From Hydrolagus colliei (lineage: Eukaryota), in the NCBI GenBank assembly GCA_035084275.1, contig CM068748.1:6882001-6946000 (forward strand): DNA of 64,000 nucleotides, given 5' to 3'. The translations under genes were made by a program, and so were the position numbers. Numbering within the stretch: the first letter of the stretch is position 1; each line of letters starts with the position of its first letter. The notes beneath the pieces are model-generated. The model was not told the DNA's origin, did not search any database, and saw only the letters and a program-made list of their open reading frames with translations. This document shows positions 1 through 64,000 of the stretch, piece after piece.

Positions 1-606
1 ACCTTTTGTACCATTATGCAATATGGAACAATATAAAAAAAAGCAGTATTGTGCAAGGATTTTGTTTTAGAAATATTGCACGTATACAATGAAGGGCATC
101 AGTTTTTAATTAAAAAGATTGAAGCTATAGTTCATCACATTATAAGTTCATTTAATTCAACCCGATCTGCCAAAACAGTAATCTTTTTTGGAGATTGGAT
201 AGTAAAATTGCATTGAAGACATCAGGCAATGTAAATTCTCAGTTTAGGTAGAATAAGAGATTCACTTCACCTGGCAGAATAAAAACGCGTCCCATTTTAT
301 TTAATTTCACTGTGGAGGACTAAACTTCACATACCTATAGATTAAATTCCCGTGTTACCCATGCATATTAAGAGACACTGACTCTTAAATGCTCAAGCAT
401 TCTAATCTTAACAGTGGTCAAAGACTCCTTTGAGCTGGTTGATTTCAGAAACCTCAGTCACGGCTGGTCACAGAAACGGTTGCTGAAGACCATCATATAT
501 ACCAAAATGCATGGATAGTCAATGGACCTGCACAAATTCCACCCATCGTCAACTGATGAGTGCTAGAGAGACATTGGCCAGGGATTATTCTTGCCACATT
601 CATTTA

Positions 607-913
607 TTCCTGTGGCTCAGTGGTTAGAGAACTCGCCTTGCAAGCATGAGATCTGGATTCAATTCCAGGCAGGATAAAACCTTGGGCAAATTTCCTTACT
701 CCACATTTATTAATAATAATCCCTCAAAAAAAGTAATCAATTGGTCATTTCAATCCTTGACTGTTTGTGGGATACTGCTGTGTGCAATTGGCTGCTGCGT
801 TTCACCCAGAAAATATACAATCAACGCATTTTACACTATATTCTGTGAAGTGCTTTGAGACGTTTAGAAGATGTGAAAAGCGCTATATCAAATCCAAGGA
901 TCGTTATTATTAT
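607..913 (+). mobile_element. tRNA-derived SINE, full length
   Basis: tRNA-like head (GGCTCAGTGGTTAGA...GGATTCAATTCC), body shared with other copies in the window, (TTA)n tail. Confidence 0.85.
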
Positions 914-2724
914 TCCTGGACTACAGTCCAGGAGACCAGAAACACCATGACTGAAGGTTACAATCCCATCAACCTTGAGAGTTGTGACTACCGATTGGAA
1001 GCAAAGGGAGCAACTCAGCAGCATTTTATTGATGAAGCGTTACCTCCTTTCAAATGTGATGGTGTGCAAACCCCATCTCCCAAACATGCATAGCTAAACA
1101 TCTATATTTATATGCAACAAACAATACCAGTGATGCTTTTCTGGGCTCTGCTGTAACTGGAGAAATACCAACAGTTTGGGTGCATCTTGAAGGATAGGGG
1201 AATCTGAGGATGGAGAAGTTCAATGATGACTCAACAGAAGACTGACTGGCAAGTCACTGGAGACCATCAGTCAGGGTAAAAAGGAAACCCAATTTCCAGT
1301 CAAGCATTGTTTCAACCATCGAACAACAACAACAACAAACTGCATTTATATTGCTCTCATACTTTGCTCTCAACACATGCAGAAACTCACCAACATAAAT
1401 CTGATTTTCTGGGATCAAACTGTACAAATGCATACAGTATATAAGTTTGCAGATATGTTATCACTTTTGGAACAAAATTAAAATATTGTTACCCCTACAA
1501 CTAATTCTGTAATGTGCAAAACAGCAGCAGAAAGTGAACATTTTTCACATTATATGAATATTACTAATTTCTTTGACAGTTTAAGTGAAAGTTAAAAGGA
1601 AGTGTCCACTTTAAAGGTTGATTGAAATTAGATTTAAATTTATTCACAGGCTCGACAAGCTTTCGCCAATATATTGCTAGCTGTTATTTGATTCATCTTA
1701 AACCATTTATATATTTTCAGCCTTAGTCTGTTGCTCTACAGGCCTTGGCTCTTCAACCAGGTTTCCCATTAAAACTGTTAACTGTGAGCAATGTCACTAT
1801 CTAATTCAAATTTAAAATGTTCCCATCAGTAAAATACTGTCTGCTTGTCCTTGTTAAATCAATAATGCATCAATGTTGCATAGCAATTAAAAACCAACAT
1901 TTAAAAAAAGTTTTTAAACTGGTGGTGGATTTGACATTTAAATCACTTTCTAGATGACATGTCAAAAGTTTCAAACTGGTGGAGAGGAACTATAGTGCTG
2001 ACATTATGTCCAAGTGCCGTTCCTGTGGTGTAATAAATAGCTGTGTGTGTTAAGGCCATCATCCATAACAAGACCAGAGGTACCATTAGCACTCCTAAGT
2101 GTTATATAAATCAAATAGGTGCATAAAACACCGTCTGGGGCATTTCTATGGCATGCAAACCACATGAAGATCCCATCTGCTTGGTTGATACTACCTGAGC
2201 TGAAGGCTTTGGCTACCATGTAAGAAGAAGATTAAACCTACATCCATCAAGCTGAAAGATAATTATTGCCTTTGTCAGACACCACCTGTTTCTGTAGCAT
2301 TCTTGAACTCAGGAGGACATGCTGAAACTTCCCTCTGAACTTCACGTTTGACAGCTGCTCCAGGCAGTTTTGTTCATACCTACACTACAACCTCCTCCCA
2401 CATGCCTACATCTTATATGTTTAATGCGCATACTGTATAGGATGTCTGCTTGCCCACTTTTCAAATGTTACAGCATTCATACCAGTGTTATTCAAGGTTA
2501 TTGCACAGGCACTAAACCAATCTTAATAATGAGCGCTTGTAAAAGTCAAGAGACATATTTTGCATATTTTCCTCCCAGATAAAGTCATCTAAAGTCCAGA
2601 ATAAGCATAAAAAATTCAATTGTTGATAGAAAAATGCATATTTGAATCCAGATTAGGTGTTGTTTGAAAAAAAACTAATGTTCATTTTTCCCCTTTTGGC
2701 ACCCAATATCAGCAACACACACCG

Positions 2725-2741
2725 AGGTCAGATATAGTTCA
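2725..2741 (+). promoter_or_regulatory. DR5 RARE-type motif
   Basis: AGGTCA gatat AGTTCA. Confidence 0.45.
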
Positions 2742-5305
2742 GGCCAGATGAAAGCTCTCTAAACTACTACAATGTGCCATAACCTTAACTTCAATAGCGT
2801 TCCTCTTCCTGTACAGTATCAGCAAATGTTTCCATTTCTCACACTAGCCATTGTTGTGGCCTCAGATAATTTGAGCAAGATTCTTGAATTCTGTGCTGTC
2901 TGAATTGTGTTGCTTTTGCTGAGGTTTCATGGCAAACAGAAGAGGATTTCATTCCATCAGTCTTTGTTAACTCGGTTCAAAAGTGAGGACTGTTGAATTC
3001 AGTGAAGACATTGTAAGCATCGCAGCCAAGCATGATCTGATTTCTCACCACATACACATTTCAGCCTGGAGTTAATTATCAGGAATGAGATAGTACTTTT
3101 TCTTTCCTAGTCAATGGAGTATTCAGCCAATTGAGCCAACCCTCGTATGCCACTCGCAATAAACACACTATACCTGTAATGGTGATTGGCTGAAGAAAAT
3201 AGTTTAAATCTTCGCCCATCCTGGTCTATTTAGCTCACTTACACAGTGCCTCTTTACCAAACAAGCAATCAGAGAAGCAAAAGGCTAAGTTTTTTTTAAA
3301 ACTACAGAATCAACAGCTCCATTACCAAGTAACTGCTAATGAAATTCAGAAAACCTCTAATGCATTTTGTGATGAGTTTAATGAAAGCAGCATACACGAA
3401 AGAGTGAATGCTACTGAACCTAATCTAAACCAATAGATAAATACTCAATTCTAAAACTAGAGCAATTAAATCAAGCAGAATATACTTGCACAATGGCCAC
3501 ATTATTGCTGTTATCTGAACTTCTAGAATGACATGAGGTTTTTTTGAATTCCTTATTCAACATTTTGTTGATTGTGGCCTTAACTGTAAACAGATATGCT
3601 TTTGTGAGCTGAAGTGTTGAATAACTTGTTTCATAGGATGTACTCCGCTATACATGTTTTTCAATTTACTAAATTAGAATTAAAAACAACTTTTGCTAAA
3701 GATATACTTAATTTTGAATGGTTTCCCAATGGTCACTATAATATAAGGACCAAGCAGCAGTATTAAATAAGTATCTTTGATCACTTGTACTAAGTTACTT
3801 CAGTAGCAGAGCTACCCTATTTGTGCCAAACACAAAGTGGCTCCAATTGCATGAAAACACACTGCCTGTTATCTGCCATTTTAAAAGCAGAGGAAACTAA
3901 TGAGGTGATCCTGAGATGATACCACCTTATCTTTGTCCTAGGTAGACAGCAAGCCTGCTACTAAGAGTCTTGTAACAGTGACCTGGTACACTCTCTCCCT
4001 CCAGAATGTGCTTCCCTTCAGCACATGGTTGACCTTGCATTCTCCACAGCCAGGTGCTTCACTGTGGCTTTGCAACAGGCTACATCCTTATTACGATTTC
4101 CAGATAATTAGACCCAGTAAACTTTTATAGCCAACAAATGCATCATGGGGAACAAAAAAAACAGCCAGATGGATTGAAGACAAAAAAATACAATACAATC
4201 ACTCTTCCAGCAATCTGGAACCTGCTTTTCTTTGGCTTAATGGTTAGTTGTCATGTTTTGACTTATACAAATGTGGGAAGGAAAGAAAGCCAGGTTTAGT
4301 CTTAAATTGGATCTCAGAGAGACAACAGTGGCAGTATTATTGCTATTGGGCTCAAGACTTGTGGGCTACAGCCATGGAGAAGGAAAATAGCTAGTATTCC
4401 CGCATCCAATCACACACCAGTAATTCCTGCCAGAAAGTGCTTCGACGCCAGGAAAGTCTAAGAGGTACAGTTGCTGTCCTCCCTTGGATGAGTAGCTCAT
4501 CAACATTCATAGGCTATGCTCATAAATGAAGGGCAACTTGGACATGATCCTAGACAATGGCAGTCTGATAGAATCACAGCTTCAAATCAGGAGATAATTG
4601 GGTGGGGGAGGGGAAGAGGAGAGTGAAAGGAAACAGAGGAAGAGAAACCTTCAATAATTTGCGCAGGAATCCAGGCAACATGCACCACACCTTTTTATGC
4701 TGAGAAAGTTTCAGCAGTGATCCAAACCAAATTCAGATTGTTTGACTATGGGAGCAACTCAGACAATTCGAGGACAGAGCAGGACAGTTTCAGCTAGAGA
4801 GGGAGGGGTAAGAGACCCATATGTCTCAGCGCCAGCTGAGTGCAGCTTATAAAATAACTGTAGCCTTGAGTAATTCCACAAAAGCCAGTGAAAGCCCAGA
4901 AAAAAAATGGAGAGATGTAGACAGAAAAGGGTGAAAGCCGTTGGCTGTCTGAATACAATAGAGCTGCAATAATTTAATAAAATGCATTGCCAAGAAAAAT
5001 ATTCAGCATTCAGTGGTTTCGACTGCTAAAGGTTACAGTACCTTATTTATGGGCCTACAGTATTAAGTAAGTACAGTACTTATTTTTTTACATTTTAGAA
5101 AATGAACCCATTCTACGTGACCATTCTATTGTTGAGCAGATCAATAACTAAGTATTTACAAATGGTTATATTGAGTTAAGAAGTGCAGTAAACACACCAC
5201 GGCTTGTTCCAGTGAACTCCATGCCCTGCAGCATGTGAAATCGGATAAGAAGCTTCGACTATCTCAATGTTGCTATGACTTGTCCTGGGGAAGCCTCCAA
5301 TAAGG

Positions 5306-5329
5306 GGGTCAAACAGAGTTCAGTGAACT
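5306..5329 (+). promoter_or_regulatory. DR5 RARE-type motif with overlapping IR1
   Basis: GGGTCA aacag AGTTCA g TGAACT. Confidence 0.65.
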
Positions 5330-5538
5330 GACAAATCAACAATATCAGCTTTTCCAAGGTGCTCCTTTCACTTATCTCCAATCCCTGCTAGTTATTAAAC
5401 TGATGGCTTATACTAAGTAAATAAGAAAAAGTTTTCCCTTGCCAAATGACCCAGACAAGGGCCCATGCGCAAGATTCTGTCGACAAACCTCTGCGCAAAG
5501 TTGATTTAGTCTGTTGTGCTGCGACAAATGCAGCTAGC

Positions 5539-5567
5539 AGTTCAAAAGTTCAGATGAACCATGAACT
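5539..5567. promoter_or_regulatory. Composite DR2 + DR1 nuclear-receptor element
   Basis: AGTTCA aa AGTTCA ga TGAACC a TGAACT. Confidence 0.65.
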
Positions 5568-7785
5568 TTACCATTTCACAGCAGGCTGTTCCATAAATAC
5601 AACCGAAAGGGAAAAGTGGTTAAGGTCCCCAAGGCACAGAACCAAGTGTGGCTGTGTTGAAGTCCTTCCTTGCCCCTCAAATGGGGGTGGGTGCAGGGGG
5701 GCAGGGGAGAAAAGAGATGGAAAGAGAAAGATAGTTGTGAACTAATATGGTAAAGAGATTTACTTTTAAGACCTTATAAGGACTCAGTCCACGTTTTTAG
5801 TGCTTCTGGGCAAATACTTAGTAATGATGAGCCATTACTTTGGAAAGTAAATCTACTAGAGTTATTCAGGAAAAAAAAGAAAATTCTAAGAGGATTTGTA
5901 TTCCTGGTCATGCCTTTTGGTCTCTGTGGTGGCATTCCTCCTAGTACGGAACTTAGTGGAAAAATCAAAACAAATGGGTCATGACTTTTCGTATTTGTTT
6001 AAAGCTGATGTATATGTCATCTTGTGATGTGGCCTTGGACCCAACCATGCAAAACAGTACAAAGCATAATTAGGCTGGGAATGAAAACAAACATATGTTC
6101 CATGCTCCTTTAACTTTATGTGCTAACAAGGAAATTACTCATCCAGATTTTCACAGGAACATATAAAAACATACATAGCACACGTTCTGACATCTCACAA
6201 TTGTCGAGACATGCAATGGCAGGAAAGAAAGAGGAGCAAAAAAGGGAGAAGAGAGTCTAAATCCTATACGTAGACCATCAAGAACAATTTGTCAATTATT
6301 AGACAAAATTTACAATCCTGGTGGCCCTCAAAACTAATGTTTGCTTAGCAAAACACTAACGAGACTGCAGGGAATAGCAGAGTTGCACACTAAGGCGTTT
6401 CAATCAGATCACAGGTTTCGAGTATAGACAGAGCAATGCATACTACTGTAAACTGAACAAACAATTCAAAAGATGATTATGAACTCTTTGGTTGAGGAGG
6501 CACATACCAGAGGACTCCAATCTGTCCTGTTTTGTAACCCCACTCAATATCTTTAGTGGTTTTATCCAAAGCAGCAAAAGATGATCTGCACTTTGGGTTA
6601 AAGCACTAGAAAAAAATATGCATTTCTACAAACACATTCAAGTGGGATTTTATGTGGAGGAGATTTTGTTTGGAAGAATTAGAGAGTCCTGCTCAAACAG
6701 GCTGGCAATATTGGTTCATCAGCTGGTACACACATCAGGGAATTCTTCGGTAATGCTCATTCTAGAGGGAAGTGCACACAGACAATTTTGAAGTTTTCTC
6801 CTTGAAGAGAAGTTCAAAAGAGTATACTGTGTCCATTGAATGGACTCCTTTTGAGATGGTAAATTTACAACTATAGCCTAAATATGATATTCAAGACCAT
6901 TTCTGTGAAGGAAACTGCAATAGTTCTTCCATCAATTATACAAAAAAAGGCCTTCAATTGCCACCCCACCCCCCCACTCCTTTGTGGTATTTAAGGTAAA
7001 GCGAATCTACAAAAGTTTCAATCCTATATTTACCAGTCGATACAAGTGGTTCGACTGTTAGAAAATTGGCTATTTCCTATCAAATATGCAATATTTTATT
7101 TTATTGAAGTACTGTATTCCTAACAGGTAGGAAGCGCTCTGAGACGCCATCCGGCGTGGAGGGCGCTATATAAATCGAAGTTGTTGTTGTAGGAAATGCA
7201 GAAATACTGTAACAGCTGCCTGGAGTCAGAAATAAGCTTTAATTTCCCAGAAATGAAAAGTACTTGAACATGAACTGAATATAAGAAGTAGAAAGATTCA
7301 AATGCTCACTTTGGAATTTAACTTAAGATAAATTGTATTACATTGTATCACAGATCCACTTTGCTTTTTCAGCTTTAGTTAAAGATAGAATAGGCTATCA
7401 TTTAAAAAATAAGATCCATTGGAACGTCTCCAGTCCCTCTCCATCAGTACGTCTGCAATATAATTTCTCCTCAGCTTTCCTCTCTGGATCTCTTCAAAGT
7501 TGTTGTTCAACTTCTATCTCCCATGAGGCCTGAAATTCTACATAGTCTACAAGTCTTGCCAGAGATATCTATATATTTTAAAAAGATCATCTTCTTTTTA
7601 CTTTAACCAAGAAAGTTCTTATGCATTCCCCCCCTCCCACCCCCCCGTTTTTAAAAGTACTGTACTAGATTATTTCAGGAGGACAGGAACTTTAAAATTT
7701 TCATAATCTTAAAGAAAATAAGTTAAAAATAGTATCCAACATAGCAAGTTGTGTGTGTTAAACTGTTGTAGTGACCATTGAATCA

Positions 7786-8102
7786 GAGCCTAAGTGGAGC
7801 TCAGTGGTTAGAGCACTCACCTAACAAGCATGATACCCATGTTCGAAACCAGGCAGATCAGGGCGAAACCTTGGGCACGTTTCCTTATTCCACATGCCTA
7901 ATAATCATCCCTCCCCCCCAAAAAAATTGGTCATTTCGATCCATGGCTGTTTGTGGGACACTGCTGTGCACAACTGGCTGCCGCGTTTCGTCCACAAGTA
8001 TACAGTCAATTCACTTTACAGTATATTATGTGAAGCGCTTTGAGACATCTTGTAGATGTCTCAAAGCACTATATCAAATGCAAGGATTATTAGTATTATT
8101 AT
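7786..8102 (+). mobile_element. tRNA-derived SINE, full length
   Basis: Same family as 607-913. Confidence 0.85.
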
Positions 8103-8109
8103 AAAACTC

Positions 8110-8412
8110 CAATGCAGTGGTGATTGTAAGTTTCATTGTCAGAGATGCCGTTCTTCAGATGAAATGTTAAACCAAGGTGTTCACGTGGACATCAAAGGTC
8201 CATGGTACTATTCGAAAAGAAAAGTGAGTTTCTCCCTGTGTCCTGGTCAACATTTCTTCGAATAGTCACTTATTCCACGGCTGTTTGTATACAACCGGGT
8301 AGCTCGTTTCATCCACAAAATATAATCATGCACTTTACAATATATCCTGTGAAGCAGTTTGAAGTTTCTTGACAACATGATAGGGTGCTATATCAAAATG
8401 CAAAGATTATTC
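8110..8412 (+). mobile_element. SINE with Deu-like central domain
   Basis: gatgccgttcttcagatgaaatgttaaacc...atcaaaggtccatggtactattcgaa resembles the DeuSINE core; same 3' tail as the main SINE family; similar to 40295-40690. Confidence 0.55.
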
Positions 8413-9066
8413 TTAAGGTTTTGACCCAGGTCAGTGTCATGATGGAAGGTGGCAAGCAAATACAAAGCATTTCCCAAGGAGTAAAATAAATGTCATGTTA
8501 TGAAGAACATTGATGTGAGATACAACCTGGCAGAGGTTGAGAACAGGTTGTCTACTTCGACTTTTTATTGGTCGGGCAGATTAATTTAAGAGACAATATT
8601 AGGAAAAGGAGTTTTCAATCAAGACACAGGGACACACATACATTCACTGTATTTTTGTTGTGTCATTTTAAATAGAAAAAATGAACATATACAAAATAAA
8701 AATTTGAATACTTTCTCTAGAACTCCCACCTGCACCACTGCTGAACTTCTGACTGCATGAAAGTAGTCAACAAGGTCATGAGCCTTTCAGGGACCAAAGT
8801 CTTTCATCAGACCATCCGTAAAACTAATAGTCAGAATACCAGCATCTCCCCTGGGGTCTCCTGTGGCCTGTGTATGAACTCCATTCTGCTCAATGCTGGT
8901 GTGACAGAGAGCAGAGCCTTACCAGATGGCAAATACGACTGGCAATTCTAACATCAGGTATATCGGGTCAGATCTACATAAGGCCGTGATATTTCTTTGC
9001 TGCTTGCTAGCATTATTTATTAAAATATAGTCCAAAATCAGATAATGTTAAAATGACTTCACTTAC

Positions 9067-9162
9067 CCTTTAATATAGATGTCACTCATCTCTTCTCCAG
9101 TGATGCTCTTTTCGTCCAGGATTACATCACTAGTGTTCCAGATTATGCAGCGTAGCACATTC
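9067..9162 (-). CDS. MYOF: MYOF exon (~48), last C2 domain start
   Basis: 96 nt; [32 protein letters not shown]. Confidence 0.95.
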
Positions 9163-10110
9163 CTGCACAGAACACATTATCAACATGATCAGCAAGGTTG
9201 TAGTAGTTGAAATGATGATATCCAGCCCAGCAAGCTCAGATAATGATTTGATAATTGGACTAGTCAACATTTTCTCTTCCTAAATCAATGAACACTTAAG
9301 ATATTGAACAAAGGTTCAATCTTTTAAACAAGCATTGTATCCAACATATACTAACAGTTAAAATAAAGTAAACTAGAGCAACTTCAGAAGTAAATTTTAA
9401 GAATGTCGACCAACCTTCCTTAATTTTCCCTCACCTCATAAGAGACCAATTCATTCAAGGGTGCAATGGAGTAAGACCATTTTGGATGTGTGAGCCAAGC
9501 CAAAGACATTACAGGTAAACCAGGTTACATTTCTCACAATAAATAGCAATTTGGATTATTAATATTTTCTCCCTCACTAGCCCAGGGGGCTTGTAGCAAT
9601 TTAAAAGAAGAAAAAAATATATTTGGGGCTTTTTCCAGCTGAGATCAGATAAAAGCACAGATCAGTGCTGAAACTCTGGGACCTTTTGGATTTGCACAAC
9701 TGAGTTTTATTTCAGGCAGTGGAAATACCAACCAACCTGAAAGAAAAAATAAAGCTTTACTTTAAGTATTCATTGAATACCATCTACAGACAATAGTGAA
9801 CAGGGAGCCCTGAAGACATTTCATTAAAAGAGTTCCAATGATTAAAGGCAGTAAACGGAAGCAACATCAATAGTCAGGGGAGAGAGAGTGAGATAAGAGA
9901 AAAGTGTAGGGCTTGAAATTATGCTTACGACGTGCCCACATAAGCACACACTCAATTTGCTATGTGTAGCATCCATTTCATTCACCTCCAAATCGCAACT
10001 ACACTCCACAGAAAATCTAGTGAAGTGCCGTGAGACACCCTCCAGACATGCAAGGCTCCACATCAAATGCAAGGATTATAATAATTTCAATTGAGTTCAT
10101 GTACATATCA

Positions 10111-10383
10111 GAGTCCTGTTGCTCAGTGGTTAGAGCACTCGCCTTACAAGTGAAAAACTGGGTTCTGTTCCAAGCAGGGGGAAATCTTGGGCGAAAATAA
10201 TCCCTCAAAAACAAGTGGTCACTCAATCCATGACTGTTTGTGGGACACTGCTGTACACAATTGGCTGCTGCATTTTGCCCACAAATATACAGACAATTCA
10301 CTTAACAGTATAATCTGTGATGCGCTTTGCGACATCTAGAAGATGTGATAAGGCACTATATCAAATGCAGGGATTATTATTAT
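10111..10383 (+). mobile_element. tRNA-derived SINE
   Basis: Same family as 607-913. Confidence 0.85.
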
Positions 10384-10664
10384 AAATCAGAATATTTGCT
10401 GAACCTTTCATTGCATCAATAATCAAGCAACTTAAAAACACTCAACTCTTTAAATATAAATTGCATTTTATACTATCCCTTTCACATCAGACGGCCGTCT
10501 CAACATTTGACATGATTTACTACATAGTGCACTAAATTGTATACTATACATTATGCACTGTATAGTGCAGACTGAATTTTGAAGGCAAAAATATTACGTG
10601 AGCTAATCAGCGACAAGTATTCATTGAAGGTTTGCTTAGACGTTGTTCGTCTCAATTAAACTTA

Positions 10665-10820
<156 letters not shown>

Positions 10821-11309
10821 TCATAAATCAATGCCCTACAACAAGTAGCTCAAAGTAACAGTATCTTCTGACTCCTATCTCCTAAGCTATTCATTTCACT
10901 TAGCAGTTCCTCAGGATACAAGATGTTTGCTTTGGTACCAGTATCATATTAAGAAAATATAAAAAAGGGATGAATATGGAAATAGAATTAAGAATTGATA
11001 CCTCCAATAAAGAGTTAGCACAGCATGTACACAGTATGGTATGACATGATAAACAGTGTCATCTTGGAGCTGAACTGGCTCCAAGGTGACACGCTTGACA
11101 ATGGAATTGAGCTGGTCTTCTGTGGCAGTCTCGATAATCCAGTTCCTGAGCCAAGCAGGTCCACAGTATTCCAGGGGATTAAGTACAGTGATAGGTTCTG
11201 CATGTGTCAGATACCCGGCTAACCCCTCCAAATATGTACACAATAGGCCAAATGGCCTCTGAAACATATTCCTCTCTTCAATTTATTCATTTGGACCTGA
11301 ATAGAGAAG

Positions 11310-11333
11310 GGGTCACCAGTTCAAATTGGTTCA
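11310..11333 (+). promoter_or_regulatory. DR2 + DR4 triple half-site element
   Basis: GGGTCA cc AGTTCA aatt GGTTCA. Confidence 0.55.
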
Positions 11334-11707
11334 CAAGATAAGAGTTCTGATGAAGATTTGATCCAATCCTTCCAGAATCCCCCTTACCATTGTTCCATTA
11401 CAGCTTCAGGTTGTGTTTCAAATGATTCCTGGTTTTGCTCTCCTGCCTAGTAACTCATTGCAGTTGTTAATTACCATCTGGGTTAAAAATGCTTTCTGCC
11501 ATTTGTCCTAAAATTGCTGATCGCCTTCCTGAACTTGTGCTCCCTTGGCACGTCTGAAACATTGTTCTGGATTTTCTCAAATCTCAATCCCATTTAAAAT
11601 GTTACACACTTGCATCCAGTACATCATTTCAGAATCTGTACCATCATTAAACAATATCCAGTTAGTTGATAAGTATATATTTTGTTGCAAGTCATTTGTG
11701 CCAATCA

Positions 11708-11884
<177 letters not shown>

Positions 11885-14534
11885 TTATTTTTAAATGAAC
11901 AAAACAAATTAGACAATTAAAAATTGCTTGTTTATTCTGATAACTATACACATGTTCAACCTCATTTTCAGCAGCATTATATCTATTAATAATGACAGCA
12001 CTTAATGGATATATTCTGAATATATTTTAATACATTTAAGTAAGTAGCATAGGGGATTCTGCTGGGAGTACAGGAATACTTCTGTGTACAATATTCTCAC
12101 TTACTTGTATATTGTACAATATTTAGCATTAAAACTTAGTAGTGTTTTCATGATAAGGTAGTGACTAGACCTCCATGGTGATAAGCAAACAGATGTCAGA
12201 AAAATGAAGGCAAATTGCAAACAGCTCTTTTCATCTATCGCTCATTTTAAAAAGAAAGATCATGGTGCGATTCTTTTGAAGAACAATAAATGATATTTTC
12301 TTTATACCAGAGATCACAGACTCATTATAGAAACACAATCATATGCAACAAGTTATCCAATTATATCTCTTCACATTTTGAGATAAAAGACAAAATGTCC
12401 TTAGAAACAAAAATTGGCAAAAAAGATGGACATAGAACTGCAGAATATCCATGACAAAACATTTCCTTTACTCTTTTTTTTAGCATTTCCTAAGGGCATC
12501 TTGTTTTCACATTGTGAAACACAACCTTCAACTCTATTTTGTATCCAATTTCCACAAACACTAAAGACTGCAAGAGTTCATGCCCTTAGTTGTTCTCTAT
12601 GAACTTATTCTGACACTAATTTCCAAGAAAGCATCATTTCGACACAATTGCACTACTTGGCTTTAGGCCACAATTTCAAAAACACAACTCTGTGCAAATG
12701 AGGCTCCCAAATAAACAAGATCTAGTTGCATATACTCCAGGAAACCACATATTTTGACACTAGATTACATAACTTTCCCTAGATTTATTACATTAAAAAC
12801 AGCTGGATTACACAAACAAATCCAGAAAGCTGCAAAAAGCAATACAAGACCATGATACTTGCACATTAGCACTCTCCTACATTAATATTCTAGATACTCT
12901 GCACAGGCACAAGACTGCACAGTTCTCAAGAGTTTTCATTCCCTTTTATTCCTCAGTATGGTAACCATAACATGGCATAATGCAATTTATTGCTATCAAT
13001 GCAAAGTGGTTCTCTGCGGTTTACAATTTTCAACAAGGTTCTGAGCATCTGTTGATGCCTCAGACACCAGAAATTACTTCCACCACATAATCAACAGTTC
13101 GACCAAGGTACCAGGAAGGGTATTGAGGTTGGGACATTGGACTAAAAAAAAGGTTGTTATTATGTACAGATGGCAAGATCATTGCTCTGAACAAGGTGAG
13201 TTCAAATCAGTCAAAGAACTTTCTTCAACTGAACCTTTGGGGATCTTGAATTACATAAACCCAGACAGTGAATGCTGGCAGTATTTGGCTGTAATGGGCA
13301 TCAGACGAAGTCCAAATTTTGCTCAGCAGATGTCTACTTTCCTTCAAGGTCCACTGCTATCTTAGGAGACAGAATCATGGTGGACATTACCCTGCCTAGT
13401 GCAGGATTTGTATCACTCCCTGCTGCTGCTCTCAATAGATCAGCTGAGTGAAGATTGAACCTGGGACTTTTGTGGTCTGGAAGACTCCACTGGCACTTTA
13501 ACTGTTTAATGTACAATAATTTCAAGTGTGCTGGACAGTGTAGTCCCAACACAAAACACAGTTTCCTTAGCATTTTGCCACCAAACGCCAGTATTTTTCA
13601 TTTCTACTAATGCTCTTCTATGGAATGAAATGGTTAACTTTCCTGTACTTGAACACAGTTACTAAGGCAAGTAGCGCATTTATTTATATGGAACATCTGC
13701 AGCTTTCAGGCAGCTGCCAAAGCACGAGTTAAAATAAACTGGTGAAAGGAAGCTGCCCAGTTCATGGAGAGGGCAGAAACGATATAGTGCAGCGAGTCCC
13801 TGACACTTTTGCACACACAGGCAGAAAGAATCACCCCCAGCTGCCCCGCTACAAATCTCCCCCTGAATCAGTGAGAAGAAATGCTCTTCACAACATTTCA
13901 CTCTCATTTTAGCACCCATTATCTCTACTTTTCATACTCTTTGGGTTCATTCCCATGTCAAACCCACCAGTCTGGCTTGTGCATTAGACTGCTCTCTCAT
14001 TACTGCTGGAAAGCACAGTTTCGCTCTATTGAAATACTGATCTTCAAAGATTTAACTAATGCTTGGATTGTAAAGCATTTTAAAACACTTCGGAATTTTT
14101 TTCCCCCCAATTTTAAGGGTCAACAAAAGAAAATACCAATGCAAATAACTTGGAAGCTATCACAATAGTATACGATGGCTAGGTAAAGAACCAACAGTCT
14201 AACGTTACTGACAGGTTGCAAAACCACCCAGAATACATTCCAAAAATAGTTTGAACTCATATCAAAGCTAGAGCAGGTTCATAATCATAGTGAATGCAAA
14301 CATGTTAGAGATTTTCATATTGTTGGAAGTGTAGTATTTGAAAACAATACTATATCAATAAACTGCCTAATTAGGTGAAACAAATAAAAGTCTATAGTTT
14401 CCTTTTCCCCACTTCTAACTCCTCCTATTGAGATTCTCACTACCTGGAATGTTGCTGTGGTGTGCTGGTGATGCCAATACAGTATAAAGTTACTGTACAG
14501 CAATGGATAAATACAGAATAGCCACAAATGATGC

Positions 14535-14660
14535 ATAGACAACTATGCATTTCGCCCACAAATATACAGTCAATTCACTTTATGGTATATTCTGTGAAGT
14601 GCTTTGAGATGTCTAGAAGACGTGAAAAGCGCTGTATCAAATGCATGGAATATATTATTA
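14535..14660 (+). mobile_element. SINE 3' fragment
   Basis: ...gtgaagtgctttgagatgtctagaagacgtgaaaagcgctgtatcaaatgca. Confidence 0.75.
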
Positions 14661-17290
14661 TACTGTATTACTCAACCAATGCTACTATACACGAGTCTAT
14701 TAAATCTACCAGTGGTAGACATATTAAAATTATCCACGAGGATAATTAAAAAAAACTAGAACAGCATTAACAATATGTGCTTTGAGTCAAAACTTATTTT
14801 TGGTAAATTTTATGCTCAAAGCTATGGATGTCAGACTGCACGTCACCAGCTCTATGCACTCTCCATGGTCAGGAGTAGCAAAAGCTCTCATTACACAACC
14901 TCTAATTAAGTCAGCCACTGCACCAGCATGATCCACTTCTACCTCACAGCCATCCTCTTGAATGAGAAAAATGTGGCACATGGTCACCAGTAACTGTTAA
15001 GTCTTCTCAAAACACCCTCCACATAGAACTCTTTACACTCTGCACACTCTACAGCCAGATAAGACTTATCCCACATCTGGTTTGGATTGGAATCTAGATC
15101 CTAAAAGGTAAAAAGCCAATGACTCATTGTGCCTCACTTCATATGTGGTCCCAATTATCTTTTGTTATCTTTTGAGCTCCTCTTGCGGGTGCAGCATCAA
15201 AACATAGCTTGATTTCCCCCCACTGATCCAGCATGAGGGTCTCCAAACAACAATCAGGAAGAACCGTAATAAGACATAAGCTTTCTTATCTCGACGGTGT
15301 TAAGGCAGACTGCAACACCCCTGCTGACCTACTGATGCACGACTACATCTTGATTTATATCCATTTGTTAGGGTATTGGTTTTGGCAGAAGCACAATATC
15401 AGCCAGACAGTGATACATATATTTACTCCAATTCTCTGTAGTCCCACCCATTGAGTACATGTGGGAAAGCCTATAAAGTTCAAGGCAAGTCATTTGCAAC
15501 GTACACATACAAATGCTACAGTTTGGCAGCAATAATGTAGAGACATTAGAGACATGTAGAGGTATTAATGTTTTTTTTCGGGTGAGCAGACTTTCCATGA
15601 CGCTTGAGGAAATTTTGTGCTGGCTAGAAAAATAACCTGATGCTTTGGCCCTCAATATTTAGGCAAATTTGGGCACATAGTGAGGTAATGGCATTACATT
15701 TACATTACAGCATTGGTGCCAAGTTGAGGCTTGGATCAGAAGCATTGATGTAATACAAATGCACCACACAACATTGGACTGTTTATCTTTTGTAATTACC
15801 AACGGAAGGGGTATAAATCAGTCATCCCAGTTTTACATTTCAATCCCAAAAAGTCAAAAGCAATAAAAGAATCCCAAGTTACAAATAATGGCAATTTGGG
15901 ATTCTCAATTCATAGAATTGAATCATCTGTAACAAAGTTGAATTTACAGTTTAAAAACACGTTGAAGCTTTTACACAACAAAGTCTTGAATTGGCCGAAA
16001 AGAAAAAGCAAACAAATGCTTTCTGCTCTCTCATTCCCTCCCCCAATTTCTCTGCAGAGAGCTCAATCAGAAATCCCATGATCAAGCCTCCATCAAGTTT
16101 AAGTTGATGCTTGAAGGAGCATAAGAGTACCAGGATACCTCCCCCTTTCATTTCCTTTCCCACTGAGAAACGTCTGCTACTTGGTTGAGACTGGGAGTTT
16201 ATTCTGATAGAAATCTACCAATTCATGACTGTTGGTACAAGATCCAAGATTGCCAAGTATCCTCATCCCACTATTATTCCTAAATCGATTTTATTGCTAT
16301 GGCAACGGAACAAATTAGACCAGATTAATATCAAACCCTTGTGCTGGACAGCAAGCTCTTTGAATCAAAGCACTATATGAACCAAAAAATGTCACAGGCT
16401 TGTTTGGCACAGCTTTCTGCAAGTTCCCAAATCATCTTCAAAGAGCTGGCTTGGTCTGGAGCAAAAAAAAGATGCCTTTGGAAGAGGAAGACTCAACAGA
16501 GCTCATCTGATGTTGTTAATATACACACAAAGTTATCACTGATCTGCCCTGAACTTCACCTTTAAACTTCCAATGTTTAGATCAGCATTACATCATGCAT
16601 TTCAAATGATTTTGCATATGTAGCACTTGAAAATAAAACCTTCTAAGAGAACATCGGGTATAGCATGAAAAGTGCACACAATATTGGGTTACGTCCAGCC
16701 TGAGGCACATAGCACGTGGGGCACACATAGCTTTTTGCATAGGCTTTACTGAAGACTTGTAATATTTACAGTCAGCAATCGCTTCTCCCTCCAAGCTTTA
16801 ACTTTTTACTAAAAATGTTGCTAACTTCAAAGAACTGATTTGAACTTGAGCTGATTTGAATGTGGCCAGAGGTTGTCGAGGTTAACTGTTTCACAACTGC
16901 TGGAAAGAAGCGGCAGCGATGCAGCCACCATCAACGCACCACATTCCCAGTGACGATAAAGGACTTGAAAATTTACCTTTGTTACCAAGCCTCTTCTAAT
17001 ATGAAGTGCTGAATTTTATTTTTTTTGCTGGCTTATCTGTTCAGGCTGGTATTAAATTGCACACGTTTCTGAGCCTTCACGTCAGAATGCGGACCTCAAA
17101 TGAAGTGTCACTCAACACCAAAGTCAGATGAGGTACGTTCCAATTCGAGATCTAAATCTTTGTTTCAGTGGAAGGTGATCTGGCCCTTTCTTTCCCCCTT
17201 CCATGAGGGCAGAAGGTTAAAAGGGGTATAAACAAAAGAACCCACTCTGATCTTTGTCAGTTCAGAATGTAAAAACACAGACTCATGCTT

Positions 17291-17304
17291 TGAACTTGTG
17301 AACT
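17291..17304 (-). promoter_or_regulatory. DR2 RARE-type motif
   Basis: AGTTCA ca AGTTCA on the minus strand. Confidence 0.55.
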
Positions 17305-18089
17305 GACATTTTGAAGTGCAAAGCAGCTTCTGGCTTATTATGGAGCTAAAGTGGCTTTGCTTCTTGGATAAAGAGATGGAGCAGGGGGAAATATCCAGAA
17401 TCCCGAAGGATTATAGTACTTGAAGAGTTGCTGTGGGTGAGAGAGTTTCAGTCACAAACGTTCTTCTGTTGGATTCAAACAATGCCTTAGAATCCTGCAA
17501 TAAGGCATGTAAATTACCAGGAGCGTCCGTTAACCACAATACTGGCATCGAGGTATGTAAGGAACATCACAAAGCAATAAAAGCAGATAAAACAAGTTTC
17601 ATAAAGCTACATTACCAGCTGGAAACTCAGTCAGACATTTAGTTTGAGAAAATTCTCATTCCCAGTAACATTTTTCAAACTGAAGCCCAAGTGAAAATTA
17701 ACTGGAAAACAGTCTAGAAAGTTGCAGGTGCATACAAGTTATGTTTATACAGTGCCTTTCATTTCAGGAAGGCAGTGACAGAGGCAGGCAAAGTTGACTA
17801 GATAGGGAAAAAGCAAAGCACGCAATCCCAAATGTAGGGTTGAAGGATAGTTGGAGGGGCGGGCAAAGACTGTGTGATGAAGTGAGCATTCTTTGCTGTC
17901 AGGTGAGAAAGTGCTGATATGAAGCCAAGATGGAAATGTCTAATCTGGTTGGTATTCAGCTGCAGAAAATTAATACTACTCAAGAAATCTCTCTTTGAGC
18001 ATATCTTTCCCCCACTCTGACTGATCCAATATAGGTATGAGGAAGTTTTTTAACTCCTTAGAAAGAATGAGGCTTCCTGCCTCTAATGG

Positions 18090-18450
18090 ATGAGTGGATA
18101 AATGCCACCTGGCACACCAGAAAATCACATAAACCAGAAGGTTTCAGATTCAACTCTCTGCTCCGAGTTAGATGAATCTTTGCAGAGCGTTAGTTGGCTT
18201 CGGTTGCTGTGAGTTAAGCAGGGGGGGGAAAAAAAAGCCAGGATTTCTGCTCCTGATCACTACCAGTGAACCTTGCTGGAAAAGTGCACATGTGTGGATG
18301 TCAGTTAACAGGATCATGCACAGCTGTGATGCACTACAAGGGTGGATTAGCCTGCTGACATCCAGACAAGGCTCACACATGAAGTACCACTTGGGTGAGG
18401 TTTATAAGAGTCACGGACGTGCACTGCAGAATTCAACACTGCAGAGCTGC
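18090..18450 (+). repeat. Old interspersed repeat (SINE-like); degraded relatives at ~4290-4600 and ~22800-23000
   Basis: Shared tctgctcctgatcactaccagtga...ctggaaaagtgc motif; family not identified. Confidence 0.5.
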
Positions 18451-18599
18451 TGTACTAAGAGTAAAATGGATGCTGTGAGAATTCAGAATCTGCAGATTTA
18501 GAGCTCCCCCAATTCAACTAAAAAGATTCTGGGGTTTTAGAATGAATGCTACCAAGACAGCAGAACCAGATAAGTTTACAGTGTAAATGGAAATTTCTG

Positions 18600-18805
18600 C
18601 ATAGGTGCCAGGAGGAAGTCGTTTATTTTTAGGAAAAGAAGCTTGGATGGTAATTAATGACTGGAACAGGTTACCAGGAAGCATGGTTGAGGCCATCACA
18701 CATTTGAAAAGCATGATGCTGTGAATGGGAAGAGAGCAGAGCAGGTATTCCAGAAGGATGAGATGAAATGGGCCGAATGGCATTCAAACCTCTTGTGATC
18801 TTGTA
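18600..18805 (+). mobile_element. CR1-type LINE 3' fragment
   Basis: tggaacaggttaccagg...atggttgaggc...gatgaaatgggccgaatggc, typical CR1 3' end. Confidence 0.55.
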
Positions 18806-19225
18806 AATACAAATCCAGTTTTGATCACATGCCCAGCTTGAAGGTATTACGATTTTATTTCATGAGACATTTCATGTAACTACCATTGACATATTCAACC
18901 ACTAATTTCAGTAAGTTGCACGAGGACAGAATAGAATACAGAAATCCATTGCTTGTTCCATTTTTTGAGAAATGGGACTTTTAGTTGTATTTTAGAAGAT
19001 GTATGGAGGGTCATTTGCTCTATCAAACACATGTTCTGTACCAAAAAGATTTAAACACGTATCATTTCGGTTTTCCTTGAACTCAGACTTAGCTGTATTG
19101 CAAAACTCACCGTATCAGTCAGCTGGATGAGTCAGTTGTCAAAATGTCAAAATGTTTCAAGCACATATCAAAATAAAGCAATGAATAGAAGTTTCCTTGT
19201 TCATGAAATTATTATTGTATTACCC

Positions 19226-19259
19226 TGAACTGCCAGTGAACCCTTCTTGCTTATAAAAG
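19226..19259. promoter_or_regulatory. DR5 RARE-type motif next to a TATA box
   Basis: GGTTCA ctggc AGTTCA (minus, 19226-19242); TATAAAAG at 19252 (+). Confidence 0.6.
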
Positions 19260-22200
19260 AGGCAGCTGTTCGTGCGGCTAAAAGCCATGGTTCACTACAA
19301 ATTGACCCTGAATTAAGGAGTAAAAACTTCCTCCTTGCTACTATAACTATTCAAACAGTCTGGAGATAAACAATAATTGAAGTTGGAGGAAACTGCACCA
19401 GAAAAGCCCACTATACTGCTTTGGCAGAATTATAGTAGTGCTTGGAGCATCAAGAGCAATACAATGTCAAATTACCCTAAAATTTCCCCTTACCCAAATG
19501 TAATAGGTCTGGCCTGCCAACTTTAGTACAAACAAAGGCTGATTGTAATGACGCCTAAGCATATGAATATCGAAACATTAACCAACATAAATTTTGCACT
19601 TTCAAAGCTTCGTGTCGGGGCTCTGATGTAGTGTACCTATTTAAATTCTCTGCAAGTCTCCCATTAAATCATTCGCTAAGGAATTGCTGTGGCTCATTTC
19701 AAACTGTAGTTCTTTCCCTTTAATTACAAACGCTCTGAGAATCACTAAATCTGACTAACAAAATGAGGTTTTAGATCACTGCTGGTTCTTTCCACGTTGC
19801 ATTGCATGCAAGAATCTCAAGGCTTTATTAGTAGCTTGCTACCTCTTTTGAATCAGTGCTGTCTCTTCTGTCTCAGTGGTTGGTCTATGGGAGTCAAGCT
19901 TCTGTTCCCAATCTACATACTGCCTTATGCCAGATTAGTCTATGTACACATAATTAAATTCAAGAGTTTCCAAACAGCTCTCAGTGTAATCTTCAACACT
20001 CCCATCATTGAAGCAACAAACCCAGCATGACAGACAGCAATAGACTGGGGTGGGGGAAGGTAGCTAGAATCTGAAGCCCCTCAGGTGTTATAAGCTCAGG
20101 CACAACGTTTATTTGATTCATAGCCGGGGCATCACTGTCAATTTCAGCATCTTTTTTAAAGAAAGAAGTCAAGTCAATAAAAGTTTCATTTACAAGGATC
20201 TTTCCATGTGAGAATATATATATATATTTTAAAAATCCATTGCCTGCAGCAAACCAGGAGCTAAGTGAATGTACCAAAGTGATGCATTCTGCCAATGTTG
20301 ACACTGACAACCTTTCGACAGCAACAGAAGCAGAAGTGTGGCTGCTTCTGATCTCAGGCAGGTGAAGCTCACATCAACCAAATGCAGGCTTGCAAGTAGT
20401 TTTGAGATCACCGACTAGTACAAATCCTCCTTAGTTATTGCCGGACATATCACCATAGCTAATAGCTTTGACCTGCTCGGTCATTTTTAAATGGAAACCA
20501 ATTGCTGTAGAAACTGTCCAATAATAAACAGGTGCAGTTTTTGCTACACTCAAAACAACCAGAAAAATAGCATGTATTAGGCTGAGGCTGGGAAATTGTG
20601 TAAGTTGTTAGGCAGCACACGATAACAGACATTAGAGCTATGGAGGATACAATGTAGGATCACAAGGATGATAAAAGTAAGAGGGGTAGCTAAATAGGTC
20701 ATATATTTCTGTTGGGATAAAGGAAGCATGGTGGGTGATATAACATAAAAGGATAAGGGACTAATTGCACTGGTGGATGATTTAAATCACAATTTTGAAT
20801 CATTGCATGGGTGGCTTTTGGAGTAGAATTGATTGGTGCATTAAAAGGTAATGAGATCAACACAGGCTGAAGAAAGGAAACAAAAATAATGTTAGCAATG
20901 TTAAAATAACTGAAATGGAAAATATTATCATATATTAGGTTATAAGAGCGTGAAAATATAACCACCATAAAAAGCTTGGGTGGTTGCAATTCTTTTCATG
21001 ATCGCATAGTCAGTCAGCATCTCTGAGTCTAGTTCATACATGAAGAGGAACCACAAATCAGCTTGCACCCCGCCTCCCCACCGTCCCACCAAACTATATC
21101 CCAGCAAAGGCAGTGCCTTCAAAAGAAGTGGAAAAGTATACAAAGTAGAAAAGAAGTGTGAAAAAAATCACAATTCTACTAATACAGTAAGCAAAAGCTT
21201 GGAAAGGTTACACTGAGACCAACAACCCTTCAAAGCGAATGGCCTCAATTTAAAGAAAATTAGAATTTCACTGACAGTAGTCAACACAGTATGTGCTGTA
21301 AGATGAAGTATAAAGGAACACACCGGGCTACACATGTACACTTAGTGAGCACACATGTGTGCAATCCAAGTGGAGATCATATTAACCCTATCTATAGGGA
21401 TCCCCAGGTATCAAAGATTCCAGTTGTGTAATATGAAAATGTCATGGTAAATACAGCACCAAATACTAAGCAGGCTGCAGTTTGATCTAAATAACCTTAT
21501 TGGCTAAGAATGAACTACAAAATTTAGCAGCTTTAAAGCTTAGCAGCTAATTACTTTAGCTTTGTGATAGCAACATTAGTCATACCACTAAGACACTGGA
21601 ACAGATTGATATCCTGTTTCATCTTACTAGCTGCATCACATTACATATGTTTGAGTGGAGTACTCAAATGCTACAACTTTTGAATGGTCCCATTTACTTG
21701 ACAAATTAATCTCAAGATTGCTTCAAATATAGTGAGCAAAAGCAGGTAATTTACTAAATTTCTAATTCTGAACAGTTTCCACGTTACAGCTGAATAGTGT
21801 ACCATCAAGGCTTAAAGCGTGCTATAGAAAACTTGTGTGCAAGATTGCAAAGAAATTGGAATAAAGCAATTTGAATTTTGTGCTAAGAGTGAACACTCCT
21901 GCTTTATTTTTTTCCTGTCCAAGTACAAAACAGGATTATTCATATCAAGAGGGATGCTACTTTTACAAATGAAAACCCTCTCTCGTTTCCAGTCAGATAC
22001 ACAATTTCATTTATTTGCTCTCTGAATGTTTTGTTTTGGCTAACTTTCTATACACTATACATCGATTAAAACAAGAATCTTGGTTAATTTTCCCTATCCA
22101 TAAATGAGGAGTACTAAGAGCAAACAACATACCCAGACTGTTGCCCTGGTTGAGATCAGCTAACCGAATGCAGTCTGGCAATCATACCATGCCTTCTGGG

Positions 22201-25200
22201 GTGTATGAGTTTGTGCTAAACTGGGGCAGTGGCTGCCCAACAGGCCATCAAAGGAACATCTGAATGTCCTCAACCAACAGCATCAATGAGGAAATAAAAC
22301 CACCATGCAGCACTTTACAATTGTGCTCACTGTAAATCTAACTTCCTTAGGACTGGGACACATTAACCCGGTCAATCTGATAAGCAGCAACTGTAATTAT
22401 AAAATATCTGTTTGAACATCTGTTGTTGTCTACATTGGGTACAATATGGAAAGAAAAATGTCTCCTGAAGGCAAATTGAGTTTTGTTCAGGTTAAAAGTA
22501 TAAATTTAGACCTTCATCGCTCCCTCCTGCGGCAAAATTGCTTGAATGTGCCTTATTGAATACGTACATCCTTTTACCTCAATCATTACCATACTCTATA
22601 TAACAGAAACAGTAGTGGCTAATTATGTTGAGAAATTGATACAGCAGAATTTCCCAATTTGATGCCGTGACTGACAAAGACCTTTTGCAGTTTTAATGCA
22701 TTTTTCTTAAGTTGAACATTAAATTCTAAATGTTCATTTAGTTCCCCGAAGAGCTGATCAAATGACTCCACTGATGGTTTAGCCGATAGCCACTAGCAAG
22801 TAAGAAATTGAGGCATGGAGATCCAGCGGATTGTGAAGAAGATCCTTGCTCTGTATTGAATGAACTGATCTCAGCTGAATAAGCAGTGGAGCACTGCAAA
22901 TTGACCCTGGCTTAGCAGGGGCAAGAAAAAAAAGATAATAGAATCAAACTGCCGTAGTTCGCTCTCAGAACTGGTCATATGCCCCGCTGGAATACATGTG
23001 CATGTCTGCAGGTATCCGATGGGGACAATCTCGATCCAAAGGTCTTTTGAATACTTTCATTTCCAGGCCAACAGATTAAACATCGGACGGGGGCATCATG
23101 CATGAGTATGCCTTCGGGAGAAGGAGAAGTAAGAGGATGAGAAGGGAAGCAAAAATGCAGATGGAAATGAATAAAATAATCCTCCCCAGGAGGAGGATAT
23201 GGGGAATACCCTTGAAAGGATTATAGCCTATTCCTAGGAAATTTGTGAACCTTGTGATTTCAAAGTCAGACAAGCATATCATTGGGAAATTGAGTACAAT
23301 CTACCATACATTTTAGCAAGTACTTTTCCTTCTAAGCAAAAACTTAGGCACTTTTAGAGGCACTTTTCCTCCTAAGCAAAAACTTTTTCTATCAATTCTA
23401 ACCAGTCTATTTGTTTATTCATGGGTTGAATCTTCTCTCCATCGTGTAATCCGTTCTGATAGAAGTAGAAAATGTTAAAAAGGTAATTCATGTTACAATT
23501 TACATTTATACAGCACCTTTCACTTAAGGAGAACGTCTCAAAGTATTTCTCTGTGCTGGACGGGCACTCAAGCGGGGGTGGGAAAGGGGAAAATGGAAAG
23601 CACGGTTGAAGAGGTACATTTTTAGTCATGCCTTGAAAGAGGCGGAGGGCGGACTCCACAATAGAGTTGAAGAGAGTGGGGGCTGAATGCCTGTGATGAT
23701 TAGGGAAGATGAAGACAGTGTGATTGGAAGAAGTTGCAGTGTGCGGTGAGTACTTAGCGGGATTTAAATGTGAGGAGGAAGATCTTGAACTCAGTCTGAT
23801 GGGGGAATTAGCATAATGCTATTATCTTGAAATTAAAGTAGGTGGATTATATATAGAGCTTCTACTATATATATATACACACACACAAAAATAAATTCCA
23901 GATGCGATTTACATTTCAACATAGCCATATTTACAACATAGAATCTTTTTCATATTATAGATTGCATTTTATGAATGCCTTCCAGACTAAAATCAAAAAC
24001 CTGTACATACAGGCAAAGATTCATTTAAACTCTTCTACCACAGGTCAGAACTGCTGGATTCTGTTCAGCTTCCTGCAATCATGTCACTGTTCATCTGATC
24101 TATTGCATTAATTACATCTACACCTGCAGTAGAAACACAACCAGTACGGTCATGGCTAAAGCAGCCCAATTTCACTGCACCTGTCAATCTATTGCACAGG
24201 CTGGACAGCCATTCAGCACAACCCCTACCATCACTGCCAAGCAAACAATTTGTGCTACATTACATTGATACCCTTCCAATAGTCTAATTACAACCAGAAG
24301 CAGCTCTGACAGAGTGCGAAGGCAGCTAGATAACATCAGGTCACACAGCGAGCAAGAGTTCACCTAGAGCAGCAGCCGGTAAATTATAGTTCACTGACAT
24401 GTTTTTATTTGCTGCAGTCACAAATCCTATTCCAATCTGAACTGGTGCCTGCCTACTTAAACCATAAAAGGTAAAGGCACTAAATATTACTGGTACTGGT
24501 GGTAGCAGTTGCCAGATATGAGCGATCCCTTTCCTTCACTCTTTCCTCCCCCGACTCAAACACCGATGAGATGCTGTCGCCATTCAAAATAAGTACTTAA
24601 GTGATTAAGTGATTAGCTTGTCTGAAGGGGTAGAACCCAAAAAAGGAATTTAACGGAGGATTCCCAGAAACCGAGCCAAGCTTCCTATTCAGCTTAACTG
24701 GGCTACTTGATAAACAAAGACACCGTAATTAGGTTTCATCCATTTTATTTACAGTTCATGACCTTGTGCCTTTGGAAATGGGAATTTTTGGGTGGTTACG
24801 CTATGATTACCATTTGTGGACAACTATGTACTTTACAGTTGTACCCTTAAAAACAATGAACTGCGCCCTTATTTCAGTCAACATATCAAGGATTAATCGT
24901 AGCACTCAATAGATTGCTTATTCCTTGAACGTTTAAGGCATCACTCCATCTGTAAAATAGCTGCAATAATATTTGCTCTGCCAGTACTGTATTGATGGAG
25001 CATTTTATTACCAACATTTGACCAATGCGGGGACAAATTTTACTGCAGTGAATTTTCCTATTTATCAAACAAATGGAATAGCTATTACATCACTGAAAAG
25101 CAACACTCTGCCTTTTACCCTGTGCAAATTGTGCCCTCGTGTTGCATTGTCACTGACAACAAGTGCATTCACCATGTGTCAGAAAGTGGTTAAACACATT

Positions 25201-26234
25201 AGCCTTTCCCCTTTTGAACAGTTTCACATTTTTCCTTCATTCCTGTCCCTCACTCCCCTATTTATGGTTCAAAAAAATTGTATTGCTCACTTTAGGATAT
25301 GGATCCTGATGGACTCATTGGAGGACCCCGCTGGAAAGAGTTCCTGAGTTTGATGGTGTAAAGAGTTGAATTGATACCAGCAGAAAAATTATAAAGGCTA
25401 TCTGAATGCTGCAAACTGTAGCCAGAGAGCATAGTTCGAGATTCTGAAAGGTATTCTGCAGTGCCATTTCTCGAATACAAACTGATCAAACTATCCTTGA
25501 AATACTAGGCATGGATGAGAAATAACTGCTAGGAACTTTGAGAGGAGACTCTAGGGATTTGCAACAATATTGATTCAATGGATTGAATAATAAAGAGCAT
25601 CAATTCTTAAAACATCATGAAATCAGGTTCATTCATAGGATTGTAATTGCACAACTCTAATACAGCTTTTAAAATAAATACAGCCTTCCTGTGGATTTTG
25701 TAATTTACAGAGCAAATGACAAAACAGTAAGGATTACTAGTTGTAAGTTTTCTCTACTTAAAACAAGACAAAGTAATTTATTTTAGCTTCACATTTACAA
25801 TGACTTAAACATACAGCTCATGGTATAAGGCAAATGTTTCCTTCTCTAGCAGATTAATGAGTTATTTGGAAGCTTCATGCAATTTGAACCTCAATTTCAA
25901 TGCAGTAAACCCCGGGCTCCAGGTATTCGGAATTCGGACCGGGTTCCAAACCAAATTATTGATATTAAAATTTCCAGACTCACATGTACAATTCTGCCCT
26001 ACCTCACCATGCTTGTGAGCCATCAGTGGCCAGGGATGGACTTGATCGGTTTGAAACTCGTGAAAAGATTTGCTATGTTCTGTTCACGGGATTCAAACAA
26101 TGTCGGTGCGCAAAAAAAAACTTAAATGCCAATACCAGCATTGTAATTCCACTTAAAAATGCCTGTAATAGATTTCCCCCCCTCTCCTTTGCCAGGCTAG
26201 TGTAGTGCATTCTAAAGTACTGTACAATACTCAC

Positions 26235-26383
26235 CAAATGCACTTAATGTGTACTCCTGACCATTGTATCCAAGCGTATTTCCATTATCAGACACAATTG
26301 GTGGAGGAATACCCTTCATCTTGGCTACATTCTGTAATAGCTGGGAAGGTTTCAGTTGATCGCGCCATGCATTTATCCCAGAT
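26235..26383 (-). CDS. MYOF: MYOF exon (~45)
   Basis: 149 nt; SGINAWRDQLKPSQLLQNVAKMKGIPPPIVSDNGNTLGYNGQEYTLSAF. Confidence 0.94.
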
Positions 26384-26719
26384 CTGTATAAAATATAAAA
26401 ACGTAATTAATACATCAAACATACTAACAAAAAAAATTGGTCAATCTTCAATATATAGGATTCGTTTATAGAAAAGTAAAAAAACAAAGGACTGGATGAT
26501 ACATTGGCTGACACTGTCTGGGCTGGATTTGAGTTCCAGATGCAGAATGAATTTTCCAGTCTTCGATGAAAGAGGATCTTAACTGAAATGACTTCAGAAT
26601 TCGCAAGCCAGTTCCCAGTACTTGGGAGTGTTCAAAGCCCAAAACTGTCCAGGATTACAAATTTGCTGACAGTTGGCACTCTATTTCACTCATTACCTAT
26701 TATATAATTATTATTATAT

Positions 26720-26773
26720 AATTTTTAATTATATAATAATAATTATATAATTATTATTATATAATTAAAAATT
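26720..26773. repeat. Perfect 54-bp AT-only palindrome
   Basis: Sequence equals its own reverse complement. Confidence 0.9.
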
Positions 26774-26837
26774 TTTTAATTATATAATCCTGGAAACACT
26801 ACCATAGAAAGTGCCGTACCTTAGATTCAAGTTACCA
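26774..26837 (+). repeat. 64-bp exact duplicate of 29673-29736
   Basis: ttttaattatataatcctggaaacac...ttcaagttacca identical at both sites. Confidence 0.95.
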
Positions 26838-27272
26838 TGGAAAGTTGAAATGTCACAGTGATACAGTACATTGTACTCTGGAATTAAGGCCCAATTTTTG
26901 CTATACTAATGGGAGCCTTAACCTCCATCTACTCATGTATAATCTGGCAGTATTTGATTCAGCAGCAAATGAATGGGGTTTATTCTCATCTTGACATCTC
27001 ATCAATGCTTGCTAAGCAAACGGAGCAGACATCTACAGAATAATTTTTGTATACACGAGGATGTAAATGTGCATAGATCTTTGCAACTGGCACATTCATT
27101 TTTGATTTGTCTGATTGTTTACAAAGAAGAAGAATTTTATAGCATTGTGAAGACAATTCAATATTTTTCATACGCATTCAGTTTCAGTCATTGTTTGAGT
27201 TTCACTGGTAAAGGCTAAGGAACAACTTGTCAGGATCCAGTCCTGGATTGCCTGCTGCTTATACTACTACTA

Positions 27273-27556
27273 CTAATAATAATCCTTGTATTTGATATAA
27301 TGCTTTTCACATGTTATCGATGTCTCAAAGCACTTCACAGAATATGCAGTAAAGTGACGTGACTGTATATTTATGGGCATAGCGCAGAATTGTCCACAGC
27401 AGTGTCCCACAAACAGTCATGGATTAAAGTGACCAATTTTATTATTGAGTTTTTTTTTGGAAGGATTATTATTAGGCGTGTGGAGTAAGGAAAGTTGCCC
27501 AAGGCTTCACTCTGACATGCCTAGATCCGAACACAAGTCTCACGCTTGAAAGGCGT
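27273..27556 (-). mobile_element. tRNA-derived SINE
   Basis: Reverse-complement copy of the 607-913 family. Confidence 0.8.
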
Positions 27557-27853
27557 ATACCATTCATTAAATGATTGAGAATGCTGCTTTTATAAAAAAT
27601 TATAGAAATAGAATTAAGAATTCTTGTTTTTTAGCAATAAATGAATTGGACAAATTCAAATGGGCATGCAAAATGTCAGACTGTGTTTAATACAATAAAT
27701 CCCAAGTATCTCATTGGCAGAAGAAATGTGTAGATGTGCACTCAAAAGCAAATCACAATTCACCTAGTGAAACAGGATTTCTGACTTATCTCAATATTTT
27801 TGGTGTTAAAAATGAACACAAAATTCTATATATGGATAACGTGTTATGCTTAA

Positions 27854-28156
27854 GGTGGCAAGTGGGGTAAAAAATTAAAAAAACATATTTTTTTCATGTC
27901 AAAGTGTACTTTGAACTATATACTTTCAGAAATAAACTATTTGGATTGGTGAAATAAACTTATTTCCAAAGAAATATAGGGAATGTGACATATGAAATAA
28001 GTTTTATTGTTGAATTCTTATTCTTTACCCTATATTTCTTTGGAAATAAGTTTATTTCACCAATCAAAACAGTTTATTTCTGAAAGTATATAGTTCAAAG
28101 TACACTTTGACATGAAAAATGTATTTATTTATTTATTTTTTACCCCACTTGCCACC
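27854..28156. mobile_element. Foldback MITE, TTAA target-site duplication (Kolobok-like)
   Basis: TTAA|GGTGGCAAGTGGGG...CCCCACTTGCCACC|TTAA; ~128-bp inverted arms. Confidence 0.85.
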
Positions 28157-28390
28157 TTAATGTTCAATTTTCCCAATATTTTCATGGAGAATCAGAAAAA
28201 AATCTGGCTACTGGAATTATATTATTTTAATGGTGAAACTCTCAAATGCATAAGCCTCAACAAGATAATTTCAGTAGATCTCGTGTTGTAATAAGCATAT
28301 CATGCCCACTACTTTTGTCAAAACCAGATTTCAGCTCATTTTTAAAAAAAATCTTGAAGCAGATAGAATTGGTTGTTAAATATGAACTTA

Positions 28391-28606
<216 letters not shown>

Positions 28607-29810
28607 TTATAAAAACCTTTACCACAAATATTTTACCAGGGCTTCCATGAAGATTAAAAGAAAGTTTACAGGGTTTACATTAAAGCTAACATGGCTATAT
28701 ATGAAGGTATGAGTGTAATTTATTGCACAAAATTCATACACCTTGTAATAGGCTCAGAGAGGGACTGGGAACATTGTGGAATTCCACTTTTTTTTAATAC
28801 AGTGGTTAGTAACAAGCTTACACAGAGATTCTATACACACAAATAAAAAGTCATCACTTATGGCATTATCTTTCATTCCAGTTGCTTTGTTTTAAGAGAT
28901 GGAGGTGAAGTCTAAAAATTATGCAATCATAAAATCAAAATGTGCATAGCTACTGGTTTATATTCTTTACAAATAGGTTTATAAAGTCATTTAATTTTTC
29001 CCCAACAAGTCATAGATCATTCAGCCTAATAGATTTCTCATATAGTCAAATTATGTGCTGCACTGTCTCGTTGGGGAGAGGTGTGTAGGGGGCAGAATGG
29101 AAGGGAAGGGAAAGAAAAGCATCATAGACTAATCCCGTGCTCACCTATTGTTCAGAGTTGGCTATAATACATATCCTGCTCTGGCATGGGTTATTTTATA
29201 TGCTCTCATAGGGAACATAGCTGGTCCAAATAATGTCAGCAGTACCTCCTGTACAATAGTTTGCTTGCAGAAAGTGACATTAGTGGCATACGTACAGAAG
29301 TGTATCTATTAGTGGCGTATATAGAAGTGACCAGAGGCAATTGTTTTTACAGCACACCAAGTTACAATATGGGGTCAAATTGTATGGATCCAAACCACTG
29401 CATTATAATAAGGTCTAACTGTAAAATTGCATGGATATTAGCAGAGGGAAATACAAATTGAATTCTCCCCCTCCCTAACCCCATACCAGGACAAGAAGAT
29501 TAACAATGCGAACTACTGCATTGCTCTACTGTTGGGAATAGTTGATAAACAGATTAAGAAAAAAGCAAATACTGGACACTTCTGGTTTTGTATGGCGTCC
29601 AACACACTGCATTTTCACACCAAGTCTTTGAGGATTTCTGCAGTTTTAGTAGCCTTTTTTAAAAAAAAAATGTTTTAATTATATAATCCTGGAAACACTA
29701 CCATAGAAAGTGCCGTACCTTAGATTCAAGTTACCAAAACTGAAATAAAACCAACATCAACTGAGTTAAGTCTTCATCATTGAATGTAATGAAAGAAAAT
29801 AAATCTATTA

Positions 29811-29903
<93 letters not shown>

Positions 29904-30431
29904 CTAGCAAAGAAAGTGAAAGTTTTTTAAAATATATATATATATACGGTATAAAGTTTCAAAACAACCCCATTCGTAAAAGGCCCTTGCACCATCACTA
30001 GCTAATGTGATCAGAGTTGCTCTTAGCATCTTTGCACTTTAGGTTTCTGCTGGCAAAAATGTGCCTTGCAGTGCCGGTAGGCACACCTACTAACAGAAAG
30101 GGGAACATAGTAGTCATTTAACCAATTCTCTTAAACACTGTGCATAGATGGAATGTTGCCCACATGTGAACTTTGCACCTAACTGGTAGAAGATGTTAAA
30201 ACAGCTGCTCAAAGCAGTCATAAAATCACTTTAGTACAAGTCAGGGAAGAAACAATAGGACTTCAGGCAATTGGTAGCCATGTATCTTGAGCAACCAATA
30301 ACTTCAGTCACTATTGGTTTACAATGATGCACCATGTCTCCCATATATGGTTTCACACCTAATTGGAAGATGTGTGACTTTTTGCAAGTTCCAGAGAAAT
30401 AAAAACTAAAAACCACTGGTACGTTTCTCAC

Positions 30432-30587
30432 CATGCCATTGTTATCTTTCGGTTGCAAATCAATAGCTCGAATGATGTAAATGCGCACGATGCATTCCTG
30501 AGGCACGCTGTCCGGCAACTCACAGAACTGCCGTGGAGGCTGCTCCACACTCGGGTCATCGCTTAAAGGATAGATTTTGAAGGAACC
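30432..30587 (-). CDS. MYOF: MYOF exon (~42), C2 domain start
   Basis: 156 nt; [52 protein letters not shown]. Confidence 0.95.
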
Positions 30588-30957
30588 CTAGAAAGCAAGG
30601 GCAACTGAAAGTTAACTAAAGCACTCTGAATAGACTACATGCACATCAGAAGATGAATAATTTTGCTGAATCATAAATTAGACCAGACCACACATTGTAC
30701 AATTTAGACATTTAGTGTTATAAATGAGACCCCCCAGAAAATATGAAAAGCGCTATATCAAATGTAAGGATTATTAATTATTATATTTGCATTGGAAGAA
30801 CAGAAGTCAGAAAACAAGTTTCCTCACCCCCAGTGGTTTACCAAGACCTAACACAAGGGAAAGAGCACAAAGAAAAGCATGTGCTGTTCACAAATAATCA
30901 AGTGTGGTTAATAAACATTTAAATAAGACATAGGATGAAGAGTAGGAGCTTCCAATC

Positions 30958-31200
30958 AACACCAACAAAAGTGCACTTATATAGCGCCTTTCACGTCGGG
31001 AGGACGTCCCAAAGCGCTGAACAGTCAGGTCGGGATCGGAGTGGGGGAGAGGGGTGGGGGGGGTGGGAGGAGAGTGGGAGAGGGGGAAGAGTTAGTGGAG
31101 CAGCCGAAGGCATGGTCGAAGAGGAAGGTCTTGAGACCGGCCTTGAAGGAGGAAAGGGAGGAAGCAAGGAGGAGGGGCTGCGGGATGGAGTTCCAACACC
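30958..31200 (-). mobile_element. L2-type LINE 3' fragment
   Basis: Matches the 3' end of the RT-bearing element at 51773-53113. Confidence 0.75.
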
Positions 31201-31808
31201 AAGCTCTTCAGAAGCACTGTATAGCTCCTGACATTCAATATATGCACATAAACATATTAAAAGAGACTAGGGGGGTTTATTTATTTGAGATTATGAGAGC
31301 ACTCAAAAGTGCAAAACTGCTTTTGAAACCAATCATTTCTTATTAATTGTCAGATGTAACTTTTTTGTACAAAAAAATTCAGTCCATCACAGCCTCAAAA
31401 AGGATACATTTTAATTCCCAAATTTGCCCAATATACTTATTTAGTTACCAACATTTGAATACAGGTGTACCCATTGCAAACCATGAGATGTCATGATATA
31501 GATTTTAGACTACTGAATAGGTTATTGAATTTCCTATTAACAATGACTAGATACTTGATGTAAAAGCCTAAAATAGCATACCTAGGCATTTATTGCTAAA
31601 AGGAAGAAAAAGAGGTTTGAGAGAAATACAAGCTTCCAGTAACCAAAGAAGGAAGATAAAGATTGTTTTTTTTAATTCAAAAGTCATTAAACTGTGAAGA
31701 GCATCTGCAGCAGGAGGGATTATGTTTTGCCACACCATTAATTATTTTCACTCGCATCCTGACAGAAACACTACCGGTTAGATATCTTATCTCCCTTATT
31801 ACTGGTTA

Positions 31809-32101
31809 GGAGTCCTGTAGCTCAGTGGCTAGAGCAGTTGCCTTACAAGTGAGAGACCTGGGTTCAATTCCCAGCAGGTCAGGGCGAAACCTTGGACAAG
31901 TTTCATTACTCCACATGCCTACTAATAATCCCTCAAATAAAATAATAAATTGATTGCTGTGTACAATTGGCTGCTGTATTTCACTCACATATATCTAGTC
32001 AAAATCCAGTCATTTCACTTTACAGTGAATATTCTATGAAGCACTTTGAGATGTTTAGAAGACATGGAAAGCACTATATCAAACAACAAGGATTATTATT
32101 A
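31809..32101 (+). mobile_element. tRNA-derived SINE
   Basis: Same family as 607-913. Confidence 0.85.
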
Positions 32102-33986
32102 GAATATCTCTACAGGACAAATTCTACAGCAGTTTTGAAAATCTCACTTCCTTTATATATCACACATTTCTCCTTCCAATGATGTATCCAAACGCCTTTT
32201 TAGGAGCCAATGTACTAGTATTTCTGAACTTTACTGATCTAACATTCATTCATGTAATTAACCAGCACTCATTTGAAGCAAGCATGTTAGCTTCTCTGAT
32301 CCTGATGTGGCCTGTTGTAGGGGTGTGAGTTTATGACCACTGGTTGCCTCCATTATGCCACCTAAATGATCACTGTTAATGTGTGAACACCACCTGTGAA
32401 TGTTGGAAGGCTACTCAACCATTGAGTGTTGAGGCTTGATCCCTTCCCCACCCAGCTGTATACAACCGTAGAGGTGCAGGGGAAAGAGCAGTACTGTTTC
32501 CCCCTGCGCTCTGTCCCCTGGAAGGCTGGGGTCAACTTAACCCTCTCATGTAGCTCTGGTTGAAATTTTGTGCCAATGTTGAGGAACATGGTTAGCCAAC
32601 GTGCAGGATTGGGGAGTTGGAGGGGTGGGGAAAGACTAGAAGATGCACTGCAATGCCACGACCCCTCCAGCAATCTGACAGAGAATGATGGAATTTGTGT
32701 TGCTTGCATGTTCAGTATCATGTTAAGATGACCTTTCTGCATTCTGTTGGATACACAGGTCAAAAAAATGACAGTTTCCATATCTTGCTCATTCCTCGGT
32801 TGTAAAGCAATACCCTGGGTCACACCCCCAGGGCTCCATTAGGCTTTTGGTATTCTCTTATGACAGAATAATATGACACATAGGCTGAAAATGCATCTCA
32901 TACATCTTCAGGCTACACAGGCAGTTCCAAAGGGACAATTTACCCTGAAATTTTAGTATTTGCATCCTGGAAAAGATTAGGAGATAGGAACACAGGCTGT
33001 GTTCACCACCAAGGTGAACGTTTATTGGCATGCTGCACGCTGACCACTACAGAGCGGCTAGATGGCTTCTGGCATCATATGCTCATGTAGAAGACCTAAA
33101 TTTAATTGTGACTTAGGCTCCGTGAGTTCAAAATGCATTAACTTGGAGAGAGAGCAAAAATATGTTGCATAAGGCACCATTAGTATTCAGGAAGGTGCAT
33201 TTCACCTTGTTGCAGTAGCCTTGGGCAAGAGCTGGGTGTGCAGCTATCATTGCAATTGTTCTCTGGTTTTGCTATGTTTGAGAGGACCTAGTTCATCATC
33301 CAATTTCCATTATTGGACCACAGAAATTTTTTCCCCACTTGGTGACTCCAGGTTGTCTATACTCTGCCCAAAAATAACATGACAATGCCTTGATATCTGA
33401 TGTGGTCAAATCTCAGTCTGCTTAAAATTTACAGCACTTGATTTGATTCTTGTTAGAAACAATGATATGGTCCAAAGACAGCCTACATGCTGTCTTGAAG
33501 TGTTGAGGCGGCAATGTCAGGTATGGAAGATCAAGTTCTTTAGGGCGAACTGGAGCAAAACATCTATGCTCCGAAACTGCTTTGGGCTAAGAGTAATTTG
33601 TGACTGATAGCAGACAAGGAAATCATCTATTAAGTAGGATTTGTGTGGGTTTGAGTGGAGGCTTAATTCCTTCCCCATGAGTTGGAGAGACCACCACTGG
33701 GCCCAAGATACAGCTGTGTTTGCGGATTATTTTGTCTGTCTGAGCTCCTAAGGTATAGCCTGGAACATGTAGCGTTGGATTTTGGTTGCTTAAAAAAAAG
33801 GTAACCTAGAAGTTGGTAGTCAAGTGCATCTTTAGAATAGGGGAGTGACAGCAATTTCATCAATTACCTGAACAGTACAAAAGAACTAAGGAGTAAGAGG
33901 TCGTGCCCAACTAACCGGATAGAGCAAAAAGGTCAAACAGAGGATATATGTTTGACTAAGCTTTATGACAAAGAACAGTCAATCAC

Positions 33987-34109
33987 CTTAAATTCACCCA
34001 CAACTGACGGGTCTTCATCATCCTGCTTTCCTCTGAACAGGTGAAAAGTGCTGCAGAAATCGGTCAATCCTTTAAATTCAGGAACATTCTCCAGTTCGGT
34101 ATTGTACAC
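33987..34109 (-). CDS. MYOF: MYOF exon (~41)
   Basis: 123 nt; [41 protein letters not shown]. Confidence 0.95.
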
Positions 34110-35502
34110 CTATTGTAAAGATGTTAAAATGTGATCAAGACAAAGAAACATATGCAACAGCTAGACAAGGCATTTCAGTGGGCTACTAACTAGCCCACCT
34201 TCACTTTTTGCCTAGAAGGCAAAAGTCGTCTTATCTAGATGCAGTTTGGGGCTGTTTATAAGACTGTTTATTGGTAACAGTGAGGGCCAGGTGTAATCTG
34301 AAAATATCCAGGCAATGTCAGTTTTAAAAAATCATTTCTCTTAATTGTGTTGACAGTTACATGACTCCAGGCAATCCGAAATGTTGACCTTTTTAGTTTA
34401 AGTGAAGAGAAATATGGAATCCGAATTGAATGGAAAAGTAGCCACAGAAGATGCTGGGTGATAGCATCTTGATAATTCTCCAGCACTATCAAGGAGGAGA
34501 TATTTACCCAATTATTTCTTGAAATAGTTATTAATAAAAGTAGTTTTTGTCGGGTGTCTCATATACATATCCAGTTCTCTGTGATGTTTACTTTGTCAAA
34601 TAACAGATACCCTTTAGTGCTCCAGGTCAAATATTTCATCAAACCAATTCAGCAGAAGAATCAGCACCTTCAGGAAGAAACCGAAAAGAAATGCACTACA
34701 AAAATATACCCAACCCAATGAATCAAGAATTTTGAGCAAGTTGCCATCCGTTTTTAAATACACCCAATAGAATTAACCATCAATAGACTCAAATATTTGA
34801 AGATGACCCAAGTTCACGCAAAATGGCATGGATCAAATCACACTCCATGAATCATATCACATGTTAGCAGACCTGAACTAACAATAGTTGGACTTGCAAC
34901 TAAAACTAGTTTTCGCAGAATTAACTGGAAAGAATTTACATAAGCAGCAAGTGAATCCTGAAATTGAACTTTCCAGGTTGATTCAGTTTTCATTTAAACT
35001 GCAAGTGGTCCATCTACAGAGCACGAGAAGAACTGCACCATCGGGTTTCCAGAAAAAACAGAGCAAAATGGGTTTAAGTTTGGCAAAGTTTAATTTAAAA
35101 GAGGTTGAGGGATGATTAAATGGCTTCGACAATGCAAATTGTAAAAACTTGTCTCAAGAATTACTGTCCAGAAGAGAAAGTTATATGTAAATTTAATTTT
35201 GACCAAAGTGAAAACAAATTCAAATTTCTTCCATTTCCATCACATGTGTTTGAATTCTCTGTTCTGCCCTCCACAAGGAATGCGTTTGCATGCAGGATAA
35301 CATATTAAATCAATACAAAAGTATTACAATGAAGGCAACATGCAAACAAATGAGATTATTGCTATTACAGGCACCTGAGAAGGTTGACACAGTTTTGATT
35401 TGTGCATTAAAATAGGTAGGCATCAAAGTAAAAGTGTCAAATAACAAAACAATAGAATCTGGAATACAAGAGTTTAAAAAAACAGTCAAATGCTAACGTT
35501 AC

Positions 35503-35601
35503 CTTTAGCGTATCATAGCCTTTCTGAAGATAAATGCCACATCGGTCCAGTTCCCCTATGGAGGCGTAAAACTTGCTCCACCAGTCAATTGATTCATCCT
35601 G
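35503..35601 (-). CDS. MYOF: MYOF exon (~40), NAGNAG acceptor
   Basis: tttag|CAG|GAT; (Q)[32 protein letters not shown]. Confidence 0.94.
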
Positions 35602-36623
35602 CTAAACAGAACGTTAGCAACACCTTTATAGTATAATTTAGACATGTACAATATTCACCTATGGGACCTAGGGAGGATTACAGACATTTGCTGAAGGACA
35701 AATTTACGAGACGCAGTGAAGTTAGGTAGCAATAATCACAATTTAATCCCATGAATTGCAGTGAAGCTACAAAAAATAGTTCCTTGAAAATCTCACTGAG
35801 GACTGGGTTGAAGGCTTAAAAGGTGGAAGTATCATCTTATCCATTAGGATTGTATTTGCCATCTGCTACATCTACAATGCTAATCTGCAAAGCTAATCTA
35901 AAACAGAACTCCTCTAAGTATTTATGATATTCAGGATTATTAGATTTAAAGATAGATAAATTGAAGGACTCAACTAGGCATTTGAACTGGTGGGCAAGAT
36001 TGATTACTGTGTTGCTAAATCTAAAGTTAATCTTGCAAAGTTAATATTTCAAATCTAACATAACTTTACAATGTGCGGTGCCAGTTAGGTGAAATTTGAA
36101 GAGCATGACTGAGCCTGTTATTTAGCAATATTAAACACCACTCAATGTGACAAATTATGAACCCTAGTTTCCTTCAATGAAAAGTATGTTGTCGTCCTTG
36201 CAAGGTTCACACTAGTACCCACGTACTTCTGCCTCAAATTCATTAAATTCCCTGGTAGCTCACTCAGGTTGAACCAGACAGTGCTTCTTTGAGGTTCTGC
36301 TTGATCTCAAGTGAAATTTCAAACCCCATCTCCAGTTCGTAGGCTAGACCTCCTTCCACTTTCAAAACATTACCGTTTTACGTCCCAACCCCACCAACCA
36401 CTGCTTTTCTTTCTCAGTCATGCTTCATTTACTTCAAAGTTAGATTTTCATTGCACTCTTCATCAGACTCCTTAATGCCATTCTCTAGAAGCCTTTACTG
36501 ATCCAGAACTCTGCAGCCTGAAATCTCATCCCCAAGATGCCTCTAGGTCTGTATGGTACTACTATGGATGCCTCAGTTAAGATTTTGCCCATCCCAATCT
36601 CCAAAATGTCAGCTTCACACCTA

Positions 36624-36797
36624 TAACAATAATCGTCCTTGCATTTGATATAGCGCTTTGCAAGTCTTCTAGGTGTCTCAAAGTATTTCACAGAATATAC
36701 TGTAAAGTGAATTTACTGCATTTTGTGAGCGAAACGCAGCAGCCAACTGTGTAGCAGTGTCCCATAAACAGTCATGGATTGAAATGACTAATTTTAT
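36624..36797 (-). mobile_element. SINE 3' half
   Basis: Reverse-complement of the SINE body and tail. Confidence 0.8.
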
Positions 36798-36913
36798 TAA
36801 AATACCAACTTCAAACTCAATGCAGTCATCCTTGATAGTGAAATAGACCACTTGCTGCCTCCAGTTGCATTTTGGATTGCAATAAAACCCATAATTCTAA
36901 TTAAGTTACTTAC

Positions 36914-36922
36914 CTTTACAGC
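36914..36922 (-). CDS. MYOF: Candidate 9-nt microexon (AVK), position of human exon 39
   Basis: Long pyrimidine tract ...aaacag|GCTGTAAAG|gtaagt, consensus donor, phase 0-0. Confidence 0.65.
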
Positions 36923-37169
36923 CTGTTTGACACCATGATATCGATTCAAAGTGGGGCCAATAAAAGAAAAAGAAGAGTTGAGAAAAAATCAGCGAATAGA
37001 ATAATAAAATGCATCTGGAATAATTGGAAGAATGCATCATTTCCAGGCAAGATTAAAATGGACATTTTAGTTTTCAGTAGGAAGTGATTTTTCAGTACTA
37101 TAATTCCCCCCTTACCACCTACCATTCCCACTAAGAGGAGTGTTCAAATGGGATTTATTTATTACATAC

Positions 37170-37190
37170 CTCTTCAGGATGGTAGCTGGA
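37170..37190 (-). CDS. MYOF: Candidate microexon (21 nt, or 16 nt from the internal acceptor)
   Basis: cattcag|TCCAG|CTACCATCCTGAAGAG|gtatgt; SSYHPEE; TGCATG ~20 nt upstream. Confidence 0.5.
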
Positions 37191-37948
37191 CTGAATGCAT
37201 TATTTACACTCATGCAGGCAACATATAAGATTAAAAAAATTACAACGGGTTAAAATGGTCAGTTTCAGAAATTTTGTTCCCACTGTAAGTAAAATGTGTT
37301 TAACACTGATGGATTTTACGAAGGTATGTAATGAATAATTAATGTTAGTACCAGAATTATTTAATTCCAAAGGAAATCTTCTTTTTAAAAGAAAAAATAA
37401 TGCAGCTCCATATAATGATCATGCAATGCTTTAAAGGGAATGAAACCAAACTTATCACCCAATTTATGACAAATTATGTCTCTGACAAATTCAAGTTTCA
37501 AATTTCCTGTGTATTCAGAAATATTCTCTTCCTATCAGCCTACACAGTCTTAACTGACATACTTCTTTAAAAGAAATCCATACAGCATTATTAACAGCAT
37601 GCAAAAGCTCAATGGCTCACACTGCATAGTTTCATACTACATATCTGTGAAGACTGATACGCAGCCATTCTTGCAGATTCATTCATATCAGTGGACCCAG
37701 TCTTTGATTTATTTAGTAAGAAAAGATAAGGAATTTGTTTACAATGCTGTATAGTTTAAAGATGATCCTTGATGGACCTTATTTTCCAAAGAATTAAAAT
37801 GTAATCTGTGTAGGCCATGAGAGAAGATAATGTCTAATTGGAATTTGAGATTGTGTTATTGGATGAGTTTGGATTTAGAAGGGGTTACAGAGTAACAGAC
37901 TATGACTGCTTTGCTTGCATATAAATATTGAATCTTAAAACGTCTTAC

Positions 37949-38016
37949 CATTGCAATCGATACACTAAATCTTGCCAACAGCTAGCTTTCCTTGAATTTC
38001 TCTTAGCAGCCAAGCA
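37949..38016 (-). CDS. MYOF: Speculative 68-nt alternative exon
   Basis: ttaacag|open frame CLAAKRNSRKASCWQDLVYRLQ+TG|gtaaga; frame is restored only with the 16-nt form of the next microexon. Confidence 0.3.
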
Positions 38017-38077
38017 CTGTTAAGCATTTTAATTTGCAATTTGCCTTATATGATTACTTAAAAAGGCTTACTTTAAA

Positions 38078-38450
38078 AGCTTACATAGTTTATATAGTGC
38101 CTTTCACTTTGGGAGAATGTCTCAAAGCGCTTCACTAGACGCCCAAGTTTGGGTGCAGTTGGGGAACAGAGAGAAGTGGTGACCAAAAGTGCAGTTGAAA
38201 AGACGGTTCTTAAAAGTGGAGGGGGCAAGATGGAGAGGGACTCTAAGATGAAATTCCAGAGAGGGTGCAGATTGGCTGAAAATCTGCCTACTGTTGATGG
38301 TGGACAAAGAAGGGGAGTAGGGTTGAAGAGGTAGGTTGGAGCAAGGCTACAGGGGGCAAATTGAAAGTGAGGATGAGGTTCCTGAATTTGATCTACTAGG
38401 AAATAAGGAGATTCTATCAGTACAGAATGAGGGACAGGAGAAAGCAATAA
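38078..38450 (-). mobile_element. L2-type LINE 3' fragment (degraded)
   Basis: tttatatagtgcctttcac...ctcaaagcgcttcac tail followed by purine-rich L2 3' region; similar to ~23490-23810. Confidence 0.55.
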
Positions 38451-38982
38451 GGGTTCATGACAAAACAAAGTGCTGGGATTGTATCTAGGGTTCAGATTCA
38501 GAGCCAGGAAGAGTCACCTGGAATTACAGTGCAAGGCATTTAGAGTCAATCTTGCCAAGCATTCAATTACTCCCATTGAAATGTACTAACCCCAAAATAG
38601 TTATTCGACCTTTTGGTCCGTATGGATTTTCCCCAGCTATTTACAAAACCTTTGAAAGAAACAAAACTAGTCCCAATTGCAGTTTAAGTCAATCCAACAG
38701 TTATACAAAAGAAAAAGGCAATGTAAGAAGCAGTTTCTACCGAGGTCAGTTAGAGAACTGAAATTGGAGAATAGATGCAGCTGTGCACTAAATGAAGCTA
38801 TTCAGGGATATTAATATCCAGGAAAGAGCGCTAGCTGTTGGCAGGGAGCTTGGTTGCAAAATACTGGAAGCAGCAGATATAGTAGTTACTCCTACAATTT
38901 CACACAAAGTGATGGAAAAAATTAGAGTTTTCAGACTTTTAACCAGAATTGTCTTTTCTATGTAGTCACTTCACATACATAC

Positions 38983-39039
38983 ATGCAGAGTCGACGGAGT
39001 AGCCATTTTGATGACTGCTTTGGTCATACTGTCTACAAA
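38983..39039 (-). CDS. MYOF: Alternative exon homologous to human MYOF exon 38a
   Basis: ctaactttcag|57 nt, phase 0-0|gtatgt; FVDSMTKAVIKMATPSTLH vs recalled human CLSSMSTALSKMASPATVH. Confidence 0.85.
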
Positions 39040-39319
39040 CTGAAAGTTAGAAGGTATTGCATGAGTTCCATCACTGGTAGCTTTTAAGAGTCACATTCCT
39101 CATCCAAGCCATTCAAACTCTAGCTTGACTGAAAACTTTAAAATGTAGAATACAATGTGATGATCATTACTTTCACATACTAGGTTTAGTAAGTTCCCTT
39201 TATTGGCAAGATGCACACTGGTTGGCCAATAAATACGGTAAATACATTATGCAATCAAAGTATATATAAAGCAAATCAAGCTAAGAATAGAACCTGCAAT
39301 TAATTCAGATCCACATAGT

Positions 39320-39745
39320 AACAAATTGCATTTATATAGTACCTTTCACATCAGGAGGATGTTCCAAGGTGCTGGACAGTCAAGGGTTTACAAGTGAGGT
39401 GCAGGCTGGAATCAAGAGGAGTGAAGGCCAAGGGGGTGATGGTGTGAAGATGACTGAAGGCATGGTTGGAGGGGAAGGTCTCGAGAAGGAGGCAAGGCAG
39501 GGGGAATAGCAGAGAGACTCCCGGATGGAGTTCCAGAGGGTGGGTGCAAAATGGCTCAAGACTCAACCTCCGATTGTGGGATGTGGAGCAGGCCAGTAGC
39601 TGCTGAGTGGAGGGAATGGACCATTTGGGAGGTCACAGCAGTAGAGTGAACAAGATCATGGAGGCCTTTAAAGGCGAGGACAAGGATTTTGAACTTGATC
39701 TTTAAAAGGGAGGGATTAGGAGCCAGTGAAGCTGGGCAAGGATGA
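39320..39745 (-). mobile_element. L2-type LINE 3' fragment
   Basis: Collinear with 51773-52220. Confidence 0.75.
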
Positions 39746-40039
39746 TGATGATCAGATCATCAGTTTAACCAAATCACACCTTGCCACTTCCCATTATTAT
39801 GCATACATGCAGTCATTAGACCATCTGCTCTATTCAAATAAAGTAATTTTCAATCATCAGTGAATCAGCTCAGAGAATATTGAGGTTCTCTCTTTTGTAG
39901 TTTTTGAAAATGGAAAGTATTTTGAAACCCAAACCACCATGGGGAGAACAATTGGGGTAATTGATTTGATAGTTGTCACATATCAAATGCAAATTCTCCC
40001 CATCTCTTTATGTTCTGTGATTAAGATGGATTAAGTTAC

Positions 40040-40110
40040 CTGTGTTTCCAGGAGAGGTTTTTGGTCATCCACGTCAATCACACATTCGCGGGCAGATGAA
40101 AGTAAAGAAG
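40040..40110 (-). CDS. MYOF: MYOF exon (~38)
   Basis: 71 nt; SLLSSARECVIDVDDQKPLLETQ (human SLLSAPPCRDIVIEMEDTKPLLASK). Confidence 0.9.
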
Positions 40111-40294
40111 CTGCAAGAAATTAAGCCACTATTATGAAAGTTGCATCCCAGTTCTCCGGAATTTATAGAATCCAATTCATTATACGTGATGAACTGGAGA
40201 GGATTCTGGCCTTCTCAATAACTATGAAGAGTGATCAAACTATTTAACAAATCAGTTTGCATAAGAGCAGATTTTAGTCCATCTTTAATAATTT

Positions 40295-40690
40295 GGCTTT
40301 ACTCAGTTGGTAGCACTTTCACCCCAGAGTCAAAAGATTGTCGGTTGAAGTCTCTGGTCAAGTCTTTGATCTTGGGGTGATGGGTGACTGCTGCAATGTT
40401 GGTGATGCCATTGTTTGGATGGATATTAAAGGATACCCCTTCTGCTAATTCATGTGGGCGTTAAGGATCCCATGGCACTTTTCCAAAAGAGCAAGGAGTT
40501 TCCTCCAGTGTTCTTGCCAACAATCCCCCAGATAAATGTTGTCATTTACTTCATTCATGACCTTTTGTGGGTCATGGTTGTATACAAATTGGCTATACCT
40601 ACAAATAATCACTACACTTTACAGGACAAGCCTATGAAGCGCTTTAAGATGTTTTGATGACATAAGGCGCCCTATCAAATGTAAAGATTT
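40295..40690 (+). mobile_element. SINE with tRNA head and Deu-like domain
   Basis: ctcagttggtagcact head; ttaaggatcccatggcact core; family 3' tail. Confidence 0.55.
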
Positions 40691-40742
40691 TAAATAACTT
40701 TAATCCATGATCCTTAAGACTATGAGGAAAAGTATACAATAC

Positions 40743-40908
40743 CTTTTGATTGCATTCCAACAGTTTCTTTTTGAGCAAATGGGTCACTCCGATATGCTTG
40801 CAGTGATTGAATTGTGCACTGTCCAACCACTGGTTTACGTCCAAATGGTCTGTGGTCAATGACCTTTATGACAATGGGGGGTGCATACATTTCTTCTTTT
40901 GGCAGAAG
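40743..40908 (-). CDS. MYOF: MYOF exon (~37)
   Basis: 166 nt; [44 protein letters not shown]. Confidence 0.95.
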
Positions 40909-41535
40909 CTAGAAACATACAGACGTCCTAGGATTAAGTGTTTTCAGGTTACTGGTGAGAGATTTAGTTCATTTACTCCAAGGGTGAATTTCATTTTTTG
41001 CAAACCATTTCCACTCTCTGCAGAGTGTGGAACAACAACCACACCGCAAGGCTCTAACAGTTCAGAAACTTTTTAAAACCTGTGAAATTCCATTAACTTT
41101 TAAATTGCTGAAAGTAACAATCTCAGAATAATTGAGAAAACAAGTATGAGATTGTCACTGTAGAAATCCATGCGCCAGGTGGCCCCTGTTGCATTATCCA
41201 CTTATTTGTGTATTATAAGTCCAGACAGCAAACTTTAATAAACTCTGACTATCACTCAAGCCAAATCAGGTTCTCATTTAATTTATACATTCTTCAGTAA
41301 GGTCTCCAGGCTTGTAGTTTCTCTTCTTCTTCTCCTCCTCCCCCTTCCCTCACCAAACCCGGCTCAATACAGCCCAAACCAGCCTATTTAGTGATCAATA
41401 CTGGGATATGTCCGTTTCTTGTGGCTCAATTCTACACTGTTGTCCTAACTCATCGGCTATTGAAAATTAAAATGGGAACAAATTAACAGATTGCTGTATC
41501 CTTTTAAAGCCGTAATTCTTGTAACCAACACATAC

Positions 41536-41697
41536 CACTTTCATGAAGAGAACGGAGCAAGGGAAGTTTGGATTTTTCTTAAGGCTCTTGATCACAGCAG
41601 ATTCAACATATGCACCACCACACTCCACAATGAGACTTGGGGAAGTAACGGCAGCTAACTGGTAATTCTTCATGTTCCGTAAACCCCATGTCAGAAT
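41536..41697 (-). CDS. MYOF: MYOF exon (~36)
   Basis: 162 nt; [28 protein letters not shown]...[13 protein letters not shown]. Confidence 0.95.
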
Positions 41698-41902
41698 CTG
41701 GGAGAAAGGAGCACATTCTTTAAATATAAATAATCTGCACTACAGTTAGGGAGAAATAAGATTTTCAACAATATCACATAAGGAAATGAAAATAAACTGC
41801 TCAGAGGAGGTTAGCACAGACCATACAAACTGTTCATTATGTTCAACTCAGCGATTAAATGTCAGCACCAACCAAATGCGACAGGATAAAAATTAGCCCT
41901 AC

Positions 41903-42004
41903 CTCCACTGCAGTGAGCTGCACAACAGGTCTGATGCCATGTGGCACCATGTACAAACTGGCTCCTCTGACGGGTGGAAGAATTGGCAAATTGGACCCAT
42001 CAGG
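41903..42004 (-). CDS. MYOF: MYOF exon (~35)
   Basis: 102 nt; PDGSNLPILPPVRGASLYMVPHGIRPVVQLTAVE. Confidence 0.94.
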
Positions 42005-42179
42005 CTGTTGGACACAAAATTATACTTACATTTTAAAAAACTCACAAAAGCTACCATGATTGAATAACATTGCTGTTATAACTCATTTTAACTCTTAAAT
42101 GAAATCACAATTTCTCGCTCACTGGGGAAAAACAGTAGCACAAATTCATTCCACTAAACAAAAGGCTTTAAAATATTAC

Positions 42180-42338
42180 CTTATCTTTCAACATTAGTTC
42201 AGCAGAAACCAGGAGCTCCCCAGTATGCTTGTTTCCATTCTTGATTGGGTACCAGAGAAGTTTGGGTGTTTCATCGATGCTTGGATTCAGCTTCACCATT
42301 GGAGGGCAGGCACATCTGCCCAAGAACTCATCTTTTCC
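42180..42338 (-). CDS. MYOF: MYOF exon (~34)
   Basis: 159 nt; GKDEFLGRCACPPMVKLNPSIDETPKLLWYPIKNGNKHTGELLVSAELMLKDK. Confidence 0.94.
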
Positions 42339-42430
42339 CTGGCCAAAATAAAAACAAGTTCCAAGTTAATAAATTCAACAGGTACAAGTATACAAATTAA
42401 AGCTTAATTAAACTACATAAATCAACTTAC

Positions 42431-42612
42431 AACTTGATCTTCATCGAATATTTCAATAATCACATTGGGTGGATTTCTAGCTAAATCTTGAGGGTCTCCA
42501 TATATATCAATATTATTGAAAATAAGGGACTGGTCCCAGGTTGGGTTCAAGGTGGATTTGAGAACCTCAGTTGACTTGCTTTGGTGAAGAAATGAAACAT
42601 GAGCATATGGAT
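42431..42612 (-). CDS. MYOF: MYOF exon (~33), C2D
   Basis: 182 nt; PYAHVSFLHQSKSTEVLKSTLNPTWDQ...EIFDEDQV. Confidence 0.95.
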
Positions 42613-43152
42613 CTGCAACAAGAGAAAAATCCAATGAAGTCGCAGCAAGTTTTAATCAGTTTTTTTTAAAAAAGCAACACAAAACAAGTCACAAGGTGGC
42701 GAAAGAATAAGGGAAAACCAATTCACTATTTTATTCTTTATTGCTCGACAAAATAGTGTAACTCACATAATCATCATCGTTTAGGAATCTGGTCTAAAAG
42801 CTAAATGGATGAATTTAATTTCTCGCAATCAAGTGTACATTTGTTCCTGCCTGTGTAGGCAGGATTGAGAATAGTTTTGTGAGTCGATTGGTGGATTGCT
42901 ACTAGGGTAATAATCCCTTCAGAATAATGTGATAACGTGTTATATCAAATGAAAGGACTATTATTATTATTAATTGATAATTTGTTTAGGATCAGGGCTA
43001 TAATCTTTCAATCACAGTTATTTTGTCATTAAAGCTAGTAAGCATGTGTATAGTGATTAAGACTATATTTTCCATGATTCAATGTGTCTTCACCGGTCAC
43101 CGCATAGGCACTTACTGGCAAACATTGGAATCTCATTGAATCGTGGGAAATT

Positions 43153-43262
43153 ATAATAATAATCCTTTCATATAGCACATTATCACGTCTTTGAGAAGTC
43201 TCAAAGTGCTTCACAGAATATACTGTAAAGTGAATTGCATATTTTGTGGGCAACCAGCCAGC
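43153..43262 (-). mobile_element. SINE 3' fragment
   Basis: Reverse-complement of the SINE tail. Confidence 0.75.
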
Positions 43263-43933
43263 AAGTGCGCCACATGTCAACAGGTAAGGACATCATTCCC
43301 CATAATCAAAGGTCTACGTTAAGTGCAGAAATAATGGAGATTGTGGTGGTGGTGGGGTGGGGAGGTCACAATTGCAAATTAGGAGGTAGGTAATATGAGT
43401 AGTGCAAAGAAATCTATGTGGTTTTGATAGGATACTGAATGGAATTCCAGTGAATGTACAACTTCGGCATTTATATGATTTACAAAGATAAAACTCGAGT
43501 TTTACTGTATAATTGTTCAGTCAATTCTGACTAATTCTCCCTGCACTCTTTTCTCAAACACTTTGCATAGTTTTATGCTAGGAAACACACAACCAACTAT
43601 TGGCTTTGAACCTCCAATATTTACTATCACATACTTAAGATACTGAGTTCACAAAAGAGAAACACACACACATAAATAACTTTGCTCATGTATTCCAATA
43701 CAGACTAGCAGTAGCCCAATAAATACTCAAACTTCATATGAAGCAGTCAAGAAGAAACTAAGGTAGGTGGTATTTATGGGTAGCTGTACATCCACAGACA
43801 CTAAATTGTGGACACCTCTAAGGTCGGTAGGTTGCGACAGAACTTAAATTGCCTCTATCTGTGTAGAAGGAACACTTGAAGAACATTGTTATTTCCTGTA
43901 CAATGTCAAGCCCAGTTCCAAAAGCTACTATTT

Positions 43934-43950
43934 AGGTCACCTTCAGGTCA
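43934..43950 (+). promoter_or_regulatory. DR5 RARE-type motif
   Basis: AGGTCA ccttc AGGTCA. Confidence 0.45.
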
Positions 43951-44689
43951 GCTTTCAATAGCTGTCTGGAGACACAAGTTCAGAGCACTTAAACTCTTTC
44001 AAATTCTTTTGATGGAATAAACACATTTAAAAATTCACTTACGTGCCTTCCATAAAAATTAGGATCTAATTTGCAGCATTTAAAGTGGCCCGTTAGAATT
44101 CCAGTGAACCCCTGGGAACTTCTGTGGTAGACCACATCAGAGCAGAGAGATGTACTTCTGATTACAGGACAGAGTCTCATTCAAATTGTGAAACTTGGGT
44201 CTCTCATGAACATTGCAAATTTGACCCCTAGATTTCTAAATGGTGAAGGTGTGTTTACCCAACTCAATGCATAATTTATTTCAGCATTAAAAATTGACAG
44301 TTTGTAAATCAATCTCTTCTAATCCCCAACACACACAGGTACACTACACTTTCTCCTATTCTCACTAAACAATTAATGTGCAAGGCTGCATAGTAAGAGT
44401 TCACAGTTTTGGTGATGTTGAGGATGTTTCCACTTGCATTCAGCATCCAGCAGGTATTTCTAGAAAGCATTCAAAAGTGGGAACTCAAAAACATGACTTA
44501 AGATGTTGAGATCAATTATAGAGCTGCTAAGCGAACTGCTGAAATTAGATAACTCACCAAAGACCAGGATTCAAACTTCATTGAATTGACCCATGAAAAA
44601 TAGAGTTCAAATGATGATTTAAGCTTTTTATTACCCAACAGTGATCATTAATTAGAGACTGATCACAGGTGGAAGATCAATAAACATAC

Positions 44690-44767
44690 CTGAAAAACTA
44701 TCTTTGTCCATAGCTGCTATGCCTCTTGCTTGATAAATGTAGCAGCGTAGGTGATAGATTGAGGGTC
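44690..44767 (-). CDS. MYOF: MYOF exon (~32), C2D start
   Basis: 78 nt; [25 protein letters not shown]. Confidence 0.94.
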
Positions 44768-45530
44768 CTGAAACAAAATGCCTTTGTCACAAAAGAGGAA
44801 CTAATGCCTGTCACAGTTAACGACAATGCAATCAATCACCAAAGTGACCAATAATCAAAATGGCTTGTGTCTGATTACTGGAACTATGGATTCAGCTTCT
44901 TGCATGATATGTCACTGCACATCTTTTTCTGGACAACATATTACTTATATAACTGCGCAATTTGTCATTTATAATTTAAGATCAAATATCAAACCCTCCG
45001 GATAGACAAGTTTTGCTTAATGTCTACCAGGACAGATCTATTATCTGTGTGCCTGTAATGCAAGTTGGAGACAATGCACAATTCAAATACCCAAAGAGAG
45101 AGTGACAGTGGCTTACAGACCTGCAATTTACATCAAAAGCAGCTAGGCATTGAGGTTTCACATTTAGTTATTCTGCCCTTATTGGCAAAAACGGGGATAA
45201 CATGGATCTAATTGGTATTTCAATTGTAATTAATAAATCAGGACAAAAAAATTAAGTAGGACATTCAGCCAGTCAAGTCTGTTAGCCATCTTATTAGAAC
45301 ATGGCACATCTTTAATTCCCATCTTTAATTACTTAAGTACTTTAATTACTTAAGTATCCAATCTATAGGTCATAAGTATTAAGCACAGTACTAAATCCAT
45401 TAAAATAATCCAGTCCTGCTCACTGTTACTCTGGCTCCTTTACAATCTATGTTAACTGTAGCTGACACAAAAAGAGGCCCCAAACACAAAATCAAGATAT
45501 ATTCTAAAATGGAAACAACGGTGTACTTAC

Positions 45531-45618
45531 TATCAAATAAGCAGGAAATTGTAGGGGTATTTGCTCCAAACATACAATCTGAACCTGGTGATTTATCACC
45601 ATCCCCACCATCTGAAAT
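45531..45618 (-). CDS. MYOF: MYOF exon (~31)
   Basis: 88 nt; ISDGGDGDKSPGSDCMFGANTPTISCLFD. Confidence 0.88.
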
Positions 45619-46100
45619 CTAAAGTAAAAAAATTCTCCATATTCATATTTTGGGACATTCCACTCCCTTGAACTCGAGCATTAGTGGAATACAGTTATGT
45701 AATTTAAAAAAAAAAGAAACTAGTGTAATGAAAAAGGAAACTTAAAAGTTAAAAGATTCCATAGTAATTCTGATGGTCCCCAAATATGGAACACAATTGA
45801 TTTTTTAAAAAGCAACAAGTGCAATCCTGATGGTAACATTCATTTCACAGAATGTGCAATCAACCAAACTACAAAATAATTTTACATGTAAACTTGGGGT
45901 GCATTGGCGTCAGTCATTCCTGACTATTGAAGCCACCTCCTGGAACTTAACTGATAAGACTTACTCCGAAACAAAACATTTTTTCCATCTCAACCCATAT
46001 TTTAGAAAAAACTCTAAATTCTGATTCAATGTGAAGTATAGCTATGCTCAGAACATATCACTCTCTTGGTTTTAGGGGAAAATGTTACTGATTCACCTAC

Positions 46101-46271
46101 CAGAGCACCTTCCAGTTTGAAGATTGCTGAAGCCCCAAGAAGTCCAGATGGTACCATTTGTCGTCTCCATCTCCTACGTCTGAAAGTATCTGATCTTCGT
46201 TGCTTCAAATGGAAGTTCCAGCCAATCAGGGCTGCATATTCCCATCCTTCTGGGTCTGGCACAGATTTGCT
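46101..46271 (-). CDS. MYOF: MYOF exon (~30), outer DysF-C
   Basis: 171 nt; SKSVPDPEGWEYAALIGWNFHLKQRRSDTFRRRRWRR...FKLEGAL. Confidence 0.93.
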
Positions 46272-46611
46272 CTGAGAATGTTAAACAGAATTCCAGAATG
46301 ATCTAGTGGCCGGCCATTCATCTAGGCAATGGATGCCCAGATCCATTGGTCATACACAAACCTGATTAGACACATTCCTTTGATTACTTTCCTGCTTGCC
46401 ACCATCTTGTCTCATTTTCCCTATGTCGCATATTAATAGCTGCATTTACATTGATTTTACAGAACAAGTATAAACACAAATCAAAAAAACTGGTGCCACT
46501 GACATCCAAAAAGTTGATGTACAAGGATAATTTTTTGAGATCCCAATTTCAATTGATGAGTGTGCTGCTAGACAAATGTATGTTTATTAGAAATAATCAG
46601 AGCACATTTAC

Positions 46612-46751
46612 CTTGGCCAGTGCAGTTTTCTGCGAATCTCGCATACGTTTTCTCACCCAACGTCTACGTTTCTGGGTGTGGTACATTTTCTCTGTTGAAA
46701 CCCAGCATTTTGGACGGTCATCGGGCGGTATTTTTATCCCATACTCCCAAC
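46612..46751 (-). CDS. MYOF: MYOF exon (~29), inner DysF-C
   Basis: 140 nt; [38 protein letters not shown]. Confidence 0.94.
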
Positions 46752-47141
46752 CTAAAATCAAATAGCCAATTAGCTCTGGTAGATAAACAGCCAATACAAT
46801 TGAAATGAAGGATTAATCAGGTACAAAAAATGAATTATTATTCACAAAAACACATTAGTACACAGCTGGGGAAAGAAGCGAAAACCATTGCGGTTAAGGA
46901 GCAAGTTAGATTGACAGGGGTGTGGAATAATGATAGGGTGTTATCCAAACACTGTCAAGGGAATTATACAAATAGTCTTTTTTTGTTCAAGGTGTTCTTT
47001 AGGTATGATTGCATGGAGTCAATTGCAGTGGAAAGGATTGGAATATGAAAAAAAAAGCCACTACGAACAAAGACTTCATGCATGAAAAATAACATCTTTA
47101 ATTGAAAACTTGATTCACCCTAAAGCAATAGATAAATTCAC

Positions 47142-47244
47142 CTTGTTCATCAACAGCTCGATTGACATCATAGTCCCATTCTTCTGCCCATTTCCAGCCT
47201 GGAGGACACTCAAACTCATCTTTTGCCAAGGATTTTTCCCCATT
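47142..47244 (-). CDS. MYOF: MYOF exon (~28), inner DysF
   Basis: 103 nt; [34 protein letters not shown]. Confidence 0.94.
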
Positions 47245-48053
47245 CTGTTAGAGGACAAGAAGCAATGTTTAAGGAATGCTAGTTGTAATGAAACTTGACG
47301 GCACCAATAATCTTAATATAACTTAATTATCTTAAGAGCCTGGGAGTTATAGGAGTAGACACCAGCACTGTGCATGCTGACCAAACCTACAATGCTGGTT
47401 AGCTTTTATTTTTGTAACTTGCAGAAGACAAAACACGCCCAACCTAGCTCAGCACTTAACTTGCCTTGCAGTTATTTACCCAATATCAAAAACAGTTCAG
47501 GCGAGGGCTGGATCAGAGTTCAACATCCATGAAGAGTATGAATTATTTCTGCTTGAATAACCATAGACTGCTGGGCAAATACCGAAGTGCAGCATCAACA
47601 GCTCTTGTAACAATGGAGATCTAGCTCATGCCCCTAACTTAAGCTGTGTGGAGTGATATAATGTCAACTATATTTTAACAGCAGGAACATAAACTGTGTG
47701 CTTAGTGTGAATTTATGAAGTTACACAATACGTTCTGCATGATTAGCATAGTATGAACAGCACCCTGTACCCACAGTAAACATACAGACTGCCAACTTTT
47801 AATACAACTGTCCTCTGGTTAAAACGCAGGTGTTCGTTCCACCTAAGGATTAGAACAAAAAAACTTTTGCTGTTAAAGTTACGAGAGTGCATCTCTTGTG
47901 CACTGTTCTAACATGTTTTAATATTGCTTGAAGGCATCTTCCAGTCCAATACTAGCCTGGATGGTGATCGCATACAAAGGAACCCTCACCTGAATTTATC
48001 AGTTTTCCTTGAATTAAATGATTTTACTGTAAGCACTGGGTAAGCATACACAC

Positions 48054-48168
48054 CACATCTGTATAAGGCTCCTCAGGCAACTTCCACTCAGTTCCAGGAT
48101 AACGGGATTGATTCTCGTAAACTTCGTCAATAAATTCAGTGTGGCCAGCATCGGCTTCTGTAAGCATA
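48054..48168 (-). CDS. MYOF: MYOF exon (~27), inner DysF
   Basis: 115 nt; MLTEADAGHTEFIDEVYENQSRYPGTEWKLPEEPYTDV. Confidence 0.94.
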
Positions 48169-48837
48169 CTGGCAACAAAACAATGACCCCGGTGAGGTTT
48201 ATAATGACTATTTGAGAATGCAAGCATTTGATAAACATTCTTCTCTCATATTAGGCCCAAACAGCTTTCGTCACCTTCGCCTTAGAATATGCTTGTGCTG
48301 GTCTCTCCATCACTACTGATGGGAGCATTGTGGAGTACAATAGTCATTGAGGGTTTCCTCTTCTTGGAAGCAAGTTACACTATTTTACACATATGCTGAG
48401 AAGGAGGTAGGGAGAGAGGACAAAAATGTCATACTCCTAGAGGCACAGGAAAATTACCAGCCTGGCTACAGACAGCTTGCTTTAATGCTTCGGATTTCAA
48501 AAAGTTTGTAAGTTGCTACCAAAAACCCACAGAGTAATATAAAGAGAGAAACCAGGGAAGGTCTGAGATGGGAGTGGCTGGTTCTCAGCTCAAAGAAACT
48601 TAGCCCCTGGCTACTTGCAAATGGAATTTTACAGTCTTGTTCAAGATCATCTGGCTGGGAATCCAACCATAGTTACACGCATTTCAACATGTCGAGACCT
48701 CACAGGTAATACCCATGAACTAGATTCAATGTTTCATGAATTCTTCACAATTTTAACATTGAACCCTTTGGGGATTCTGAAAAGTTTAACTCCTTGAAAG
48801 AACTTTTAGCAAAGGCATAAACTAGTTTGTAAAAATG

Positions 48838-48873
48838 TTGGGGGGTGGGGGGGGGGTGGGGGGGTGGGTGGGT
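48838..48873 (+). repeat. G-rich tract with G-quadruplex potential
   Basis: Five G-runs of 3 or more separated by single T. Confidence 0.7.
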
Positions 48874-49281
48874 TCTAACACCATAAAAACAAAAAGTGAA
48901 CTTCAAAAATATCAGGTTTTGGAGATAAATATTTTTAAAAACACGAATTTAAATGAATGGCTCATCAGCAAAAAGTGAAGTTGTTAGCATTGCCTCAACA
49001 TTAGCAGGAGGCAGCATAGCACTGTGTAGTGCTGCCACCAGCTGGTAATCACTACAATTGTAGCCAATACATCAAAACTTTAAAAAATATATATATAAAT
49101 GAAGTCCATATCCACCTTTGATGGAATAACAGAAGCGGGATCAAAACACAAAAGAAGTTAGAACCATATACTGTAATATTACAGCACAAAATGAAGCATT
49201 CTGCCCATCATAATCAAATTTCAATTGAGGAAAAAACATTTAACCAAAAGTGATTGAGTTTTTCTTGAAAGACTGACTGAC

Positions 49282-49442
49282 CTTGTCTGTGGATCCACTA
49301 TCCATTCTCCTTCCCATTCCCAGCCTTTTGGAGGCAGGAAGTTCTCCTTCTTGAGTTTGATCTTTCCAGTTACATCAGAAAACTTGTAACGACCAACCAA
49401 TCCTCCAGTGCCCCACTTGGCTATGTACGCTTGGTTTTCATA
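49282..49442 (-). CDS. MYOF: MYOF exon (~26), outer DysF-N
   Basis: 161 nt; YENQAYIAKWGTGGLVGRYKFSDVTGKIKLKKENFLPPKGWEWEGEWIVDP. Confidence 0.95.
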
Positions 49443-49720
49443 CTGTTTATAAAAAGGAGTGTAAAAAAAAAGGCAGTTAAAGGACCTACACCTAGCAATG
49501 CAAACTATTTCACTTACAAATATAATTTTAAAAACACTTCCAAGGAATTAATGATGTGATGGTAATGAACAGATTTGATTTTCATGTCCTTATCAGGGAG
49601 AAGCTGGATACAAAGACTTAAGCGTTTATGCCACAATAGTACAATAGACTTTGGTCTATTTTCATAACGCAAAATACATTTTGCAAAGTTTCAAATCTTA
49701 AAAACAAACATTTTGTTTAC

Positions 49721-49852
49721 CAGTTCAGCAAAGACACTGAAGCGTCCTTCGGCAAAGCTGTTGAATTTGCTTTCAAGTGCTGCAAGTCCAAGCCAAATAC
49801 GAATGCACAGCTGTGTTGGAATTTTGGCACCTTTGCTTTTGTCCTGGACATA
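49721..49852 (-). CDS. MYOF: MYOF exon (~25)
   Basis: 132 nt; YVQDKSKGAKIPTQLCIRIWLGLAALESKFNSFAEGRFSVFAEL. Confidence 0.93.
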
Positions 49853-50821
49853 CTGGAAGGCAAATAGAACAGAGTTAAACCGTCAATATTACATTAGAGA
49901 GACAAATCTGATGAACAAGCATGCAGTGCTGATTTCTGCATCTCATCTGAAAATAAACAATGTTTCTATAGCAAAGCAGGTAATAGATATTGTTGAAGCA
50001 CAAGTACCAAATATTACCATAGCACATCACTGCCTTTTGTAGAGGAGGAATTAAAAAGATAGAATAAAATGTACTGGATGAAAAGCTTGAACATCCTTAC
50101 CAATCATAAACCACAATTTAAATGGTATTGATTTTGCAATAACCAATATCTTAATGAACCACAATAGAACTACTCATTATTACCTTCTCTTTGTATACTG
50201 TATCGGCAATCAGCCTAGCAGTTGTTCAAATTGACCGATTTTTTAAAACGCCATGCTACACTTAAAAAAATGGTACTGTACTGTCAGACTAGGAAGGTAT
50301 TAACCTCAGCTGGTCACTAGCAAATGAAACTCAATATAGATATACACATGAACTAAAAGTGGTGCACATGCTCCATGGCCTGGAATTGCATTACAGGTTT
50401 AGTTAAACAGGAAAAATCAATCCCAGAATAAACTCGGATACAATAAATTAGGAAAAGGCACATGATCAGGTTTGTGAAGGACACCTTATGACAAACACCA
50501 AGAAGCAGGTCTTCACCCTGCAGGATAATCAATAAGTGGAACAGGTAACCAAGTAAAGCCTGGACACTGAGTCTTAAGAAGCAGCTCAATACTACAACAA
50601 GGGTAATGAGAAGACAGTAAGCTGGCTACTGCAGACAGATGATAAAATAGCTCACAGGCTTCTCTTCATCCATACTCATGATCTTGTAAAAAGCAATACA
50701 AGTGCTTGGAGATCAAACAAAAACACAAGCTGAGTATGGAGAAAGCTTCCCAAGTCCTTCTTTTCGAACAGAACTAAATGGAATAGGTCCTGTTGGTCAG
50801 GTTTAAAAGTATTGATTTCAC

Positions 50822-50974
50822 CTTCAGGAAGATGGTCTGTGTCTTGCCACAATATCGGCCACATGCCTCGTCATGGGTAGAGTACAGAACCTCGTGGGCT
50901 GGAATTCGAGCGTACGCCACTCGCTTATCGTCACAGATCATCCAGATGATGACATCTGGCATGCTGTTTTGTGG
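50822..50974 (-). CDS. MYOF: MYOF exon (~24), FerB region
   Basis: 153 nt; [32 protein letters not shown]...[10 protein letters not shown]. Confidence 0.95.
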
Positions 50975-51569
50975 CTGTAGAAAGGAACAAGAATGATTAA
51001 TATTCCTTGGAATTCTAATGCGCACACAAAACTAATGCACACACGTGTGTACATAAAGAATTGAGCATAAATCATGAGGGAAGGTGTTGAAATAAATCAT
51101 GAGGGAACACTTCCCGAACCGACTGCTCAACACAAGTGTTTTTCCCTCCACTAAAGGCAATTGGACTCTTTTTCCTTCCACTGGGGTACATTAAACATGC
51201 ACCCTTCTATGCTTCTTTCAGTCTGGGAACTTGGAAAGGTGTGTGTGTGTGTTTTTTTTACACAAGACTCCTGCAGTATTAAATTGATCACAACTGAGCT
51301 CAATCCTGTTCTCACTAACACCCACTCTCCAGCAGGTGTCTCCACTCCCTAACCAAAGGTACAGAGACTACAACAAACAAGATTACATTTATAACAGTGC
51401 GCTAAATTACTAAAATGAGTTAACTCACATTCAAAACTGCATATTTCCTGTGCTATAGCCCAGTACTTGAATGAATGATGCCTTTGTTCACTAAGATATT
51501 TGTGGGGAGCTTCAAACCTGTTATTTATTCCGAGAATGAAACAGACAACAATGTTTTATTGCCACCAAC

Positions 51570-51762
51570 CTCCTCAGCCACTGATTTAAGTCTCTCCAAC
51601 CAGTCGTCAATATCCGCAAGGGTATCTTTGGGATTTTCTGCGTTCATCTTCAAATAGTTTGCTGAATCAATAATGCTTTTCATAGCCTTCTTACGAAGGT
51701 TCAGGATTTGAAAATCAAGCAATGTCACATTGGGCTTTCCTTGCAGGTCCGGTAAAAAACAG
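51570..51762 (-). CDS. MYOF: MYOF exon (~23), FerA region
   Basis: 193 nt; CFLPDLQGKPNVTLLDFQILNLR...LADIDDWLERLKSVAEE. Confidence 0.92.
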
Positions 51763-51772
51763 CTGAAATCAA

Positions 51773-53113
51773 CAACAAAATTACATTTGTATAGCGCCTT
51801 TCACATCAGGAGGACGTTCCAAGATGCTGGATAATCAATGTTTCAGATCCAAGCTGGGATCAGGAATAGGGAGAGTAGAGGGATAGGAGGGGATTTGGGG
51901 TGACCAATAGGATCGTTGAAGAGGAAAGTCTTGAGGCGTGACTTGATGGAGGCTACGGAGGGGGCGTGGTGGAGGGACTGCGGTTTGGAATTGCCGAGGC
52001 TAGGGGCAGTGACTGAAGGCTCACCTGTCGATGGTGGGGCAGATGGGTCAGGGGAAATGGGAGCAGGTCGGAGTCTGCTGAGCGGAGGGGGTGGGCAGGT
52101 TAGTAGGGGGTCACAGAGCTAGGGTGGGGCAAGGTAAAGGAGGACTTTGAAGGTGAGGACCAGGATCTTGAATTGAATTCTCTGGGTGATGGAGAGCAAA
52201 TGGAGTCAGGCAAGAATGGGGGCGATTGGGTTACGGATCTTGGAGCGGTAGAGGACACGGGCTGCAGAGTTCTGGATTATCTGCAGCCTATGAAGGAAGG
52301 AATTCAGAAGGCCAATAAACAGGGCATTTGTGTAGTTGAGTCAGGATGTGATGAAGGCATGATTGAGGGATTCAACGGCCTGAGGGGTGAGGTAATGGTG
52401 GATTCGGGCAATATGGCTTGGATGTGAGGGAGGAAAGACAGGTGAGGATCGAACAAGAGACCTAGGTTCCTGACTGGCTTGGTGAGGTTGAGTGTGCAAC
52501 CATGATGGTTGATGCTGCCAGTATCTGATATGTTAAAGTGCTGGCGCAAGCCAATCGAAATGACCTCGGTCTTGTTGATATTCAAATGTGTAAAGTTAGC
52601 TCTCATCCAGGACTTGATGTCTGATGGGCAATCTCTCCTGGCATTGATGGTAGAGGCAGAAAGATAGAGTTGGGTGTCATCCGCATACATGTGGAAGTTG
52701 GCCCTATGTCTGCGGCGGGTGAAGTCACCAAGAGGGAGCATGTAGATATTGAACAGTTGGGGGCCAAGGACAGAGCTCTAGGGGATGGCACAGGTGACAG
52801 TTTGGGGGCTGAAGGAGAAGCCATCGGTGGCAATAAATGGAGATGATGAGAAAGGTAAGAGTCGAATCAGGCAAGGGCAGGTCCGTGAAAATCGAGCTGG
52901 GAGGAGAGGCAATGTAAGAGGATGGAGTGGTCGACAGTGGCGAAGACAACAGAGAGGTCAAGGAGAACAAGGAGACAGAGACAGCCTTGTTCACAGATGT
53001 TTAAAATGTTGTTAGAGACTTTGACCAGGGCTGTCTCCATGCTATGGGCAGCATGGAAACCGGATTGTAGGGGTTGAAAAAGGAAATGGTGAGAGAGAAA
53101 AGAGCGAAGCTCA
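51773..53113 (-). mobile_element. 5'-truncated L2/CR1-clade LINE with frameshifted reverse transcriptase
   Basis: QSGFHAAHSMETALVKV, LLVLLDLS..FATVDHSILL and [13 protein letters not shown] motifs in several frames; (GTT)n tail; GAAATCAA repeat at 51765 and 53114. Confidence 0.92.
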
Positions 53114-53353
53114 GAAATCAAAGGACATGAGTATTAATCTTACAGCACAAAAAATGCCATCTATTTGATGAAACAATTTGAAGTAGTGAAGGGGGAATAA
53201 GCAGCAGTATAGTAAAACCCAAGACATTTTAATCAATGACTTAAACGAAGGGCAGCATGACCCAAGATGGGATACATCACTGAGGCTGAAAAGAACATTT
53301 AGAAAACAGGAAAGTCGCAACTTTTGCCACAAAGCTAGACAGTCAGTTTTTAC

Positions 53354-53460
53354 CTGCAGTCCTCTATGACTTGATCAACAAGTTTCAACCAAATCTCAGC
53401 CTCCTGCAGATCACTACATTTTGCTTGAATGGCTGTTTTCAGCATACGTAAGCCATTTTC
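53354..53460 (-). CDS. MYOF: MYOF exon (~22), FerA region
   Basis: 107 nt; ENGLRMLKTAIQAKCSDLQEAEIWLKLVDQVIEDC. Confidence 0.9.
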
Positions 53461-53616
53461 CTGGAATAAAAAAAGATAGTGAGGTTTATTTTATTCAATC
53501 ACTCTAGTACAATCTTTCAGTTCCAGTGTCTGCCAGTCTTGAAAACCAACATTTAATATGAATGAGCTGCGTTGATCAAACGGAAAATGGAAGGGAGCTG
53601 GATGAATGAATATTGT

Positions 53617-53913
53617 GGAGTCCTGTAGCTCAGTGGTTATAACAATCGCCTTACAAGCAAGAAACCTGGGTTTGATTACAGGCAGGGAGAAACCTAGGCA
53701 AATTTCCTTACTCCACACGCCTGATAATAATCCCTTTAAAAAAAAATGTCATTTCAATCCATGATCGTTTCTGGGATACTGCTGTGGACAATTGGCTTCT
53801 ACGTTTCACCACAAATATACGGACAATTCCCTTCACAGTATATTCTGTGAAGCGCTTTGAAATGTCTAGAAGTCGTGAAAAGCACTATATCAAATGCAAG
53901 GATTATTATTATT
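53617..53913 (+). mobile_element. tRNA-derived SINE, full length
   Basis: Same family as 607-913. Confidence 0.85.
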
Positions 53914-54195
53914 GAGGGCTTGGAAGTAGATATCCTAATATCATCTTGAAATACACTTCAATGCACCTATTGTTAAGTACATCTAAAGACACCAAAGATT
54001 AAGGTAGGAAAACAGAAATGGTACCAAACAAATTGTACAGGATAAAAATGTAGCACCATTTTAACATCATCCAGAAACTGCAAAATAAATAAAGTTAGAT
54101 TGTTTTCATAGAATTTAACTTGTGTATAATGTCTAAAGCATGTGGAAGACATTCTAATCCATCCTGACTGGAAGAAAGTGAAATATGTAACTTAC

Positions 54196-54320
54196 CAATC
54201 TCTCAATTATTTTTTGGAGAATATTCACAGAATCCAGCCTGTGACTAATGTCTTCCCAGAAAGAGGTCAGTGTGACTACAGGCTTCGAATCAGCCCAAGG
54301 AAGAAAATAATAATAGTTGC
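54196..54320 (-). CDS. MYOF: MYOF exon (~21)
   Basis: 125 nt; NYYYFLPWADSKPVVTLTSFWEDISHRLDSVNILQKIIERL. Confidence 0.94.
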
Positions 54321-54889
54321 CTGGCAGATAAAGAAATGGACATAAAGAAATGGACATAAAGACATGGACACGCAAGCAGTTGAAGCCACTTAAGAAAAAT
54401 GTAGCGATGGTAAAGGTATGGAAGTTGCCTTTGGCCTCTCACATGAAGGTCTGTACATCTGACAATGTATTAGGAGTCTTAGCCTCTACTATGATTTCAT
54501 GAATCCCGTCATGGAATCTCAATGCATAACCTTCTGACAGAGGCAAGTGCTGCCAACTGTGCATTGGTGACAAATGGGGCAAATCTAGCTCCAGTTGAAA
54601 TTTTTGGCCAGTGGTTATTGATAACTGGCTCGTTTTTCTCACGGGTGAGAATTTAAAGTATTTTCAGTTACATCATTATTTGTGTACCACAAATTAATTA
54701 ACTTCAACTAATTACTGAAAACAAATCACAAAATACATATACTTGTACATAAAACCTCGAGTTTTACATTGCTGGTCATTAGACACTGGCTGATGAAAGT
54801 TTCATACTAGAAAGTAGAAGACAATTGAACATAAACATGCTCCTTTGAGAACTAGAATTATAACTATAAATATGTGACATGTTGTTCTT

Positions 54890-55001
54890 GCATATATACA
54901 GTCAATTCACTTTACAGTACAAAGTATGTGAAGCACTTTGAGATCTTTGGAAGACGTGATAAGGCTCTTTATCAAATGCAAGGATTATTATTATTATTAT
55001 T
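54890..55001 (+). mobile_element. SINE 3' fragment
   Basis: Family tail ending (TTA)n. Confidence 0.75.
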
Positions 55002-55044
55002 AAATGGAAATGGTTGGCCATGGATTCGAAGTACGGAGACTTAC

Positions 55045-55222
55045 CATCGAACACTGCTCGACTGTACTGAGTTGTGGAAGCTAAAGGCCGGCAAGTATTA
55101 TCAAATTTGTTGCCATAATTCCCAATGCTGACTTCAAACTGGATGGCATCACCGACTTCTTGTTGCATTGTGGCAGAGTAAAAGACAGCAGAGAGATTGT
55201 ACTTGCGTCGCCTTTGATATTT
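55045..55222 (-). CDS. MYOF: MYOF exon (~20)
   Basis: 178 nt; [19 protein letters not shown]...[14 protein letters not shown]...YSRAVFD. Confidence 0.95.
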
Positions 55223-56459
55223 CTGGAGATTAACAAGATAACTTGGTCACTTAAATGGAGAAATTTCCAGTCAAATTCCAGCATTATTTAAAATGGCTTT
55301 AAAAAGGGAATTTCTGTTCAGCTGCCGTAAAATGCACTCACTGCACTTTACAGTAAATCTATGAAACACTTTGAGATATCCTCAAAGTTATTGCCCTCCT
55401 GATGTGAAAGGTACAATCAAATGCAAGAATAATCATTGACCGCAAAATTTCACTTATTACAAATTGGACTATTTCCAATTCAACTGCATTCTTTTTGACT
55501 CACTTTACTGAATTGTAACCATGTATAAATCCATTGCACCAGATCTTGATCATCTTCCTGACTGTTATATTTATACTGTTAGACTGTTATATTGTTCACA
55601 CAGGCTTACTTGAAAACCAACACCAGATCTTCAAGAAAAGTAGTTTAATGGTGACCAATACCCTAATTATTGTATTTCCGATTACAACATAATAGTTGAT
55701 TCAGATTATAACCTAGAATGAAAAATGTATCATGCCCTCTTCACCTTGCTAATGCGCTATACAAGACTGGAACAAAACCAGTCCAGTTGACTAATTTTGT
55801 ATGACTACAACAATTTAATATTTTCAACATATTAGACTAATAGTATTTACTAGTTCAGAAAACCCACGATGGGCATCGATTACTGCATTAGTAATCTGTC
55901 ATCGGTTCACTCCCATTCAAGAGGTAAGTGCAACAGCATCTTAGATCAGGGAGTAAAAATGTGCTTCTTTGCTGTAAACATTAGACTGCGTCATTTTATT
56001 AGCAAGAGTCTTTGTACTTGAACACCAAGTATTTAATCTCCAAATTGACAAATTATCCTATTCTCACAGGGATTGGGGAGAAAGGAAAGAGTAAAGTTTC
56101 CTAATCTCAGTGTTTCCTTGGGCCTAAACTGCCTTCAAAGTAACGCATTTTGCCACAGAATATTAGCATCATGCAGTCTTGTTGCCAGGCCTCAGCTCTC
56201 AAAAACTGGCACCAATACTCTTGTGAATTGGGTGAGCAATGGGGAAATCCCTCCAGGGATAGAATGGAATTGTTAATGTGGAACTCAGCCCTAGTTTGTG
56301 GAATACTTATGTGGAACTCAGCTGAGTTCGAATATTCTTATGGACTGTGATCGTTTGCGTATATCAGACATTCAATCAACAAAAAAAAACTCAGGGTCAC
56401 ATACAATGGCTACAGTTTCCTGAATCTTTCACAAGCACAAATCCAAATCGATAACTGAC

Positions 56460-56573
56460 CTGAGCAACCAACACATCGTCACTAGGTATTTCTTCTAACT
56501 TCTTTTCTGGAGTTTCATCAAGCTTGGTGATTAGTTCAACCAACAATCTTCCACGAAATGACATTCCCTCACC
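56460..56573 (-). CDS. MYOF: MYOF exon (~19)
   Basis: 114 nt; GEGMSFRGRLLVELITKLDETPEKKLEEIPSDDVLVAQ. Confidence 0.93.
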
Positions 56574-56946
56574 CTGACAGAAAAAAATAGGCAAGGTTTA
56601 AAATTGAACAAATCTTACTCTAAACCTTTGTCATATCCAAGTTATCAAAATTAAGTTGTACATAGGAACCTTGCAGAATACATTTTCTTATGAGAATGGA
56701 TAGCTTGGTGAGAGAAAACGAACATTGTAGTCATACTGCAGGATGTTGGAACAGAGGAAAGTACTCTTGATCTGACCTTGCAATGCTTGATGTTGACAAG
56801 GAGTACAGTAAAACTAGGAAGGCATTCCTTTCTCCAGCATTGTTATCTTTTGCCTTGAGCAACACTTTGCATTTTTTAAAAATCAACATAAAAGAAATGA
56901 AAGAACAATGGGACGCATCTTTCCAACCCCCTTTGAAATTAGTTAC

Positions 56947-57071
56947 CTTTCCATAGTTCAAGTCTTCGTAAGGATCAGCAAATCCTGTGAATTCCCTGGG
57001 ACTCCCATAAACATTTATATAACAAGGTCCAAAAGCTGGAAGAAATCCTACTTCTTCATCTCCTGTTTTTG
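56947..57071 (-). CDS. MYOF: MYOF exon (~18)
   Basis: 125 nt; [41 protein letters not shown]. Confidence 0.93.
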
Positions 57072-59904
57072 CTTGTGAAGATGTAAAAAAAAATTGTTCA
57101 GTATCATACAAGGTTGGGTTCATTTAAAAAAAATACATTCTCTAAAAAGTGGCTCCTTTGGTTAGTTTACACACAAACATGCGGAGAATGTATTATTATG
57201 CACTTGAAATTGTAGAGGTTAGTTACTTCATCATATGGTGTTGGACAAAAAGTTTTAGTTTACAAGGTCTGAAATATAAAAAGTACTATGAATCAAGTAT
57301 TGCCTGTGCATTAATTTATCTAGTCCCTGTGGCAAGGAATCACTCCAGAGTTTAGCAAAGTTATATTTTATATTACTCTATTCTCTGCTGGGAAGAAACA
57401 AGACAGTTTCACATTGATGGGAGGAAACCAAGGAAAGGGAAAAGTCGGATTTCGTTGCCACTTGGCTGGAAATGTGAGTATTGGTCTGAAGAAGCAGATA
57501 GTAAGTTAGAAGCCTTGTGGGATGGTTTATGCTTTTTGTCACACATTATCTTGGAAACTAGCCAGAGGTTTTATTTTATCCATTATTTCCAAAGTTCCAC
57601 TTCAGCATTCTTGCTCCTTACTATCAGTTGAGACCATCAGGGGGAGAGATTGTACAGTAATGTTAGGTTTGGGAGATCAGAGAGGAGGGAGCATGGAATA
57701 ACTGGAGCAGCCCAAACTGAACATTTTACTCCACCACCCAATAGCACTCCAGTACATAGTGTCATATCTGATATAAAACTAGATAATTTAATAACTTCCA
57801 GATTCTTTCAGACTTCCAGATTAGCTGGCGCTGAAGATGTTATTAGGTCACAAAACCCAAGAGGAAAAATGTGACTGTCCCATTGAATCAATCTCGAACT
57901 TCCTGAAGTCACCATAACCCCAGGAATTTCAGAAAGAAAGTGACTATGCTGAAGTATAGATTTGTTTTCAAGCAGCAAGATAAAAAGTTAGGATTCTCCC
58001 GATCCGCATCAATCAAATTCAACAAGAAAAGCATCAAGAGTTAGACAACTTTTTCATAAGTCCTTTACATTAAAAAAATTCCAAATCATTCCGCATTGCC
58101 AGCATTCTGATTTCTCTACTCAGAGAGGTTTTGCGAGATTTGATCATTGAGTAAAAGAACCTGTGTTTGGTTAAATGTTGAAAAGCAAACAGAAAATCAG
58201 TGCGAGTTTTTTAGATGCGATAAAATTAAAATCACAGAAAGTCCACTTGAAATGTTTAGTTATGTGCTTAAAAAAAATTCACGTCATGGAGTTATAAGAG
58301 AACTTGTAAGTATTGTGTATGCAGCTAGGAAAGTGTGAAAGGTAATTTTGAATACCATTGCATCCCAGAATCAAGCCAGCAAATATGGAGACACTTCATT
58401 TCGTAACCAAATAAAATGTTTGCAATTTAGTTAGCCAGATAATTACCCTAGATAGCAATAATATCTACTTTTGAGTTACAAGTTGACTATTGGTTTAAGT
58501 AAAGACTCGGTCAGTTAACTATTTGGATATATTTTCATCAAACAAATCTTTAGGAGTAACTCGAGGCTTGATATCATTGTGTCAACCTGAATGAAATGAG
58601 GACAGCTGATTCTGGAGACACCCATGGCAAAGCAGCTCACATCCTTCGTTACACACTGCAGCATTATGAAGTACCACATGTTAATCACACAGTTATGCAC
58701 TGAAACTCATCTAGAAAAGCGCATTGTGTGGAATGGACAGGATCAAGTGAAGTTATCATAGAATAAGAAGGATTTACAAGGATTTAGTGTAACAAATAAG
58801 GAGAGGACAGTGAGATGCAGGCACCTTTTTTTAAAAAAAAGATAAGTCATGGAAAAAAGAGCGATTACAACTGAAGATAGAGCCACCCACTAATTTCAAA
58901 GCTTTCCACCCATGAAAAAAATGTACACACACAAGACATGGCTGGTATTGTAGGCCCATAGACATGCAAAGATAAGCAATCCAAAGAAAGAAAAAAAAGT
59001 TTCATGATATTTGTTTAAAGTATAGAATTGTTTTTAAGAAATGCAGTGCAACATTTTTTTTTCTGTTTCCATAAAGTATTGCCAGTGTCTAACTCTTAAC
59101 ATTTTGCTCTTTGAACAAAAATTATTAGCACACTGAAAGAGCACTTGTAAGTGATCTGTACAGCTTTCAACTGAAGCATGCAAGCCTATGATGCACTTTG
59201 GCTATAGTTCTAATACATTTGAGACAATTACATGTAGTTTCAGTCAGGGAAAGGCTTGCCTAGGAAATTGTTGATGGGAGGGGTGCCTAATGGTTCATTT
59301 GATAATTGCAGTGTATGGTGTAACAGTGAACCACACAGGTCAGGAAGATGGTTGCCCAAACTTAGTCATTTGCAATCAAAATAATCTTCCTGGGCTAAAG
59401 ACGAAAGGTCTACACAGATAGCAATTGCATCTCTGATCTCAATCATTTGTTGGAACCATACAAAAGGGAATCATGTGAAAGGCAAAGTCAATCAGGATGG
59501 CTATCATCTCGTAGTTGAACTTGTAGATGCTCAGTTGTTTGGCTGTTTGGATAAGTTATTGGGAGGCTCAATGGCAAAAATGGAATAAAACATTTTTATC
59601 GATTTTCAGAATTAATATTTGCCATTTAGTGCATTTAGGCTTACATGGAAAACTAAGCAGTCAGCATTTCAGAACAATTAAGCATTAAGGAAAGCCAAGC
59701 AGCTGAAAAGATCAGATTCAATAATGATCATGTGCTAATTCATCCATTGCCAAAACTGTCTGAAACATTTAACAGCTTCCAGATCAAATTCCCCAATTTC
59801 TCTCATGAAATGACTCAAGATTGTGGAAATTGACTTTTTTCATCCCACACCAGTTTCCAGTTTTGGCAACAGAAATCAAAAGATTATAGACCAACGAATA
59901 AAAC

Positions 59905-59940
59905 CTTCATATGCAGAAGAAGACCCAATTCCCTCAGTTT
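59905..59940 (-). CDS. MYOF: Candidate cassette exon homologous to human MYOF exon 17
   Basis: tttcttttctacaatccag|36 nt, phase 1-1|gtttta; ETEGIGSSSAYE, at the position of human DFSSSGTGAASYT. Confidence 0.7.
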
Positions 59941-60081
59941 CTGGATTGTAGAAAAGAAATCAACATTAGAACAAGCAATCACAAAACAATGTCATTAACA
60001 TGTACTGTGCACCAGTGTTGTAGATACTTCATATAAAGTATTTCTGAATATAGTTTGAGTGAAATGAACAATTCATTGATG

Positions 60082-60272
60082 GTAACAAAAACAAAGGTTG
60101 CTGGGGAAGCTCAGCAGGTCAAGCAGCATCCATGGAGAAAGGAAAAGTCTTTTGTAGACCCGAAACGTTGACTCTTTTTCCTTTCTCCATGGATGCTGTT
60201 TGACCTGCTGAGTTTCCCCAGCAACTTTTGTTTTTGTTTCAGATTCCCAGCACCTATAGTGTTTTGTGTTTT
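60082..60272. mobile_element. Palindromic Penelope-like terminal-repeat derivative
   Basis: ~60-bp inverted arms (gctggggaagctcagcaggtc / gacctgctgagtttccccagc), CCCGAAACG in the loop, flanking 12-bp direct repeat AATTCATTGATG. Confidence 0.7.
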
Positions 60273-61509
60273 AATTCATTGATGAAGTACAGGCACGCCA
60301 AGTGACACTGGTTCAACTCCCACTTTGCCGAGATTTTACGTTTGTACAAAGGGACAAAAAATATAAACACAGATACGGTTAGGTCTCATTATAACACGCT
60401 TGCGACATATATCATGAGTTAATTTATTGTGGAAGTTCCCGTGGTTAACTGATGAGGTAAGCTGACGGCTTGAGCCGGCTAGTTTCAGCTCATAGCACAT
60501 CGGCACAGTAAGCCTCCCAGCATCCAGCAGTGCCCTACAACCCCTCGAAACACTCAAGCAGTTGCCAGTTTTCTGCATGATGTACCCAGAAAGTGGTACT
60601 AGCAGCAACTTGACAAACAGACCAGTCTTTTTGCGTCTGTTATATAACGAGACCAGTCTGACTTAATGGGTCCAAATCATTGTATTATACAGGTCAGACT
60701 GTTATAAAGGCTTCTATTGCTTGTAGAGGAGCAGCAGAAGCTCAGAATCATTTTGTTGGTCACAGATACTAAGAAAGGTTACCTACGTTTGTATGTATCC
60801 TGAAAGCTAGGTGGCGCTAGAGCAAGGTTTGGGAATGTGACCCAGTTCATATTCACATTTTCCGTGCCTTTGTCTTTCTCTAGCCTTTAAACTTCAGCAA
60901 GAAGATACTGCAATCTCAAAGGTTTCAAAGTTAACAGGTTAAATTAGCTGTTGATAACACACCGGTTTGTTTAAAAGCAAAATGCAGGTTTAACAAGATA
61001 GTTCAGCATTTACAGGCCAGCCATAATGTTTCATTATTTTCCTCAAATGAGAAATTCTTCAGCACAATTTACCTCTCATAAAATGTTCCCCTTGTGTAAA
61101 AATATGCATTAAGCAAGGATAAAAAATGTTTAAAGTAACACAAAATAACAATACAAATCTCCCCTTCATTGCTAACCATTTCCTCTTCCCTTTCTGTGAG
61201 GCTTATTTGACTTCCTTCCCCAATGAAGTTTCTTGGCAATTTTCCAGTACCTCAATGAATGCCCATTGTTCATAGATAAGGAAGTGTCAACCGACTAATT
61301 GAAGGGGATGTGGTGGGAGAGAGAAAAGGAACAGAGAGCTCTAGCCTACCCACACCCAATTTCAACACGGACACACTTCCAGCATAGGCTACTGCATCTG
61401 CAGTAAACACTCTGAGACGCTATCCTGCATGGAGGGCACTAGATAAGTGCAAATTGTTGTTAGTGGTTTTCCCCTTTTCCGATGATTTTCGTAAACACAC
61501 CTATCTCTG

Positions 61510-61850
61510 CAATCTACCAAAACGTCACCAAGCCATCCACACCCTCCACTCTGCAGACACTGGCCTGTTCCACATATTCCACTGTCAGTGATTGGTCCTT
61601 CAGCCTTTCTGTCTCCACTCCCAAGAACCCCCTCACAGATCCCCTGTACCTTGCCTCTTCCCATGCCTCCTTCAAGACCCATCTCAAGACCATCCTTTTT
61701 GAACTTGCTTTTGATCATCTTCCATTCTCCACCCGCTTTGCCCTCCAGCTCCTCTGATCCGAACATGCAGCTCAGGTGCAAACCTCTCTTTGTCTAGCAT
61801 CTTGGGACTTCCTCCCAACATGAATTAATGCTATTGGTTGTTGTTAAAAC
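61510..61850 (+). mobile_element. L2-type LINE 3' fragment
   Basis: cctccttcaagacccatctcaagacc...cagcatcttgggac-like 3' end with gttgttgtt tail. Confidence 0.6.
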
Positions 61851-62243
61851 TGACTTGGAATCAATCACTGAGATAAACGAACATCTCATACCGTTATATC
61901 TAAGAAAGAAAACCATCAAACCAGTGGCTAAACAATATTTAGCATTATATAGCGATTTGGGTTGAAAGAAGCCCCACACTTTTCTGGCATATAAATCGGT
62001 TTGTAAATGTGAGAGATGCAAACCATTTTATCCAGATTATGGATTATGGAAAATGTAACAATTAGGTCAATGTTACACTTCTGTTCTCTTCCAACACAAA
62101 TTGTGGCTTTGGTCGATACTTTACATTAGAACGCGTGATCTTGAATCCAGAACAGAAATACAGTATAGCTTCTGTCATCTACTTTCCAGAACATAAGATG
62201 ACAGCACTAGAATTTATAAATAGCTCCATTAAAGAGCACCAAC

Positions 62244-62326
62244 CTTCAACCTCACCACCAGATGAGGCAATCTTAGAGAGGAACATAAATGCTGTCCCAA
62301 TGGCATCGTTTCTGGTCATCCGATCC
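62244..62326 (-). CDS. MYOF: MYOF exon (~16)
   Basis: 83 nt; DRMTRNDAIGTAFMFLSKIASSGGEVE. Confidence 0.92.
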
Positions 62327-62781
62327 CTGCAAGATATACATTTTACATAGCAAAAGAGGTGACACAGTTCATTGCCAAGCTAGATTTATAACTTAATTAT
62401 CTAAAGATCCTAATTAGTTGCTCTTGCTAAACATCCCTTTAAGTCACACTGACATCCTGCACCTCATTTGTGGCGCTGATCAGGACATGATTACATTTAC
62501 ACACAACTTGCAAACTAAAAATGTAGAGATAATGAATTCAAGATTTATGCAATTGATAGCTTAACTGTGTTATCCAGCTAAGCTATCAATTACATCAATT
62601 TATTCTAATTTTGCACTGATTTCACCAACACCATGGTTTCATGGGGGAAAACAACACAGAATTTTCAGTTGGTTATTAAAATATAATCTTTATATTTTTG
62701 ACGATGTGATCAGATACATAGCAAATGCATATTTCAGGGAAGAAAATTTTAACTAAACATACAAAGATGCTTTGGACTCAC

Positions 62782-62825
62782 CAATCAAATATCGTCAGGC
62801 GAATTCTTTCACACATAGAAGGAAA
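62782..62825 (-). CDS. MYOF: MYOF exon (~15)
   Basis: 44 nt, cag|...|gtgagt; FPSMCERIRLTIFDW. Confidence 0.93.
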
Positions 62826-63446
62826 CTGTAGAAGGCAAGCAATTAAATAGCTACTGCTCTTTTACAATATTTTTTAGTTTACATAAAATCTTAAGGTCAC
62901 TGAAGATTTGTGAAATTCATGTTTTTACCTCATGGGAAAACAACAAAAAGCAACAAAATTACACATGTATAGCGCCTTTCACGTCAGGAGGATGTCCCAA
63001 GGAAGCGATTACAAAGAATGGATCATCAATGTCATTGCGTGGACATGTTAAGAACAACTTCATTCAATCATACCTCAACAGTACACAAAAGCTCAAGCAT
63101 TTTCTCTGAAGTGAAAACCACAAAATTTCATTTGATCTATGCTCTTGATATTGTCACAGCGCCATCTGCAACCAGATCCTGTTGCAAATCCAAAACTAAT
63201 ACCATGTCTGCTCTTCCCTCAGGGATCTTAAGAATTAAAGTCCGTTTCTATTCAATGTCAAAGATTACATCAACTGCATATAGGGCCAACTCTTACTTAT
63301 TCTTTATTGACTCCCATTTCTTCCCTTGTAAAATGATGGCCAAACTAAAAACAACTTTAGCTTTCCAAAATCTATGGCAGTTTATTACTTTTATAACTGT
63401 TGAAGACAAACAAGAGAAATAAAACCAGTTTAATACGTGGTTTTAC

Positions 63447-63515
63447 CTTGATTTGAAGATTGACAGCTTGGTTCCACTCAGGGTTTGCATTTTTTTCCAC
63501 TATCTTTGTGCAGAT
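63447..63515 (-). CDS. MYOF: MYOF exon (~14), C2C
   Basis: 69 nt, AG/GT; ICTKIVEKNANPEWNQAVNLQIK. Confidence 0.93.
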
Positions 63516-63717
63516 CTACAACAACATAAAAAATCCATTTTATGTCGGGAGGTCTATCCAACAACAACAAACTTACATTTATAGAGTGCCTTTCATGTCA
63601 GGAGGACATCCCAAGGCACTGAACAATGCAGTACAACTAGCATTACAGTACCTGATGGTGGACTGAAATCAGCTGAAATTCCACCACGTGTCACATGAAA
63701 GCTCCGATTGCTCTTAC

Positions 63718-63821
63718 CTTTTTTCCAGCAAAGCCAACCTCCACATATGGATCCACTAGATTCTTCTTGTCAGACCCTGCTCCAAATATGGATTTCATAG
63801 TTTCTGCAAAGGCATCATCCA
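63718..63821 (-). CDS. MYOF: MYOF exon (~13), C2C
   Basis: aag|TGGATGAT...AAAAAG|gtaaga; [34 protein letters not shown]. Confidence 0.93.
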
Positions 63822-64000
63822 CTTGACGAAAGATATAAGAACTTTGATCAATGTGGGTGTCACAAATAACTTGTATGCAATAGAAGTGATCAACAAAATT
63901 GAAAGCTTTTGTATATTTAACAATTATGCACTACTGTATTCTTGACACCAATAGAAACCTTACACTTGCTCTTAATGGATTAGTTATAATTGCAAAACCT

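Follow-up and report, generated by a model that had tools for sequence, protein, structure and literature searches.

Regions that are bound by RAR/RXR and respond to retinoic acid (RA) are already known in mouse, both downstream of Cyp26a1 and distal to it, as far as the accessible parts of two reports go (PMC13738024, PMC4446430). The first of these (Li et al., J Biol Chem 2026) describes a distal RA-responsive Cyp26a1 enhancer in mouse ES cells (mm10 chr19:37,788,057-37,792,531) that has two RAREs, is occupied by RAR-alpha/RXR-alpha, recruits p300 and contacts the Cyp26a1 promoter, and the second (Chatagnon et al., NAR 2015) a DR5-containing stretch bound by RAR/RXR and situated downstream of Cyp26a1 in F9 cells, showing late, RA-induced RAR/RXR occupancy and increased accessibility. 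In mouse, homozygous deletion of an RA-inducible element immediately upstream of Cyp26a1 leads to a complete loss of induction (PMC8643627), a loss for which this one element fully accounts, so that any distal sites may be modulatory only. The RAREs of the vertebrate CYP26A1 promoter per se (R1-R3/R4) lie approximately 0.1-7 kb upstream of the start codon, and several RAREs cooperate around one CYP26 gene, according to the available portions of PMC5247814 and PMC10879103; those of the former also give AGTTCA(N)5AGTTCA as a CYP26-associated RARE signature across deuterostomes (its Table 1) and 13 RAR/RXR-bound repeats around the CYP26 cluster of amphioxus. The gene order Myof-Cyp26a1-Cyp26c1-Exoc6 is shared from lamprey through mammals, and Dysf and Exoc6b flank Cyp26b1, constituting a second, paralogous ferlin-Cyp26-Exoc6 region (PMC10879103, excerpted text).

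Host gene and direct repeats

The stretch of Hydrolagus colliei DNA analyzed here ("the window") is 64 kb long, and the elements of interest fall within 3'-terminal introns of a ferlin gene that resembles myoferlin and is encoded on the minus strand, as had been claimed in the preliminary description and is upheld by tblastn exons and ferlin domains (Pfam FerB, E 9e-28, and a C2 domain slightly under the Pfam cut-off, with 21.7 bits vs. 22 and E 2.5e-4). The coding exons, all on the minus strand, are found at 9066-9164 (tblastn of the fer-1-like-5 proteins P0046 and P0055), 10665-10763 (75% identity to both of these), 11735-11851 (tblastn) and 26215-26385 (tblastn of P0014, P0046 and P0055), thus bounding two long introns of the sizes given earlier: one of more than 9 kb, ended by the exon at 9066-9164 (tblastn detected no exon over 1-9065), and one of 14.4 kb (11852-26214). 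Exon identity is mostly 50-81% to P0014, a carp-family protein named myoferlin-like, and mostly 35-75% to P0046 and P0055, and the host gene is, by protein similarity, closest to myoferlin in a comparison that covered myoferlin-like and fer-1-like-5 proteins.

A scan of both strands of the whole 64 kb for perfect RGKTCA direct repeats with spacers of 0-8 returned nine elements and no further ones, eight of them with the RAR/RXR half-site spacing of 1, 2 or 5 bases (one DR1, three DR2 and four DR5) and the ninth a DR4, while DR0, DR3, DR6, DR7 and DR8 were at zero each. Seven of the eight DR1/2/5 elements lie in the first 20 kb, and all of the repeats listed previously (2725, 5306, 5539, 5555, 11310 with its DR4, 17291 and 19226) are where they had been placed. 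The >9 kb intron holds a perfect plus-strand DR5, AGGTCAGATATAGTTCA, at 2725-2741 (an organism B contig covering 2169-3037 differs at 7 positions, none of which is within the element), as well as, at 5306-5329 on the plus strand, the DR5 GGGTCAAACAGAGTTCA followed, after one base, by the inverted half-site TGAACT (DR5 + IR1). Another 215 bases beyond the latter, four half-sites are packed into the 29 bases of 5539-5567 as a near-palindrome, in which a plus-strand DR2 (5539) faces a minus-strand DR1 (5555). The 971-base intron between two coding exons carries three co-oriented plus-strand half-sites at 11310-11333, making up a DR2 (11310) and a DR4 (11318), and the 14.4 kb intron carries two minus-strand elements: a perfect DR2 at 17291-17304 (AGTTCA, two bases, AGTTCA; a third half-site is at 17259) and a perfect DR5 at 19226-19242 (GGTTCA, five bases, AGTTCA). 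AGTTCA is the downstream half-site in six of the seven elements of the first 20 kb. IR1 and IR2 arrangements are also seen in the array, beside the DR4. The sole perfect DR1/2/5 past the first 20 kb is the plus-strand DR5 AGGTCACCTTCAGGTCA at 43934-43950 (with a further half-site at 43977), just as had been counted by eye, and one such element in 44 kb is at chance level.

Excess of perfect repeats over chance

The excess of perfect DR1/2/5 elements, previously suggested from a rough chance estimate of about 0.1 in 20 kb, held when the motif scan was run against shuffled and simulated sequence: the first 20 kb hold 7 vs. an expected 0.17 in 500 dinucleotide shuffles, none of which exceeded 2, and an expected 0.24 in 200 order-5 Markov simulations, none of which exceeded 3; this also puts the earlier estimate at the right order of magnitude. 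Over the whole window, 8 are seen vs. 0.57-0.81 expected, and at least 8 were obtained in none of the 500 shuffles and none of the 200 simulations. With the 20 kb boundary having been set post hoc, the Poisson P for the first 20 kb is about 7e-9 for the seven elements, or about 2e-7 if these are counted as six separate loci. Against 3069 control motifs of equal degeneracy (130-240 half-sites each), RGKTCA ranks first in the first 20 kb and second over the whole window, where only the low-complexity RTRTAT is above it, and the 58 other spacers within 0 to 60 have a mean of 0.34 repeats per spacer and a maximum of 2. One-mismatch repeats, meanwhile, show no enrichment either in the window (13 seen vs. 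16.2 expected) or in the first 20 kb (6 vs. 5.05); the one-mismatch DR5s that had been pointed out at about 12600 and 13759 are present, but carry no weight, as their class sits at background. The excess is genuine and limited to perfect elements, a confinement that argues against compositional bias or decaying repeats as its source.

The 5.2-6.0 kb module

Cross-species comparison was possible with the sole homologous contig (L005, from a vertebrate) that a motif scan of metagenome contigs brought up, whose alignment to the window is restricted to two collinear non-coding blocks: block 1 at 5212-5615, containing both the DR5 and the four-half-site composite (blastn vs. L005:1324-1735, 73.4% over 418, E 2.8e-56; 294 of 404 letters identical), and block 2 at 5910-6028 (vs. 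L005:1986-2103, 75.8% over 120, E 4e-16). L005 shows no ferlin exon beside the aligned part, over 1.3 kb in one direction and 10.5 kb in the other, and may hence come from an orthologous or a paralogous locus, inside or outside MYOF. The composite at 5539-5567, its half-sites located by motif scan, falls within a 31-letter run identical in L005, in which the search pattern had prescribed the half-sites but neither the 5 spacer letters nor the flanks. The 5306 element was absent from the pattern that retrieved the contig, and its DR5 retains 12 of 12 half-site letters and only 1 of 5 spacer letters (P 0.002), or, with the IR1 included (5306-5329), 18 of 18 half-site letters, the IR spacer base differing. 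Also kept in full (6 of 6 letters each) are a lone minus-strand half-site, TGAACT, at 5213-5218 and, as the sixth independent half-site, GGGTCA at 5976-5981 in block 2. Altogether, the unselected half-site letters are preserved in 29 of 30 cases and the remaining letters in 236 of 345 (Fisher P 2.7e-4), so that, at the 5306 DR5 and across the module, half-sites are kept while spacers change, just as one would expect if a nuclear-receptor site is functional. The conserved blocks have other invariant runs as well, one of 20 letters at 5277 and a long one in block 2. Of six pieces available from organism C, that spanning 4808-6430 has diverged least: 97 of its 1623 letters differ, compared to 208 of 2638 in another piece and as many as 32 of 196 elsewhere.

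This pattern of substitutions marks the 5.2-6.0 kb module, at the least, as a nuclear-receptor element under constraint, and block 1 combines, by motif, two RAREs in one putative enhancer (the 5306 DR5 and the 5539 DR2/DR1 composite). What stands of the enhancer array proposed in the preliminary description is thus the excess, the intronic location and the half-site conservation of the 5.2-5.6 kb cluster, whereas the support drawn from one-mismatch DR5s falls away.

Competing readings and known Cyp26 systems

The reading favored here, with moderate confidence, is that the 3' myoferlin introns carry an RAR/RXR-type enhancer set, the target of which would most likely be cyp26a1. The densest cluster is probably a hormone-responsive gene switch, and cyp26a1, the RA-degrading gene presumed to be its neighbor, is perhaps what it switches; RAR/RXR as the receptor, the dependence on RA, the target gene and a function for the four outlying sites are all things that we infer. 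The enhancer elements would be the RGKTCA direct repeats spaced by 1, 2 or 5, mostly with AGTTCA as the downstream half-site, and their core the conserved module of about 0.8 kb, with its DR5/inverted half-site and its 29-base four-half-site block, which could accommodate two receptor dimers in a head-to-head orientation. RAR/RXR heterodimers occupying these repeats would hold co-repressors when no ligand is present and, with RA, would recruit co-activators, the local chromatin becoming acetylated and the module looping to a promoter in the same domain (cyp26a1 most likely, possibly cyp26c1 too). If cyp26a1 is indeed the target, the module would contribute to the negative feedback by which RA is removed.

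RGKTCA repeats are, however, also bound by nuclear receptors other than RAR/RXR, and the majority of consensus repeats in a genome are unoccupied in any given cell. It is possible, though in our view unlikely, that this is a genuine nuclear-receptor enhancer read by another RGKTCA-binding receptor (e.g., COUP-TF/NR2F, HNF4, PPAR/RXR, TR/RXR or orphan receptors) and/or serving MYOF, within which the elements sit, or some other gene, with RA and cyp26a1 uninvolved. Half-site conservation proves constraint on RGKTCA and not on RAR, the array includes DR4, IR1 and IR2 besides the canonical spacings, and the invariant runs elsewhere in the blocks (at 5277 and in block 2) must bind other factors; the spacer spectrum of the window is, on the other hand, RAR/RXR-like (1, 3 and 4 for DR1, DR2 and DR5, with a single DR4 and no DR0, DR3 or DR6-DR8), the AGTTCA-rich repeats fit the CYP26-type signature given in the accessible part of PMC5247814, and the mouse does have RAR/RXR-bound regions on that side of Cyp26a1 (PMC13738024 and PMC4446430, in their available portions). 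No joint mention of myoferlin, all-trans retinoic acid and RAR was found among the papers searched, which is uninformative as to other receptors.

That function is limited to the conserved 5.2-6.0 kb module, with 2725, 11310, 17291 and 19226 being chance or neutral occurrences, seems rather improbable. The cross-species evidence does span three of the seven elements (5306, 5539 and 5555), all in the module, and the 20 kb boundary was picked after inspection of the data; with that caveat, the four loci outside the module alone still amount to P of about 1e-4 (0.24 expected), the remaining 44 kb of this gene have just one perfect DR1/2/5, and three of the four outlying loci have an extra perfect half-site nearby.

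Hardly credible is the notion that the conserved block is part of a transcript (be it an exon that escaped annotation, a structured RNA or the precursor of a hairpin formed by the palindromic composite): the fold of 5500-5610 is indeed somewhat more stable than those of its shuffled versions (-29 kcal/mol, z -2.5, equaled by 1 of 200), but block 1 has many short gaps between the window and L005, tblastx matches are scattered over both strands and several frames, no long one dominating, the 99-aa ORF over the block matches no Pfam family and shares words with no protein among 5.8 billion, the block matches no Rfam family, L005 breaks 3 of the 11 base pairs in the long-range stem and compensates for none of them (alignment read by eye), and no listed run that contains the stretch is recorded as RNA. 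Equally implausible would be relics of a transposable element family carrying RGKTCA repeats: the window does have a tRNA-headed SINE family (around 300 bases, about 11 copies) and a LINE fragment, but none of the nine elements, their +-300 base surroundings included, overlaps intra-window repeats, their +-200 base flanks match only themselves within the window, none lies in a tRNA-like SINE head or an Rfam family, and decayed copies would have raised the one-mismatch class above the background at which it sits.

Returning to the RAR/RXR reading, the closest counterpart is the mouse ES cell enhancer, the interval of which presumably falls where the 3' ends of Cyp26a1 and Myof face each other, on the same side as the window, and which would be intergenic and about 90 kb from Cyp26a1. 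The chimaera elements differ from it in being within MYOF introns, and resemble it, as far as the accessible description of that enhancer goes, in having several putative RAREs per element. The F9 downstream region is, in the available portion of its report, a single mammalian site, whereas the chimaera has an array, the DR5 being common to both. Compared to the CYP26A1 promoter RAREs, as depicted in the excerpts available, the chimaera elements share the AGTTCA-rich flavor of the DR5 and DR2 half-sites, yet would lie beyond the 3' end of cyp26a1, inside the neighboring gene, instead of upstream. Among the matches listed, no paper treats the locus as a genomic regulatory block, and one conserved module is seen rather than an array of them; as in such blocks, a conserved non-coding element (5212-5615 and 5910-6028) resides within the intron of an unrelated gene, the putative bystander, and the ferlin-Cyp26-Exoc6 linkage is, by the partial text consulted, a long-lived one.

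Perfect direct repeats in the introns of a ferlin gene

Direct repeats of the half-site RGKTCA (DRn, n being the number of spacer bases) were searched for by regular expression on both strands of the whole window with spacers of 0–8, which recovered all nine perfect repeats named in the preliminary description and gave no others. These are the DR5s at 2725 (+) and 5306 (+), the DR2 at 5539 (+) and the DR1 at 5555 (−), all in an intron of >9 kb; the DR2 at 11310 (+) and the DR4 at 11318 (+), in a 971-base intron; the DR2 at 17291 (−) and the DR5 at 19226 (−), in an intron of 14.4 kb; and the DR5 at 43934 (+), in an intron further 5' in the same gene. The intron assignments follow from the exon positions, for which ferlin representatives were retrieved with a C2-domain exon from the window, and the proteins were then mapped back to it. 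According to this mapping, a ferlin gene on the minus strand spans the entire window, its 3' end being represented by exons at 26215–26385, 11735–11851, 10665–10763 and 9066–9164 (all −), with none detected within 1–9065. The best-matching protein (P0014) is myoferlin-like by its source name, P0046 and P0055, which match less closely, are fer-1-like 5 proteins, and a FerB domain is found in the window by Pfam (E 9e-28); the placement proposed earlier, in the >9 kb and 14.4 kb 3' introns of a myoferlin-like gene, matches this exon map.

The window (38.5% G+C, no N) contains 183 perfect half-sites, and the comparison with a shuffled background that had been suggested, when run on it, places the perfect DR1/2/5 elements, the spacings of the RAR/RXR type, far above expectation: eight were observed against a mean of 0.57 and a largest value of 5 in 500 dinucleotide-preserving shuffles, and seven in the first 20 kb against a mean of 0.17 and a largest value of 2. 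Markov simulations (200 each) gave 0.47 (order-3) and 0.81 (order-5) such elements per window and reached eight in none, and the expectation from the real half-site density is 0.26 per spacer (P ~2e-6 for at least eight in the window; ~7e-9 for at least seven in 20 kb). A look-elsewhere correction applies to these probabilities but would be minor next to them. DR1, DR2 and DR5 number one, three and four, there is a single DR4 and no DR0, 3, 6, 7 or 8, and the 58 other spacers in the range 0–60 had a mean of 0.34 and a maximum of 2. As an empirical control, all motifs sharing the degeneracy pattern of RGKTCA were considered, and among the 3069 with 130–240 half-sites that were scored, only the low-complexity RTRTAT exceeded it over the window, and none did so in the first 20 kb. 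One-mismatch DR1/2/5 elements are at background (13 vs 16.2 expected in the window; 6 vs 5.05 in the first 20 kb), which limits the excess to perfect elements and leaves the two one-mismatch DR5s mentioned previously without weight. Compositional bias is thus ruled out by the shuffles, both Markov orders, the control motifs, the other spacers and the one-mismatch class taken together. AGTTCA is the downstream half-site in 6/7 elements (P 0.03).

A transposon or repeat origin of the elements is likewise ruled out, since the ±200 base flanks of all nine match nothing within the window except themselves, self-comparison detected no intra-window repeats within 300 bases of any element, and the one-mismatch class stays at background. 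Repeats make up 6% of the window in the self-comparison, chiefly a SINE of ~300 bases with a tRNA-like head in ~11 copies or fragments (606–914, 7795–8106, 10111–10385, 14538–14662, 27265–27555, 31809–32108, 36622–36801, 43147–43253, 53617–53913 and 54891–55004 among them), and ARAGORN and Rfam found in the window only two of its heads, both far from the elements, at 31811–31882 (scoring as tRNA-Val, 50 bits) and 606–676 (as tRNA, 31 bits). A fragment of a LINE-type reverse transcriptase is seen at 52307–52741 (−), its RVT_1 match (E 5e-4) lying under the Pfam cut-off. Two more clusters, at 24338–24393 and 59292–59342, hold three perfect half-sites in <60 bases without DR1/2/5 spacing. An identical run of 11 letters, GTGAACTGACA, occurs at 5322–5332, after the 5306 DR5, and at 17297–17307, at the end of the 17291 DR2; this match may be due to chance, six of its 11 letters being the half-site itself.

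Conservation of the 5.2–6.0 kb module

An IUPAC pattern of the four-half-site composite at 5539–5567 (the DR2 on the plus strand and the DR1 on the minus strand) was used to scan metagenome contigs, and matched 13, of which 12 are without further similarity to the window. The remaining one, L005 (Ga0181612_134040; 12,224 bases, 40% G+C), aligns with window 5212–5615 (73.4% over 418 bases, E 2.8e-56) and, collinearly and in the same orientation, with 5910–6028 (75.8% over 120 bases), the rest of the contig having no similarity to the window at the DNA or translated level. No ferlin exon was found in its 12,224 bases, SINEs of the 7SL or tRNA type were likewise absent among matches with E ≤0.1, and its CpG observed/expected ratio is 0.24 outside a GC-rich end; this end (1–500, 60% G+C) lies ~1 kb away from the conserved block and may represent a CpG island or a repeat. 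As two blocks alone align, L005 is vertebrate DNA from an organism so distant that sequence free of constraint no longer aligns.

Over the composite and its near flank, 31 letters are identical between the window and L005, yet the half-sites among them were fixed by the search pattern (the five spacer letters were not), so that the independent test is the remainder of the block. There, the 5306 DR5 (GGGTCAAACAGAGTTCA in the window, GGGTCAGGTAAAGTTCA in L005) keeps 12/12 half-site letters and 1/5 spacer letters (Fisher P 0.002), and an inverted half-site adjoining it is kept, its single spacer base being changed; L005 letters past the half-site on this side differ from the window's copy of the 11-letter run. 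The lone half-site at 5213 is also kept, that at 5447 has one letter lost, and in all, 29/30 half-site letters outside the search selection are retained, against 236/345 other letters of the block (P 2.7e-4). In the second block, GGGTCA at 5976 is kept inside a long invariant run. All three perfect DR1/2/5 elements in the 12.2 kb of L005 lie within the conserved block. On these comparisons, the 5.2–6.0 kb module is a constrained DNA element, with the constraint falling on nuclear-receptor half-sites. Invariant letters are also seen outside the receptor half-sites, namely 20 at 5277–5296, shortly upstream of the 5306 DR5, and a long run at 5950–6005 around ATCAAAACAAATGGGTCATG and GTATTTGTTTAAAG; by resemblance these are candidate Sox- and forkhead-type sites.

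For closer relatives, public sequencing runs X6, X12 and X17, from organisms B, C and D, share 0.52, 0.12 and 0.05, respectively, of the sampled words of 1000–6999. Contigs of organism C span nearly all of this interval at a divergence of ~6–16% per piece (38/348, 208/2638, 55/516, 97/1623, 19/162 and 32/196 differences), the least diverged piece, by a modest margin, being the one that holds the dense module (4808–6430, 97/1623), and an organism B contig over 2169–3037 has seven differences, none of which is within the 2725 DR5. A multi-species footprint of the entire array should be feasible from the public runs of these three organisms. A read-depth peak at bin 1200–1399 was rejected as a mapping artefact of a short (AAC)n run (1322–1340), over which depths of thousands from unrelated contigs arise in all four public runs mapped.

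Candidate receptor and target, and relation to known Cyp26a1 enhancers

According to Bedois et al. 2024 (PMC10879103), the neighbours of Cyp26a1/c1, from lamprey to mammals, are Myof and Exoc6, and those of Cyp26b1 are Dysf and Exoc6b. A human association study placed its index variant downstream of CYP26A1, CYP26C1, EXOC6 and MYOF, a position that fits a tail-to-tail arrangement of CYP26A1 and MYOF.

Retinoic acid (RA) signalling has its main brake in Cyp26a1. In mouse, the distal enhancer of this gene presumably occupies part of the stretch that separates the Cyp26a1 and Myof 3' ends. The classical RA response elements (RAREs) of Cyp26a1 are promoter elements, and Table 1 of PMC5247814 gives AGTTCA(N)5AGTTCA as the CYP26-associated signature in deuterostomes; the same paper describes a DR2 of AGTTCA half-sites for sea urchin. 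In mouse ES cells, according to Li et al. (PMC13738024), who deleted mm10 chr19:37,788,057–37,792,531, a distal two-RARE enhancer binds RAR-alpha and RXR-alpha, recruits p300, contacts the Cyp26a1 promoter and is required for full induction; an element directly upstream of Cyp26a1 is likewise required (PMC8643627). Among the papers listed by the literature searches, none was seen to put RAREs in MYOF introns or to describe the locus as a regulatory block; the RAR-peak lists that accompany PMC11040003 and PMC4446430 may be relevant here.

Together, the spacings found, the prevalence of AGTTCA among the half-sites, the identity reported for the neighbouring gene and the precedents in mouse make RAR/RXR and cyp26a1 the best-supported candidate receptor and target, and from the constrained nuclear-receptor element we infer a putative RA-induced cyp26a1 enhancer; that the module serves another receptor instead, or has MYOF as its target, seems to us rather unlikely. 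That function is confined to the module is possible for some of the outlying loci, although the four of them (2725, 11310, 17291 and 19226) are too many for chance (P ~1e-4). The reading of the conserved block as a transcript, exon or RNA structure is rejected, as there are gaps between the window and L005, similarity on both strands, no family match and stem changes in L005 without compensation, and a 99-aa ORF over the composite, searched as protein for ORFs of relatives, returned no candidate. Taking RAR/RXR and cyp26a1 further, the module might correspond, in a cartilaginous fish, to the distal RARE enhancer of mammalian Cyp26a1 and, with the four outlying repeats, form an ancient RA-feedback array in or beside the ferlin gene; a requirement for this array to remain in cis with cyp26 would explain the persistence of ferlin–Cyp26–Exoc6 linkage since before the jawed/jawless split in both paralogous regions (Myof–Cyp26a1/c1 and Dysf–Cyp26b1); we offer this as a speculation that is quite improbable as it stands.

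The wiring of Cyp26a1 induction beyond the promoter is only now under study, in mouse, and the present locus offers a compact, sequence-defined module whose half-sites a chimaera-like fish shares with a distant vertebrate, suited to testing the age of the distal feedback enhancer, the reason why RAREs of several spacings combine, and whether enhancers inside MYOF hold MYOF and Cyp26a1 together. Human trait-associated variants map between CYP26A1 and MYOF, the causal gene not being settled, so that sequence elements conserved on this flank of CYP26A1 are of some practical interest. Enhancers that carry RAREs are known already, among them distal and downstream enhancers of Cyp26a1; unusual in this one window are the many perfect elements, their location within introns of a neighbouring gene and a module conserved past the reach of neutral alignment.

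What the first reader, a model, noticed from the sequence alone, without database searches (positions are those of the whole stretch)
5200..5600. Dense composite nuclear-receptor module: seven perfect half-sites in two blocks
Seen: GGGTCA-5-AGTTCA-1-TGAACT (DR5+IR1) and AGTTCA-2-AGTTCA-2-TGAACC-1-TGAACT (DR2 head-to-head with DR1). There is also a DR3-like TGAACT cca TGCCCT near 5213 and two C/EBP-like TGCGCAA sites (~5467, ~5492), in sequence that does not look repetitive. Inference: this is the core enhancer of the array, and the four-half-site block could load two receptor dimers.
Basis: partly seen in the sequence, partly recalled or inferred. Interest (0 to 1): 0.7.

Follow-up and report, generated by a model that had tools for sequence, protein, structure and literature searches.

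The report
Retinoic-acid enhancer inside myoferlin intron
In what is likely a chimaera (a cartilaginous fish), a single-copy cluster of retinoic-acid receptor motifs sits inside an unusually long intron of the myoferlin gene and likely acts as a distant switch for the neighbouring retinoic-acid-destroying gene CYP26A1, a known kind of feedback enhancer in a new place.

Summary
The motifs are real. Nine perfect RGKTCA half-sites lie in 5213-5567, seven in two blocks (DR5+IR1; DR2+IR2+DR1). At most 2 of 1,000 simulated windows are this dense, and one genome match was found. The stretch lies in a 12,215-bp intron of a myoferlin gene, 30.5 kb from the start codon of CYP26A1, whose promoter carries a DR5 identical to zebrafish R1. 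Of 14 non-coding direct repeats in the 74 kb around CYP26C1-CYP26A1 and myoferlin's 3' end, 11 have the RAR spacings 2 or 5. The two myoferlin introns holding most downstream sites are about ten times the median length and repeat-poor. In related organisms the blocks show no listed change, while one of the two C/EBP-like sites is lost. Best reading (0.75): an RAR/RXR feedback enhancer of CYP26A1, hosted by a bystander gene. Mouse and zebrafish have downstream Cyp26a1 RAR sites too, but intergenic ones. Binding, induction, target and two-dimer loading are untested. New member of a known kind.

The parts
5306..5329 (+). Block 1: DR5 GGGTCA-AACAG-AGTTCA plus a third half-site TGAACT (IR1 to the second)
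   Evidence: no change in 5 of 5 runs that cover it (X5, X6, X7, X8, X13); spacer fits the NNN-R-V consensus of bound amphioxus CYP26 DR5s
5539..5567 (.). Block 2: DR2 on + (5539-5552) facing DR1 on - (5555-5567) across an IR2; four perfect half-sites
   Evidence: unique pattern in genome; no listed change in X13 and X8, none shown for X5 and X6 in a cut table
5447..5452 (-). Lone perfect half-site GGGTCA between the blocks
   Evidence: unchanged in X13, X7 and X5
5213..5227 (-). DR3-like AGGGCA-tgg-AGTTCA (one perfect, one mismatched half-site)
   Evidence: only the spacer base 5221 differs in X5, X6, X9; status of 5213-5218 in X13 not readable
5255..5424 (.). Most conserved core: 170 bp without a listed change in the most distant run
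   Evidence: X13; X8 0 changes over 5267-5417; X7 0 changes over 5268-5430
5466..5472 (+). C/EBP-like TGCGCAA, first copy (imperfect palindrome)
   Evidence: unchanged in X13, X7, X5
5492..5498 (+). C/EBP-like TGCGCAA, second copy; not conserved
   Evidence: 3 changes in X13, 2 in X8
1..9066 (-). Host intron of the myoferlin gene, 12,215 bp; begins at window 9066 and ends 3,149 bp left of the window
   Evidence: flanking exons join in frame with GT/AG ends; the same intron is about 370 bp in the paralogue on contig C1
9067..9162 (-). Myoferlin coding exon upstream of the host intron
2725..2741 (+). Sister DR5 AGGTCA-5-AGTTCA in the same intron
11310..11333 (+). Sister DR2+DR4 (three half-sites) in a 956-bp myoferlin intron
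17291..17304 (-). Sister DR2 AGTTCA-2-AGTTCA in the 14.3-kb myoferlin intron (about 11883-26230)
19226..19242 (-). Sister DR5 GGTTCA-5-AGTTCA in the 14.3-kb intron

Best explanation
This single-copy cluster of DR5, DR2 and DR1 half-site repeats lies in a long myoferlin intron and is likely a retinoic-acid-responsive enhancer of CYP26A1, whose start codon is 30.5 kb away. Shown: motifs, non-randomness, intronic place, identity of the neighbours, an R1 element at the CYP26A1 promoter, DR2/DR5 enrichment over the locus, conservation in close relatives. Inferred from mouse and zebrafish: RXR/RAR dimers sit on the DR5 and DR2 (and possibly DR1); retinoic acid swaps co-repressor for p300, the region gains H3K27ac and contacts the CYP26A1 promoter; CYP26A1 then destroys retinoic acid, closing a negative feedback loop. 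Several sites, here and in the sister elements, would raise gain and buffer the response. Myoferlin would be a bystander host. Two dimers on block 2 at once is a possibility only.
For: Chance excluded. Neighbour is CYP26A1: last exon 95% identical to Callorhinchus milii CYP26A1, all seven coding exons found; its promoter DR5 AGTTCA-CACAA-AGTTCA, 171 bp before the ATG, equals zebrafish R1 at 166 bp (PMC5247814 Table 1). 12 non-coding DR1/2/5 in 74 kb against 2 in the other 240 kb of the contig stretch and 2 in 100 kb of control stretches; 11 of 14 non-coding DR0-10 pairs there are DR2 or DR5, and 9 of 11 without this element. Host introns 12.2 and 14.3 kb against a median of 1,163 bp over 36 gaps, with 7.2% and 0.9% repeat cover against 11.5-19.8% in flanking regions. 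X13: 19 changes in 431 bp of the element against 114 in 1,537 bp of alignable flank (Fisher P=0.03), no indel, 8 of 8 half-sites in 5306-5567 intact. Precedent: a mouse downstream enhancer with two RAREs is needed for full Cyp26a1 induction (PMC13738024); zebrafish RARaa peaks at +25, +33, +48 kb (PMC8608873 supplement). In F9 cells Cyp26a1 rises at 6 h while Myof does not move until 48 h; in zebrafish RA raises cyp26a1 and lowers cyp26c1.
Against: No binding, chromatin, reporter or expression data for this species. The 74-kb domain was drawn after seeing the repeats, which inflates the density contrast. Half-site conservation alone is weak: 0 changes in 48 bases has P=0.025 at the flank rate but P=0.18 at the element's own rate; relatives reached are only about 7% diverged, and 6 of 16 listed runs were laid. 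No deep conservation was testable. The mouse enhancer and the zebrafish downstream peaks are intergenic, and the mouse F9 RAR/RXR table shows no chr19 peak in mm9 37.970-37.999 Mb, the last 26 kb of Myof (table cut at 9,956 rows), so this is probably not a positional orthologue. The same half-sites serve other nuclear receptors, and not all RAR sites are functional.
Confidence: 0.75

Rival explanations
1. RAR/RXR binds here, but the target is the host gene myoferlin or CYP26C1 rather than CYP26A1.
For: The element is inside myoferlin; Myof rises late (48 h) in RA-treated F9 cells; CYP26C1 is about 50 kb away in the same cluster.
Against: The myoferlin promoter is at least 62 kb away (last matched exon C15:6949164) and DR1/2/5 vanish towards it (1 in 6902-7046 kb); the repeats centre on CYP26A1; Myof shows no early response; cyp26c1 falls with RA in zebrafish.
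Confidence: 0.08
2. It is a hub read mainly by other nuclear receptors: COUP-TF as a competing repressor, FXR on the IR1, VDR or PXR on the DR3, PPAR, HNF4 or RXR multimers on the DR1 (receptor preferences recalled).
For: IR1, IR2, DR1 and DR3 geometries are present. PMC4446430 proposes such hubs. NR2F1 binds the CYP26A1 RA-responsive promoter region and inhibits RAR/RXR (PMC13622096 abstract passage).
Against: No AGGTCA half-site among the nine; locus-wide spacings are DR2/DR5, with 0 perfect DR3 and 1 DR4; DR5+IR1 is at chance level in the genome, so IR1 may be a by-product of half-site piling.
Confidence: 0.08
3. The sites bind RAR/RXR but are redundant or have little effect, one of a dozen low-impact sites around an RA-induced gene.
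For: Twelve non-coding DR1/2/5 in the domain; deletion of the mouse enhancer left about half of CYP26A1 protein.
Against: Densest cluster in 314 kb; 170 bp without a listed change in X13 points to selection.
Confidence: 0.07
4. Chance, a repeat remnant, or a coding or structured-RNA feature.
For: Tandem repeats can give equal half-site density; a 106-codon stop-to-stop frame overlaps 5425-5745.
Against: the 10 X13 changes in that frame fall 5/2/3 on codon positions 1/2/3, with no third-position bias.
Confidence: 0.02

Closest known systems
Mouse Cyp26a1 distal RARE enhancer (Li et al. 2026, PMC13738024; mm10 chr19:37,788,057-37,792,531)
   Same: Downstream of Cyp26a1 on the Myof side; more than one RARE; feedback on RA clearance is what the element here is inferred to do.
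   Different: Mouse element is about 90 kb from the start and intergenic (Cyp26a1-Myof gap about 197 kb; assembly offset inferred); here the gap is about 10 kb and the sites are in myoferlin introns. Two RAREs were defined there; here three direct repeats and nine half-sites in 355 bp. Sequence homology untested (supplement cell cut).
CYP26A1 promoter RAREs R1/R2 and the amphioxus CYP26 RARE array (PMC5247814)
   Same: DR5/DR2 built on AGTTCA; many elements spread over a CYP26 cluster; R1 itself is present in this genome.
   Different: R1/R2 are upstream single DR5s; this is a downstream, intronic, composite cluster.
Zebrafish cyp26a1 RARaa ChIP peaks (PMC8608873 supplement)
   Same: Three peaks 25-48 kb downstream; one upstream peak lies in an intron of a neighbouring gene.
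   Different: Downstream peaks are labelled intergenic and are not in that paper's list of RAR sites in conserved elements.
Composite RAR/RXR response elements (Chatagnon 2015, PMC4446430)
   Same: Most predicted elements in bound regions have extra half-sites and several motif types.
   Different: The associations named in the passage read are DR2 or DR5 with DR0, and ER2; DR2-IR2-DR1 with four perfect sites is not named there.
Genomic regulatory block with a bystander gene (PMC7530604 passages; PMC3514665 listing only)
   Same: Long introns of an unrelated neighbour hold candidate enhancers; Cyp26A1/C1-Myof-Exoc6 synteny reaches lamprey (PMC10879103).
   Different: CYP26 is not named in PMC7530604; deep conservation of these elements is not shown.

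Membership tests
RARE (RAR/RXR response element) | RGKTCA direct repeats spaced by 1, 2 or 5 | tested here: met
   DR5 5306, DR2 5539, DR1 5555; definition as in PMC5247814
RARE (RAR/RXR response element) | More than chance, single copy, non-coding | tested here: met
   intronic
RARE (RAR/RXR response element) | Near an RA-induced gene | tested here: met
   CYP26A1 at 30.5 kb; induction known from mouse and zebrafish only
RARE (RAR/RXR response element) | Evolutionary conservation of the half-sites | tested here: inconclusive
   intact in close relatives, element more conserved than flanks (P=0.03), but shallow divergence
RARE (RAR/RXR response element) | Bound by RAR/RXR | not testable with these tools
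   needs EMSA or ChIP
RARE (RAR/RXR response element) | RA-dependent activation needing the half-sites | not testable with these tools
   needs reporter or deletion
CYP26A1 distal feedback enhancer | Contacts and activates the CYP26A1 promoter | not testable with these tools
   needs 4C/Hi-C and deletion
Orthologue of the mouse Cyp26a1 distal enhancer (PMC13738024) | Same position relative to Cyp26a1 and Myof (intergenic) | tested here: not met
   here intronic in myoferlin; mouse intergenic
Orthologue of the mouse Cyp26a1 distal enhancer (PMC13738024) | Alignable sequence | not testable with these tools
   supplement cell cut at about 400 of 5,501 characters
Genomic regulatory block (bystander-hosted enhancers) | Long, repeat-poor introns of a neighbour holding candidate elements | tested here: met
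Genomic regulatory block (bystander-hosted enhancers) | Conserved microsynteny of target and bystander | tested here: met
   CYP26C1-CYP26A1-myoferlin here and a CYP26-ferlin pair on C1; lamprey to mammals in PMC10879103
Genomic regulatory block (bystander-hosted enhancers) | Intronic elements conserved across distant lineages | not testable with these tools
   no shark or bony-vertebrate genome held; mouse table gives no peak in the last 26 kb of Myof
C/EBP binding sites | Full TTGCGCAA palindrome (consensus recalled) | tested here: not met
   0 in window; both sites mismatch at position 1
C/EBP binding sites | Conservation of both copies | tested here: not met
   second copy changed in X13 and X8

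The most novel reading that the evidence does not exclude
The retinoic-acid feedback landscape of CYP26A1 was originally housed in the 3' introns of myoferlin, as seen here. That would explain why CYP26A1 and MYOF have stayed neighbours from lamprey to mammals, with bony vertebrates later re-housing the enhancers in an expanded intergenic gap. Within it, the DR2-IR2-DR1 block would be a natural four-site platform that loads two RXR/RAR dimers cooperatively and makes RA clearance switch-like.
Probability: 0.15. Interest if true: 0.62.

Novelty: new member of a known kind. Interest (0 to 1): 0.35.

Why it matters
CYP26A1 induction is the main brake on retinoic-acid signalling in vertebrate embryos. 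Its distal control was shown genetically in mouse only in 2026 (PMC13738024), and PMC10879103 asks for RAREs around the CYP26 tandem to be characterised to separate ancestral from derived control. This gives a compact 400-bp candidate from the cartilaginous-fish branch, testable in a zebrafish reporter, and a concrete idea for why CYP26A1 and myoferlin stay linked. The kind of element is not new.

Tried and rejected
Repeat or mobile element: rejected. Structured RNA: 0 Rfam matches at E<=0.1 in 4000-7000. Coding frame 5425-5745: rejected. My first idea that the element is intergenic between CYP26A1 and myoferlin: wrong, exons continue 10.7 kb left of the window. DR5+IR1 as a recurring grammar: 3 hits against 5 in the control; the two other hits were not examined. 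Paralogous copy at the CYP26-ferlin locus on C1: only a weak match to block 1 (E=0.99, 29 of 39 bases, inverted, intergenic), not accepted; the homologous introns there are 367 and 466 bp. The DR5 at C15:6873042 lies in a myoferlin coding exon and was dropped from non-coding counts. Pfam scan of four ferlin exon fragments gave nothing over a cut-off. Ferlin identity: two of three exons score best with myoferlin, one ties with dysferlin; synteny supports myoferlin. Mouse peak table: prefix searches were noisy; 3797, 3798 and 3799 were read in full, 3800 only 4 of 71 places, 3801 4 of 17, 3802 4 of 5, 378 15 of 156 and 379 15 of 340. Run X9 covered only 5190-5224. A 2011 survey of conserved DR5 elements was not held. 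Earlier findings by sequence, near place and relatives: none.
Full report
OBSERVATION. Block 1 (5306-5329) is GGGTCA-5-AGTTCA-1-TGAACT. Block 2 (5539-5567) is AGTTCA-2-AGTTCA-2-TGAACC-1-TGAACT: a DR2 on the plus strand facing a DR1 on the minus strand. Two further perfect half-sites (5213, 5447) give nine in 355 bp, the densest 400 bp in 314 kb of the contig. In 1,000 simulated windows at each of two Markov orders, such density arose 1 and 2 times, a chain of four 0 and 1 times, and 8 DR1/2/5 per window (observed) never, against a mean of 0.6-0.8. The four-site pattern is unique in the genome. The triple DR5+IR1 is not: 3 hits against 5 for the reversed control. Density alone can be faked by tandem repeats, but this stretch has none, has one genome match and no cross-match to 614 kb of fetched sequence.

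SURROUNDINGS. The window is G000:C15:6882001-6946000. Two P450 genes lie to its left on the plus strand. The nearer one is CYP26A1: its last exon is 95% identical to Callorhinchus milii CYP26A1, which also makes a chimaera the likely source (inference), and all seven coding exons map to 6856788-6861637. The farther one (6837734-6846124) is about 41-61% identical to CYP26A1 per exon and is called CYP26C1 from the known tandem order (PMC10879103, passages); this name was not tested separately. A DR5, AGTTCA-CACAA-AGTTCA, lies 171 bp before the CYP26A1 ATG, letter for letter the zebrafish R1 element at 166 bp (PMC5247814, passages and Table 1). The window itself is filled by a ferlin gene on the minus strand. 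Two of three exons tested score best with myoferlin, one ties with dysferlin; a second CYP26-ferlin pair on contig C1 is taken as CYP26B1-dysferlin by synteny. The ferlin exons run on past the left edge of the window to C15:6871340, about 10 kb from the CYP26A1 stop. The element therefore lies inside a 12,215-bp myoferlin intron (GT at window 9066; flanking exons join in frame), 30,518 bp from the CYP26A1 ATG and at least 62 kb from the myoferlin promoter.

THE ARRAY. Strict DR1/2/5 repeats number 15 in 314 kb; 13 fall in 6828-6902 kb, one of them in a coding exon and dropped. That leaves 12 in 74 kb against 2 in the other 240 kb and 2 in ten control stretches of 10 kb; the bounds were drawn after the fact, so the Poisson value overstates it. 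The spacer spectrum is the cleaner test: 11 of 14 non-coding DR0-10 pairs in the domain have spacer 2 or 5 (P about 2e-6), and 9 of 11 without this element. Of the seven non-coding DR1/2/5 inside myoferlin's 3' part, six lie in its two longest introns (12.2 and 14.3 kb; median 1,163 bp over 36 gaps between matched exons; 367 and 466 bp in the paralogue). These introns are not swollen by repeats: 7.2% and 0.9% cover against 11.5-19.8% in flanking regions, and 3.2% over the CYP26 genes (cover measured only against fetched sequence, so a lower bound).

CONSERVATION. Sixteen public runs hold part of 5000-5800; six from other samples were laid. The most distant, X13, differs at 19 of 431 bases in 5190-5620 with no indel, against 114 of 1,537 alignable flank bases plus 61 gap letters (Fisher P=0.03). 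Thirteen of the 19 are listed by place; none falls in the eight half-sites from 5306 to 5567, and none in 5255-5424. The six unlisted ones probably lie near the ends of the stretch, so the 5213 site cannot be judged in X13. Block 1 is unchanged in 5 of 5 runs covering it. Zero changes in 48 half-site bases is only weak evidence by itself (P=0.025 at flank rate, 0.18 at the element's own rate). The second C/EBP-like site carries 3 changes in X13 and 2 in X8; the first is intact. Single low-depth contigs can carry errors. Deeper conservation could not be tested.

MECHANISM. Shown: the anatomy above. Inferred: RXR/RAR binds the DR5 and DR2; the DR5 spacer AAC-A-G fits the consensus of amphioxus CYP26 DR5s bound in gel shifts, where 12 of 13 DR5 and the one DR2 bound. 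With RA, p300 recruitment, H3K27ac and promoter contact would follow, as shown for the mouse downstream enhancer (PMC13738024, abstract, two results sections, first part of the discussion and the table supplement read). CYP26A1 is the likeliest target: it is the nearest known promoter, the repeats centre on it, and in F9 cells its value under the 6-h heading is 5.6 while Myof's is -0.27, rising to 1.7 only at 48 h (PMC4446430 supplement, read as log2 fold change); in zebrafish RA moves cyp26a1 by +4.4 and cyp26c1 by -7.2 log2 (PMC8608873 supplement). In block 2 the recalled polarity rules (RXR 5' on DR2, RAR 5' on DR1) would give RXR-RAR-RXR-RAR along the DNA with the two inner binding domains 2 bp apart; whether both dimers fit is unknown, and the sites may be alternatives. 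Composite elements with extra half-sites are the rule in RAR/RXR-bound regions (PMC4446430, passages), so block 2 is an unusually perfect case of something common.

COMPARISON. It works like the Cyp26a1 feedback RAREs. It meets the sequence criteria of a RARE cluster; binding and induction are untested. It is probably not the positional orthologue of the mouse enhancer, which lies about 90 kb downstream in a 197-kb gap before Myof (offset between assemblies inferred). The mouse F9 peak table has one RAR/RXR peak 21 kb beyond the Myof 3' end and none in the last 26 kb of Myof (table cut at 9,956 rows, rest of Myof not read). Zebrafish has three downstream peaks, all labelled intergenic. Nine searches of the open library found no report of RAREs in myoferlin introns or of a cartilaginous-fish CYP26A1 enhancer; subscription journals are not covered, and unread supplements (the large PDF and the cut enhancer cell of PMC13738024, bioRxiv files) may bear on this. 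Other papers: PMC13393102, PMC11040003, PMC7530604 and the bioRxiv version of PMC8608873, passages only; PMC13622096, one abstract passage. An earlier scan note (e1-9160808) reports RARE-like arrays in and after EXOC6B near CYP26B1 in another chimaera genome; it is a lead of the same type, unchecked here.

VERDICT. A real, selected, composite RARE cluster, most likely a distal CYP26A1 feedback enhancer hosted in a myoferlin intron (0.75). New member of a known kind; interest 0.35. The intronic housing is the only point that departs from mouse and zebrafish, and it offers a testable reason for the old CYP26A1-MYOF linkage.

Noticed in passing
G000:C15:6856600-6856616, 6855262, 6850151, 6862856, 6828286 (left of window; loci L004, L005, L003, L007): CYP26A1 promoter DR5 identical to zebrafish R1, a second DR5 1.5 kb upstream, a DR5 between CYP26C1 and CYP26A1, a DR2 1.2 kb past the CYP26A1 stop and a DR2 9 kb before CYP26C1.
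   Followed up: partly
window 11883-26230: 14.3-kb myoferlin intron with only 0.9% repeat cover and two RARE-like repeats; a likely store of further conserved elements.
   Followed up: partly
G000:C15:6873042 (L002): A perfect DR5 lies inside a myoferlin coding exon, produced by the DEPNMNP codons; coding by-product or exonic site.
   Followed up: no
G000:C1:6472051-6472089 (L026): Between the paralogous CYP26 and ferlin genes, a DR5+IR1-like stretch weakly resembles block 1 (29 of 39 bases, E=0.99, inverted); five strict DR1/2/5 lie in 6436-6474 kb of the same gap.
   Followed up: partly
G000:C15:6843242-6843925 (L005): One exon of the CYP26C1-like gene has a long open insertion (228-codon frame) compared with CYP26A1.
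   Followed up: no
window 27864-28145 and 60084-60238: Near-perfect inverted repeats (118 and 63 nt arms), MITE-like; the second family recurs on C1.
   Followed up: no
window 26767-26837 and 29666-29736: A 71-nt stretch duplicated at 99% identity 2.9 kb apart in two myoferlin introns.
   Followed up: no
window 608-922, 7792-8122, 10114-10393, 53621-53917 and others: Copies of a tRNA-headed SINE-like family on both strands.
   Followed up: no
window 43934-43950: Isolated DR5 AGGTCA-5-AGGTCA in a short myoferlin intron outside the RARE-rich domain.
   Followed up: no
G000:C6:10411272 (L057) and C17:4532483 (L059): The two other strict DR5+IR1 triples in the genome; neighbours not examined.
   Followed up: no
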